A DNA stretch of 64,000 nt. It comes from Phoronis australis. Lineage: Eukaryota; Animalia; Phoronida. This document shows, piece by piece, positions 1 through 64,000 of this stretch (position 1 is its first letter; each line of letters starts with the position of its first letter). A program made the position numbers and the translations under genes. The stretch spans positions 62,001 through 126,000 of the forward strand of contig NMRA01000518.1 of the NCBI GenBank assembly GCA_002633005.1, written 5' to 3'. The notes under the pieces were generated by a model that searched no databases, was not told the origin of the DNA, and saw only the letters and a program-made list of their open reading frames with translations.

Positions 1-3000
1 TGTCGAGTTCGAGCTCTGCTAAATCCAATACTTACATTGATTTGAGATCTTTCCGTAATCAAGACACATCTAAGACTTTACCATGTATTAAAAGGGGGAC
101 CTCAGTTGAGAAAGAGTTGCCAAAAACAACTTCGAAAAGAAAACCCAATGAAACAACCATTGTACCTATGCCTTCTACCCAACTGTCAGTCACATCTGAA
201 AAGCCAGGTAGCACGGTTTCCAAGTCATATAAAGAGACTGATCTGTTAACAACTGTTTCTAGTGATATTATGCACACCAATCATACTGCACACGTGCCTG
301 ATACCACTGCACATGACACTAGGACTACTGCACAAATGCCTGATACCACTGCACATGACACTGGGACTACTTCACATGTGCCTGATACCACTACACATGA
401 CACTGGGACTACTTCACATGTGCCTGATACCACTACACATGACACTGGGACTACTTCACATGTGCCTGATACCACTGCACATGACACTGAGACTACTTCA
501 CACATGCCTGATACCACTACACATGACACTGGGACTACTTCACATGTGCCTGATACCACTACACATGACACTGGGACTACTTCACANCGTCGGGTGTACC
601 ACATGACACAATGTCTACGACATCAGTCGTAATGACCACAGTGAGCTCGCAAAGCTCAAAGTTAACAACTTCTCAGGCAGATGGTATTATGTCTACCAAA
701 TTAATGGACTTGCCCACTACAATTGACTCATTGGAAGTTGATGGCAGTGGGGATGTAGATGTGACAGGCGATGTAGTGAGTACAACAACAACTGATGGGG
801 TTGAACTTACTACTGATGATTCAACATTAGACAATGTCACTGCTACCACAGTACCGATAACTTCAGGCGATACTGCAACTTTGAAGACTACTGGTGAGTC
901 AGATAGTTCTACAGATTCACCTGCCACAACTCTCGATGGGAAACTGTCTGTAACAACAGCATCATTTTCTGAGGACTCATCTGTTAGTTCTACAATGCAA
1001 ACGGATCTGCCAGTTAGATCATCAACACCAGTGAAAGATAGTACTACTTCCTCAGACATGAAACTAACGACAGCCAAACAAGTTTCAGATGATTCTAAAT
1101 TGGATAATCTGATTGTTGTTACAACAGTTAAGCCTCTAAGTGAAGTCTCCACTTTGGCAACAGAAGACCTTGCTGTCACTACAAAATTGTTTTCCACAAC
1201 TTCTGATGCTGTAACTGACAAAAGTGTAACGACCTCAGATATGGGAAACACCACCATGAAACCTAGTTCTAGCAGCGAATCGGCACTGCCTGATGTGACT
1301 ACTAACAATGTTCCCGCGTCAAAGGAACTACCCACTGGTGTCTCTAGGACAGCTACAGTTATTACACAAACTAAAACACCATATTTGTCTACTGTTGCAA
1401 CAGATGATTCAGTTTCTACACCAGGTGTTGAGACAACGGGGGTAACACGTGACAAGATGACTACAAAGTCAGATGTAAAGACCTCAGTGAGCTCGCAAAG
1501 CGCAAAAACAACTCAGCCACATGACACGTCTACCAAATCAATAGACTTGTCCACTGCAACATTAGACAAACTTACTGATACCGCAACACCAACAACTTCC
1601 GAGTCGACTGTTGATTTACAAGCTTCTACTGACTCATCTACCACAACTCCTCATCAAAATATATCTGGAACTACAGGCTCATTTTCTCAGGCATCTTCTG
1701 TTGCTTCGGATGTGCAAACGGATTTGCCTGTGATGTCATCAACAGCTATTAGGGACACTGTTACTCCCTCAGACATGACACAAACTACATCCAAACAATT
1801 AACTGAAGATGTTAAATCAGACAATCTTATCGCTGCTACTACAGCCAAATCATTAAGTGAATTGTCTACTTTAGCAAAAGAAGATATTGTTGCCACTACG
1901 AAATCTTTTGACACAATTTCTGATTCTGTAACCGACAAAAATGCAACAAAGTTAGGTATTGGAACCACCACTNCAAAATCTTTTGACACAACTTCTGATT
2001 CTGTAACCGACAAAAATGCAACAAAGTTAGGTATTGGAACCACCACTTTGGAACCTCATAGTTCTAGCAGTGAATCAACATCGCGTGATGTGACCACTAA
2101 GGAGGGTCCAATGACAAAGGAAGTGCCTACTGATATCTCTAAGCGTACTACAGTGGGTACACAATCTCAAGCGCCATATCTGTCTTCTTTTGCAACTGAA
2201 GAGTCTCTTTCTTCACCAGTTGCTGAAACGTCGGGTGTACCACATGACACAATGTCTACGACATCAGTCGTAATGACCACAGTGAGCTCGCAAAGCTCAA
2301 AGTTAACAACTTCTCAGGCGGATGGCATTATGTCTACCAAATTAATGGACTTGCCCACTACAATTGACTCATTGGAAGTTGATGGCAGTGGGGATGTAGA
2401 TGTGACAGGCGATGTAGTGAGTACAACAACAACTGATGGGGTTGAACTTACTACTGATGATTCAACGTTAGACAATGTCACTGCTACCACAGTACCGATA
2501 ACTTCAGGCGATACTGCAACTTTGAAGACTACTGGTGAGTCAGANTACCGATAACTTTAGGCGATACTGCAACTTTGAAGACTACTGGTGAGTCAGATAG
2601 TTCTACAGATTCACCTGCCACAACTCTCGATGAGAAACTGCCTGTAACAACAGCATCATTTTCTGAGGACTCATCTGTTAGTTCTACAATGCAAACGGAT
2701 CTGCCAGTTAGATCATCAACACCTGTTAAAGATAGTACTACTCCCTCAGATATGAAACTAACAACAGCCAAACAAGTTTCAGATGATTCTAAATTGGATA
2801 AACTTATTGTTGTTACAACAGTTAAGCCTCTAAGTGAGGTCTCGACTTTGGCAACAGAAGACCTTGCTGTCACTACAAAATTGTTTGCCACAACTTCTGA
2901 TGCTGTAGCTGACAAAAGTGTAACAACCTCAGATATGGGAAGCACCACCATGAAACCTAGTTCTAGCAGTGAATCAGCATTGCCTGATGTGACTACTAAC

Positions 3001-6000
3001 AACGTTCCCATGTCAAAGGAAATACCCACTGATGTCTCTAGGACAGCTACAGTTATTACACAAACTAAAACACCATATTTGTCTACTATTGCAACAGATG
3101 ATTCAGTTTCTACACCAGGTGTTGAGACGACGGAGGTAACACATGACAAGATGACTACAAAGTCAGACGTAAAGACCTCAGTGAGCTCGCAAAGCGCAAA
3201 AACAACTTCTCAGCCAGATGACACGTCTACCAAATCAATAGATTTGTCCAATGCAACATTAGACAAACTTACTGATACCGTAACACCAACAACTTCCGAG
3301 TCGACTGTTGATTTACAAGCTTCTACTGACTCATCTACCACAACTCCTCATCAAAATATATCTGGAACTACAGACTTATTTTCTCAGGCATCTTCTGTTG
3401 CTTCGGATGTGCAAACCGATTTGCCTGTGATGTCATCAACAGCTATTATGGACACTGTTATTCCCTCAGACATGACACAAACTACATCCAAACAATTAAC
3501 TGAAGATGTTAAATCAGACAATCTAATCGCTGCTACTACAGCCAAATCATTAAGTGAATTGTCTACTTTAGCAACAGAAGATATTGTTGCGACTACAAAA
3601 TCTTTTGGCACAACTTCTGATTCTGTAACCGACAAAAATGCAACAAAGTTAGGTATTGGAACCACCACTTTAGAACCTCATAGTTCTAGCAGTGAATCAG
3701 CATCGCGTGATGTGACCACTAAGGAGGGTCCAATGACAAAGGAAGTGCCTACTGATATCTCTAAGCGTACTACAGTGGGTACACAATCTCAAACGCCATA
3801 TCTGTCTTCTTTTGCAACTGAAGAGTCTCTTTCTACACCAGTTGCTGAAACGTCGGGTGTACCACATGACACAATGTCTACGACATCAGTCGTAATGACC
3901 ACAGTGAGCTCGCAAAGCTCAAAGTTAACAACTTCTCAGGCAGATGGTATTATGTCTACCAAATTAATGGACTTGCCCACTACAATTGACTCATTGGAAG
4001 TTGATGGCAGTGGGGATGTAGATGTGACAGGCGATGTAGTGAGTACAACAACAACTGATGGGGTTGAACTTACTACTGATGATTCAACATTAGACAATGT
4101 CACTGCTACCACAGTACCGATAACTTCAGGCGATACTGCAACTTTGAAGACTACTGGTGAGTCAGATAGTTCTACAGATTCACCTGCCACAACTCTCGAT
4201 GAGAAACTGTCTGTAACAACAGCATCATTTTCTGAGGACTCATCTGTTAGTTCTACAATGCAAACGGATCTGCCAGTTAGATCATCAACACCAGTTAAAG
4301 ATAGTACTACTTCCTCAGACATGAAACTAACAACAGCCAAACAAGTTTCAGATGATTCTAAATTGGATAATCTGATTGTTGTTACAACAGTTAAGCCTCT
4401 AAGTGAGGTCTCGACTTTGGCAACAGAAGACCTTGCTGTCACTACAAAATTGTTTGCCACAACTTCTGATGCTGTAACTGACAAAAGTGTAACGACCTCA
4501 GATATGGGAAGCACCACCACGAAACCTAGTTCTAGCAGCGAATCAGCACTGCCTGATGTGACTACTAACAACGTTCCCATGTCAAAGGAAATACCCACTG
4601 ATGTCTCTAGGACAGCTACAGTTATTACACATACTAAAACACCATATTTGTCTACTGTTGCAACAGATGATTCAGTTTCTACACCAGGTGTTGAGACGAC
4701 GGGGGTAACACGTGACAAGATGACTACAAAGTCAGACGTAAATACCTCAGTGAGCTCGCAAAGCGCAAAAGCAACTTCTCAGCCAGATGACACGTCTACC
4801 AAATCAATAGACTTGTCCACTGCAACATTAGACAAACTTACTGATACCGTAACACCAACAACTTATGAGTCGACTGTTGATTTACAAGCTTCTACTGACT
4901 CATCTACCACAACTCCTCATCAAAATATATCTGGAACTATAAGTTCATTTTCTCATGACCCTTCTGTTGCTGTTGATTTGGAAACTAAGCAGCATGTCAT
5001 GTTGACAACACCAGGTGTAAAAGTTGACATGAAACAAACAACCACTGATGACTTGAAGTCAGACAATCTCATTTCTGCTACAACACCTAGATCTTTTAGT
5101 GAACTGCCCTCTCTTGCAACGAAAGACAGTGCTTCCTCTATAGCATCTGTTGACACAACATCTGGTACTATTTTGGACAAAAGTGTAACTCGCTTAGACA
5201 AAGTGATCAGCACGAAAACTTACAGTGACACCAGAATGTTTACATCACATGATATGACATCTAAAGATGTGTCTGTGGCAAAGGAAATCTCCACTGATAG
5301 CACCGCTGTATTTACCCAATCTGAAAGGCCGTCGCCCACAGAGTTGTTCACCCCTACTGCAGTTAGTGTTGTTACTGAAAATGCGACTATTTCAACCAGC
5401 AGTTTATCACATAATGTTACTAAAACATTAATGAACAAGACCTTACCTCAAATATTGTCTACATTATCTATGGTCACGGACCAGCCTTTACTTAATGCGT
5501 CAACTGGTGTTACATCAGTTAGTGAGTATTTTAACAAAACCTTAGCATTACATTCTGCTTCTACTATGCCTGCTAATACGACTGAGAAAGTTATAACTAA
5601 CCAGGTTACTATGTCGTTTTCAACCACAATTGATGTTGATATGTTGACACAGACAGAATCTCATATTTCAGAGTCTACTATACCGTCAACTACAGAATCT
5701 TACACGGATTCTGAGGACGGCAGCGGAGATGTAGATACTACAACCCCTGAGGTTGTTGTGGATATTACAGGTACATATTTCCCTGAGGTAAAAACCTCTC
5801 TGGCACCAACTTCTGAGCTGTCAAATGTAACCACGCTTTCCAATATTACTTCAACATTCACAGCCGGGCAAGCATCACCTGTCAGCACTTCTCTACCTGC
5901 TTCTGCACATGCTAACGTCACCATTGTTTCAGGTTTGCCTAGTTTAAGTACACCTGTGCACAAGAAAACCACCGTGGAACAGCTTGTTAATGTCACTCCT

Positions 6001-7369
6001 GGTGCTCACTCTAAAATGTCTACGCGTGCTCCCTCTGGAACTATCAGTACATCTTCCTCACGTGTTGTAGATTCACTTGTAGATGGTAGACCTTCCAACA
6101 AATCTGAACCATATGTCACTACCTCTATCCCCATCTCTGCTATTCCATCTAATGCCACCTTGACTGTTGAGCATTCCACGTCACCACCTCCATCATCTAG
6201 TTCTTCTGCACCTAATGTCACTCTTGCACCTGTTGTAAGTTTTACAGATGTTCCTGTCAGGACTTCAACAACTGCAAATGAAAGTCGACAAGACACTGCA
6301 CAAACCTCGAGTGAAAGCTATTTAGTGTCTTCTGAAACTCCTGCCGCTGCTTCAACTAGTTTTGCATTGACTTCATCGCAGATAACTCAGAACGCTTCTT
6401 TTGCTTCCTCTAGCACTAGACCAATCAGCACAGAACTGCACACAACAGTTGCACAACCTGCTGCTACAGGATCCACACCTCCCACCCTTTCTTCCACCTT
6501 ACGCACATCACAGACATCCCATGCTTACTTTACAAATGGCTCAACTGATATTAGCTACGTGACAACTGCAATGAGGGTTGACGTAACATCTAATGATACT
6601 GAGGGATCTACAACTACAAGTCCATCTGCTGCAAGTATGAATGTAACAATTAAAAGTTCAGCGACTTCTGCCACTCTTAAAGCTAGTACTGTTACCACAC
6701 AGATGTCTACGACTGTGTCAGATGATACCATGATAAACGCTACTCAGTCAGATCGTGGCGCTCAAAGTACCTCTGGCAGGACAGTTGTCCCAGCATCAAC
6801 AACAACAGCTGTGGCAGGTGTCACCTTGTTCAACGCTACGCAGATGGAAATGAATGCAACAAAACCGGTAACAGTTGCTACCACTCAGGGGATGTTAAGT
6901 GTAACAGATGACATGGTGAATGCTACTCATCTGGTTGATAATGAAACGGATTCTTTTGTCACAGACAAAACCACAGTTTCTGTAACTGCTCGTCCTATCA
7001 GTACCACTCAGACAGTGTTGACTGTGACAGAAGGCTCAGGGAATGCTACTCAGTTGGTTAACATTGCTCAACTGGTGGAGAATGGTACAGTTACTGCGCC
7101 GATAGAGAATGGGACAGATGCCACCACTGAGAGAACTACATTATCCAAGGCGAGTGTGGGAACTACATTGCCTAGTGACGCCATGGCGAATGCTACTCAG
7201 GCAGTTACGAATGGAACAAGTTCACCTGCTATGGCCAATCAAACTGAGATGGGTGTCCCAACCAGTGTAGAGGTTGATGCCGTTCATTCCACCACAACTG
7301 TGGCCCCTGTCACTGACCTGACTGTTTTAAGCACGCTTGCACCAGAACTAACCACTGATACAGCTACTG
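1..7369 (+). CDS. Giant Ser/Thr-rich mucin/proteoglycan-like exon (5'-partial)
   Basis: Open from position 3. Frame changes occur only at N joins 587 and 2545. Donor ACTG|GTCAGT at 7369 is phase 1. Contains DGSGD motifs and many NxS/T sequons. Confidence 0.85.
285..586 (+). repeat. Coding 42-nt tandem repeat (HVPDTTTHDTGTTS), about 7 copies, cut by N
   Basis: Unit cacatgtgcctgataccactacacatgacactgggactactt visible directly. Confidence 0.95.
588..4950 (+). repeat. Coding tandem repeat of about 1.57 kb (about 523 aa), about 2.7 copies
   Basis: cgtcgggtgtaccacatgacacaatg recurs at 588, 2229 and 3851. Spacing is about 1569 nt after removing short overlaps duplicated at the N joins. Confidence 0.85.
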
Positions 7370-7624
7370 GTCAGTTGATCTTTTATTAATTTGCAAGGCT
7401 TATTATACTAGTTTGCTTACGCATTAAGCTTTGTATTTATTTCTGCTTTAGTTTTCCTAGTATTAGTGAAGAAATGCGTTTGTTATGAATTAGATATTAA
7501 ACTGCATATGAGTTTTGAAGTGTTAATTTTAATAATTCCATTTGTCTATTTTTGTTAGCATCTACACGGACCATGTATTGTTATGGTGAGAGGCATGATG
7601 TAATTTTTAGTATCTTCATTATAG

Positions 7625-8902
7625 ATTCTGGCATTACATCAACAAAACCAGCAACGCCAACTCCTGGCAGATGTGCTCAAACTGAGTTTGGTTGTTGCCC
7701 AGATGGCATAAGTGCAAAGGCTGGTCCCACAACAGAGGGGTGTTTGGATTACATCATTATTGATGACTGTAATATCACACTGTGGGGCTGCTGCCCCGGA
7801 ACTAACATTACTGCTGATGGGCCAAATCAAGAAGGATGTGATGAAATCATAGCTGAACTAGGATGCACAATCAGTCCTCATGGCTGTTGTCCTGATGGTG
7901 TGAGACCAGCTGATGGTCCAAGTGGCGAGGGGTGCTGTCAAAGTGCTGAGTTTGGTTGTTGCAGTGACAACATTACCATTTCTGAAGGCCCTAATCAGGA
8001 AGGGTGTCCAGGCACTGTTGTTAATGATTGTGAGCTATCGGAATTTGGATGCTGTCCTAACTCAAATAAGTCGGCTAAAGGCTTTTATAATGAAGGCTGT
8101 GAGGACAGTGTGGTGTCCTGTGAGGAGTCCAAGTTTGGTTGTTGTTGGGATGACATCACTGTTGCTGTTGATGAGTACGGCTCGAACTGTCCACCGATAC
8201 CTTGCTATGCATCACGATTTGGTTGTTGTCCTGATAATGAAACTACAGCTGAAGGTCCGGATGGTGAAGGATGCCACCCTATTGTTGGTGGTTGTGCAGG
8301 AACGGAACATGGTTGTTGTCCTGATAATGAAACTGCCGCAACTGGTCCCGATGGTGAAGGATGTTATCCCATTTTTGGTGGCTGTGCTGGAACTCAGCAT
8401 GGTTGTTGTCCTGATAACGAAACTGCCGCAACTGGTCCTGATGGTGAAGGATGTTACCCCATTTTTGGCGGCTGTGCTGGAACTCAACATGGTTGTTGTC
8501 CTGATAATGAAACTGCTGCGGCTGGTCCCGATGGGGAAGGATGTTATCCCATTTTAGGTGGCTGTGCTGGAACTCAGCATGGTTGTTGTCCTGATAACGA
8601 AACTGCTGCGGCTGGTCCTGATGGTGAAGGATGTTATCCCATTTTAGGTGGCTGTGCTGGAACTCAGCATGGTTGTTGTCCTGATAATGAAACTGCTGCG
8701 GCTGGTCCTGATGGTGAAGGATGTTTCCCCATTTTTGGCGGCTGTGCTGGAACTCGACATGGTTGTTGTCCTGATAATGAAACTGCCGCCACTGGACCTG
8801 ATGGTGCAGGATGTTCTCAAAGGGTTGAAACAAACTGTGACACAAGTCCCTATGGGTGTTGTCCTGATGGCATTAATGATGCTCTTGGAACAAAGTTTCA
8901 AG
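7625..8902 (+). CDS. Exon with 14 Cys-rich lagrin-type repeats (CxxxxxGCCPD..GP..GC)
   Basis: Acceptor ttatag|AT and donor CAAG|GTATTC, phase 1-1, inside ORF 7552-8937. Confidence 0.92.
8221..8815 (+). repeat. Coding 90-nt tandem repeat (GCCPDNETAATGPDGEGCYPIFGGCAGTQH), about 6.5 copies
   Basis: ggttgttgtcctgataa recurs every 90 nt from 8221 to 8761. Confidence 0.95.
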
Positions 8903-10005
8903 GTATTCTTGTAACATTGTTTTTAGTTCATTCATGACAGCTTTTTCTGCAACACATCCTTGATAGTTTTGCATAACATGCCAGTGTGATTGCTTCCCAT
9001 TCTCAATATGTGATAACTGAACAAAAATTAGATTTATAGTTGCTGTGCTCAATCTAGTGTTTGGTGTGATAGCCTACACACTTTGATGGTGGCCATATTG
9101 GTTATGGCACCTCGCATGACGACTTGTGAATTCCAAATTTTTAATTTTCCCAAGAGCAAAATCACTTATCATCCTATTAAAACATTAGTTGAAAACAATT
9201 TTATAGGTGTAGTGTGTTCAATACTAAACACACTTGTGGTACAACTACAGTTAAATTACTTTACAATCTCCAGTTTAGGACACACTTTGACCAACAAGTG
9301 AAATTTTATTTCGTCATTTATCCATGCAACATAAGCGGCACCAAATTTGAAATGTTTAAGTTATGCACCACAGTTACCACCACACAAAGTTTTGATATAT
9401 TATATGTATTGGCAACAATGTTGGAAGCCTTTTAAAATACAAAATGGCAATTTTGGTGATCATTTTTGTTCAAATTTGGAAAGCTTTTACCGTTTTCATC
9501 CATAGTGGTACTATTTGATTTCAACAGCAAGTTTTCATCAAGAACTGTTTTATTAAACACATCATTCCATGTTATGTAGTTACCAGCCCTTGTCAGACTT
9601 TGGAGAGGCACGCTAATTCCTCATCTCTGTGTTTCTTTGATCAAATTAGTTAGGAACACAACATATAGCGATGATGTAAATATGAAGTAGGTTGAAAATT
9701 GCCAAATGTTTTTAAGTATGAGTTTTGTGTGGAAAATGATCTGCCGTAAATCACTGAATCGTGACATGGTGTTGGGGAATAATACTGCATGATGCGGCCC
9801 CCCAAGTTATGTCACCTATGTGCAGAATTTTTTGTTTTCACATTTACAAGTTGTCAATAAATACAATCCCACTTCACTTAGCATAGATGATGTTCTAATA
9901 GCATTGTTGTTTTGTTCCTGCTATACATTAGCATAGTTTGGAGCATGCAAATACATATTTAAATGTTGTCAAAACTGGTACTGGAACGTTCGTCACATCC
10001 TCCAG

Positions 10006-10128
10006 GTTGTAGTGACGTCGTTGAATCATCTGAGTGCCAAGACAGCGACTTTGGCTGCTGCCCTGATAACTTGACACCTGCATCGGGTCGCCACTTTGCT
10101 GGCTGTCCAGGTGTGGTAAGACAGGGAG
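10006..10128 (+). CDS. Exon with the last lagrin-type repeat
   Basis: tccag|GT and GAG|GTATGT, phase 1-1. Encodes CQDSDFGCCPDNLTPASGRHFAGCP. Confidence 0.85.
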
Positions 10129-11660
10129 GTATGTACTGGACTTTATATTAATTAACTTGCAATGCACACCATACGTTATTGGGCAAATTGTCCTTTCCCT
10201 GTCTTGACGCGTCATTGCCACTAAGTCCTAATTAAAAATGGCATTTCTATGATGTTAACATTTTGGTAGATTTCATTTTCAGTCCCAGTCATGGAAGATA
10301 GCTACTATGATGTTGGTTAGCTCTTACAATCATCTGTCATGACAGGGAAATGATGTTTTGTCTGTCTGAATATTGGTGTTGTTTTGTCTCTTAATAACAA
10401 TTTTGTGTTACAATGGGAAAGTAAGTATTTCGATCAATGTTGCAGCTTGTATGAAATACGAGAAATTTGCGGTATGGGGCATTGTCAGTTCAAGAGTATT
10501 GGCAGCAAATGTTTACTGATGTTTAACTGATCAACATTACTTCATAAAAATTCAGATAATGTTGCTCAGAAACATGTTATGGTACACATAAGGAATGGAT
10601 AAATCACCCATTTTCTGAATTTCAGAATTGGTAGCATCCGATTTCAATTAGGATTTCGGTTTCGTAAATTTTGAGACTGCCCAAAGTAAAGATTTTTTAC
10701 CGTATGAAAAGTGCTATTTCTTGTGAGTATTCAAGTAAATTGGGCATATATTTGTCAGGTGTATAGGTTAGTTTAAGTCTGTAATATGAAAAAAAGATTT
10801 ACTGTTTATTTTTTCAAATCTGAAATGAGAGTTCAATGCCCAGATATTCAGAGGGTTCATAGTCTAATTTTTAAACTGGAATTAATTCTTATTTTTTGTT
10901 CTAAGTTATCACAAATTCAAGATCAGTTTCTATTTGTTATGCTCAAGTACTTAATGGTCTACGCAGAGGAGTTCATAGTCAATGTTCACAGTGTAAATAC
11001 TCAACATTTCGAGTAGGAGTTGAAGATTTCACATTGAGACAACAAGATTGTGTATGGAAGCACAGAATAATAACCACCAAAGTGTAATGGAAAGTAACAA
11101 AAGTAATTTGTGGTCGATTTCAAGATTAGACCCAAGAGCCTGGTCTATTCCAATCTATCCAGTCTATGAACTGACATGGGTGATATGATAGCTGAGACAT
11201 TGATTTATGTGTTGTTACTATGTATTGCATCCTGTCCCTACATGTGCTCAAGAATGGTGGTGCATCAAGTTAGGAAATGTTGCACCATGTTTGATAAGCT
11301 CAAGTTTTCTGCTTTTAAGTCAAGTTATTGATTCAGAAATTGTGTTTCAAAGTGGTACATTATTATTTAGTCGTAAAAGTAACTGTGTGCCCAGCAATTA
11401 AAATAATGTGCAATTGCCGTTTTGTGAGTTTACAAAAAAGGAATATTACTACAGGAGATCACGATTTGCAATTTGCACCTTGTTTGAATTTTTGTGTGGG
11501 GAGAACCCTGTTAGATACGGGTTTTCATGTTGTTTTGTATTGTTGGGGTGTTGATCATATCTGCATAATGTGTAGGTATTAGGCAAGCTACAATGGATTG
11601 AATGTGCAATTAACATACCTGTTTTCAAAAAAATTTACTTTTGGTTTAGACTTTTTACTG

Positions 11661-11769
11661 ATAATATGAAACTGATTGCAACTTGTTCTTCAGAAATGAT
11701 TTTTGGGGAAGATAAGATAATATGAAACTGATTGCAACTTGTTCTTCAGAAATGATTTTTTGGGAAGAT
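11661..11769. repeat. Intronic tandem duplication of about 55 nt
   Basis: ataatatgaaactgattgcaacttgttcttcagaaatgattttt occurs twice. Confidence 0.9.
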
Positions 11770-11918
11770 CTAAGTTTTAGTTATTGTTTGAGGCCATGCT
11801 TACAAAGCTAGTTTGGCTTGTTTGAAGTAACAACACCCAGTTCTGCCCCAACCTAGAAAGGACTAAAGGTTTTTCTGATGACAAGTGAGTGTTGTTGATG
11901 GTAGATTTGTTTTGCTAG

Positions 11919-12095
11919 AGCATTGTGCACTACACGAGGACAGTGGCGAATGTTCCAAGTGGACTGTCAAGTGGTTTTTCAATGTCAACGCTGGTGCCTG
12001 CCGTCGGTTCTGGTATGGTGGTTGTAATGGCAATGGCAATCGCTATTCATCCAAAGAAGAGTGCATTTCCAAGTGCGTGGAACCAGAGGGCATAG
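11919..12095 (+). CDS. Kunitz exon K1 (P1 Ser)
   Basis: CALHEDSGECSKWTVKWFF..CRRFWYGGCNGNGNRY; ctag|AG and ATAG|GTATGT. Confidence 0.93.
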   Translation, partial: SIVHYTRTVANVPSGLSSGFSMSTLVPAVGSGMVVVMAMAIAIHPKKSAFPSAWNQRA

Positions 12096-12639
12096 GTATG
12101 TACTTACCAAGGATTTATTTGTGTAACACATGGGTTCATTGGTGGGATGATCTGGTTCCAATTGATCATTGGACAGATTGGACTGCCGTGGCTCCCCCTG
12201 TTAACCATTTAGTTTTTGACATTTGTTTTTGATTGACCTTGAGAAAGAAAGGTATGTGGCTGGGATGTGCCAGTACCATTCAGTTATCAGCTTTGATATC
12301 ATAGTGGTCAAATTTGTCTTGCTTACATTACATGAAACTATATCAACACTCCTAGAAGTGTACGGTTTGCTATTGATCAGGGTACAGGAATGCTACAAAT
12401 ACGGTATATGCGGAAAATAATCTGACAAAATATCATTTCCCCTGCATCATGGGTATTGAATGACCTGCCCTACTCATCATGGGGGTCTTTCTAGCTATTC
12501 TGAAGGTGAATTTTGCATGCGCTCAGCCATCACGACGGAGAATTCCCATCATTTTGTCTGACTGTATATGCATGCAGTGTATGGAAATCGATAGAATTTG
12601 TGAATTTCATATCTTAAGTGAACAAAAACCTACTACACA

Positions 12640-13560
12640 TAGTGAACCTAAATATCGGATGGACTCTAAATATCGGACGTTGCATAAAATCTTACTTGAA
12701 GCATCATCTGAGAAATAAATGACATCAATTTTTGTCCTGTTGTAATGCATTCAATGTCCGGCACTATCTTGTTTTTATTGCGTTGCCTCGTTTTGATTTC
12801 ACCGAGAGAGGGTGAAATTTAGACCTAAAATGGGCGATCGCATAAACTGGTTATGAAAATTGAAAACAAAATCTTTCCACAATGAAATCATCTCAATTAA
12901 CTGCGCCAGATAAACTAGACAATGAGTTGTAAGTTAAACGAGTTTAAATCGCAGCCGACAATACAACGAGGCGGAACCGGAAGGGCTCCCACCAAACACA
13001 GTCGTACGAATAATAATGCAATGGCGCTGGCAATACGCCACTGTTTCATTTTTTCATATGTTTTAACCTCAAGTTAAACCCCGGCTGCGCATGTGCATGT
13101 GTCATATCAAGAATGTGAAGGAATACAAAAAATTGTAGTGAGGTTGTACGTGCTTTAGTCGTTTGCAATGATTCATTGAAACAACTTGGTGCTGTCATCA
13201 GATTGCATTTTATGATAATTTTGTTGCTAAGAGAGCTGTTTTCTAGCAGAAAATGTATAAGAACACACGAGCTGCAATTTGGCAACAAGGTGCCCGTGTC
13301 CATTACATAGTTAGCCACTTTTCTGCGGTGTGGCGTATGCAGAAACATGGTGTCCAATGTCTAGGTTTTCCAAATTTGCTAGTTGTTTTTTTAATGATCA
13401 GTCGGAACATAAATATGGCTTTCGGTGACAAGATGTAGTAACGAAACAATTCTGTAAAGGTATTAAGTCTTTATTTCAATAAAGAATTTACAACAATCGG
13501 TAGTGTTTCCAATTATGCAAAATGTGCCAAAACGTCCGATATTTAGGTCACTTGACTATA
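12640..13560. mobile_element. Putative non-autonomous DNA transposon with imperfect terminal inverted repeats
   Basis: Left end cctaaatatcggat..ctaaatatcggacgtt; right end aacgtccgatatttaggt, its reverse complement. No ORF of note inside. Confidence 0.5.
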
Positions 13561-14238
13561 CTCTGTATTGAGCACTTGCACTGAATAGTGTGTGAAAACT
13601 AAATTGGATTTTTTAAGGTTAAGTGTGAACTCACTTTATTCTATGGAATTAAACGCAGTAGAATTATGATTATAGTTTCCCATAGTAGAAACTGTAGATT
13701 TTGGTTTTTGACATAATTTTGCCACTAATTGAGTTTCGTGACCGTGACTTTTTGCTAAAAAAAGAAAGTTACATTCCTGGCAAAACAACGTTACCATGAA
13801 AATGACCATCTTTTGATTTTATATGTAGTGTTAATGATTAACTCTCAAAAATGCTTTCATAGATTTCTAAATTATTTTTATTTTCAGTTTTGATTACTTT
13901 TTAGAAAATCCTAAATGTTCGATTTTTGATAGACATGAAAATGTGGAACACTTTGAAAGCCATTCCTCACTACATTTTGGAGGACAGTGCCTGGCTGTTA
14001 CATCTGAAAGTTTCAGTCAGTGTATCTGATCTATTTCTGAGATGATTTTTCTGTAGTTACCATAGCCAACTGAGAATTGTTCTCTTGTTTCATAAGAAAC
14101 ATAATATGATTGCTATAACTATTTGTTATTGCAGTTGTTAGTAAGCAGCAATAATAAAATTTCAAAAAACAACATTCACCATTTGAATTTCAAAATGCTC
14201 TATGAAGTCTTAATTGCTTGGCTCTTGTTGCCTTGCAG

Positions 14239-14418
14239 AGGTTTGCTATCTCCCTAAAGTGGGGGGACCATGCAGCAGCGAAAATGAAGAACGTTGGTGG
14301 TACAACCCGTCATCTAAGAGCTGCGAGAAATTCCAATATGGTGGTTGTGAAGGCAATGCAAACCGGTTTGAAACAGAGGCTGCTTGCCAGGCAAGCTGTG
14401 TGCTGCCCCAGCAAATAG
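14239..14418 (+). CDS. Kunitz exon K2 (P1 Ser)
   Basis: CYLPKVGGPCSSENEERWWY..FQYGGCEGNANRF; tgcag|AG and ATAG|GTGAGT. Confidence 0.93.
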   Translation, partial: RFAISLKWGDHAAAKMKNVGGTTRHLRAARNSNMVVVKAMQTGLKQRLLARQAVCCPSK

Positions 14419-16049
14419 GTGAGTTGGAGTGGTAGCCATCTTGAATTTGACATTTGTTACACTTGGGTGTGGCTTTTTGAGAGGACACAAGTTTATAATA
14501 TTATAATGTCAGGAAAACATTGGAAGTCAATTTTTAAAATTCTTTGGAAGATTGAATCTATTCTGGTTAAAGCTTTATTTGCTCCTGTTTCTGCTTCGAT
14601 TTTAAATTAAGAAATTTGCCAATTTTAGCATTGATTTCAATATCCAGTTGGAATTGAGATAACCTGTGAAGGAATTGAATCATTTTTGTAATGGCTGACC
14701 AATCTTGCATTTCGACGAGTTAATGCTCTAAATGTTTTCCATGATAATGGAAATAAAGTTCTATGTAAGGAAAACTTCCATAACAATTTTGTCTTGTAAG
14801 TGGCCTAGTTTCTTTTTAATACAGTTTGACGGAGATGACCCTCACTAATACGATGGCATTCTTGTTTCACCCAGGTTGTGTTGTGTACTCCAGGATAGCT
14901 TGTCTGTGTCTTTTTTAACTAATTAAGACTCCTTGTTAACATTTTCTTGTTCTCTGTCTCAAAGTCAAGTAGCTACCTCAGAAGTGATCTTTTACTCAAC
15001 TCAAGTTAACGGCTTATACTTGGGAATGTTCTTATTGGGGTATACTTCTATATTCAACTGGTTGGTATCTGCCGCAAGTGCTCACCACTGTGTTATTCAA
15101 TATCAATCAATGACTAGCTGCATAAAAATTGTATGCTGATAACCACAGTGCTATGGCATTTCCTCCCTATGCTTGGCATCATGCAACAATCAAAGTTTAT
15201 ATAGCCCAGATAAGTTATAGAGTTTTATGCAACCTAGTCCTGTTTGAGAGTTTTAGCCTTTTGCTACATGTGATTGAATGCCTTGGACCGTTCAGTTCAT
15301 GAATGTGATATACCCGGATGGTTAGGGCGGGAAATAAGCGTTTGACACCTTCTCTCCATTTACATGCCAACTAATTCAAAAACAAGCTCCAAATTAGATT
15401 GACTGGTGAGAATTTAAACTTTTCGAATCGTGTTTTGAGAGACTATTATCAATATTTTTTCTTTGATATAAGAAAATCTATGATAAAATGTTCCATAGTG
15501 TTGGCCTGTGTTTCCTATATTTAAAATGCAGTGTGTTATGCTTATTTCATCTTCTGCGTATAGACCTTGTGGCATATGTTAACGTGTATGGTACATCACC
15601 CTCAAAAATGGGAAGCTTTGTTTGTAGTGAATATGATAACAATGTGATAACAATATGATAACAATATGATAACAATATCCAAAAGAAGTTGATGGAATAC
15701 GGGTTCTCCTCCTCAATGATTGTGCTTCAACTTTCTTCAACTGACTAATAGTGATGTGGTTCTTCATCTGACTAATAGTGATGTGGTTCATGTCACATGA
15801 AGAGCATTTTGACAAAGGAGATTGTTGATAATCACCTTCAAGGGTTGATAGATCAGCAAACATGTTGACCCACAGAATCTGACCAGTGTAAATAGTGCGT
15901 GGGGATTGGTTGAGTTTGCACACTTGCTCACTCTCCTGATATTCCATGGTCCGATGATTGTTTGTGTTGTATTAAGTTCACTAAGGTCATTCCATTATTA
16001 AGGTAGACACATTGCCTGATCACTCTCATTCGCCCTACATGCCAAGATG

Positions 16050-16290
16050 ATGACACTTGGCTTACCTCAAAATCCAACTGCTGCCTAGTGCTTTGGTAAT
16101 TGATTCAGTTATGTTGCTCACTCAGCAGAATTAATGAGGAACATATTGCAACATTAAACAGACATTTTAGGTTGTAAAAGTTGCATTTCGTGTCCAGTGT
16201 TTAAAATTCAAAAAGCTTATCAAATATGATTTTCACGTGCTGTTCAAATATGCTATTTACAAACTTTCAAAGCAAAACTTCAAAAATACT
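16050..16290. repeat. Interspersed repeat copy, diverged homolog at about 59695-59900
   Basis: Shared blocks ttggctt.cctcaa..tccaactgctg, cagaattaatga and ttaaaattcaaaaa..ttcaaata.gctattta in the same order. Confidence 0.65.
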
Positions 16291-17422
16291 GTTGTCGTCC
16301 CCATGTGTTTGTAACCATAGCAGCAAGGTGTATTTGATCTAAACCAGCAGATTCTGGGTGCGCAAGCCTGTGGAGTTGCCCAATCTCTTCTGGTCAGAGT
16401 GTCATTGTAGGACTCTTTTCATGTAGTACCCTCTTTGTCATTGAAATGTTCTAATGTTTATGCAAGAGTTTTCTTGTTATTTAATGCTTGATAAGAATGA
16501 GTCCAGGTTGGATAAGTGTGAACAGATTTAGTGTTATGTGTAGATAAAGGAAACTATAATCTTGGACCTGCTGTAGGGTGAAATTGGGCTTTAGAAACAT
16601 TTTCTGTGTTTTGTTATTGCCGAGTATTACATCATTTGTATTGTTCTTGCACTTTTCTGTTTAATAAATAAGTTTGTTTTGTCACTTAACCTACATATTA
16701 TTGTGTATAATTCATATTTTATCAAGCAAATGATTTAAGTGCTCTCAAAAATGTTTGTGAATTAATAAAGCCATTTAGCTCTGTTGTTATAAGCTCATGG
16801 TTTCCTTTTAAAATTTATATAGGTGTCTGTTGTGCTGCTGTTTAAATTTCAAAGTTGTGAAATTCCAAATGTATGTTGTCTTTAACTTTATCAGCTTTTG
16901 GACAAATAGTATTATAGAATTTGCACAAGTGGTTCACAAATGTTTGCTTATGAATATTGGTCCTTTCCCCTGTGGAGTTTCTCTCAATGAACCAATTCCA
17001 GTCCTTATGAAAATACCACAGATTATCATTGACAGAGCCCTTTTCTAATCTGCTCCAGCTTAGACTCCCTGCTCTGTTGGTGGCATATTTGGCTTATTGT
17101 CTAACATTGCTCTCAGTAAACATTCCCCATGAAAGATTGTGTTGTCTAACACTTATAGTTATCATCTGCTAGGTCTCCCTGGTCAATGGCTCTGTTATCT
17201 TCAATCTACACACTAAGTTCAGTGTGACCCCCCTGGGCACTCAGCTGAGACATTATTTCTGTCTGGCTGATCAGTTCATTCATTCATAAACTGCAGCTAG
17301 GACAGGCAGGGTGCAGGAGTCAGTGAACTCACTGAGGGCTTTATTATATTGGAGTTGAGTTGATTTTTTTGATGTGTGTTGTGTGATAGTGACTATACTG
17401 ACGAGATTGAAGATTGGCAGTG

Positions 17423-17957
17423 ATGGAGAACTTGCCTCGGTTATTCACATTTATAGTGATTGTCTGCATATGTTTTCCACGACTTTCACACTGTTGGTGG
17501 TTTTTGGGTGGTGATGAAGATCCAACCACAACACTCCAGCCCTTGCCGGAAAGGAAAACTCCAGGAGTCATTACGGAATTTAAGAAAATCAGCTCAACCA
17601 GTGTAAGGACTACAATCAGTAGTACGCCGAGTACTCTAAGTACTAAAACTACAACTCCTAGTACTACCACTGGTAGTACAGCAACTCATAGTAGTACAAT
17701 TACTAGTAGGCCTACTACACGTCCTAGAACTAGGCCTACGCCACATCCTAGAACTAGTCCCACTGCGCGTCCTAGAACTAGGCCTTCTACAACTGCTAGA
17801 AAGACCAAACCAACAGTGGCACCAACGACCAGACCAACTAGTGAGCCTGTCACAGGAAGGCCTAAAGCACCAACACCTTGGTTTGTACACAGCACGCGAC
17901 CACTCATAGGATCTATGCTTACCATGCCTGACATGATATTTATTCCTATGAATTCAG
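17423..17957 (+). CDS. Putative alternative first-exon extension: signal peptide plus Thr/Pro/Arg stalk, in frame with K3
   Basis: ATG in strong context (gtgATGG). MENLPRLFTFIVIVCICFPRLSHC is hydrophobic. About 178 stop-free codons lead into K3. Confidence 0.7.
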
Positions 17958-18134
17958 ATGTGTGCAGCCTGCCAAAAACTGAAGGTCCATGCCGAGGTTC
18001 CTTTGTACGCTGGTTTTACGACCAAGCCACTGCCAGTTGCAAGCAGTTCATTTATGGCGGGTGTAAGGGCAACCTAAACCAGTTTCAAACAAAGGAGGAG
18101 TGCTCGAAAAAATGTGTGAAGGTCGATGCTAAAG
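17958..18134 (+). CDS. Kunitz exon K3 (P1 Arg)
   Basis: CSLPKTEGPCRGSFVRWFYD..FIYGGCKGN; aattcag|AT and AAAG|GTAAGA. Confidence 0.93.
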
Positions 18135-19669
18135 GTAAGACCATGTGATGACCCCTTTTCCAGTGAAAAAAGTGTGAATGAAAAGAATAAATTTGCTCAA
18201 GCTTGATAGCTTGTGTACACTGAGTTATGGTATTACACACCAGTCATTATGTTTAGGTGTTGAGCTGGTATTATGGGCTTCTTTATATGAAAAGACAGAG
18301 GCTTTGTAATGCAATCTAGTGTCAAGTGCAGTGCATTTATAACACAAATCCCCTAGAAGAAAGTTTCCCATTCAGCCAAGTACAATAGTGAGTTTTGAAT
18401 TAGACATTGTTACCAAGCACTTCATAAAAAACATTAAGCATGTGCTTTACTCCTGTCTCTGTGCAGAATTATTCAAATTTCTAATCTATTCCCTATTGAT
18501 TTGTGATAGGAGTTGTATAGAATTTTAAGATCATAAAGCATGTCTCGGATGTCATATAAAGAGGTGGTATTTTGTTAATGCTGACTCAATTTGATTACTA
18601 ATAGGGACTGATTTAGCCCGATTTTGAAAAGGTGTTCATTGTGTCTACCATGTTTTCTCTAAACACTTAAATTTGATCTTGCTTTACAGTGTTGCTGAAG
18701 CTTGTTTTAATTGATTTACGTCCTAGGAGTGAACTCCCGCGTTTAGCAGTTTATTTATGTACGATAAAGCCTAACCAATATTTAGGGCACAGTATGTCTG
18801 ACAAGTGAAATTAATATTTTATGTTTTCATTTTTAGTGTAAGAAAGAAGCTAATAACTACATGTAAAGTCTATGCCATACCTACCTTCAGACAATGGGAA
18901 ATTATGGACATTCAAAACAGTGTTAGAAGCTTTTGAAACATGAAACATTACTAATTTGGCAGTTATTTTTGTCGGATATTGGTTAGATTTTACCGTATTG
19001 AGCTTATCCCGCATCTTAATCGGTATTAAACTTGTTTTCGCAATTAATGTTTGTCCTTGTTCTAGTCTGTTCCTCATTCTCAGCTGCGTGATGTATTTAC
19101 CTGGATTTTTTGTAAATAGTTAGTATTTTATTCGATATTTCGAAGTAGCGTTGAATTCCGATTCCCAATTCCTTACGTTTTTCTTCTTCCTGGAGTCTAC
19201 CCTTTCTAAATCGAAAGTTTTGTCATATTTTGGTCCCAGAGATTAAATTGATGCTAAACTGTTACTTTCTATCAAATTGTTTTGATTTAGGCCTATTACC
19301 ATTGCGAACTTGGTCTTTTCACGTTCCTTACTCAGATTAGAATTGATATTTAGATTCTGGTAGAACTGACAGTTTTCTATTTGTTCAGATTAAACTACAA
19401 ATATTCATGAGTTTAGTCTGAATAAATAACCAACTATCAGTCCCTTCCTAGCCCAGAAATCCCACCTGTTATGATCAACGAACAATGTGAGACCAAAGTT
19501 TTAGTGGTAAGTGGTCTGAATCAAGCCTTGCTTTTGACAAATCACAGGTTTAATGTTGCTTTAAGTTAAGTTTCAAAAGAGCAAACTTCAAATGAAGGCC
19601 AGGTATTTGATTCTTAGGCCCAACCATCAATATTAATCTGCAGTGGAATCTGTCAAACAGTCTGCTTAT

Positions 19670-19903
19670 CATTACAAAACTGGCCTCAACCTTTTGCCAA
19701 GATTAGAATTGATTTTTGGGCTTGGGATGGCCTAACACTTACTCATTACTCGCTCAAGGCCATGCTCTGAATTTAAAATTACCAGACAGGTCAAGTCATC
19801 TTGTTCAACCTGGTCGCAAGCATTTAGGTACTGTCTTGGCTCCCCAATCACAAAAATCACTCCTGCTCTGGCAAAAGAAAATTTGAGACCCAGTTTTGTA
19901 ATG
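19670..19903. mobile_element. MITE-like element with imperfect inverted ends of about 60 nt
   Basis: cattacaaaactgg..cttttgcca..tgatttttg pairs with caaaaatca..tggcaaaag..ccagttttgtaatg. Confidence 0.55.
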
Positions 19904-20432
19904 CTTACTGTTCAAAACTGAAAATTAAGTTTTTGACAAAGGGCAAGTTTGTAGCACTTTATGGTCGAAAGCTTACGATCACATACTGATACTTTGCCTT
20001 ATTTGTAAGAGTTATACTGTTTCGTGCAGTGGGCCCAACCATGAGATCTGCGCATATCTGATGCACTGCAAATGACACCAGGCCACCTGCACTGTTTTTT
20101 TTTTTATATGTTTTGACATGCTATGTTTGCCTGTTGTTAATGCTGTACTTCAGAATGTTTCTGTTGAGAACATTTTGATTTATTTCTTCATCAGCTATTT
20201 CATTTGTTTGCTGTTTCAATTCGAAATTAATATATTCTTATTAATTATAGAAGTGGATGATTCCTTTAAAAGAATTGTCTATTCACACTTGCGCTGCATC
20301 AAATCTGTGAAGTTTCACGCTTTGGTCGTGTCTAGGTCGAGAGACTTGTTGACTTGCTCAATGAATGGTGCCCCGAGTGTTGTAACATGTTATCAAACAA
20401 CGCTATAATTTCAAGTCTGTATTTATCACCAG

Positions 20433-20615
20433 CGGTGTGTCTGCAACCTAAATATGAAGGACCATGCAATAGCCCTATTGAAAAATGGTACTTTAATGAG
20501 CGGACGGCACACTGTGAGCCATTCCAGTATGGGGGGTGCTCTGGCAATGACAACCGATTTGAGAGTGAGGCTGCTTGCGAGGCCAAGTGTGGCCGTGTCA
20601 GAGCTAGCCTGGAAG
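20433..20615 (+). CDS. Kunitz exon K4 (P1 Asn)
   Basis: CLQPKYEGPCNSPIEKWYF..FQYGGCSGNDNRF; accag|CG and GAAG|GTAAGG. Confidence 0.93.
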
Positions 20616-21740
20616 GTAAGGCTCCCCCGGGACAGATCACTTCACTGGTCGGAACTAGACAGAGCTAGTTGCCATGCTTTTGCCTTCCCTGCTTTCATAT
20701 TTTTCTTTTAAAATCTTCTAAAGGTTTTTTTTTAATTGCTTTTAAATTATTTTCATATAGTTGATTTAACATTGTAAGTAAGCATTGCCTCCAGGATTTT
20801 TAAGTTGTTGGAACTTTTTTTGGAGAGTGGCTGATAGATTTTATTAGCAAAAACTATTTGTCTGTAATTTTTTTTCCTTTAAAAATATAACCCACAAGTA
20901 TAACGAAGCATAACTTCTGATGTAGTGAAGTCTAACAGTCAGCAGAATGTCATTAGTAGTTAATACAACAAGTGTTTTAAAGTTCTGAATGACATCTTAT
21001 TAGAAATCAATCCTGCTGTAGATTCATGCTTCAACTACTAGTAGTGCTTAGGTCGAGCTTTTAGTTTATTTACAATCTGCTGTGTAGGGTGCTGTGCAAT
21101 CCCTTCTCTCACCCCCCATGAAGTGATCACCCTTGGGTGGGGCAATAATTATTAACTGCTTTCTGTCCACTAATTGCTTGAATTTCTCCTTTCAGAGAGC
21201 CCTCACATGCACATTCACATGTAATTACAGGCACTGTGTAACTTGAAGAAGCTGCTGTCTTAGATCAACAACTTGGCTACATCATAACACTGGGTCTTTA
21301 GGGACTTGTGTAATTAACAAGACCCTGAGCCTATGCCCTGTCTTCTAGTTTCCTGATAGCCTGCATTTGAATATTGGCCAAATATTAATTTTGAAAGTAG
21401 TATTCAAAAAAATTTTTGTTGTCAGTTTCGTATTCGTTATATGGAGTCAACATGGTTTTGTACAAATTAAATATCAGTTTGGTAACGAAATGGTTTACCT
21501 CAGTTTAACAGTGAAATGTAATTATTTGAGGTTATGTCCATGCTTATCTTTCCAAACACTGAGTGGTCAAGCAAGACCCCCCAAAGTTTTTAAATGTTTC
21601 TTCCATTGTCAACAGCGTGTTCAGCCAACGGTTGGTACAAACTCTCTGGAATTATAATGGGACTGAGGCTCAGAGGTTTTTCTATGTAAGCAGTCACAAT
21701 CACCTTCATCTTGATCAGGTGCCACGTGTTGTATTTGTAG

Positions 21741-21923
21741 ATGTCTGTGATTTGAGCATCGTGGAGGGACCATGTTTTGGGTACCTTCAGCGTTGGGCCT
21801 ACGACAAAGAGACTGGCTACTGCGAGCAGTTTGTTTATGGAGGCTGTGGAGGGAACAAGAATAACTTCATGAATGAAGGAGAGTGCAAGAAACGCTGCAA
21901 TGCTAAAACCAGAGATAGAAAAG
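21741..21923 (+). CDS. Kunitz exon K5 (P1 Phe)
   Basis: CDLSIVEGPCFGYLQRWAYD..FVYGGCGGN; tgtag|AT and AAAG|GTATGG. Confidence 0.93.
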
Positions 21924-24900
21924 GTATGGATTTTTTCTGATGTGTAAATTTTCATCCTTTGTAGCAGTATGGCAATATATGTTTTAGTTTGCTGAAAAAA
22001 AATGGGTGCAAAGACGAAGAGCTACTTTTTCTCAGCTTTATATATTTCTTATTAATGACTAAAATGTTCATTTTCTCAACCAACTGTCAGAATGGAAGGA
22101 CAAGAGGGTTATAATTTAGGTTTGAAAAAGAATTTAAAAGTCTAATCCAGTTGACCATCAGTGAGGTTTCCTAGATAAAACATAATGTTTATGTAGCATC
22201 AGTGCTAAGTGGGTTGATATTTAAAGTCGCTGGGTCGTAGTTTGGCGAATAAGATGGTTAAATTTAAATTAAACTTAATTTTAGTATGCTATACTTTGAA
22301 ACAAACCATGATCGTTGATCTGAATACAGAAAATACCTGAAGCCGTGTGAGCCTTGGATTCTCTAACAATAATCGTGGAAAATTTACTTGTTTCCTTTGA
22401 AAAGTCTGAAACATAGTCAACCAAATGTCACTGTTGGTGGAAAAAGCCAAAACCTTATGCGTAAACGTGTGAAATCTTTGTCTAGTTTCAACTCTGAACA
22501 ATTCAAAACCATTTGAAGTTGAAATGAAAATGAGGATTCAGCTACTTTTACTGATTTGTTTATTGACAGGTTAATAGGACTTAAGCTTATGATTGACCTT
22601 TGCTAGGAAATTTCAAATTTTTGCTAAGTTTGGAACATCACATCTCAGAAATGACTGATGAGATTCATATGAAACTTGTAAGATAGTACGTTATAAGCAT
22701 TGTTCTCCTAAAGGCTGTTAGTAATTGTTTACTTAACGTCACGTTTTTGCATAAGGACTATTGAAAAATAGGACTTGTATATTAAAAATAAAAGTTGCAC
22801 AAAATGATGACTTAGATAGCTGTTAACAGCATTTCTGCGATTTTATCTTGAACATTTATATCAAACGAAATTTGGTCATGGTATTGATATTGTTGTTTTG
22901 CTATGAATGTATCTTTCTTTTTGGCTAAGTTTCACTAAAAAGACATTGCCACATGACTCAATTAATGGCATTTTGGTTTAAAACCAAAAATCAAATTCTG
23001 CATGCCATCCTCCTTCAAAAAATATTGTCTTTCACTGTGTTAAAATCTGTAATTTTGTAAATATTTGGCTTAATAGGCAAACTCAGTCTGATGAAGTCCT
23101 GCATAACTTTAAGCAGTTGGAATGTGCAATTCATATTAAAATTGTCCATTTCTGTAGCCTCATTATTCATAGGTCACTGAAGGTCTGGCATGACATAATC
23201 TTACTACAGTAGTTGACATAGTGACCACTAGATCTTGGCCTACCTGCACAGTTATTTCACAATTACTGAAGACCTTAACTTGTCAAGTGGGTCTATCAAT
23301 ACTGAAGGCAATCACCCTTTAACAATATTTTGGTTATTCCTTTGTCAAAGTTGTCTACTGGTTGCCCATTTGAAGTGCATGAAGCATACATGTTGTTAGA
23401 CAAAACTTTACAGTTGGTTGCTCACTAAGTTACTTGTCTGGGCTATTGTTAGGTGTAATTTCATGTGCATAAAGAGATAACATTGGCCACAATGAGCCTG
23501 TGTAGTTGACCAGTGGTTGTGATTGAACTGAGCAACTGAATATATTCCTGGCATTTACTTCTTTATCACATGCTCTTGTAATACATAGTTGATCTTTGGC
23601 CTTAGATATCTAGAACATATCGGGACAGAAATTTTGTCAAACCAGATGTTCGCCCATGACCCAAGAATAAGAGATTGTATTGTATTGTTGGTGGCTATTA
23701 ATCTTAGCTAATGAGTGACTGTCTATTGTCTTTTCTAATGAGCTGCTCATGTCTTAAGCAATTAGCAATACCTAATTAGCTAAAGAAAAGTGGAGTTAGA
23801 TATTTTAAATGCGGTATTCTTACTATGAAAAGTACTTTGTGCTCCCAACTTCAGTGACCTCAATTTGGTGCCTTCAGAATCCCCTGGTTCTAGTGTTTGC
23901 TTCTCATCCATGGAACAAGGATAGCTTTCATTCATGGCTGACATTTTATCAGCTTGAAATGAGAGTATCAAAGGGTACTGTTTGACTTTCAGGCACTGTA
24001 TTTAATTTAAGTATGTCCTATGCATGCTCATGTTTTTGTTGGAGTTTATTTAGTGGGTTACTAATGTCTGCAGGCTGATTCCTCTTTAGTTTAGTGTTAA
24101 GTGTTTGACATAGTTATCAAGTGATTAGCTTTGTGAATACCTGATTAAGTCCTAAATGTCCACTGGCCATACAAAGAACTTCAGGCTTGTCAGTCTTTCC
24201 TGAGAAAAATGACAGGAAAGAAAAAGTTTATGTTTGTTTTTTGTAAGATGAATATTACATAAACAACGCGATGGGAAATAAAATTTTAGACAGATCTTGT
24301 TGAATGTTCTTGTGTTGATGTTCTATAGTAGTTATTAAGTACAGGACTTCTCTGTCATGTTCTATAGTAGTTATTGAATACAGGACTTCTCTGTGTCTGA
24401 ATGCGAGTTCATTCAATGAAGGAGCACATGACCCAACATATAGTTCTATGTAATAAACATCCAAGATTTGACATGGCATTAGTTTAGGCTGAGTGAATTT
24501 TTTTACTATTTGACACAAACTTAATAGTACTTACTATACAGCTGATGTCTCATCCCTTTTAACGATTTTTCATTTTTAACCTTTGACACAAAGTTATTGG
24601 AGCATTGAACAATAAACATTTAGTGCATGAAGCAAAAATACTTTTGATGTCGACTCACAATGCAGAATGGCTTTGAATCAATGTAAAGGACTTCAAGGAC
24701 TAAAAATTGGATACACTATTATCACCTCTGAGTAGGCTCTCTGTCAAAAGGGTGAAAAAATGATTACAAACATCTTTCTTTGTTAGGCAGTTCTTAACAC
24801 AATTAGCCTAATATGCATGGCTGTAAAATTATGTGTCATCCGCTGATCAAATACTTGCGATGTCATCAGGAATTTCGACAATTCCGTGTAAGCGAATTGC

Positions 24901-25037
24901 CTACTTTGAATGATCTAACCTGTAATTGTAGCGTTGTCGGTGTTTGATGGCATTTTGCAATTAGTTTGTTTCCGTGGCATGACATACTAACTATTTGAAC
25001 TTTTTTAAAAAACGACCATCAATTAATATTTTTTCAG

Positions 25038-25211
25038 CTGTGTGTAAGGAGCGGCCGGATCCAGGAAATTGCAGGGCATCTTTCTCCCGTTATTATTATG
25101 ACACCAGCACTGGACTGTGCAAACCATTCAAATACACTGGCTGTCGAGGGAATGGAAACCGATTTGAGTCAATGGAGGAGTGTGAAAAAGTCTGCGGTCT
25201 CGATAGAGCAG
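25038..25211 (+). CDS. Kunitz exon K6 (P1 Arg)
   Basis: CKERPDPGNCRASFSRYYYD..FKYTGCRGNGNRF; tttcag|CT and GCAG|GTATTC. Confidence 0.92.
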
Positions 25212-26174
25212 GTATTCTAGCAAAGAAATTTGTTTTGGTTTAGTAAAGTTTTATTCTCCACATGATTATAGACCTGAATGCCCTTGAGTGTGGTTGTATC
25301 ATAGCTGGGTGAATGACTTAGATTACCTAGACTTTTAGGTTTCGGTGCCTGTCTGAAGTCTGGGATCCCGACTCGGCTTATTGTGAATGAGTACTTGTCA
25401 AAATGTGTTCATTACTGTCCAGTAGTTCTGTGTCATCGTTTTTGTTTGCCACTGGCTGTTGACTACTAGTTCGGTCAAGTTGGATTTTGTTGCATTATGC
25501 TAGTTTTAATTGAATGTTGTTTAATTCTATGATGATAAAAAATTGCACAGGAATGAGGTAATTGTTTCCTCAAGGATTGCATAATACATTTTCATGGGGT
25601 AGAATTATGATTTGTGCCATCCTGTTGTAGGACCTCAGGAATCTTTCTGAATGATTTTTTGACACATGAGCTCCATCGGACATACCATGTATTTATGTTA
25701 ATTCATATGTTTGCTTGTTCCTACTGTTTGAAGTGCTAGCTATGGGAAAGAGTTAGCACAGCAATGGCTGTATTCCAAAACGAACTAAAGCAGTTGTCGA
25801 AACTCCGTATACAGCTCTTCCCCTGATGATGTGTTATGCAGTCTGTTATGTCGGTTAGGGACTATTCTCAATTATTGCCATTTTCCATGTGTGTACAAGG
25901 CGTTCGCTTTTTCCACCCCCCTCCCAAATTGTATAAATATATTGATACTGAGGTTGAATCAATTGAGGAAAAGACCAGTTCCCAACTATTTAATTTTCGC
26001 TCACCTGTGAAACAATGACTAGTTTAACCCGATAAAACATTTTTGGTGTTACCGTCACTGAATCAGCATGTTGATATTAAAAAAATATTTTGAAAGCAGT
26101 TGATAGATTCTCATTGAATTTTTCTCTGTTTGCATTACCATTTTTCCCTCCAAAAGCATATGCTAGTAAGAAGC

Positions 26175-26660
26175 CTTGATCCCCTCTTTCTTTGATGCGT
26201 TTTTTGTCCACCCGTGAAAGAGGTGACAATTGTGAACAGTCCCTGTATGAGCTTTTACATGCCCTGTGATTGCTGCGTCAAATATCTACTGGTTGGTTTC
26301 TTGTTGTTATCTACCGTCTTACCCTTGTTGTTCATGTTGTCATGGAGTCTCTTTCAGTCTTGTTTTCTTGTGGTTTGTTTCTTCTGTGTATGTGTCATTT
26401 CTTGCTGATACTGTTGCTGTCTCTTCTTTTCTTGGTTGTTTGTTTGTTTGTTTGTTTGTGCCGTGACGTTTTCTTGTTATCTTTCTCAGGTGTCTGTTTC
26501 GAAACTGTTCCTTTGTTGCCACTCTGTATTGTCTTGCCTGTAGGATTTAGCACCACCTTTGTTGAACCTCATAATGCTCTCTACCCTTGTCAATTTACCT
26601 CACCTCTTGGTGTGAACATAACAACACTGAAACTCTCTAGTGGAATGCCAGCAATAAAGG
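26175..26660 (-). mobile_element. Possible decayed LTR-retrotransposon 3' remnant
   Basis: Minus-strand KSY...RNRHLRK, split across frames, resembles Gypsy integrase C-termini. A purine tract (aaagaaagagggga) follows. Weak evidence. Confidence 0.25.
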
Positions 26661-27652
26661 TAACTGAACCATGAATGAATGTGCACTAGAAGTTGACCTG
26701 TGCATAGAAATTCAGCCATAGTAAAATGTATTGCAGTCATGTAGTTAACTACATGCATATATTATATTGAAGGCTATTTGCTCCATGCAAAACTTCTTGA
26801 GATTATATATTCATGGTTCTTGAGTATATTTTAATGTTGTCATCATGGGAAATCACAAAAATTCTATTTAACCGATTCGTAGTTACCGAATCAATTAGAT
26901 TTTTAGACCTTAGTCAACATTATCTGTCATTTACACTGCTACAACAACAGCTTATTTGGGAAGCAGTTATGATATCTGGTCACATGACCGATGGCTCACA
27001 CTGTCACCTATGTGCATGTAAACAAACTTATAGTTTCTAGCTAATGCCTTTTGTTGTAAATTGGAGTTCATTTTGGGCATTGAATTAGTTCCTGTTTTTA
27101 CTGGAGGACGGTATGGATAACTCCTTCTGATAATATCATTCCGATTTTAGTTGATGTTGCTAAAAAGATGACATTTGTCCAAAGAAAATTCCAAATGCCT
27201 GCCCACGAATTGAACTAATGCTGATCAAGCCAGAGTTTGCAAATTAATGATAAATGAAACCATTCTTACAAGAACAAATGACCATCACCAATTCAAGTGT
27301 ATAACATTTTACGAGTACCATTATAGTACGTAGTATCAATTGGTTGTTATTTTAGACGAGATGTTCTTTAAAGAAATTGTTTGCATGAACCTGGGCACTC
27401 GCAGCTCGCCAGCTATAACATGACTATAATCACTGATTGATGGTGTTTAACTGCATCCACTCTCACTAGAGTATAAAATTGTCGTGGGAGTCGTCGATTC
27501 CTCTTAATCAGCTGCCATTGTATCTTAAATATGAATTAAAACGAAATTGTTAATGTGATTTCCCATTGTGATTGACTACCTGTGACCTACGCGTCACGTG
27601 ACATGCTGAAACACTTAGTATAGCAAGGCGGTAACTTTCTCTTGCTTGCCAG

Positions 27653-27862
27653 TCGATGCATGCAGCATGCCTAGAGATTCTGGCCCGTGTGAGGCCCGCA
27701 TACAACGGTGGTACTACGATAAGACCTCCCGCCAGTGTCGGACTTTCGACTACGGCGGTTGTGGCGGCAACACTAACAACTTTCCATCGGAGAGGGACTG
27801 TAGTGCCAGGTGCTCCGTGTCTTCCCCTGTCACATCATCGTCATCTCGAGGTTCTACTGCAG
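27653..27862 (+). CDS. Kunitz exon K7 (P1 Glu) plus Ser linker
   Basis: CSMPRDSGPCEARIQRWYYD..FDYGGCGGN; gccag|TC and GCAG|GTAAAG. Confidence 0.93.
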
Positions 27863-28856
27863 GTAAAGTTTGGAAGAAATAAAAGGTTGAAAAGATTCAA
27901 TTTTATTTTTAGTACCCGTGAGTATGGGCTTCTCTTGAAAATCGTTTTGGAAGGTCAGGGAACAACACTGATATTCACATAGTTGATGTTATAGATTTCT
28001 ATAGTGTTGACAGAAATTGTCCTGTTATTTTGCAGAAAGGAAGTGCCAAAATAGTCTTTTTTGCATTTTCAATGGCTGATTTCTTTGTTGCAAATAAATG
28101 GAAACTTTATCAAGTGTTGTTTTACGATATCTACATACTGAAGCCATGCAAATAAAATAAACTAAAATGTTCTTAGTCGTAACTTTTTTGGAGAAAGTTG
28201 ACAAAATGGAGTGTTACTTGTGAACCATATTGTGTGCTAAATAAATGAAGAATTTTTAAAAGTGTTCAAATAATACATGGCTTAGTGACTAAATTCTAGA
28301 TTGTGTGGATGTGGTACACTTGAGTTGGGACTTTGTTCATTGTTGTAAAAATTTGGTACACTAGAAACGCTTTAACACAATATCTCTAGGGCCCACCATT
28401 ATGATGTCTTTTTGCTTTTCAGAACATTTGTGTTTTCCTACATTTTGATTATTCGATTTGTAGTTTCGTCTCGCAGTTTGCCTTGTAGTCTTGTATCTGG
28501 TGTGACAACGTCTTTGATGAGAATGAGAACAATGAAGTAGTGTTAACATGATTGAACTGCTTGTCTGTATGCAATTAACGGTGACAATTGTCATGAAATA
28601 TAGCCTGGGAATGCACGTAGATTAGCATGTGGATTTGTGATTGTTGAATGTTACTTTATTAAGTAAGAAACTATACTCTGGGTTAGAACTGGACACTTTT
28701 AATGCCTATTTAGTTACTAGACGTTATTTGATGAGAGTTATTGCCTCCGCCAGGTAATCTTGAATGGCATTTGTTTTGTTTGTGCATTGACTTATGAATT
28801 GGATACCAGTTTCACCCGGCCTTGAAAAATTGCAATCAGATGTGAAGATCATGACT

Positions 28857-28860
<4 letters not shown>

Positions 28861-28896
<36 letters not shown>

Positions 28897-28902
28897 TGTG
28901 TG
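28861..28902. repeat. (TG)n microsatellite
   Basis: About 21 TG units with one interruption. Confidence 0.97.
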
Positions 28903-29400
28903 CGCGCATGCGTGTGAAATTTCTGGTCAAAACCCAATAGAATTTGAGCACAACAGATTATTAGCTGATGTTATGACACCAATTGATAAGGGGGGCCATA
29001 AAGCTCACTAGATCATAAAGGGAATCTGTGACCACACACAACTTCACTTTTATAAATGTTTCAAGAAAATCTTCCCTGCAGGCTAGTCTTAGGGATAATG
29101 GCCAAATGGGAGCTTGTGTATGGCATGACTGGGTTTTGCTGTATTTCATGGACTACTGTCTTTGCACTAGATACCTTGGTCCTTCCTTCAGTGCTCCAAC
29201 CTGGAAAATTTTCTTTACGACCCAAGTTGGTCATGTTTTGAGCTATTTTATCTACTAGATGTATGATATATAACAATACATAGTGTTATAGGAGAGTCAC
29301 TATGTCTTGGCGGAACTACGTTCTTCTATTGCCAAAGCCTACATCCTTGTTGCTGACTTGTTTTTGCTCGTAACTGAGCGCGGAGTTATTTATTTTTCAG

Positions 29401-29601
29401 GTACTTTTGTAGCTCCAGCTAAGTGCTCTTTGCCCAAGGTATCTGGACCCTGCAAGGGGGAGTTTAAGAGGTATTTCTTCAATTCCGCTGCGCAGAAATG
29501 TGAGGAGTTTACGTTCGGTGGATGCGGAGGAAATGAAAACCAATTCAGGTCATTAGACGAGTGCCAGACTGTCTGCACAGGTGTCACAACAAAACATACT
29601 G
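29401..29601 (+). CDS. Kunitz exon K8 (P1 Lys)
   Basis: CSLPKVSGPCKGEFKRYFFN..FTFGGCGGNENQF; tttcag|GT and ACTG|GTAGGT. Alternative in-frame acceptors at 29413 and 29419. Confidence 0.9.
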
Positions 29602-31760
29602 GTAGGTGCAGTTATGTTTAGAGTAAAAGTGAACTTAAACAACCCATTTATGAAAATGGTTATTTCACTGCGAACCAAAACTCGCAGTTCTTGAACTGTC
29701 TAAATTTTTAATAGTTCTGTCATTCCTAAAACTGTATATTTTTCAAACTCTTGTTCATAAGAGAAATGTAGCACTTAGTGATTGAAAACTGCACCTGACT
29801 ATTAAAGGAGCATGCCACCCAAAAACAACCTAATTTGCATCAATTTACATCGAGTAGTTCTACTCCATAATGACACGTACGGTTGCGTTACCGGACACCT
29901 AACGGCAGACGGAGGTGTTGAAATTATCCAATGACGTCATCGGTTTCACATGCAGTTTGTTCAGCAGTTCACAGCACGGGTTACTGGTGTCAGCTTATCG
30001 CTTGAAGTCATTGTTTAACACCAATAAATCATCAAACTTCGATGTAAAACCCTTAAAAATACACAGAGTTCTTATAAAAACGTGCTGTTTTATTTCGCTC
30101 TTACGGATTTATCGGTATTTGGACACACTGTAGCCTACAAAGTTCGGCAGGCCAATAAGGTCCGTAGCAGGAGTTTGGAGTCTATTCGGAGATAATTCCG
30201 AAGTAGCTACAGTCAGATGTTTTGAGATATTATGTCTGTTCAAAACAATGTGAGGGCCTTAAAAATGAAAACATCTGAATTATGGCATTTATTTAACAAA
30301 AGCAACAAACTGATAATTTGCTGTTTGTCTTGTTACTTATGACTATGGTGCGAGATAAAGGTGTTGCGTAATGAAAATGCCTGGGGCAAGGTAGACTAAT
30401 CTTAACTGTGATAATGACATCAGTGTTGTCCATGAGTGTATGGTTGAACCAAAATGGTAGCACTTTTAGGAACACCTTAAATACCGTGTTGATTTGATGA
30501 ACGTAAATACTTGGGATCTTCTAGTTTTTAATAAAGTAAGATACTTTAAATTGTCCACAAGTCGGATGTGCGCTAAATGCGAGTACCGCTGAAAACTCAA
30601 CGCAAGTTTATATTTTTGTTAAAACAAAATAGTTATTGTGAAAAAGGTATTCTTTTTAGCCAAAAAACTGCTTGGAAACTTTTAAACCATGTAGGCAAGA
30701 GTCCTTTTCACCCATTTTTGATTTTAAAACAATCGTATACAACCTCTCCTAGAACTTTGTTAGCTGTTTCAGTCACTACTTCAAATTAACACTTCAATAT
30801 TTTTAAGAGTTGTACTGTTACCTTGAATTTTTATTATCTGGTATATAAATATTTCTTCTTTGTTACTCCGTTGTTGTTCAGTTTCATAATGTTGTCATGT
30901 ATGTTGTCATGTATGCTGTCATGCATGTTGTACTATGTGTTACCTTGCTTTTAGGCTTTTAGCTTTTTCATTTCACTTCATTTGCATAATCCCAACCTTG
31001 TTAATGAGCAAATGGTACATGTCTGTATTAAAAGGGCTAAACCAATATGAATGAAGGTTTAAGGAGCTGTTCATATGGACAACACAGCCAGTCATTTGCA
31101 TATTGCGATAAATAGCAGTCATTTGCTCGGACTCCTATAAATTCAGCACTAGGCAGACAAGTGTGAATTTGACTATGTGTTTCTGTTTTACATTAAAGTA
31201 CCAGCAATTCGTGTTTCAAAAAGTATTGAGCTCCTGGAAATAGTCTCTAGGATCCGACACACTGTGGTACTTCATTCTTGATCACAATGAATGATAATGA
31301 AATTGTGGCTAAATTATGCGACTGAAAAGGAAAAGCAACAATAATTGATGTTTACTGTAATGAAATTACTGATATCAGGTTAACTTGGAGAAATATTTTT
31401 CCCATTCCCGTGGTGTGTATTTACTCTCCATGCACCAATAGAATCTGACTCCAGTGGCCTAGCAAGTCGCGCATCTTATTTCAGCATTCACCTCCATTGA
31501 ACTAACAGATGAGATACATGACTGTGTTCAATAGCATGTAAGACAATGTGTTCCTTTAGTGTAAGTGAATGCTGAACTCTTTTGGTGCATCGGAAGTGAA
31601 GACGCATCTGTTGTAAAGCAATTAACGAGCAAAAATCTTTCCCCAAGATTACCATGTGTTGTATTTTGTTAAAGGTAATACAAAAAACGGATCGTTTCTT
31701 GTTCGTTCAATGTTTCCCTTCAAATGTGTCTGCATGCTCAGTGTCCCTGTACTGTTACAG

Positions 31761-31925
31761 GTGTGTGTAACCTGCCTGTTGCTACAGGACCCTGCTATGC
31801 TTACTTCCCGAGTTGGTTCTATGACCCTGCAAGGGGCATCTGTAAGAAGTTTATTTACGGTGGCTGTGATGGCAATGCAAACCGATTCCGCACGATGCAC
31901 GAGTGCGAGAAACGCTGCGCAAAAG
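31761..31925 (+). CDS. Kunitz exon K9 (P1 Tyr)
   Basis: CNLPVATGPCYAYFPSWFYD..FIYGGCDGNANRF; ttacag|GT and AAAG|GTGCAT. Confidence 0.9.
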
Positions 31926-32200
31926 GTGCATGTACCCCACTGACATGTTTCGTCTGTGATTTTTAAAATGCTAATTAGACATTAATACTTTTAATTGCTG
32001 TTATGTTGTTCCTGTGTTCTTTCTGATACATTCCCCGTGCATGTATTTCAGTTTTAGTTTGTAGGGTGTAACCGATTGTATTTAAGTGAAGACTCAGCAT
32101 GTTGCGTATTATTTTTAGCTTTTATGTTCTTAGCTTTTTCAGTTTAAAACAGTTTCTTGACTAAATAAAATCCTATTTAATACTGATGTGTTTCTTTCAG

Positions 32201-32230
32201 AACCAACCACAGAACCGTCAACTACACCAG
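32201..32230 (+). CDS. Micro-exon A, 30 nt (EPTTEPSTTP)
   Basis: tttctttcag acceptor and CAG|GTAGAA donor, phase 1-1. Confidence 0.75.
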
Positions 32231-32496
32231 GTAGAATTGCTTCTTTTGATATATTGTGCACATTTCTGTAAGAAACTGAATTCGGCTTCGACTCCACAAC
32301 TCAATGACTTGTAAATAATTATAAATTTGGTTTGCTAATTTTTAATTGAAATGACTATTGAAATTGAACTTCTCGTTACATTTTCATATGTGTAAAGACT
32401 ATTTCTTTTTATTTTAAGTCTTTGTGTACTTGTGATTTCTTTCTTTATGTAATGCAGTTGTGCGGCTGTAAACATTAACGGAATTTAGTAGCTAAC

Positions 32497-32759
32497 ATTC
32501 ACTTACTACGAACTTTTTTGATATGGATGATTGAAGCGTCTTCTTCAACAAATGGATTATGCATGTCATGTTGACCCTTGTTCCTTGTTGACCCTAACAA
32601 GAGTCCACAAGATGCACATAATCCCTTCAATGAATGGATTATGCACATCTTGTTTACCCTTGTTAACAAGACGCGCATAATCCATTTGAGGTCAACAAGA
32701 TGCACTTGAGGGTGGAAACGTTGAAATCATCCACAACAAAAAGTTTGTAGTAAGTGAAT
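32497..32759. mobile_element. MITE/foldback element, inverted ends of about 40 nt with internal inverted repeats
   Basis: attcacttactacgaactttttt..ggatgatt pairs with aatcatcc..aaaaagtttgtagtaagtgaat. Internal aatggattatgc pairs with gcataatccatt. Confidence 0.7.
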
Positions 32760-32825
32760 TTAACCTGCTCAACATCGCCACGAACTATGAAAAACCTACT
32801 TTACCGCATGATCCATTTCTTTCAG

Positions 32826-32855
32826 AACCAAGTCGTCAGCCATCAACTACATCAG
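32826..32855 (+). CDS. Micro-exon B, 30 nt (EPSRQPSTTS)
   Basis: Same flanks as A (tttctttcag and gtagaatt), so a paralogous copy. Confidence 0.75.
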
Positions 32856-33098
32856 GTAGAATTCCACATCTCTTTTTAAAATTTAAATTCAGTGTTGTCA
32901 GATACAGGTTATAACTTGTACTTGATTTCAGTTTTGATGTCTGTTGTGTAAGTGACTACTCTATAAATAATGAGTAATTATTTTAATGATGAGCCTGTTA
33001 CATAGGTTTGTTAGGAAATTGTCACCTGAAAGTCTCCATGTCTTAACCTTCCACATGTCGTTATATCTCTGTTAATGCAACTCTGCTTTTTTTTCTAG

Positions 33099-33128
33099 TT
33101 GTAACACGGGCATCTACAGCTAGTACAG
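33099..33128 (+). CDS. Micro-exon C, 30 nt (VVTRASTAST)
   Basis: ttttttttctag acceptor and CAG|GTAAGC donor, phase 1-1. Confidence 0.75.
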
Positions 33129-34014
33129 GTAAGCCTAGACTGTGTGTTTTGTAGTGTTGGTAACGAGAAATGGGTTTACAGTGGCAGAGTGTATTTCAAT
33201 CTTAATCGTAGAGTCTTGTGAAAATCGTATTGCTGCCTGACAGTTGCCATATGTGAGGGGTTGTAACTCTTCTGAACTTTAGAAGAGTCTTATGTGATGT
33301 ATTCAGTCAGAATTGTCAGAGAAGACGTTCGAAAAACATGTCTGGTTTCTTCAAGTTAAACACTATTCATGTTGCAGAAACGGTTATCTAAAAAACTGTT
33401 ATGACGTTTGTTAGCTCACATGCTAAAATATTCTAGGTCCGTGTACACAGTATACTCGTCTAGCACACAAGGCTTGAACTGGCTTTGGACACAAAGCAGT
33501 CTTTACAATTACATAACAATGAAACACTAGGCATGCAGTATAGCAGACCTAGGCCTACATATACAGGCAAGCAGAAAGCACTTAACGTAGACTACTGCGA
33601 ATAGGAATTCCTACTAAAGTTACTGCCCAGACGTTTTCTGCCCAGACTCAGCATTGTATTTACATGTTCATGCAGTAAGAACCAAAATTCTTATGCCCAC
33701 TACGAATAAACGTTGAAGCCAAATCTGTTGCACAATACTGTGATTAGTTAGACTACAACAGGAAGATAATTATACACAACCAATAAACAATTACCTGCGA
33801 CTTTAGGTAAATAGCTATTGCAATGCAATGGAGAAAAGGCTCTAACACTTATGTACAATAACCCCGGTGGACACAACGTGATACAAACAAACAATTCTAC
33901 ATTAAAAAGAATTATATTTTGAACTTTGAAGAATTGGGGTGTATTCTATTCTTTGTTCGTGTTAAGCGCTCGCTTGACATGCCTACCTTGATGAGGCTCT
34001 GTTCTGTTCCCCAG

Positions 34015-34185
34015 ATGTTTGTAGTTTACCACCTGATGCTGGGACTTGCTCCGCCCGCTTGTCAATCAAGTGGTACTTCAACCGAGATACTGGTATTTGC
34101 CAGCGGTTCCGTTTCAGTGGCTGTGGTGGCAACCGTAATCGTTTTGACTCCCAGCAAACGTGTGAGGCCGCATGCCGTCTTAAAG
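34015..34185 (+). CDS. Kunitz exon K10 (P1 Ser, Arg-rich)
   Basis: CSLPPDAGTCSARLSIKWYFN..CQRFRFSGCGGNRNRF; cccag|AT and AAAG|GTAATT. Confidence 0.92.
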
Positions 34186-34887
34186 GTAATTACGCAGTTA
34201 GCAAATGTATGTCACATTGTAACTTGAAAAACCTCCAGTTTGAAATGTTTAACACAATAACCAGTTTTCAGAGCAATAAAGTTTCTTGACTACCCTCTAT
34301 TTACTGCTAATATTTACCTGATTTCCATCAGTATAACATCGATAAAACGAAAACGATTAAATCTCACCAATTTTAGACTAAAAAATTGCCAAAAATTACC
34401 TTTTCTCATTTTTATCTGTTTCTAATATTGTTGTGTAAGCTTGCATTTTTCAATACGTAGTCAGGTAGGCAAAGTATTTATTTGGTGCCAATCCTGGTCT
34501 TTTGTGAAAACAATTAAAAATGCAATTTTGCTTATTCACCAAATTGAATTCTGGATTGATGAGATTTTAGCATTTTTAATGACAGTTTGTTGTTTTCTTA
34601 AAAGTGCTGTGTCTGAAAACATTCACCGCTGCTGCAGTGTTCCTCAGTCGTTTTGTTGCGTTTGCTTTCTGATAAACTAACTGTGTGATTGTAAACACTG
34701 TAGATTCACTACTCTTCTTCTTTTTGCTTTGTTTCCACTTGAGACAAGCTTCTTACTGGCCATAGTTAGATCATGTGTTGCTTAACTGTGCGGTTTTGTT
34801 TATGAGCTTGCTTTTCCATGTACTCTCAAACCTAGTAGGCCATTTTTGTACTTGTCCTCTAACCAATCATGCTTCCAGGCTTTTCAG

Positions 34888-35897
34888 CAGACCTGATCAA
34901 ACCTACTACTGCACTGCCTGATCAAACGATCATTACAACCACTGATACTAAAAATGACACCAATGGCACCATCTTACCATCTGGTATTGTTAAAACCACC
35001 TTGCCTACTATCAGCACTCCTACCAGTTCCGAGCCTGAAGGAACAACAGATCAGATGGACATTACGACCATTGATACCTACAGTGGCACCAATGGCACCA
35101 TGTCACCCTCTGGTATTGTTAGCACAACCTTGCCTACTATCAGCACTTCTACCAGTTCCGAGCCAACAGGAACAACAGATCAGGTGGACATTGCGACAAC
35201 TGATACCTACATTGGCACCAATGGCACCATCTCACCATCTGGTATTGTTAGCACAACCTTGCCTACTATCAGCACTTCTACCAGTTCTGGGCCAACAGGA
35301 ACAACAGATCAGGTGGACATTGCGACAACTGATACCTACATTGGCACCAATGGCACCATCTCACCATCTGGTATTGTTAGCACAACCTTGCCTACTATCA
35401 GCACTTCTACCAGTTCTGGGCCAACAGGAACAACAGATCAGGTGGACATTGCGACAACTGATACCTACATTGGCACCAATGGCACCATCTCACCATCTGG
35501 TATTGTTAGCACAACCTTGCCTACTATCAGCACTTCTACCAGTTCTGGGCCAACAGGAACAACAGATCAGGTGGACATTGCGACAACTGATACCTACATT
35601 GGNGTTCCAAGCCAGAAGTAACAACAGATCAGGTGGACATTGCGACAACTGATACCTACAGTGGCATCAATGGCACCGTCTCACCATCTGGTATTGCTAG
35701 CACAACCTTGCCTGCTATCAGCACTTCTACCAGTTCCGAGCCAGAAGGAACAACAGATCAGATGGACATTGCGACCACTGATAACTACAGTGGTACCAAT
35801 GGCACCATCTCACCCTCTGGTATTGTTAGCACTACTGCATTTCTTACCAGCACTGCACTAAGTGTGTCTCTTACATCAGTGCCCACACAGGTTGTTG
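34888..35897 (+). CDS. Thr/Ser mucin exon built from a 129-nt (43-aa) repeat, about 7 copies, N join at 35603
   Basis: NAGNAG acceptor ttttcagcag and donor GTTG|GTGAGT. Unit TTDQVDIATTDTYIGTNGTISPSGIVSTTLPTISTSTSSGPTG. Confidence 0.85.
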
Positions 35898-37120
35898 GTG
35901 AGTTCTTAGCTTTGCTTTACTTTAATTTGCTTTGCTTTGCTTTATTAGTTAGAGTCGTTACATTCCTGTTATGTCTGTAGCGCCTGCTAAATGTTTCACT
36001 GCACATTATTGTTAAGTTCTGTTCTCACCGTGTTCTCAGTTTTCTTTCGCTTCAACAATGAGTTCGCTTCTCTGTTGCTGCTTTTCACTTCTTCCTTAAT
36101 GATTTCTGTTTTGTCTTGTTGCTGTCTATCTTCATGATTTCACTTATAGACTGAAAGCACTGAACTCTTAAAATATTTTTCAGACTCTGGCAAAGATCCA
36201 TCAGGATTGGGTACGTTTCACACATTATAGTTACAGTCACATTTGTTGTTCGACATTTGTAACGGCTTTCATATGTCATGAATGTACCGTATACATGTAT
36301 GGTAAAACTAGGGTATCTTTTTACTAAGGCGCCTTTTGTTTGCTTTTATTTCACGCTTATTCACTTGATTTTGCACTTCAAATGTTTTCCTTGTGTTGCT
36401 TACACCAGGTTTGGCATGTGTGGAGTAACTTGCACTGGGTTTACTGCTTTAGTCGACAAAAACTTTGAGAAATTATTCTGTGTTGCCTACTTTTGGACCA
36501 TTTACATATCTTGACTACATAATGGATAGCTTGAAGCTTCATTCTGTTAAATAATAGGCCAATAGGTGCGATGACCGGTCTCAATTTGTTTGTAGTTTAA
36601 AAGTGGCATCTAGGGTTGGAAAGAAGTGACTGGTGGTTAGTGCTTGATACCATGCTTGGCACATATAATGACCAACTATGACAAGCCAACTTGTTGAGCC
36701 TGGTCTGCTAAAGCTCTTCTCCCTAATTTGAGCTAGGAAGTACTTGAGACCAATTTCATAACCGTAAGTGGTCCAAATCAAAATTAATTTTTTCAACAAA
36801 GGTGATGTTTATAGCAGCTGTGAAAAGTTAATGAATCACAGTTAAGGCACAAAGCTTGCAATGATAGTATTGACAAAAGGAGGGACATTTTGAATGTCGT
36901 GCTCGCCATGAAGTTGTTTAGCATACTATGAACGATTACTATGCGTGAAGCTATTTATGTCTGAAATATATTTGCACGAGGCATATACCAACTTCTTATG
37001 AAGAATTTTTCTGATGCAAATTTTCTATCAGTATTACCATTCAGTACAAGTTGCTCCTTGCATCCCTGCCTTATTCTCTCACACTCCTCTAACTATGCCA
37101 AATTGCACTAATCTCACTAG

Positions 37121-37288
37121 CTGTCTGCATACTACCACGTGACCCTGGCCCGTGCCCCAATAGACTGCCAGCTTGGCACTATGATCACACCATTGGCCGT
37201 TGTAAATACTTTGAGTACGGTGGATGTTTGGGAAACCGCAATCGCTTCCGCACTAGGGGGCAATGCGAGTTGGCGTGCCCGGTCAAGG
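37121..37288 (+). CDS. Kunitz exon K11 (P1 Pro), absent from ORF track
   Basis: Hand translation AVCILPRDPGPCPNRLPAWHYDHTIGRCKYFEYGGCLGNRNRFRTRGQCELACPVK; actag|CT and AAGG|GTGAGT. Confidence 0.92.
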
Positions 37289-38345
37289 GTGAGTGGGTTG
37301 TGAAATGTGTTTCTTCATCAACTTTCTTTAATTCTGTTTATTAAATGTAAAGCTTTGATTACTCAGCAATATTTTTGTATTTGCTTTTAACAAAATTTCT
37401 TACCGCTGCTTTAAGCCACATGCTACTATTTAGCCACGCCCAAATTGCTTAAATTGCTCTCCTCAATTTAAATTTAAGCAAGGAAAGCAGTTATAGAAGC
37501 AGTTATTTGTTAAGAATTGCTTCTGCAGTTAAAATGTCTCTCCATTCAAACTTACTCTATAAGCAGTCATTGAACCACTGGCCACTGTGCAGTCATGAAA
37601 ATTTAAGACTGCTCCTTCAATGAAATTACAAAAATGAAAAAGTCTTCTGTATCATAAAAGGATTACATGATTGTGGCGGATATGGCTCTTAATTTGGTGT
37701 GGACTTGATTTAAGTTTTCTTTTCCTTCAATAACATTATTTCTTCACGTTTTGCTTTGGATAATAAAAAGCTTTGATATCATGGTAATTCTTCACCTCTT
37801 TAGCACACAATAGGCAGACACGTAGAATGTTATTTTTGAAATTTCTCAATGGAAATAAAGATTAAGAAAATTTTAGTCTGTTATTGACTGGGTTTCTATT
37901 GGGCAGGTGTCATGAAACAACATGTGGTAAAATTTACGCTATACTCAGTAAGGTAATCAGCATTTTAAGAAACTAAAAATTACAATTTTGCTTGTGACAG
38001 TGCAAATGAGTTTAGAATTACCATAACTTTAGTCTTGCCTGCCGTTGCACTATAATTACAAAACACCTTGTGTATTTAACTTCAACAAGGGGGTTGCAGC
38101 ATAATATCGCCCCAGCTTAACAGTTCAACAAAAAAACAAAGAAATAGAATAGTGGCATATTTCATTAGTGCCGAGCGTAATGTGTGCAGATATGAAGAAA
38201 GAAATCAGCTCTGAATAGTTGGCACAAGGCCAAATTGTGAGATAATCTTCCGGTTGTTTACTACTGCAATGTTGGAGTTGAATACACAAGACCTTCACTA
38301 TGCTTCGCTGCTTTCATGCACTACCACTGACACCTTTCTCTGCAG

Positions 38346-38801
38346 AGATTTGCACACTGCCTCCCGCTTCTGGTCTGGTTTGTGGCCCTGATGCCATAAG
38401 TACTGTAGCTTGGTTCTATGACTACAGGCTGAGCCAGTGTCTGCACTTCCAGTATTCCGGTTGCAAAGGAAATGCCAATCGTTTCCCAGCCAAGGCTAAC
38501 TGCGTCAGAACATGCATCGACCCACTGGCACCCCTTCATGACATTCATTGGACTGGCAAAATAATTGATGATAGTCTTGATGATATTCTTGACCCTGTGG
38601 ATGAGTCCACCACAGAAGGGGTGCCAGAAACCACAGTTTCTGATACTAGTCTGGTTCCTCAGTCGACTACTCCTCTACCTGTATCAACTACTACAATGCC
38701 TCTATCAACTACTACAGTTTCTGTATCATCATCTACTGAGGTTCCCATATCAACTACTACCTCTGTTGCATTGCCCACAACTGCTAGTGGGTTACAGTTT
38801 G
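38346..38801 (+). CDS. Atypical Kunitz exon K12 plus acidic/Thr stalk
   Basis: CTLPPASGLVCGPDAISTVAWFYD..FQYSGCKGNANRF; tgcag|AG and TTTG|GTAAGT. Confidence 0.9.
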
Positions 38802-39621
38802 GTAAGTGGTCATAGGTTACTTTGAACCGTCCGCCTGATCTTTTATATTCTCAGAAAAACAAGCACAAAATACAAAGAAGAGAGAAACAACATGTAGCAG
38901 AGTTCTGAATTTTGAAAAATTTGCACCACAATTAAAGTTAACGCTAAATCTTTGAGATGGCTCATTCACAGCAAGGACTCTTCATGGTATAAACCCAAGT
39001 TTATGTCGACATTCGCCCAATGTTTTAACCTGCAATCTTAAACAGAAGTGCCTGTGTCTCATCCGTCAGCAATTTCCAATGCACAATCTTGTCTTGTCAA
39101 ATGCTAGTGAGACTTGGTGAGGTACTTCTTAATATTCATTGAATTTTGGTCTTAATTTCTTGTTCCCTGGAAACCAGGTTCTCTCAAACTTGACCTTAAG
39201 AAATACATTGGTTTGCATATCACGAAAGATTCAAAGGTATCGTTGGGAGTCTGTTCTTAGTCCAAAACTGTGTTGAATGAACCATGTAATCAATCTCTCC
39301 ATTGGTTTTCAAAGCTATTATGTTTACTGCCATTCTGCCTTCTGTTATTGTTTCTTACCGCATTGAAGCCTCACTAACTTAGGTTTTAGTTACGATTTCA
39401 AAGCACTGCACTATTCACTGCTTTTATTACTTTATTATTTTCAACCTTGACTTAAACTTTTCATTTCCTGTGCGCTTTTAAAATGTTCATTTTAATTATT
39501 GAGAGGATAGATTGGATAGAGATACCTTTAGAGCATTCTGTGTACTTGCTGATCCTCAACCCAGTGAAGCTTAGAAATTTCGTGATGTCGGAAACATATA
39601 ATTATGATTTTATATTTACAG

Positions 39622-39651
39622 AGAAAAAGGAGGATGAAGTGACAGGATTAG
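39622..39651 (+). CDS. Micro-exon D, 30 nt (EKKEDEVTGL)
   Basis: tttacag acceptor and TAG|GTAATT donor. Confidence 0.75.
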
Positions 39652-39872
39652 GTAATTTATATTGTGTGATTTTGCATTTATTCTTCATAAAGGAAAGCTA
39701 ATAATATGTAATAATTAAAATTGTGCGATGTAAATGAATATCAATGGCGATTTTTCTTTTTAAGTCAATTTTTATCATGCTTGACAGTCTGTAAATACAT
39801 GCAATGTAAGGTCGTTTGTTTACTGTTTTATTAAAAATTCTATACCATAAATTTCTTGTTCGATCATTTTAG

Positions 39873-40040
39873 CCATCTGTGCCCTGCCCAAGGTTGTTGG
39901 CCCATGCATTGCTGATATTCCATCTTGGTTTTACGACCAGGCCACTGGGTCTTGTCAACCATTTGGATATGGTGGTTGTCAAGGAAACGAGAACCGCTTT
40001 GGTAGCAAGAAAGAGTGCGAGGCCGCATGTCCTCTGTCAG
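39873..40040 (+). CDS. Kunitz exon K13 (P1 Ile)
   Basis: Hand translation ICALPKVVGPCIADIPSWFYDQATGSCQPFGYGGCQGNENRF; ttttag|CC and TCAG|GTAAGT. Confidence 0.93.
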
Positions 40041-40900
40041 GTAAGTAAGCAGCTCCACCAGGACATTTTTACAGGTACACAATGATTTATGTACTAATGT
40101 TTGACATTTATCTGTATCAAACTTTCATATTTATCCGTATCAAATTATGCTTTCAAGGAAAAGTAAACTTTGTCCAATTTCTAAATCATTCTGTTAATAA
40201 TAGTTTTTGTGCTTTTCTTTCTGAGTTTTCTCCTCAGTTAAAGTTGTTGGACCGGATGTTGGCGAATAAGACTTTCAAAGTTCGAACTTGTACGTTTAAC
40301 ACATCTTAATAAATATCTTTGATCTGATTAAAAAAAATCCCTAAAGCCTATTGTCTTTTTGCATTTATTTACCTAATAATAATTGCTGGAAGTTAAGCCA
40401 GTGTCCCCCCAGAAAAGTTTGATACATTGGCAATCGAATGCCGATGACCTCAAAATGTGTGTGGAAATTTTTAAGCATTGTTAAAACCTGTGAAATCTTA
40501 GAGTCTAATTTCAGTTCCAAACAATTCAAAACCAATCAAAAATCACGTAAAAAGCTAGGCTTCTGCAACTTGAATATGAATTCAAACTGGGACTGGCTGA
40601 ATTTGCTCAATTTTCAAGACTTGCCTGATTTTGCTCATTTCAAGCATGTGCTGTATTTGCATTTTTATTTTCTCTTCACCTATTCATTTTGATATAATTT
40701 GATACATTCTTCTTTCTGGATGGAGTTTGCTTCATGGTGTTTCTGCTGCTAATTTTCACATTCTGATGTTCACTGCTTTTGTTTTGCACTGCTTCACAAT
40801 ATGCTTTATCCACTTTGGGTTTCACATTTTCAACTTTCACATTTCATGTTGCTTCACATTCTCCTTCCTGCACTGAACTAATGCTTGCTTGTCCGTACAG

Positions 40901-41329
40901 CTGTGTGCTTGCTCAAATACGACTATGGAAACTGCAACAACAGGGTGCTGCTCTGGTACTACGAGCCGCGCATCAACCGATGTCGACGTTTCCTCTACTC
41001 TGGCTGTGGAGGCAATGCCAACAGCTTCCCAAACCAGAGAAGCTGTGATGACTCGTGCACAGCATATTTTAACAAACTTGAGATGACCACACAGGCAGTA
41101 GAGCTGACCACAGAAACTGTTCCGGATAGGACCACTACTGTATTGGAATTGACAACAGCGACTAGTGTTTCTCCTGGTGACAAACTGGGCTTGATTAAAG
41201 TTCTAGCCACTACAGCTAGTCCTGCTGAGAGCACGCTTAGCACTGGCCAGAGCACCAGTGCAAGTTCTTCAACACCTGCACAAGTTGTCACTTCTGCACA
41301 AACTGCACAACTGACCTCTAGTGGCCCTG
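40901..41329 (+). CDS. Basic atypical Kunitz exon K14 plus Thr stalk
   Basis: CLLKYDYGNCNNRVLLWYYEPRINRCRRFLYSGCGGN; tacag|CT and CCTG|GTATGT. Confidence 0.9.
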
Positions 41330-41430
41330 GTATGTAACTATAGTGTTGCTTTCCATTTTTGTTGTCAGTAGCACTTTGGCTTTATTCCTTTTCACTTGTT
41401 TGCTTAATGCTTATCAACTACATGAGTCCT

Positions 41431-41490
41431 GCATTTTGAGAACCAGTTTGGTGCTTGTTATACAGAGGAGAAAGCTGGTTCTCAAAATGC
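41431..41490. repeat. Intronic hairpin with a perfect 16-bp stem
   Basis: gcattttgagaaccag pairs with ctggttctcaaaatgc. Confidence 0.85.
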
Positions 41491-41620
41491 CAGACCCCTG
41501 TTAGTGACTATTGCGGATATCTATACTAACAAGTTATCACTACTGAAAACTTTCCTATTCACTGTGACTGTGGTGTATTTAAAATTACCATGTAAGTTTA
41601 TTTAATCTGTTGTTTTTCAG

Positions 41621-41644
41621 ATTCCACCAAAGTCAGCGGCCTAG
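41621..41644 (+). CDS. Micro-exon E, 24 nt (DSTKVSGL)
   Basis: tttttcag acceptor and TAG|GTATTT donor. Confidence 0.72.
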   Translation: MPPKSAA

Positions 41645-41955
41645 GTATTTACTTTTCTTCATTGTGACAGTTCCTACAATGCTTTTCAACATTTTGTGTT
41701 TTTGTTTTTTTCTTTCTATTTTTGAAGGTTTTTAATTAAGCCTCTTTGTTTGACATGGGGTTTTTCATCTTCTGACTTTTGATACTCGATAAAAATAGTG
41801 AATTTCTCTTTATTTTAGCTTTCACGTCATTGTAGACATCATTACCTTTCATTTTATAGTTTCTTTTCTATTTCAAGTTATGGACATGTCCAATAAGTTG
41901 AAAAGTCCGTGTTCTCTATTTCATTATTGATTCTTTCCCATTCCTTGTACTCTAG

Positions 41956-42123
41956 GAATCTGTGCTCTACCCAAGATGACTGGGCCATGCAAGGCTAACT
42001 TGAGAAAGTGGTACTTTGACCAGGAGAAGGGTACATGTCTAGAGTTCACCTATGGAGGCTGTCGTGGTAACGACAACCGGTTTGATACATTTGAGCAGTG
42101 CCAGGCTGCTTGCCCGATAACAG
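41956..42123 (+). CDS. Kunitz exon K15 (P1 Lys)
   Basis: ICALPKMTGPCKANLRKWYFD..FTYGGCRGNDNRF; tctag|GA and ACAG|GTAAGT. Confidence 0.93.
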
Positions 42124-42623
42124 GTAAGTATACCTGGGTCATAACTTCCCTTGCCAATATGATGGTAATAGCCATAAGTCACGCCACAACCCGACTGATT
42201 TTCCTGAAAAATTTCCCTGAAAAATTTCCCACAGTGCTGAGCATCAGTAGGGCACTTGTCTCATTAGTGTTTATGGACTTCACGGTTAGAAAATTGTGGT
42301 ATATACATTTTTTCACGGTTTGTTGGCTGCAAATGTAGGTTATGCTCTGTAATATCTTTGGTTGTTTTATTTGTGATAAAAAAATGATGTCCCACAATTC
42401 ATTGCAGATATCCCACATATCTCGAACTGTAAAAAGGTCGTGCTTATCATTGTTTTACCTCAAAATTGCTTTGTCCTTAGTCATTGATTCCAATTGAGAT
42501 TATAGGCAACATTATCTCTGGTGTGTTGTTATCTCGCAAGGAGTCAGTGTGTTGCAGTAAACACACAAAGGCATCAGTTACTGAAGGGAATAACTTAAGA
42601 TGTATAAACATTGTTTTTTTCAG

Positions 42624-42650
42624 GTTCAAAGCCAAAGCCACTGAATCTGA
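42624..42650 (+). CDS. Micro-exon F, 27 nt (GSKPKPLNL)
   Basis: tttttttcag acceptor and TGA|GTAAGT donor, phase 1-1. Confidence 0.68.
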
Positions 42651-43621
42651 GTAAGTATTTTTCATTTGTTTGAAGTACAGTCATCCAGTCTTTAAAAAAG
42701 AACATTGCAGTCATTGTTTGTTTGACTTGCAGATGTTCGTAGGCATTTATTATTGGAAATTTCTAAAAGAAGTTATGTATGGAGGACCTAGATTGTCAAG
42801 TGTGGTCACATATCTCTGATGAGTTGCGATAGAATTGGACGTTGAGAATCAGTTTTACTGTGTTGCTGTTGCTACTCAGTACCAGCTCCCAAATGCCGCA
42901 TCGGCTTGTACCATTTTCTTGATTCTTCTGTTGAATTTTTTATGTGAAAATAATTGCCAAAATTGCCATTTCTGTTTTTCAATTAACCTACTTTTGTTCC
43001 AAATGATATTGTTTGCTATCACTGTACAAACTTCTAGTACCATTCTCCTCTGGGTTAATGCCCGCAATCCATTTGACGCCACCCTCTATTTTTTAATTTT
43101 CATTTTGCACGTCATGTTTGGTCATGCGCCTACCCCTAGTGTATACATTCATGACTTAGCCCATATCCTTACAGTGAACGCACACCTTTGGAGAATTCCG
43201 GCTACCAAAACCTGCACATTTGGCTTACCTGTGTATAGCCAGATGATGTTTTGTTAGGCTGTTGCATACGTATGTTGGAGCTGACATCAATGAAGTAGTC
43301 TGGGTGGTTAACTAAAATTTGTCCTCCGAGTAAACTGTTCTCGACTTCTCAAAAATTTCTTTTTATTAATCCATGCTTGCTCTATCACTTACTCTCAGAT
43401 TTTTTAATTCCTCAGTTTAAAGGCCCTTAGAGGTAAGGTAGACATGTAAGGTCATGTTGAGAAATTTACACTGTTCGTAAATTTGCATTGTTTGTTGCAT
43501 TGTGTTCCATCCAAGTGAAGATTACCGTACCACGTGCTCATGAATTACCAGCAGCCAACTTGTCTCTTATTTCTTGAAGGCCATTGAAAGCAACTCTTTA
43601 ATTCCTTGTGCATTCTTTCAG

Positions 43622-43789
43622 CTATTTGCACCTTGCCAAAAGTTGTGGGTCCATGCGAAGCGTCCATTTCCTCTTGGCACTATGACCAAACATCTGGTTC
43701 CTGTAAATCGTTTTCATATGGTGGTTGTGAAGGCAATGAGAATAGATTCTCTACACTTGAGGACTGCCAGTCAGCATGCCCTGCTACTC
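43622..43789 (+). CDS. Kunitz exon K16 (P1 Glu)
   Basis: ICTLPKVVGPCEASISSWHYD..FSYGGCEGNENRF; tttcag|CT and ACTC|GTAAGC. Confidence 0.92.
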
Positions 43790-45001
43790 GTAAGCCCATT
43801 TTGTATTTAATTCAAGACTTATTGTATTTTATTCTACTGTATGGTATAGCATTGATCCATATTGTATTATTGCACACTATCGATATACCTCTTCTATACT
43901 AATAACAAAAAAGTAGTCTAATAACACTGAAATCTGAGCACGTTGCACTTTACATGAATGCTGCTACTTGTTTTGAATGTTACTTCACCAGTTGCACATG
44001 CAGAGTTTGATAATCAAGCACTGTTATTCTTCCTGTCAAGCCTGTCATTGTAGTTTGGGTTTTGCCACAAGTTATTCTATCTTTGTTGTGATTAAAATTT
44101 TCAACGTGGCATTCATGGCACTCGTACTAAAGCAAAACTGAATTAGATTGACCTTCCCGCAACATTCCTGATGACTTAACTAATTAGTGTACAGTTCAGT
44201 GTCAGAGTAATTTTGCGTACCTTTAGTAGTATTGAAAGTCTTACCTTAACTAGTCTTCCCCTCACTTGAAGCAGGATTCTTATGAATGTGTTTACACTTC
44301 AACTGGCCTAGTGCATGGGGTATTTCTATCACATAACTTTTTTGCTTCAAGAACTGATTATCACTCGTATAAATCTAAACGCTTAGTTTTGAATTTGCTG
44401 TCTTTTTGAAGAAAACATTCCTGTACATCGGTAGATATATTTGGTTTAACGACCTTTTATGAGTAATGCAGGATAATACAGAACTTCTCCCAGTTTTGTT
44501 TATTCTGGTAGTAGGTCAGTTCACTTTCTCCAAATCATTTGTTGTGTGATAGAAAATTTCCATGTTGCTGTGGCTGTACTTGATTCACTCTGCTGGTTCA
44601 GGCGGGTCAACCTTCTAATAATTTTGATTGGTTCTTGATGACAACTTCCAGTTTACAAATCAATCATACGACTTAAGCTTGTTGAATCAGGGGTGTGAAT
44701 CAACTGTAGCGAGTTTGTTTTCCAATGCTTCTGTTTGGCTTCTCAAGTCTTCCCCTTGTTGCACTTCTTGCCTTGTGCGCACACATTTCAAGCCAAGCTT
44801 CCAGTCAACACTTGCTGGTATTCAGATTAAACAAAATGAGTTTTCCTACAGTAAATCTGAATGTTAGTTTCATGGACTTGTCAAGTTCCCCTTTTGCTGA
44901 TATGGAAATATTGCTACATCCATTCATAAATTAATTCTGATTTCTGTAAGCTTGGCTGGTCTGTAGAGTGTTCTTTTACTTAACACGTCTCTACACCACA
45001 G

Positions 45002-45274
45002 AGATTTGTCAACTTCGCTATTCGAGAGGCACGTGTCGGGGGTCACAGATCCTCTGGTACTACGAGACGCGTGTCCAGGAGTGCCGTAGGTTTGTCTACA
45101 CTGGATGCGGCGGCAACGCCAATCGCTTTTCCTCAAGGGCTCAGTGTACCCAAGCTTGTATCACGGGCATCATCCCTGATTCACGCAGCACTGCCCCCAC
45201 AGCACGCTCCGTACGTGTTACGCAGCCACCCACAACCACTGTGGCACCATCGTTGTCCCCAGGGGGTGATGCAG
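45002..45274 (+). CDS. Basic atypical Kunitz exon K17 plus stalk
   Basis: CQLRYSRGTCRGSQILWYYETRVQECRRFVYTGCGGN; cacag|AG and GCAG|GTTAGT. Confidence 0.9.
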
Positions 45275-46254
45275 GTTAGTACACCAGCAGCCAATGGCAT
45301 GTTACAATGCTGGATTCTGATGCACAAGTGGGCCAATTTGGTTTTACGTTTTAGCGATTTCTTTGTTCTCACTATATTAACCAGCAACACAATCTTGTGT
45401 TGTTCAAATATTTTCACTCTGCACATATTTCACTCCTATGCTTTCATAACATTAACAACACTTAACCTATCACAATATTATAACTTGAGCTCTAAATGTT
45501 TACATTCCCAGCCACTGTTTACAGCTACTTTGTTAACTCAGTATCGTGGCTCAAACAGGTATGTATGTATTTCGTGTGCTGGTCTGATGCTTTTTACGGT
45601 GCGCTTTGCTGGTAGATTTTTTTGGCTTTCGGAATTTCCATTCTGTACACTGTACTTTGCTTTGTTGGAGCCCAGTCTATGAAAGTATCATATCACCACC
45701 ACGCCAATACTATTTTTATTTTGCAAAAGGTTTTTTTTTTGCTTGGAATGGTTAACTTTTATTTTGTCATAATGCTTACAAGAAATCTCATGTTTTGGTT
45801 ATTTGATCACACTGTGCATTTAATTTTGAATTGTTTTCAAATAACAAAAATGTTAAGTTATTTAACAATTTGTTGTTAGTACAGCATGAAAGAGGTAATT
45901 CATGCAGTTGGTAAGTGTCAGTTATTTTACTGTGAACCTTGATACAATGGAGTTGCTACCTATCTGTCAATTACAAGTGTAAGCTCATCCTATTTCAGTG
46001 CCGACTATGGTTTTGTGTTGATGAAGTTAACTGGAAGACTGGCCATCCAGCGACCAACCACGTTCTTACAAGGCTATTACATTTCAGTGCTTAACTTTTG
46101 CTGTATTGATTAATTTAAATGAACACCAACCAACTGCCAGTCTCGTGAATAGAAAATTGTTACATTTCTGTTGTAACCCGACCTCTTTGATGATAAGTTG
46201 AACTGAATACTGACCATACGTCAATTGTGTTAATTCATAGCGGTGTCATTTCAG

Positions 46255-46533
46255 TGCTGACTCCGCCAAGTCGGCTGGTCTCGGTTGCTGTCCGTGCCTC
46301 ATCCAGCACTGTCGTGCTCACTTGGGTGCGCAGTAAGGTTGCAAGGGGGTACTACCTAAACTATGGCATTAGGTCGACAGACGAGAACTTCCGTCGCCTG
46401 GACAGCACAAGAAGTGTGTATACCATCAGGAACCTCCGACCGTCGACTCGTTATCTCATCTCACTCTCGGCATTTAATGATGGTGGCACTGGGGAACCTG
46501 TGTTCAAAGTGGCATATACAACGGCAGAAAGAG
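46255..46533 (+). CDS. Fibronectin type III exon 1 (DCC/neogenin FN4-like)
   Basis: FN3 core W..Y..IRNLRPSTRYLISLSAFN; tttcag|TG and AGAG|GTTAGG, phase 1-1. Confidence 0.88.
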
Positions 46534-46539
46534 GTTAGG

Positions 46540-47830
46540 ATGTCTGTTCCTGTGGGTATGCCTGTGTTGAAAGGGTACATAATTATAAGGGTGCATATTG
46601 TCGTTATCTCTGTCCGACATCCAGGGATCTGGCATTCACCTAACATCCGCAACTGTATCTCCTAAATCCCTTAAAGGATCTTTGTAAAATTTAGCAGGTG
46701 TGTTCTTGTGAACATGATGTCCAATAAGAATGACTTTCAGACAAGTGCGGCTACTACTGTGCCATCTTGTGGCAATTTTGTTTATTGTATTTGTTTTAAC
46801 TGACAATTTTGTGTGTCACCAGTGGTAATTTAAGTATTTTGGTTCTTATTTGGCATCCACCTTTTCGTCTGCCAAACTGTTTGAAGGATATGTTGACGAG
46901 AGTATGACTGATGCTGATTTCCAAGTGGATCCAAATACTCCTATAACCCTGATGACCATTTATTTTTGCACCTGCTTCAATATCTATCAAGTTTTGGTGA
47001 AGGATTGTCTACAAATTCATCAGATACGTATCTTGTGTGGAAAGAATATGGCTAAAGTTATTTTTGGACAAATCTGACTGCTACTCTGTCACCTACTGGC
47101 ACTTTTATTTTTTTGAACCTGCATAGTTATCCATTTAGTTCTTAAAATATTGTCATGGAATTTTGATGCTAAGTGTTTCCGTTAAATAAATGAAAAATTG
47201 AGACTACAGCTTTCATTGACTCGTGTATGGATCCGACTGCTATTGTGCTCCCTTTTCTCAATTTGATCTTTTTGTATCAGCTTCCGTTCCTGAAACTTCC
47301 AAATCCCTTGGAGGAACTTGGTCGATGTGTTTATATAAAGAAGAAGGGAGCATATGATTGCAGCATGTTCTGGGCTCCCCTAGCGACAATTCTGGTGTTA
47401 TGGTTCTGTTAATGCATCCGTCTTTCTATTTGCCTAATGGTTTGAAGAAGCATTGCAAAATTTGACATGTGTGTTTCTACTGACCTAAACCTGACTGATG
47501 TTGTTTTTTTCCATAATTTGGCCAACTATGACACACCCTAACGGGAGTTTCATTTGTTTGAGTTTGCCCCAATATCTAGTTAGTGTTATGAAGCATCTTC
47601 ATGGGAGGGAGGTTGCAAGCAAGGTTTTATGTGGGAGAGGACAACACTAGCCCATTTTTATACAGTTTTGGCTTAAACTGTGCCCCCTTGTGGCAATTTT
47701 TAGTACAGTATTCACTTCTGACATACACAACCCTACCTGTCGATTCCTTTGGTTAAGGAGTTTCTATTAAGGTGAGGTGGCTGGTGGGGTCATTGGATGT
47801 ATTTGACAGCTGCAATGCCACCTAGTGATT
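46540..47830. repeat. Degenerate interspersed repeat region related to 62850-64000
   Basis: Shared motifs gcc...gtggcaatttt, ggcaggtgtgtt/agcaggtgtgtt and gtttctattaaggt. Confidence 0.5.
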
Positions 47831-48139
47831 ATTGACTAGGATTGCATTTGCCAGTAAGTACTGCACCTCTTTCACCAGTTTTGCTCACTCTTGTTCGTTG
47901 AAATGTTTGAGAATGAGCACACATGGGGGTGTATTAACGCCGTGTGTTGCTCTTGCTTAATTACGAAACTAATGAATGTAAGTTAGTTGAATATTCGTTA
48001 TCTAGTATTAATGTTTTCAAGAAGTTATCTGTGAAATATATTGGCCACAACTGAGGTATTTTTGCAAGATTGTTTGGTTTTAACTTGACGGCTTTTCAGG
48101 TTGGCTGTAATTTTTATTCCTGTGTTATTACGGTTTCAG

Positions 48140-48460
48140 TTGTCCTTACCAAACCCCTGGACCCCCCTGTGTCCGTTCAAGTGACCGACATCACTGACAC
48201 ATCAGTTGTGGTCTCATGGGTAGATATCAGTCTTGGTTCACGCCAGCAACTGTTGCCGGGCAGAACCTACGATGTACGCTACATAAAGAGCCGTGAACTA
48301 GGAAGAAACATCAATTATGTTTCTGTCAACTCAGATCAGCTTAGTGCAAAGATCGAAAACCTGGAGCCAGGAACTAGCTATGACTTCTCTGCGAGAGTTA
48401 TTGAGGCTGGAAGAAAGAGCATATGGAGTCTGTCGACCTCAGTGAAGACAACGGAGTCAG
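48140..48460 (+). CDS. Fibronectin type III exon 2 (DCC/neogenin FN5-like)
   Basis: PPVSVQV..VVVSW..YDVRY..IENLEPGTSYDFS..WSL; tttcag|TT and TCAG|GTTTGT. Confidence 0.9.
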
Positions 48461-48947
48461 GTTTGTAAATACGCTTTTGGTGTGATGTAAACGTATTTTA
48501 GACATGGGGTTTGTCATTTGTCGATGGTGTATTTGGTTGGTGTATAGTGGCACCTATTATAAACATCTTTAGAGTTGGTGTGTGAGGTGTGATGAATGTT
48601 TTTTAGTAAAAATAATATTTATTTTTTGCCTAAGTTAATTCTTGTGCTCTTCATTAAAGTCACTAAGCCCCAACTGGTGCTGCCATTTAGTGTTACGAAG
48701 TTTATTCTGCTACAACAAAATTTTGCCAGCTGTTGCCAAGCCCTGATACCACTTCTTCTCTGAATAAGTTACAAGCTGAGACCATGTTTACAGCCACGAT
48801 TGCTCTAATTCAGGTTTCAGGTGACTACATCCACCAAAAATAAAATTATTCAAATCAAGTGGATTATGGCTTCTTTACAAACAGCTGTGATTAAAAGGCA
48901 TTTAATGGTGTTGAAATGTTTAACCTTTTGTTCTTTTTTCTTTACAG

Positions 48948-48968
48948 AGTCCATTTCTAAAGGAGTTG
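48948..48968 (+). CDS. Micro-exon G, 21 nt (ESISKGV)
   Basis: Long pyrimidine tract ending tttacag and TTG|GTAAGC donor. Confidence 0.7.
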
Positions 48969-49460
48969 GTAAGCTTTTTGTTTTGGATTGAATCAATGAA
49001 TGCTCTTGTTAATAGTTAGGAAAGTGTTGTATTTTCCAGACCTTTTGTGAACACAATTAAAATATACAATTAGAACGGTTACAATGGTGTTAAGGATAAC
49101 GTTACAATATGTACAGCTTTGTAGACTTAGGACCATTGCAGGCATTGCCTACTATGGGCCTGTAGGACATGCTGTAGAATTTTGACACAAAGCAAGTAGG
49201 TGTTGTATTTCCTAGTTCATTTGACATTTTGCGTATCAAGAAACTTAAGCCACATCAAGGTCTATAATAAATTGTGCAGATTTTCATCCTGTCAATTTAA
49301 ACTGGTGAGAGATTGGACTCTTATTGTTCATTCACCTATCATCTACTAGAATCATTTAATTATTTTATGCAAATGTTCTAAATGAGAATCAGATAAAAAG
49401 TACAAAAAACTACGTTTTGTTGTAGAATTAAGATATTAAGTATTAGATATTTATCCGTAG

Positions 49461-49628
49461 ACATTTGTGCTCTTCCAAAGAAGGTGGGCCCTTGTTTTGC
49501 CAACATCCCACGATGGTACTATGACCAGAATGAAGGCCGTTGCATTCAGTTTGGTTATGGAGGCTGTGCTGGCAATAATAACCGATTTGCTACAGAGGCT
49601 GAGTGTCTGCGTTCCTGTCCAGCGAAAG
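49461..49628 (+). CDS. Kunitz exon K18 (P1 Phe)
   Basis: Hand translation DICALPKKVGPCFANIPRWYYDQNEGRCIQFGYGGCAGNNNRF; cgtag|AC and AAAG|GTAGGT. Confidence 0.93.
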
Positions 49629-50805
49629 GTAGGTGGATCTTTTAGTTGAAGACAAAATCTTTGACATTTAATCTGTATTAAATTACAGAGTTTGTTGTCA
49701 TGACCGATCCAATTTTTTGCATTGTTTAAAGTATTGACGCTTTTATTAGAAAACCCACTGTGTTCAATACAGTGGTCTCCATTCTCTTGTGCGTGATGGC
49801 TTCCCCTGCTGTTGATGCACAGTGCAAACTGATGTCATTTAAAGAATAATTCTCCACAGCAAGACATTCATTACTGAAATCTTCCGTTCAGTTTCATTTT
49901 GTACGGAGAGCGGTTTTCAAATGCAGGTATCATTGGTGTGCTGTTAAGCGTTTTTTTTTTATTGGTCTGCATAGTGCACATTGCTGGTCCAATGATCTAC
50001 CTTTCTTCAAAAGTTACTTTTAAAGTCATTGCCATTGAGAAAATTGCTTTGTTGCTCACAAGAGGAACTTAGATCAGCTTTCATGATAACGACCTGGGCT
50101 GACACTGGCAGATCTTGTACGTGTCTATTGACTAAGATCAAGATACCATGGAATTGACCATGTTTCTTGTATGGAACATGATGTAAGATAGCGATATATC
50201 ACTGTTGTTATCTAGTCTACAAATTTTGTGTAATAACTTATTTAATTGATGCCGAGTTTGTGTTGTGTTTGCTTCAAAGTTATTCCAGACATCTGCATAA
50301 TTATATGGGAATCTTTACTTCCATTACCTTATGCCTGTTGTGAGATAAGTGAATGGTACTCTGAAGGAAGACTGTTTGTTCCACATTGAAATGTCCATTG
50401 ATGTTCCTGACTTCACCCATCATTTGTGTTTAAACAATTGTGGCTATCTTACTGGTCGAATGACAAGTCACCTTCATTTGATTTACTATTCATTTATCTC
50501 TATCATGTAGCTGCAGTTGGTAACTTTTCCTACTTGATATAACTAGCACACTTTATCTTAGTTTTGATCTGCACCATTTGCGTTCGCTTGGACTCTCTGC
50601 CAAGTTTAAATTGAAGTTACTTCCCCTGGCATTTGAACTTGGCAAGGATAGCAAACCTAGTCTAGTTTCTCCATAATCTCTTGGCAGACATTCAAAATTC
50701 TGCTCACAAGTTTCAAAGCTTAACTGCCACTTTATGGGTTGCTTCCACTCACGCTTTTCGCACTTAAGTGTTTTCTCTTTGCTAACAAAGCTTTCTCTTG
50801 CACAG

Positions 50806-51558
50806 CCATTTGTAGTTTGCGGTATTCACGTGGCACATGCAGTAAACTTCAGATCATGTGGTACTACGATTTGTCCGCACGAAGCTGCCGACGGTTCGTC
50901 TACACCGGATGTGAAGGCAATGCCAACCGATTTACCTCTAGATATCACTGTGCACGCACGTGTGCTCGGTCACAAGACTCTGATGTCGGAACATCTCGAC
51001 TAGGATCACTAGTTGTCTCTCTGTCCAATACCAATCGCCGGCGTCGTTCCATTGCTGCTCTGTTCCGTGCCCTTATGAGTAGGAGGAAGTCTCTTTATGA
51101 TGACTTAAAGACTGCGTCTACTCATGAAGATAACGTCAGCAATCAGGCACCATCTACACTCGTGTCTTTGAAATCTATGGGCGATAGCTCCTCCCGATTG
51201 TTTAACGTGATGACATCAAAACAAGTCAACAGAAACAATTATGATCCTCCAGCTTACAGTGTGTCCTTGCGCCGCTTACTGTCTGTATCTGTGAATGAAA
51301 CTCAGGATGGTGATAGTATAGAAGATGAAATGACGTCAGCTAAGAATACCACCAAGTCTGCTCCTGATGGGGAAACAGTCTCATTGTTGCCTGGAAAAGA
51401 ATTGTATAACAACAACAGCAAAAGAATCGAGAACAAATCTTTGTCTATGGTCACATCGATGAATCGCTTTGGTAACCATAACAACAGCACAGTTGCACCT
51501 CCTGCACATATCCTGCTCCTTAATGGCACTAACCTAACAAGTACCACTGGTAGCAATG
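50806..51558 (+). CDS. Basic atypical Kunitz exon K19 plus long extension with RRRR site
   Basis: CSLRYSRGTCSKLQIMWYYD..CRRFVYTGCEGN; cacag|CC and AATG|GTAAGT, 753 nt in frame. Confidence 0.82.
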
Positions 51559-51841
51559 GTAAGTCAGACGTTCTTTTGTCTTCCCATTGTCACAAGGTTG
51601 CCTTCATTGTGGCTTGCTTTGCAATCATTTGCTTCATCTCTAGCTTGGCTAATGTTCATTTCGCACTGATTTCTGTTGCACACCTCACTTGCCATTCTCT
51701 GCACCTGTATCTGCTGGTGACAGAACCTGTATATCTGCACTTCACACGGTCGTCACACTTAACCAACACTGGTGAGACCTTAACTCTATCTCTCCATGTA
51801 GCTACAATGCAGCTGTTCCAATTCTTATCACTATATTACAG

Positions 51842-52012
51842 ATTCCTGTCCTGAGGTGTGCATAGCATTGTATGACCCAGTATGTGCCAGCAATGGCAGG
51901 ACGTACTCCAATGAGTGCCAAATGAAAGTAGAGGCTTGTAAGACAAAAACCAACCTGAAGGTAGTAGCCAAGGGACAGTGTCCACAGACCACCACTACCG
52001 CTGGTCCTCGAG
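51842..52012 (+). CDS. Kazal exon 1 (P1 Ala)
   Basis: CPEVCIALYDPVCASNGRTYSNECQM..AC..GQC; ttacag|AT and CGAG|GTAATT. Confidence 0.92.
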
Positions 52013-53250
52013 GTAATTTTTCAAGAGTTGTTAGAAATACTGGGTTGTATTCGCTGGGCTGTGTCTTGTGAATTAGGCAAGATCATGGAAGGTCATGCTG
52101 GTGTGACGCATCGTATTTCTATATCTTGATAAGTGAACACATGACTGCTAAAATGGCCGCCACAGATAACAATGAGAAACGGCTGTTCAGAATGTTTAGA
52201 ATTAAGGTCTTAACATGAGCAGTGCTCATTCTGCTAAAACCTCACTAATTTCTGACAATAATTATTGTCCGAATAGGAAAGCGTGTGACCTAGTTTTGTA
52301 AATCGTGTCTATCATTGATGTCAGGAAGGCAAAGAATTTCAGATCACGCATCCACGGGTATTTGTCCAGTTCATCAAACCCACAGCACAGCAGTAATATT
52401 CGTTGGTTCTGGAAGGACGAATAGAATAATGCACTTGAGAAAAACTTGTAAAGAGTTATACAACAACAAATAACTTGTGAAACTCCAGTGGCACGAAAAC
52501 AAGGCAGCAAACGTGTCTGACTGATGTTTATGGCTTTGTGGGTTGGTACTACGCTGTGTAATGCGTTAAGGCCCTATTGCCTTTTATGGTCAAAAGCTCC
52601 TGACATTGTTATGTATTTTCAAATATTGTCTAATGGCAGCTGTGGTACACAGGTTATAAATGGTAAAGTACTACTCAGGTACTGCGTGTTGTTTATGAAA
52701 AAGTGAGAAAATTAAAAATTCACTCGTCTGTCACAATGTGTCTGAAATTGATGGGATTTTCCCTTCCTCTTGCCCATGTCATCTGGCGCCTAAACCAAAC
52801 TGTGGTTGGCTTTACTATTTACAGATTTTGATGAAACAATAAATGTTGCATGAAATGGAGATGAAGTAAATTCGAAAACTGTAATTGCATTTAATATTAA
52901 TGTCAAACAAAATTTGATGTTGTTGATACCATTGTTTTACTGCGAATGTGTTATTCATTTTTTCTAAATTTCACAAAACATATATGGTCACATGACCCAG
53001 TTAATGGCAGATTGGTATCAAGTCAAAACGAAATTAAGTTCAAAAGGTTTTTTACATTCATAAAATATATACTTTTACTGTCGGGGTTAAAATCAATACT
53101 TTTGCAGATATTATGCACAGACTTGTCAATAAGGCCCTACACAACCTTAACTCGAAAAAATTCTTTTCTGATGTCATCTCTCTCAATTGATTTCAAATAG
53201 TGTTACCAACAAAACCAGCTGTAACTCGGCTCATGTTTGTTTTCTTGCAG

Positions 53251-53427
53251 ATGACTGCCCCCAGGTTTGCACCCTGATCTACGTCCCAGTTTGTGCCAGC
53301 AATGGTCAGACATATCCCAGTGAGTGTGCGATGAAGAAGGCTGCATGTGACACGAAAACTGAACTTAGCGTTGTGTCAAAGGGCATATGTCCAGGACCAG
53401 ACACCACCACTCCACAGATTCCTCAAG
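53251..53427 (+). CDS. Kazal exon 2 (P1 Leu)
   Basis: CPQVCTLIYVPVCASNGQTYPSECAM; tgcag|AT and CAAG|GTAACT. Confidence 0.92.
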
Positions 53428-53508
53428 GTAACTTTTGATTTTCGCATCCCATTGAACTTTCATAATCGAGAATTGTCCTGAGTGATATTTGGCTGAAGAA
53501 CTTTTTAT

Positions 53509-53648
53509 ATCCTGGTTTGCACCCCAATGTGTGCCAACAATGAACAGACATACCCCAGCGAATGTGCCATGAAGGTTGCTGGCTGAAAGATCCACTGAAC
53601 TGAAGGTTATGTCCAAAGGCAAATGTCCAGAAACTACCACTCCCCAAG
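53509..53648 (+). pseudogene. Dead Kazal pseudo-exon (copy of the 61224 exon type)
   Basis: TGT changed to TGA, a frameshifting deletion, lost 5' end, and the donor gtaggggtttg deleted. Confidence 0.85.
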
Positions 53649-53803
53649 GCATAATCTAACCTAAAATGGCCAGCTTGTTTTTGAAACCTGATTATTACAA
53701 CTGACCCTGTCTTGTCTTATTTGTTTCTTCGATTTCCCATAATGCACTGTAAATTTCTGTTGTTGTTTTAATATGTTTAACCACTAGCCTTCATTACTTG
53801 CAG

Positions 53804-53845
53804 TTACAACAATAGTGCCAACTAAACCTGGTGTCACGGGACTAG
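53804..53845 (+). CDS. Micro-exon H, 42 nt (VTTIVPTKPGVTGL)
   Basis: ttgcag acceptor and TAG|GTAAGT donor. Confidence 0.8.
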
Positions 53846-54626
53846 GTAAGTAATAGTTAAAATTATTTGAATGTTGCAGTTTTTGTTATTTACTTAAACG
53901 TAGCGTTTTGTATCTGTTCTGTACTGGTACTAGATTCAGTAGTGATACTTAATTTATAAGTAGCATCTCCATTTGTCGTGTCTTGTGTCGCAGAATGTTT
54001 TTCCGTGCCTTGTTTTCCTGATTCAAATTGAAACTAATCTCTGAATCTTGCTAAACACAAAATTCTTTTTGTAAAAGAACAGTGTAGAACTCCTAAATTG
54101 TTACTTTAAACTCTTGCTGAAACAGCCATGTATCGTGTTTGGATGTGTTTTCTAGTTTTGTGCTTACCGTAATGCAAATTTGGGTGCACAAAATCTTGGC
54201 AAGCTTAGATAACAATTTAAGGTTATCTCAAACCTTATTCACATNGAATCGCTTTGGTAACCATAACAACAGCACAGTTGCACCTCCTGCACATATCCTG
54301 CTCCTTAATGGCACTAACCTAACAAGTACCACTGGTAGCAATGGTAAGTCGGACGTTCTTTTGTCTTCCCATTGTCACAAGGTTGCCTTCATTGTGGCTT
54401 GCTTTGCAATCATTTGCTTCATCTCTAGCTTGGCTAATGTTCATTTCGCACTGATTTCTGTTGCACACCTCACTTGCCATTCTCTGCACCTGTATCTGCT
54501 GGTGACAGAACCTGTATATCTGCACTTCACACGGTCGTCACACTTAACCAACACTGGTGAGACCTTAACTCTATCTCTCCATGTAGCTCCAATGCAGCTG
54601 TTCCAATTCTTATCACTATATTACAG

Positions 54627-54797
54627 ATTCCTGTCCTGAGGTGTGCATAGCATTGTATGACCCAGTATGTGCCAGCAATGGCAGGACGTACTCCAATGAG
54701 TGCCAAATGAAAGTAGAGGCATGTAAGACAAAAACCAACCTGAAGGTAGTAGCCAAGGGACAGTGTCCACAGACCACCACTACCGCTGGTCCTCGAG
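54627..54797 (+). CDS. Kazal exon 1, duplicate or allelic copy
   Basis: Same protein and splice sites as 51842-52012. Confidence 0.6.
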
Positions 54798-55039
54798 GTA
54801 ATTTTTCAAGAGTTGTTAGAAATACTTGGTTGTATTCGCTGGGCTGTGTCTTGTGAGTTAGGCAAGATCATGGAAGGTCATGCTGGTGTGACGCATCGTA
54901 TTTCTATATCTTGATAAGTGAACACATGACTGCTAAAATGGCCGCCACAGATAACAATGAGAAACGGCTGTTCAGAATGTTTAGAATTAAGGTCTTAACA
55001 TCAGCAGTGCTCATTCTGCTGAAACCTCACTAATTTCTG

Positions 55040-55260
55040 ACAATAATGATTGTCCGAATAGGGCGGTCCTGGATTACATAGCGATATAACTCTTCCTTGT
55101 CCCATAGATAAGAAAGCGCGTGACCTAGTTTTGGAAATCGTGTCTATCATTGATGTCAGCAAGGCAAAGAATTTCAGATCATGCATCCACGGATATTTGC
55201 CCAGTTCATCAAACTTTTTCATGTCGGAGTTGCATCCCACAGCACAGCAGTAATATTCGT
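55040..55260 (-). mobile_element. Decayed THAP-like transposon ORF fragment
   Basis: YCCAVGCNSD..KYPWMHDLKFF resembles a THAP zinc-finger start. The copy near 52270-52410 is partly deleted. Confidence 0.35.
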
Positions 55261-56105
55261 TGGTTTTGGAAGGACGAATAGAATAATGCACTTGAGAAAA
55301 ACTTGTAAAGAGTTATACAACAACAAATAACTTGTGAAACTCCAGTGGCACGAAAACAAGGCAGCAAACATGTCTGACTGATGTTTATGGCATTGTGGGT
55401 AGATACTACGCTGTGTAATGCGTTAGGGCCCTATTGCCTTTCATGGTCAAAAGCTCCTGACATTGTTATGTATTTTCAAATATTGTCTAATGGCAGCTGT
55501 GTTACACAGGTTATAAATGGTGAAGTATTACTCGGGTACTGCGTGTTGTTTATGAAAAAGTGAGAAAATAAAAAATCACTCGTCTGTCACAATGTGTCTG
55601 AAATTGATGGGATTTTCCCTTCCTCTTGCCCATGTTATCTGGCGCCTAAACCAAACTGTGGTTGACTTTACTATTTACAGATTTTGATGAAACAATAATG
55701 TTGCATGAAATGGAGATGAAGTAAATTTGAAAACTGTAATTGCATTTAATATTAATGTCAAACAAAATTTGATGTTGTTGATACCATTGTTTTACTGTGA
55801 ATGTGTTATTCATTTTTTCTAAATTTTACAAAAGATATATGGTCACATGACCCAGTTAATGGCAGATTGGTATCAAGTCAAAACGAAATTAAGTTCAAAA
55901 GGTTTTTTACATTCATAAAATATATACTTTTACTGTCGGGGTTAAAATCAATACTTTTGCAGATATTATGCGCGGACTTGTCGATAAGGCCCTACACAAC
56001 CTTAACTCGAAAAAATTCTTTTCTGATCTCATCTCTCTCAATTGATTTCAAATAGTGTTACCAACAAAACCAGCTGTAACTCGGCTCATGTTTGCTTTCT
56101 TGCAG

Positions 56106-56282
56106 ATGACTGCCCCCAGGTATGCACCCTGATCTACGCCCCAGTTTGTGCCAGCAATGGTCAGACATATCCCAGTGAGTGTGCGATGAAGAAGACTGCA
56201 TGTGACACGAAAACTGAACTTAGCGTTGTGTCAAAGGGCACATGTCCAGAACTAGACACCACCACTCCACAGATTCCTCAAG
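56106..56282 (+). CDS. Kazal exon 2, duplicate or allelic copy
   Basis: CTLIYAPVCASNG; five amino-acid differences from 53251-53427. Confidence 0.6.
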
Positions 56283-56361
56283 GTAACTTTTGATTTTCAC
56301 ATCCCATTGAACTTTTATAATTGAGAATTGTCCTGAGTGATATTTGCCTGAAGAACGTTTT

Positions 56362-56501
56362 ATCCTGGTTTACACCCCAATGTGTGCCAACAATGGACAG
56401 ACATACCCCAGCGAATGTGCCATGAAGATTGCTGGTTGAAAGATCCACTGAACTGAAGGTTATGTCCAAAGGCAAATGTCCAGAAACTACCACTCCCCAA
56501 G
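56362..56501 (+). pseudogene. Dead Kazal pseudo-exon, duplicate or allelic copy
   Basis: Same stop and donor deletion as 53509-53648. Confidence 0.65.
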
Positions 56502-56656
56502 GCATAATCTAACCTAAAGTTGCCAGCTTGTTTTTGAAACCTGACTATTACAACTGACCCTGTCTTGTCTTATTTGTTTCTTCGATTTCCCATAATGCAC
56601 TGTAAATTTCTGTTGTTGTTTTAATATGTTTAACCACTAGCCTTCATTACTTGCAG

Positions 56657-56698
56657 TTACAACAATAGTGCCAACTAAACCTGGTGTCACGGGACTAG
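56657..56698 (+). CDS. Micro-exon H, duplicate or allelic copy
   Basis: Identical to 53804-53845. Confidence 0.6.
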
Positions 56699-58571
56699 GT
56701 AAGTAATAGTTAAAATTATTCGAATGTTGCAGTTTTTGTTATTTACTTAAACGTAGCGTTTTGTATCTGTTCTGTACTGGTACTAGATTCAGTAGTGATA
56801 CTTAATTAATAAGTAGCATCTCCATTTGTCGTGTCTTGTGTCGCAGAATGTTTTTCCGTGCCTTGTTTTCCTGATTCAAATTGAAACTAATCTCTGAATC
56901 TTGCTAAACACAAAATTCTTTTTGTAAAAGAACAGTGTAGAACTCCTAAATTGTTACTTTAAACTCTTGCTGAAACAGCCATGTATCGTGTTTGGATGTG
57001 TTTTCTAGTTTTGTGCTTACCGTAATGCAAATTTGGGTGCACAAAATCTTGGCAAGCTTAGATAACAATTTAAGGTTATCTCAAACCTTATTCACATAAG
57101 TTGGTCATTTTTGCAATATTTCACATGTGCCTAAAAAATACCTTATCTTCATTCTCGGGGAACTTCAAATACAAAATATAATATACCGTGTAGCGAGAAA
57201 AAGAGATTTAGCAGAACCACCTTGGAATCGCACAACCGCTTGTGTATTTGTTTATTACTTATCCGAGGTCAAAGGTTCATCAAAGGTTACAGGGCTGTCA
57301 CTCTAATCGAATCTCCTGCCAGGTACAGAGCAGCTTCATATGTACCCTCAGTATCCTCAGTCCTTTCATTCACCGAGTTGTCATAATATTGAGTCAACAA
57401 GGTGTACTTATGATAGAATGGAAAAGATCCTGAGGAAGTGGTGCGTCTACTTGCATATGACCGTTGAGAATGATTGCTACGATTCACCTCAAGCCTCTGT
57501 GGTCATGAACATGGCAAGTTGTGAAAAGAGAAATCCTCACCCAAATTCCTTAATCCAATAAATAAATTGACATTTCGCTGTTTCGATGTCATGCTAACGA
57601 CATGCTTTAACCACCGACACGATTTTTGTTATTCATTTCTTACTTGGTGTCGTACTCCCGGAACACATGACGTGTACAGACTGTGTATATCATTGAACTG
57701 CGACTTACTTTTAAGTAGGTCAAACAACAATAACAGTTGATCCCACCTCGTGGGTGGGGACGGTACGCTTTAATGATAATTAAGTTAATTACGCACTGCA
57801 AATTCAGTTGACATTGCTATCGAATGTTGAAATAGCTAACACGGTTATGGCATGTATAGGTTATATTTACCACAAGTTTTCACCGAATAGTTAACTGAAG
57901 ACTTTGAGATTTTCACTCATCCCACTTTCATTGGCTTTTTCTCGGCTTTGGCAAATCAACGTTGTTTGAACTTAGGAACACGAGTTCTCAAAAATGGCTT
58001 GGTGGATTTTGCTGAAACTTTCCAAGCTCAATATTTATTCATCAATCTCAAAAACACTGTTAGGATTTTCGATATAAAGGACTAGTTTTTGCATAATATA
58101 ACAAAGAGATCATGACTTCTATTTTTTACATAAATACCCTATGTTTTGCGAGTTGATTTGCCCTAGAAACCAATTGAAAAAACGAATTGAGAATTCCTAA
58201 CAGAATTTTTGAGGTAACTGGTGAAGTTTTCATTTAAAAAGTTTCATTAAAATCGGCCGATTGGTTATTTTGCTATTAACGTACCTTTCTTAAAAATGAG
58301 ATTTTGACTTAAGAAGGTGTTACATAATAATAATAATGGTACATAAATACAAAACATATTTTTATATTCCCTGATCTTTTTTCTAATTGACAAAGCTTAG
58401 TTTTTTGATATACGAGTTAGAATAGAGGCCACTAATTAAAATAAGGTCGAGATAACCTTAATTGGTGGGAGAGCTCTGTTCCCTTGGGAGGACACATTAG
58501 TATTATAACTATACATTGCTGAATAAATTGACAAAGCCTATAATACTGCATCATCTCACTTATATTTTCAG

Positions 58572-58739
58572 ATATTTGTGCACTACCCAAAGTTGTGGGC
58601 CCATGTCGTGCTACCATCAAGTCTTGGTACTACAACAAAGACAAAGGAGCATGTCTTCCTTTCACTTATGGCGGCTGTGACGGCAATGAAAATAGATTCT
58701 TTTCTATTGAGGCTTGTGAAGCTGCTTGCCCAGTAAATG
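58572..58739 (+). CDS. Kunitz exon K20 (P1 Arg)
   Basis: Hand translation DICALPKVVGPCRATIKSWYYNKDKGACLPFTYGGCDGNENRF; tttcag|AT and AATG|GTATGT. Confidence 0.93.
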
Positions 58740-59371
58740 GTATGTAGTTAGTACCTTCTCACCCTACTCGTTTTAATGCCAACTTGACCTTAAGTGTAAT
58801 AGTTTCACTCAGGAGTTGAGACACTATTTCACAATTTGTCACAATTAGGCACTTAGTACAGTAAGCCGATGCACGCACAGTTTTGAATTGATGATCTTTA
58901 TCTAACATTCCTTCATCACACCTCGACTAGATTGTCTCTGCTCCATTTTAACACTGACGACAATTCCCATCTGTTTCACTTATATGGATATTATATTTTA
59001 GAGCACTTATCTGGTATTTGTGGCAATTAAATAGATTCAACTGGAGGTTAACTGTTGTGTCATGACCCATTTTGACTCAATTTATTAATAACTTAATGTG
59101 TCATTACCAACTCTGGAAAGCTGCAAGAGTTCTTGTAAGGTCCATCTGGCTAACCAAGCATGTTATGAAAAGCTTGTTGAATGTTTAAAAGTTGCAAGCC
59201 CTCATCTGAGGGTCTTGATCGCTCCTGAAATTAAGTGGATTGATCCAGACCCTTAGAATGAGAGTGGATTCATTTAAGCATCCAATACAGTCAGACTTTC
59301 CAACCCTCTAATATTTTGCACACCTTCCTACTAGCTAGGTGATATTTTAGGCCCGATTTAACATATTGTAG

Positions 59372-59554
59372 ACATCTGTACCCTTCCATCTAACAACGGC
59401 CAGAGCTCAGGCTATGAAATCTTCTGGTATTATGATAAGAACATCAGGCGGTGTCGTCGGTTCATCTTCAGAGGCGTTGGTGGCAATGCCAACAGATTTG
59501 GGAGCAGGGAGAGCTGCTTAAGTGTTTGTGGCAGACGCCCGTCTAAGAAGACTG
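59372..59554 (+). CDS. Two-disulfide basic Kunitz exon K21, absent from ORF track
   Basis: DICTLPSNNGQSSGYEIFWYYDKNIRRCRRFIFRGVGGNANRFGSRESCLSVCGRRPSKKT; tgtag|AC and ACTG|GTTAGT. Confidence 0.88.
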
Positions 59555-60689
59555 GTTAGTGCGACGCTGAATGTATTACTGAACTACATCAAACTGCAAA
59601 CTTAGAACAGTCGTGTAGTTTGATGCTCATATGTCCAATTTAAAGTTGCAGTATACCTTATCTTGCTGCCAAAAACAACAACTTGTACAATGACAATTGG
59701 CTTGCCTCAATTTCCAACTGCTGGTTTATGACCCTTCATAATTGTCCCATTATGTTGCACCCTCAACAGAATTAATGAAGCCGAATACTGGGTGCGGACT
59801 AAATTTCTAGTTGGATTTTTAAAATTCAAAAACCTAACCAAGTGTATTTTTCACAAACTATTCAAATACGCTATTTAAAAACTTTCAGAACCAAAATAAG
59901 AAAATAACCCCAGTGTTTGCAACTGTCTTTATGATGGGCAATTTCAGACCCCCATGGAACAATAACATCAGCTAAAGATGGACAGTTTCGTTGAAGATAG
60001 TGGCAGCTTTTAAGTTATTAAGCAAACCAGTCATGTTGCCCAAACTGGACTGGTCAATGCAGTTTTCTTTTCATACCATGACTTTGATCTTAATTTTGCA
60101 CCTTGGCTACGACCGCTCAATGTTTTGAAAAGTAAGGCTTCACAACCAAGTTAGAAGCCTTTGAAAAATGGGAAAGGTGTAATATCATTTGTCCTATTCT
60201 TGTGTCGCAATTATGTTGGTGGCTTTTACCACATTTTTATTCCTTATCAGTCTTTTAGGAGGGTTATTTAACCATCACGTCTGAAACGATGTAGCAAGTT
60301 TCTTGTTATCTAAAAGATGGTGAATGCTTTTGTTGACTACAAAAATTTAATGTTGATGTAGCTATTAATTATATTTTGTACAGTTAAACATTTTGCATGA
60401 CGTCCAGCCTTTCTTAACACTAGATATCACAAGTTACCCTTATTTTTTACTAATCATTTCATATTTCTACCATTCCTCTTAAGCTGAAATTGTAATCCAT
60501 TTATTTATCCGAAAGAATATTTTTTCTTCACCTTGTAACCAGAACCACTTGTTATCAACAGTTTAAAAGTCGAGTTGATTTTCGTCAATTTGTATAATAT
60601 ATTTATACATATAACTAATTTATGTATGATAGCAAGAAATCCCAGGTTCTACTTTCCTGTGTTTAATCGCATATAATTGCTTTACCTAG

Positions 60690-60800
60690 CATCCCCCCTG
60701 CAGCCAACAACTGCTGCACCGAAATCTGTGAACACCAATACACCAACTTCTAAACAGGCTCCAGTGACCTCGACTGACTTACCTGGGAATGAAGTCAAAG
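60690..60800 (+). CDS. Pro/Thr linker exon, 111 nt
   Basis: ASPLQPTTAAPKSVNTNTPTSKQAPVTSTDLPGNEVK; acctag acceptor and AAAG|GTAAGT donor, phase 1-1. Confidence 0.75.
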
Positions 60801-60932
60801 GTAAGTTCTTGATCAAATACTCTGATTAAAAATAAAGAATTTTTTAATATGTAGCAAAATGGTTTTACAACCACACACATACGCCATCCATTACTGTGAA
60901 TTGTCCCTGTGTTGTTAAGTGTTTCCATATTG

Positions 60933-61858
60933 TTAAAATTTTGCCAGTTAGCGCATAAAAGGTTAAAAAATCAAAGAATGTCAAACCTAAATTAACACGG
61001 GAAATCTTGGACTAAGTTAAACACAGGAACCATGATCTGCTCGTGTGCAAGTATATGTCACTTCCTCCATCTGAGTTGATACTATTTGATTGATATTGAC
61101 ATTAAACAATTTGAAAAGCTGAGCAGGCCAGGGTATAATTCATCAGCTCAAAAGCCAATTGTATCATACTATAAAATGCCTGTAGTTTTAAAAATGTCTA
61201 TCAACACCACTTCTCTCTCATAGACCCCTGCTCTAAAGTCTGCACCCTGATTTACGCCCCTGTGTGTGCCAACAATGGAGAGACATACCCCAATGAATGT
61301 GCTATGAAGGTTGCTGGCTGTAAGACGAAAACTGAACTGAAGGTTGTGTCCAAAGGCAAATGTCCAGAAACTACCACTCCCCAAGGTAGGGGTTTGGCAT
61401 AATTTCTACTTGTTCTTTTACTGAACTTTGCCTAACTTTTAGTCATTTCGTACGTAAAATTATTTAATGCATCTCTCACTTGCACCCTATAAACGTTTCA
61501 TCCCTTTCGGCTTAAGTCACTTTGTCTCCACATCTACACTGCAAAGACCTAATGGGTTTAGATGCTTTGCCGTCTGCAGGAAAGATCTGGTGCATGCCCA
61601 TTCACACCCTTCCTGTAAAGAACTTCCTTATATTCGTTCATGAATGCTAGTAAAGTGATGGGTGGTTGGATTGTTGTGGCGCCGTTGTGTTATTATTTTT
61701 AAAATTTTGCCAGTTAGCGCATAAAAGGTTAAAAAATCAAAGAATGTCAAACCTAAATTAACACGGGAAATCTTGGACTAAGTTAAACACAGGAACTGTG
61801 ATCTGCTCGTGTGCAAGTATATGTCACTTCCTCCATCTGAGTCGATACTATTTGATTG
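60933..61858. repeat. Direct repeats of about 160 nt (60933-61092 and 61699-61858) flanking Kazal exon 3
   Basis: aaaattttgccagttagcgcataaaagg..gatactatttgattg occurs twice, near identical. Confidence 0.92.
61224..61385 (+). CDS. Kazal exon 3 (P1 Leu)
   Basis: Hand translation DPCSKVCTLIYAPVCANNGETYPNECAMKVAGCKTKTELKVVSKGKC; catag|AC and CAAG|GTAGGG. Confidence 0.92.
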
Positions 61859-62262
61859 TCCATTCACACTTATGAGGCAATTAGTCGACTGGAAACCACC
61901 TCATCAAGCGGGTTTGGCTTGAGCCAGTTACAGCTTGTCTAGCAGCTTGTACACACGGTCTGTAAACTGACTTGAAGCCCAGGAGCACTTAAGGCTGAAG
62001 TAGAGTTGGTATTGTAAGTGGGTCATAGGTTAAACACATGTTCACATTCTGTCTACTTATTAGGCATGGTTGTGATTCTGACTATTCTTTCAGCCATTTG
62101 GCTCCATTTTGGTAGTGTTTTTGGTATAACTTAAAAGAGGCCAATAGCTGACGACCTCAATTAACCACAGCGGATGTGTCCTTTTCAGCCTTCGACTTCT
62201 GGTAACGAGATGTTGATTTTGTAATTATTTTTTAACAATTTGCTGTCATTATGTTTTTGCAG

Positions 62263-62304
62263 TTCAAACAAAAGTGCCAACTACACCTGGTGTCACGGGA
62301 CTTG
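62263..62304 (+). CDS. Micro-exon I, 42 nt (VQTKVPTTPGVTGL)
   Basis: tttgcag acceptor and TTG|GTAAGT donor; paralog of H. Confidence 0.8.
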
Positions 62305-62546
62305 GTAAGTAATACTTGAGAATCATTGGTTACTGCAGTTATTGAAAGGTAAGTCCTTTGTTGTCTCAACACCTGTAGTGATACTAAAATTTTAATAGTG
62401 AATAGGAACATTAAGCAATGCCATTTATAATGCCCATAATTCTGAACCATTCCCAGTTTGGCTTCTCAAGCAATCCCATTAATAACGCTCATAGTAATGA
62501 ATCATTATGATTCTCGCTTTTCAAACTATCCCATTTCTATTTTCAG

Positions 62547-62714
62547 ATATTTGTGCACTACCCAAAGTTGAAGGCCCATGTGCTGCTCGCATCAACGCTT
62601 GGTACTACAACAAAGACAAGGGGGCGTGTCTTCCTTTCACTTATGGTGGTTGTGATGGCAATGAGAATAATTTTTTTTCTATTGAGGCTTGTGAAGCTGC
62701 TTGCCCAGTAGATG
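62547..62714 (+). CDS. Kunitz exon K22 (P1 Ala)
   Basis: DICALPKVEGPCAARINAWYYNKDKGACLPFTYGGCDGN; tttcag|AT and GATG|GTATGT. Confidence 0.93.
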
Positions 62715-62849
62715 GTATGTAGCCAGCGCCTTATAACCTACTTGTTTTTTAATATGCACTTGTTTTAGTCTAGGGCGTCATTTGAGTTGAGTCACAATTG
62801 TCACGGCTTATTATGTTCCCACTATTTATATGTGGGTACATATTGCCAT

Positions 62850-64000
62850 CATCCATCTGGACGTCTGACATCTGCAGCTGTGTCTTCTAAGCTCCTCACA
62901 GGATCTTGATGAGATTGGGGAGGTGTGTTTCTATCAAGCTGACTACGGATGACGACAAGTTTCAGACTGATCCGACTTAAGCTATGCTCCCTAGTGGCAA
63001 TTTTAGCTTTTAGTGATTGCCTCTGTATCTTTGTAATTCTTGGATAGATTTTCATGAAATTTGGTTTCTATTATGAAGGTGACGATACCTTTACATTTTC
63101 CGACATTTTTGATGATTCTGAGCCACTTAGTAGCTGTTCTTAAAATGTCCTTTTTTGTCATCCGCCTTTTTATCTGCCAAACTGCTCAAAGGATGATTAT
63201 GAAAATTGGCAGGTGTGTTTCTGATGAGGAGGCGGTAGTCGATGTTGATTTTAGGGCGTGTTTGACTACCCTGGTGCTCCATACTGGAGATTTTGTTTCA
63301 TTTTGCGTCCACGGCTGTATCTTCTTTACAGGAACTATGTGAAATTTGGCTGATATGTTTCTATGGAGTTGACAAGAGGTGATGACGAATTTCAGCCCAA
63401 TTCAATGTTTGGTGTGCCCTCTAGTGGCAATTTTTTTTTTACATTTTCCTGTGTGTCTCCAATAATGGTGAATGGATTTTCATGAAACTTGACCAATAGG
63501 TTTCTATTAAGGTAATGATAATGCCTTTCCATTTTTGCACATATTTCACATATTATGCACCTCCTAGTGGGAATTTTTAACAATTTCAAGTCCATCTTTG
63601 GCATCTGTCTATCTGCCAAGCTACTACTTGGAGGATCATTGTGAAAAGTGGCAGATGTGTTTGTGATGAGAAGGCCCCGTCTGACGTTGCTATTCTGACG
63701 GGTTCTACTACTCTAACGCCCCCTAGTGTTTTTTTCCGTCTACCACTCCTTAACCTTTTTTATTTGCGTTTGCCTCTGTATTTTCAGAGTTCATGAATGG
63801 ATTTTTATCAAATTTGGCAAACAGGTTTCTATTATGGAGATGACAATGGTCTTCCATTTTCATATGGATTTGATGTATTTTTGCATGACTTAGTGACTAT
63901 TTTTATTTTTTTGGGTTCCTTTCTTATTCCTGATTAGAAGACGCAGATTTTTAGCTGTATTTGCCTGCTGTGACGCCTCCTGGTGGCAGCTAGTCTTTTT
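62850..64000. repeat. Degenerate internally repetitive interspersed element
   Basis: Recurring gattttcatgaaa.ttg, gtttctatta, ggcag.tgtgtt and cc.tagtggc units. Confidence 0.6.

Follow-up and report, generated by a model that had tools for sequence, protein, structure and literature searches.

Receptors of the DCC/neogenin family comprise four Ig domains, six FN3 domains (FN1 to FN6), a membrane span and a cytoplasmic tail. According to PMC5563286 and PMC8063088, FN4 of DCC binds the LN domain of netrin with high affinity; EGF3 is contacted by FN5, and EGF1-2 by FN5-FN6. Residues V848 and M933 of FN5 are described as filling a netrin pocket (PMC13340919), and the FN4 mutations V793G and G805E as abolishing netrin binding (PMC8116049). 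DCC is also alternatively spliced, through an alternative 60 bp in exon 17 (PMC4930329), so that human DCC-short is without residues 819-838 (PMC5563286). As to the consequences of the short linker between FN4 and FN5, it is reported to have lowered DCC binding (PMC5563286) and, when assayed by AVEXIS, to have removed one of the binding sites (PMC10871540), which I infer to be that of FN5, while PMC4930329 gives comparable netrin affinities for both isoforms and describes continuous netrin chains formed by DCC-short. A link between netrin and the matrix protein papilin is known from C. elegans, where, according to a review, guidance of the ALA neuron needs both the netrin pathway and MIG-6/papilin; this link is genetic and does not concern binding.

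Here, I show that a papilin-like gene of Phoronis australis carries, within its Kunitz array, two exons specifically of DCC/neogenin FN4 and FN5 type. The window, that is, the whole stretch of 64 kb that was analysed, is animal DNA of 39% GC and is filled with part of one very large plus-strand gene, in which a Ser/Thr-rich region is followed by Cys-rich repeats and then by a long series of Kunitz domains on phase 1-1 exons, with a total of 21 Kunitz motifs, one degenerate copy (22 Kunitz-like in all) and five Kazal exons (Table 1). The Cys-rich region retrieves 198 proteins, and the 120 matches listed are mostly named papilin or papilin-like; Cys-rich repeats and then a Kunitz array, the succession that marks a papilin, are both present in the window. 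An N-terminal TSP1/ADAM-spacer cassette and a C-terminal Ig/PLAC part were not seen within the 64 kb, the gene running off both ends, and the assignment accordingly stops at 'papilin-like'.

Table 1. Features of the papilin-like gene, in window coordinates.
Feature	Position	Strand	Basis or remark
Ser/Thr-rich mucin-like coding region	852..7369	+	bounds approximate; assembly Ns inside
Papilin-type Cys-rich (GCC.DG) repeat region	7630..8898	+	sign of a papilin-like gene
Possible internal first exon: signal-peptide-like ATG start, mucin stalk, Kunitz 3	17423..18134	+	sequence-based
Kunitz 16 exon	43622..43789	+	exon chain and RNA reads
Exon of Kunitz 17 and a Thr/Pro linker, preceding the FN pair	45002..45274	+	joints 43789-45002, 45274-46255
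Exon A: phase 1-1 FN3 of DCC/neogenin FN4 type; net charge +8	46255..46533	+	Pfam, PDB, profiles, tree, RNA acceptor joint
Exon B: phase 1-1 FN3 of DCC/neogenin FN5 type	48140..48460	+	Pfam, PDB, profiles, tree, structure model, stranded read depth
Micro-exon, 21 nt, phase 1-1, between FN5 exon and Kunitz 18	48948..48968	+	joint to 49461, 9 reads
Kunitz 18 exon	49461..49628	+	exon chain and RNA reads
Kunitz 19 exon with long tail holding RRRR run	50806..51558	+	donor site predicted only
Downstream part with five Kazal and additional Kunitz exons	51842..61385	+	possible assembly duplication of one Kazal pair

Some features of the array deserve mention in their own right. Kunitz 14, 17 and 19 (at 40901, 45002 and 50806) form a distinct, basic subtype, and the degenerate Kunitz exon (59372-59554) is without two of the six cysteines. 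In the Kazal region, 51461-54244 and 54246-57097 are tandem duplicates, 96-99% identical, each of which contains a pair of Kazal exons together with a linker exon. Between them, at 54245, lies an N of the assembly; the duplication may be a haplotype artefact, and RNA reads show a back-joint 55139-52318 in this region. The possible internal first exon also has an internal acceptor just ahead of Kunitz 3, and a start at 17423 might yield a smaller secreted protein, the FN pair still among its domains. The RRRR run after Kunitz 19 is a possible convertase site, at which cleavage would release the Kunitz-FN arm from the Kazal part of the protein.

Two intact phase 1-1 FN3 exons between Kunitz 17 and Kunitz 18 had been claimed by the original prediction, and coordinates, splice ends, frame and motif count all agree with it. 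Exons A (279 nt) and B (321 nt) are open, divisible by three and bounded by AG/GT ends; joined with their neighbours into the chain of seven exons that leads from Kunitz 16 to Kunitz 19, they are part of 660 codons without a stop, and 17 Kunitz motifs lie upstream of them. Their GC3 (0.55 and 0.51) lies inside the range of the Kunitz exons (0.38-0.57), and no transposon-like terminal repeats were found around them.

The identity of the two domains is carried by position-specific evidence. Both pass the Pfam fn3 cut-off of 25 (42.4 bits for exon A, 41.7 bits for exon B); in the PDB, 57 sequences match exon A, with neogenin/DCC FN4 constructs in the first six ranks, and 28 match exon B, with neogenin/DCC FN5 constructs in the first eleven. 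With one profile per FN position of the receptor, six in all, exon A scored 64.5 bits on FN4 against 20.5-28.1 on the others, and exon B 72.6 bits on FN5 against 10.7-30.3. The control for these profiles comprised 126 of 150 representatives, 24 DCC-like ones having been set aside: exon A was outscored on the FN4 profile by 2 of 1712 domain matches and exon B on the FN5 profile by 1 of 1377, all of them from two mollusc proteins (P0022 and P0035) that carry FN4-FN5-FN6 runs, while the best scores from proteins without DCC FN4-FN5-FN6 domains were 46.5 (FN4) and 30.5 (FN5). In a tree of 84 domains, exon A falls in the FN4 clade (support 96/93) and exon B in the FN5 clade (100/99). The first matches of a structure model of exon B are neogenin FN5 structures; a single-sequence model of exon A, made with no alignment (pLDDT 79), had no PDB match at E 0.001, its best matches (Z up to 5.0) being unrelated folds, and carries no weight in the assignment. 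FN4 followed by FN5, the identity and order that had been predicted, is thus upheld by PDB matches, profiles and supported clades alike, the best matches being DCC/neogenin FN4 and FN5 respectively and not generic FN3. Within the receptor architecture, only these two domains have a counterpart in the window, a profile scan of which gave no other DCC FN domain, FN6 included.

Broader searches returned little that is comparable. The representative search with exon A had its top ranks filled by many-FN3 proteins, and rescoring was therefore done per domain; a single one of its 150 representatives has a Kunitz motif, namely collagen VII. With exon B, a word-indexed search, weak in itself, passed none of 301 candidates among proteins of 187-2000 aa; a metagenome scan gave five weak loci among 240 candidates, at 27-42% identity, which were set aside; and an Atlas search with exon B, as well as with a scallop FN-plus-Kunitz stretch (see below), gave generic FN3 clusters only.

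Splicing of the pair into the Kunitz array was assessed with about 18-19% of each of three RNA runs, chosen by species label and mapped at 90% likeness to positions 36500-56000 only. The joint 43789-45002 was seen in 8 and 2 reads, and the joint 45274-46255, which connects Kunitz 17 to exon A and had been proposed as a check, was found in 5 reads from 3 starts, as well as in one contig with only 21 letters on the short side; exon A is hence spliced to the Kunitz array on its 5' side. Nine reads join the micro-exon to Kunitz 18 (48968-49461), with a short side of 23 letters that fits either exon B or Kunitz 17 upstream, so that this joint does not settle the inclusion of the FN exons. Neither the junctions 46533-48140 and 48460-48948 nor a skip of the exon pair are among the 15 joints listed of the 26 in the RNA reads. 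Read depth in the FN bins (0-3.8) is similar to that of the flanking Kunitz bins and comes from one strand only, although in the exon A bin part of it belongs to the intron, around 46652. With reads for two of four junctions, and an identity to DCC family members of only about 37%, one might suppose that the exons are generic FN3 or part of another transcript nested in a papilin intron; this is very improbable in view of the position-specific scores, the clades, the joint from Kunitz 17 to exon A and the lack of any further DCC FN domain in the window.

The pair resembles the receptors also in how its two halves are connected. The equivalents of Y809 and V848 span 21 residues, as compared with 20-22 in seven of eight relatives measured, starfish neogenin (32) being the exception; the linker is thus of the short type. 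The intron between exons A and B splits the 11th codon from the Y809 equivalent, that is, it falls after the 10th residue. Two comparisons of long and short neogenins in carp-family fish diverge after exactly 10 residues, and a third, of frog with bird neogenin, after 7 through substitution. The intron therefore corresponds to DCC codon 819, where the long and short isoforms of vertebrates part. Adjacency, order, receptor-like linker and intron position, all judged from sequence, are consistent with the FN pair having been copied as a single genomic piece, intron included, from a gene of the DCC family and inserted into an intron of phase 1. Introns at domain borders are common in FN3 genes, and the intron position accordingly supports a move as a single piece without proving it. 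Of the original prediction that a receptor module was shuffled into a secreted matrix protein, the shuffling as a unit is supported, with the receptor itself as the probable donor.

Two kinds of donor have to be considered, a question independent of function. DCC-type FN4-FN5-FN6 domains occur also in proteins that begin in a signal-like manner and for which hydropathy gives no membrane span (P0054, P0299-P0303, P0305 and the Haliotis proteins P0110 and P0157). P0054, P0299-P0303 and P0305, together with P0311, P0140 and P0335, measure about 630-690 aa and consist of DCC-type FN3-FN4-FN5-FN6, with no Ig domain and no membrane span; FN4 being well conserved in this family, they are candidate soluble netrin binders. 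Further 'neogenin-like' multi-FN3 proteins were found in Patella, Lymnaea, Gigantopelta, Pomacea and Asterias, and some of these apparently secreted proteins may be fragments. As observations apart, P0110 and P0157 join a pleiotrophin/midkine C-terminal domain to their FN4-FN5-FN6 repeats, and the Asterias proteins P0007 and P0354 combine multiple FN3, duplicated FN4-type domains and a thyroglobulin-1 domain, with no membrane span seen. DCC-like FN3 domains are present in the secreted vertebrate matrix proteins FNDC1 and ABI3BP as well; no sequence so named came up in the searches.

The sequence comparisons suggest that the donor was probably the receptor. An apparently secreted DCC-like protein with FN4-FN5-FN6 in its place is the less likely source, albeit one with several points in its favour: the best pairwise scores of exon A are to such proteins (167, 160 and 159, against 152 for the best receptor), and exon B is weakly sister to P0110 (86/75). 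Profiles hardly distinguish the two for exon A (64.5 on the receptor profile, 65.5 on the secreted one), whereas exon B scores 75.8 against 63.1, the 12 best summed pair scores are all to receptors, and the pocket and surface residues of FN5 follow the receptors more than the secreted group. In a tree of concatenated FN4 and FN5 (39 rows, seven near-duplicates dropped), the exon pair, on a long branch (1.02), stands outside a nine-member secreted clade, starfish neogenin being its weakly supported neighbour (77/41). By the AU test, three alternative placements are all retained (p 0.31, 0.36 and 0.27), the first of these being a grouping with the nine secreted proteins and the second one with P0110.

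The original prediction had also held that the known papilins lack FN3; not all of them do, for 2 of the 120 listed papilin-like proteins carry fn3 domains. That of the Pinctada papilin is not DCC-specific; residues 749-846 of a papilin-like protein of the scallop Mizuhopecten yessoensis (XP_021340999.1, P0242) form a domain of neogenin FN6 type, with 79.7 bits to neogenin FN6 and 116.6 bits on the FN6 profile, sister to a snail neogenin FN6 (95/88) and found in all 8 cluster members. The scallop insertion is most simply read as a capture separate from that of the P. australis pair. FN4- or FN5-type domains were found in none of the 138 papilin-like proteins scanned (best 26.0 bits), a set confined to proteins of up to about 2100 aa. 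No description of a DCC-type FN4-FN5 pair in a papilin-like Kunitz array was found among the listed titles and abstract openings of a mostly open literature on papilin, netrin and neogenin.

Whether the pair might bind netrin was judged from its contact residues, the DCC numbering being transferred through neogenin and checked against listed residue types. In FN5 (exon B), V848 is V and M933 is L, both pocket positions thus being hydrophobic; L occurs at the latter in 5 of 31 receptors, and generic FN3 rows, about half of which are gapped there, have V, I, L or M in the two columns in 10% and 8% of cases. R884, Y895 and W931 are kept, and H857 is D. In FN4 (exon A), G805 is kept, V793 is L, K797 is S and Y809 is F, while V793 and Y809 are invariant in 31/31 receptors and K797 is basic in 30/31; the G-[YWH]-G-x-G loop present in 27/31 receptors is lost. 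Exon A retains 18 of 29 receptor-conserved columns, as compared with 24-29 in the 31 receptors and 20-27 in 14 non-receptor relatives, and is the most eroded FN4 of the 46 copies compared; exon B retains 21 of 32, near the bottom of the receptor range (18-32) and like divergent receptors. With FN6 absent from the window, an FN5-FN6 netrin site cannot form.

These residues point, tentatively, to a weak, FN5-based netrin tether in the matrix as the best reading of the pair. Exon B would dock the EGF3 pocket through its V and L at the V848 and M933 positions, and exon A, having drifted, would bind the LN domain poorly or not at all; such a combination would make a low-affinity tether or presenter and not a strong decoy. 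The case for netrin binding is weakened on one side, none of the 45 relatives having shed as many receptor-conserved residues as the FN4 copy. The erosion of FN4 and, to a lesser degree, of FN5 (the column counts above), the long branch, the missing FN6, D at H857 and the short linker all count against the tether, as does the absence of 46533-48140 and 48460-48948 from the joints listed.

Much of the same evidence would suit a DCC-family module that no longer binds netrin and serves as a folded, cationic spacer, binding heparan or chondroitin sulfate or another matrix partner. Beside the eroded FN4, the long branch and the missing FN6, this possibility, itself tentative, draws on charge: the +8 of exon A exceeds that of all 45 relatives (maximum +6), and the flanking Kunitz domains 17 (+6) and 19 (+8) are basic too. 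Exon B is neutral, however, charge by itself is no sign of glycan binding, and FN5 keeps hydrophobic residues at both netrin-pocket positions, where they are uncommon in generic FN3. As a best guess, the weak tether is ranked just ahead of the spacer. The strong form of the original prediction, in which both domains bind netrin (FN4 the LN domain, FN5 EGF3) and the protein acts as a decoy or as a cross-linker in the manner of DCC-short, is improbable. The kept G805 and V848, the conservative change of V793, L for M933 and the short linker, which is that of the chain-forming isoform (PMC4930329), would agree with it, but the high-affinity site is that between FN4 and LN (PMC8063088), and it is precisely FN4 that is least conserved of the 46 copies and without its loop motif.

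Along a broader line, papilins may have repeatedly captured ligand-binding FN3 modules of DCC/neogenin, FN4-FN5 here and FN6 in the scallop, and the P. australis protein may anchor netrin directly in the basement membrane; this proposal is more unlikely than likely. If true, a netrin-anchoring papilin fusion would explain in physical terms why papilin and the netrin pathway are genetically linked, and would touch on how netrin is retained on basement membranes and on the defects that papilin mutants cause in netrin-guided axons. With the netrin-binding domain types of the receptor in a papilin, the pair amounts to a two-domain construct that is directly testable. Exon shuffling into matrix proteins is ordinary in itself. 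Whether or not netrin is bound, the presence of distinct DCC-family modules in two papilins, together with several apparently secreted FN4-FN5-FN6 proteins labelled merely 'neogenin-like', indicates that invertebrate matrix proteins have made repeated use of this segment of the receptor.

To place the locus among known systems, collagen VII (P0105) likewise unites FN3 and Kunitz in one matrix protein, yet its FN3 repeats are generic and accompanied by VWA, a collagen helix and a single Kunitz. The apparently secreted 'neogenin-like' proteins (the P0054 group and those of Haliotis, Patella, Lymnaea and Asterias) share the presence of DCC-type FN4/FN5 outside a membrane receptor, but most keep FN6 and a better conserved FN4, and no Kunitz is reported in those scanned. 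With papilin and MIG-6 the gene shares the Ser/Thr-rich region, the Cys-rich repeats and the extended run of Kunitz domains on phase 1-1 exons, and differs in the number of its inhibitor exons, which in the window alone comes to 22 Kunitz-like and 5 Kazal, and in the DCC-type pair. The scallop papilin-like protein has a DCC-family FN3 domain inserted among papilin inhibitor domains as well, although a single one, of FN6 type and sited after WAP-like repeats. Lastly, FN4-FN5 of DCC, neogenin, Frazzled and UNC-40 (PDB 4PLO, 4PLN, 4URT and 7NDG) agree with the pair in domain type, order, short linker and intron position, and in V848, G805, R884, Y895 and W931; unlike in these receptors, the window holds no Ig, FN1-3, FN6, membrane or cytoplasmic part, the FN4 loop motif is lost, and the pair is embedded between Kunitz domains.
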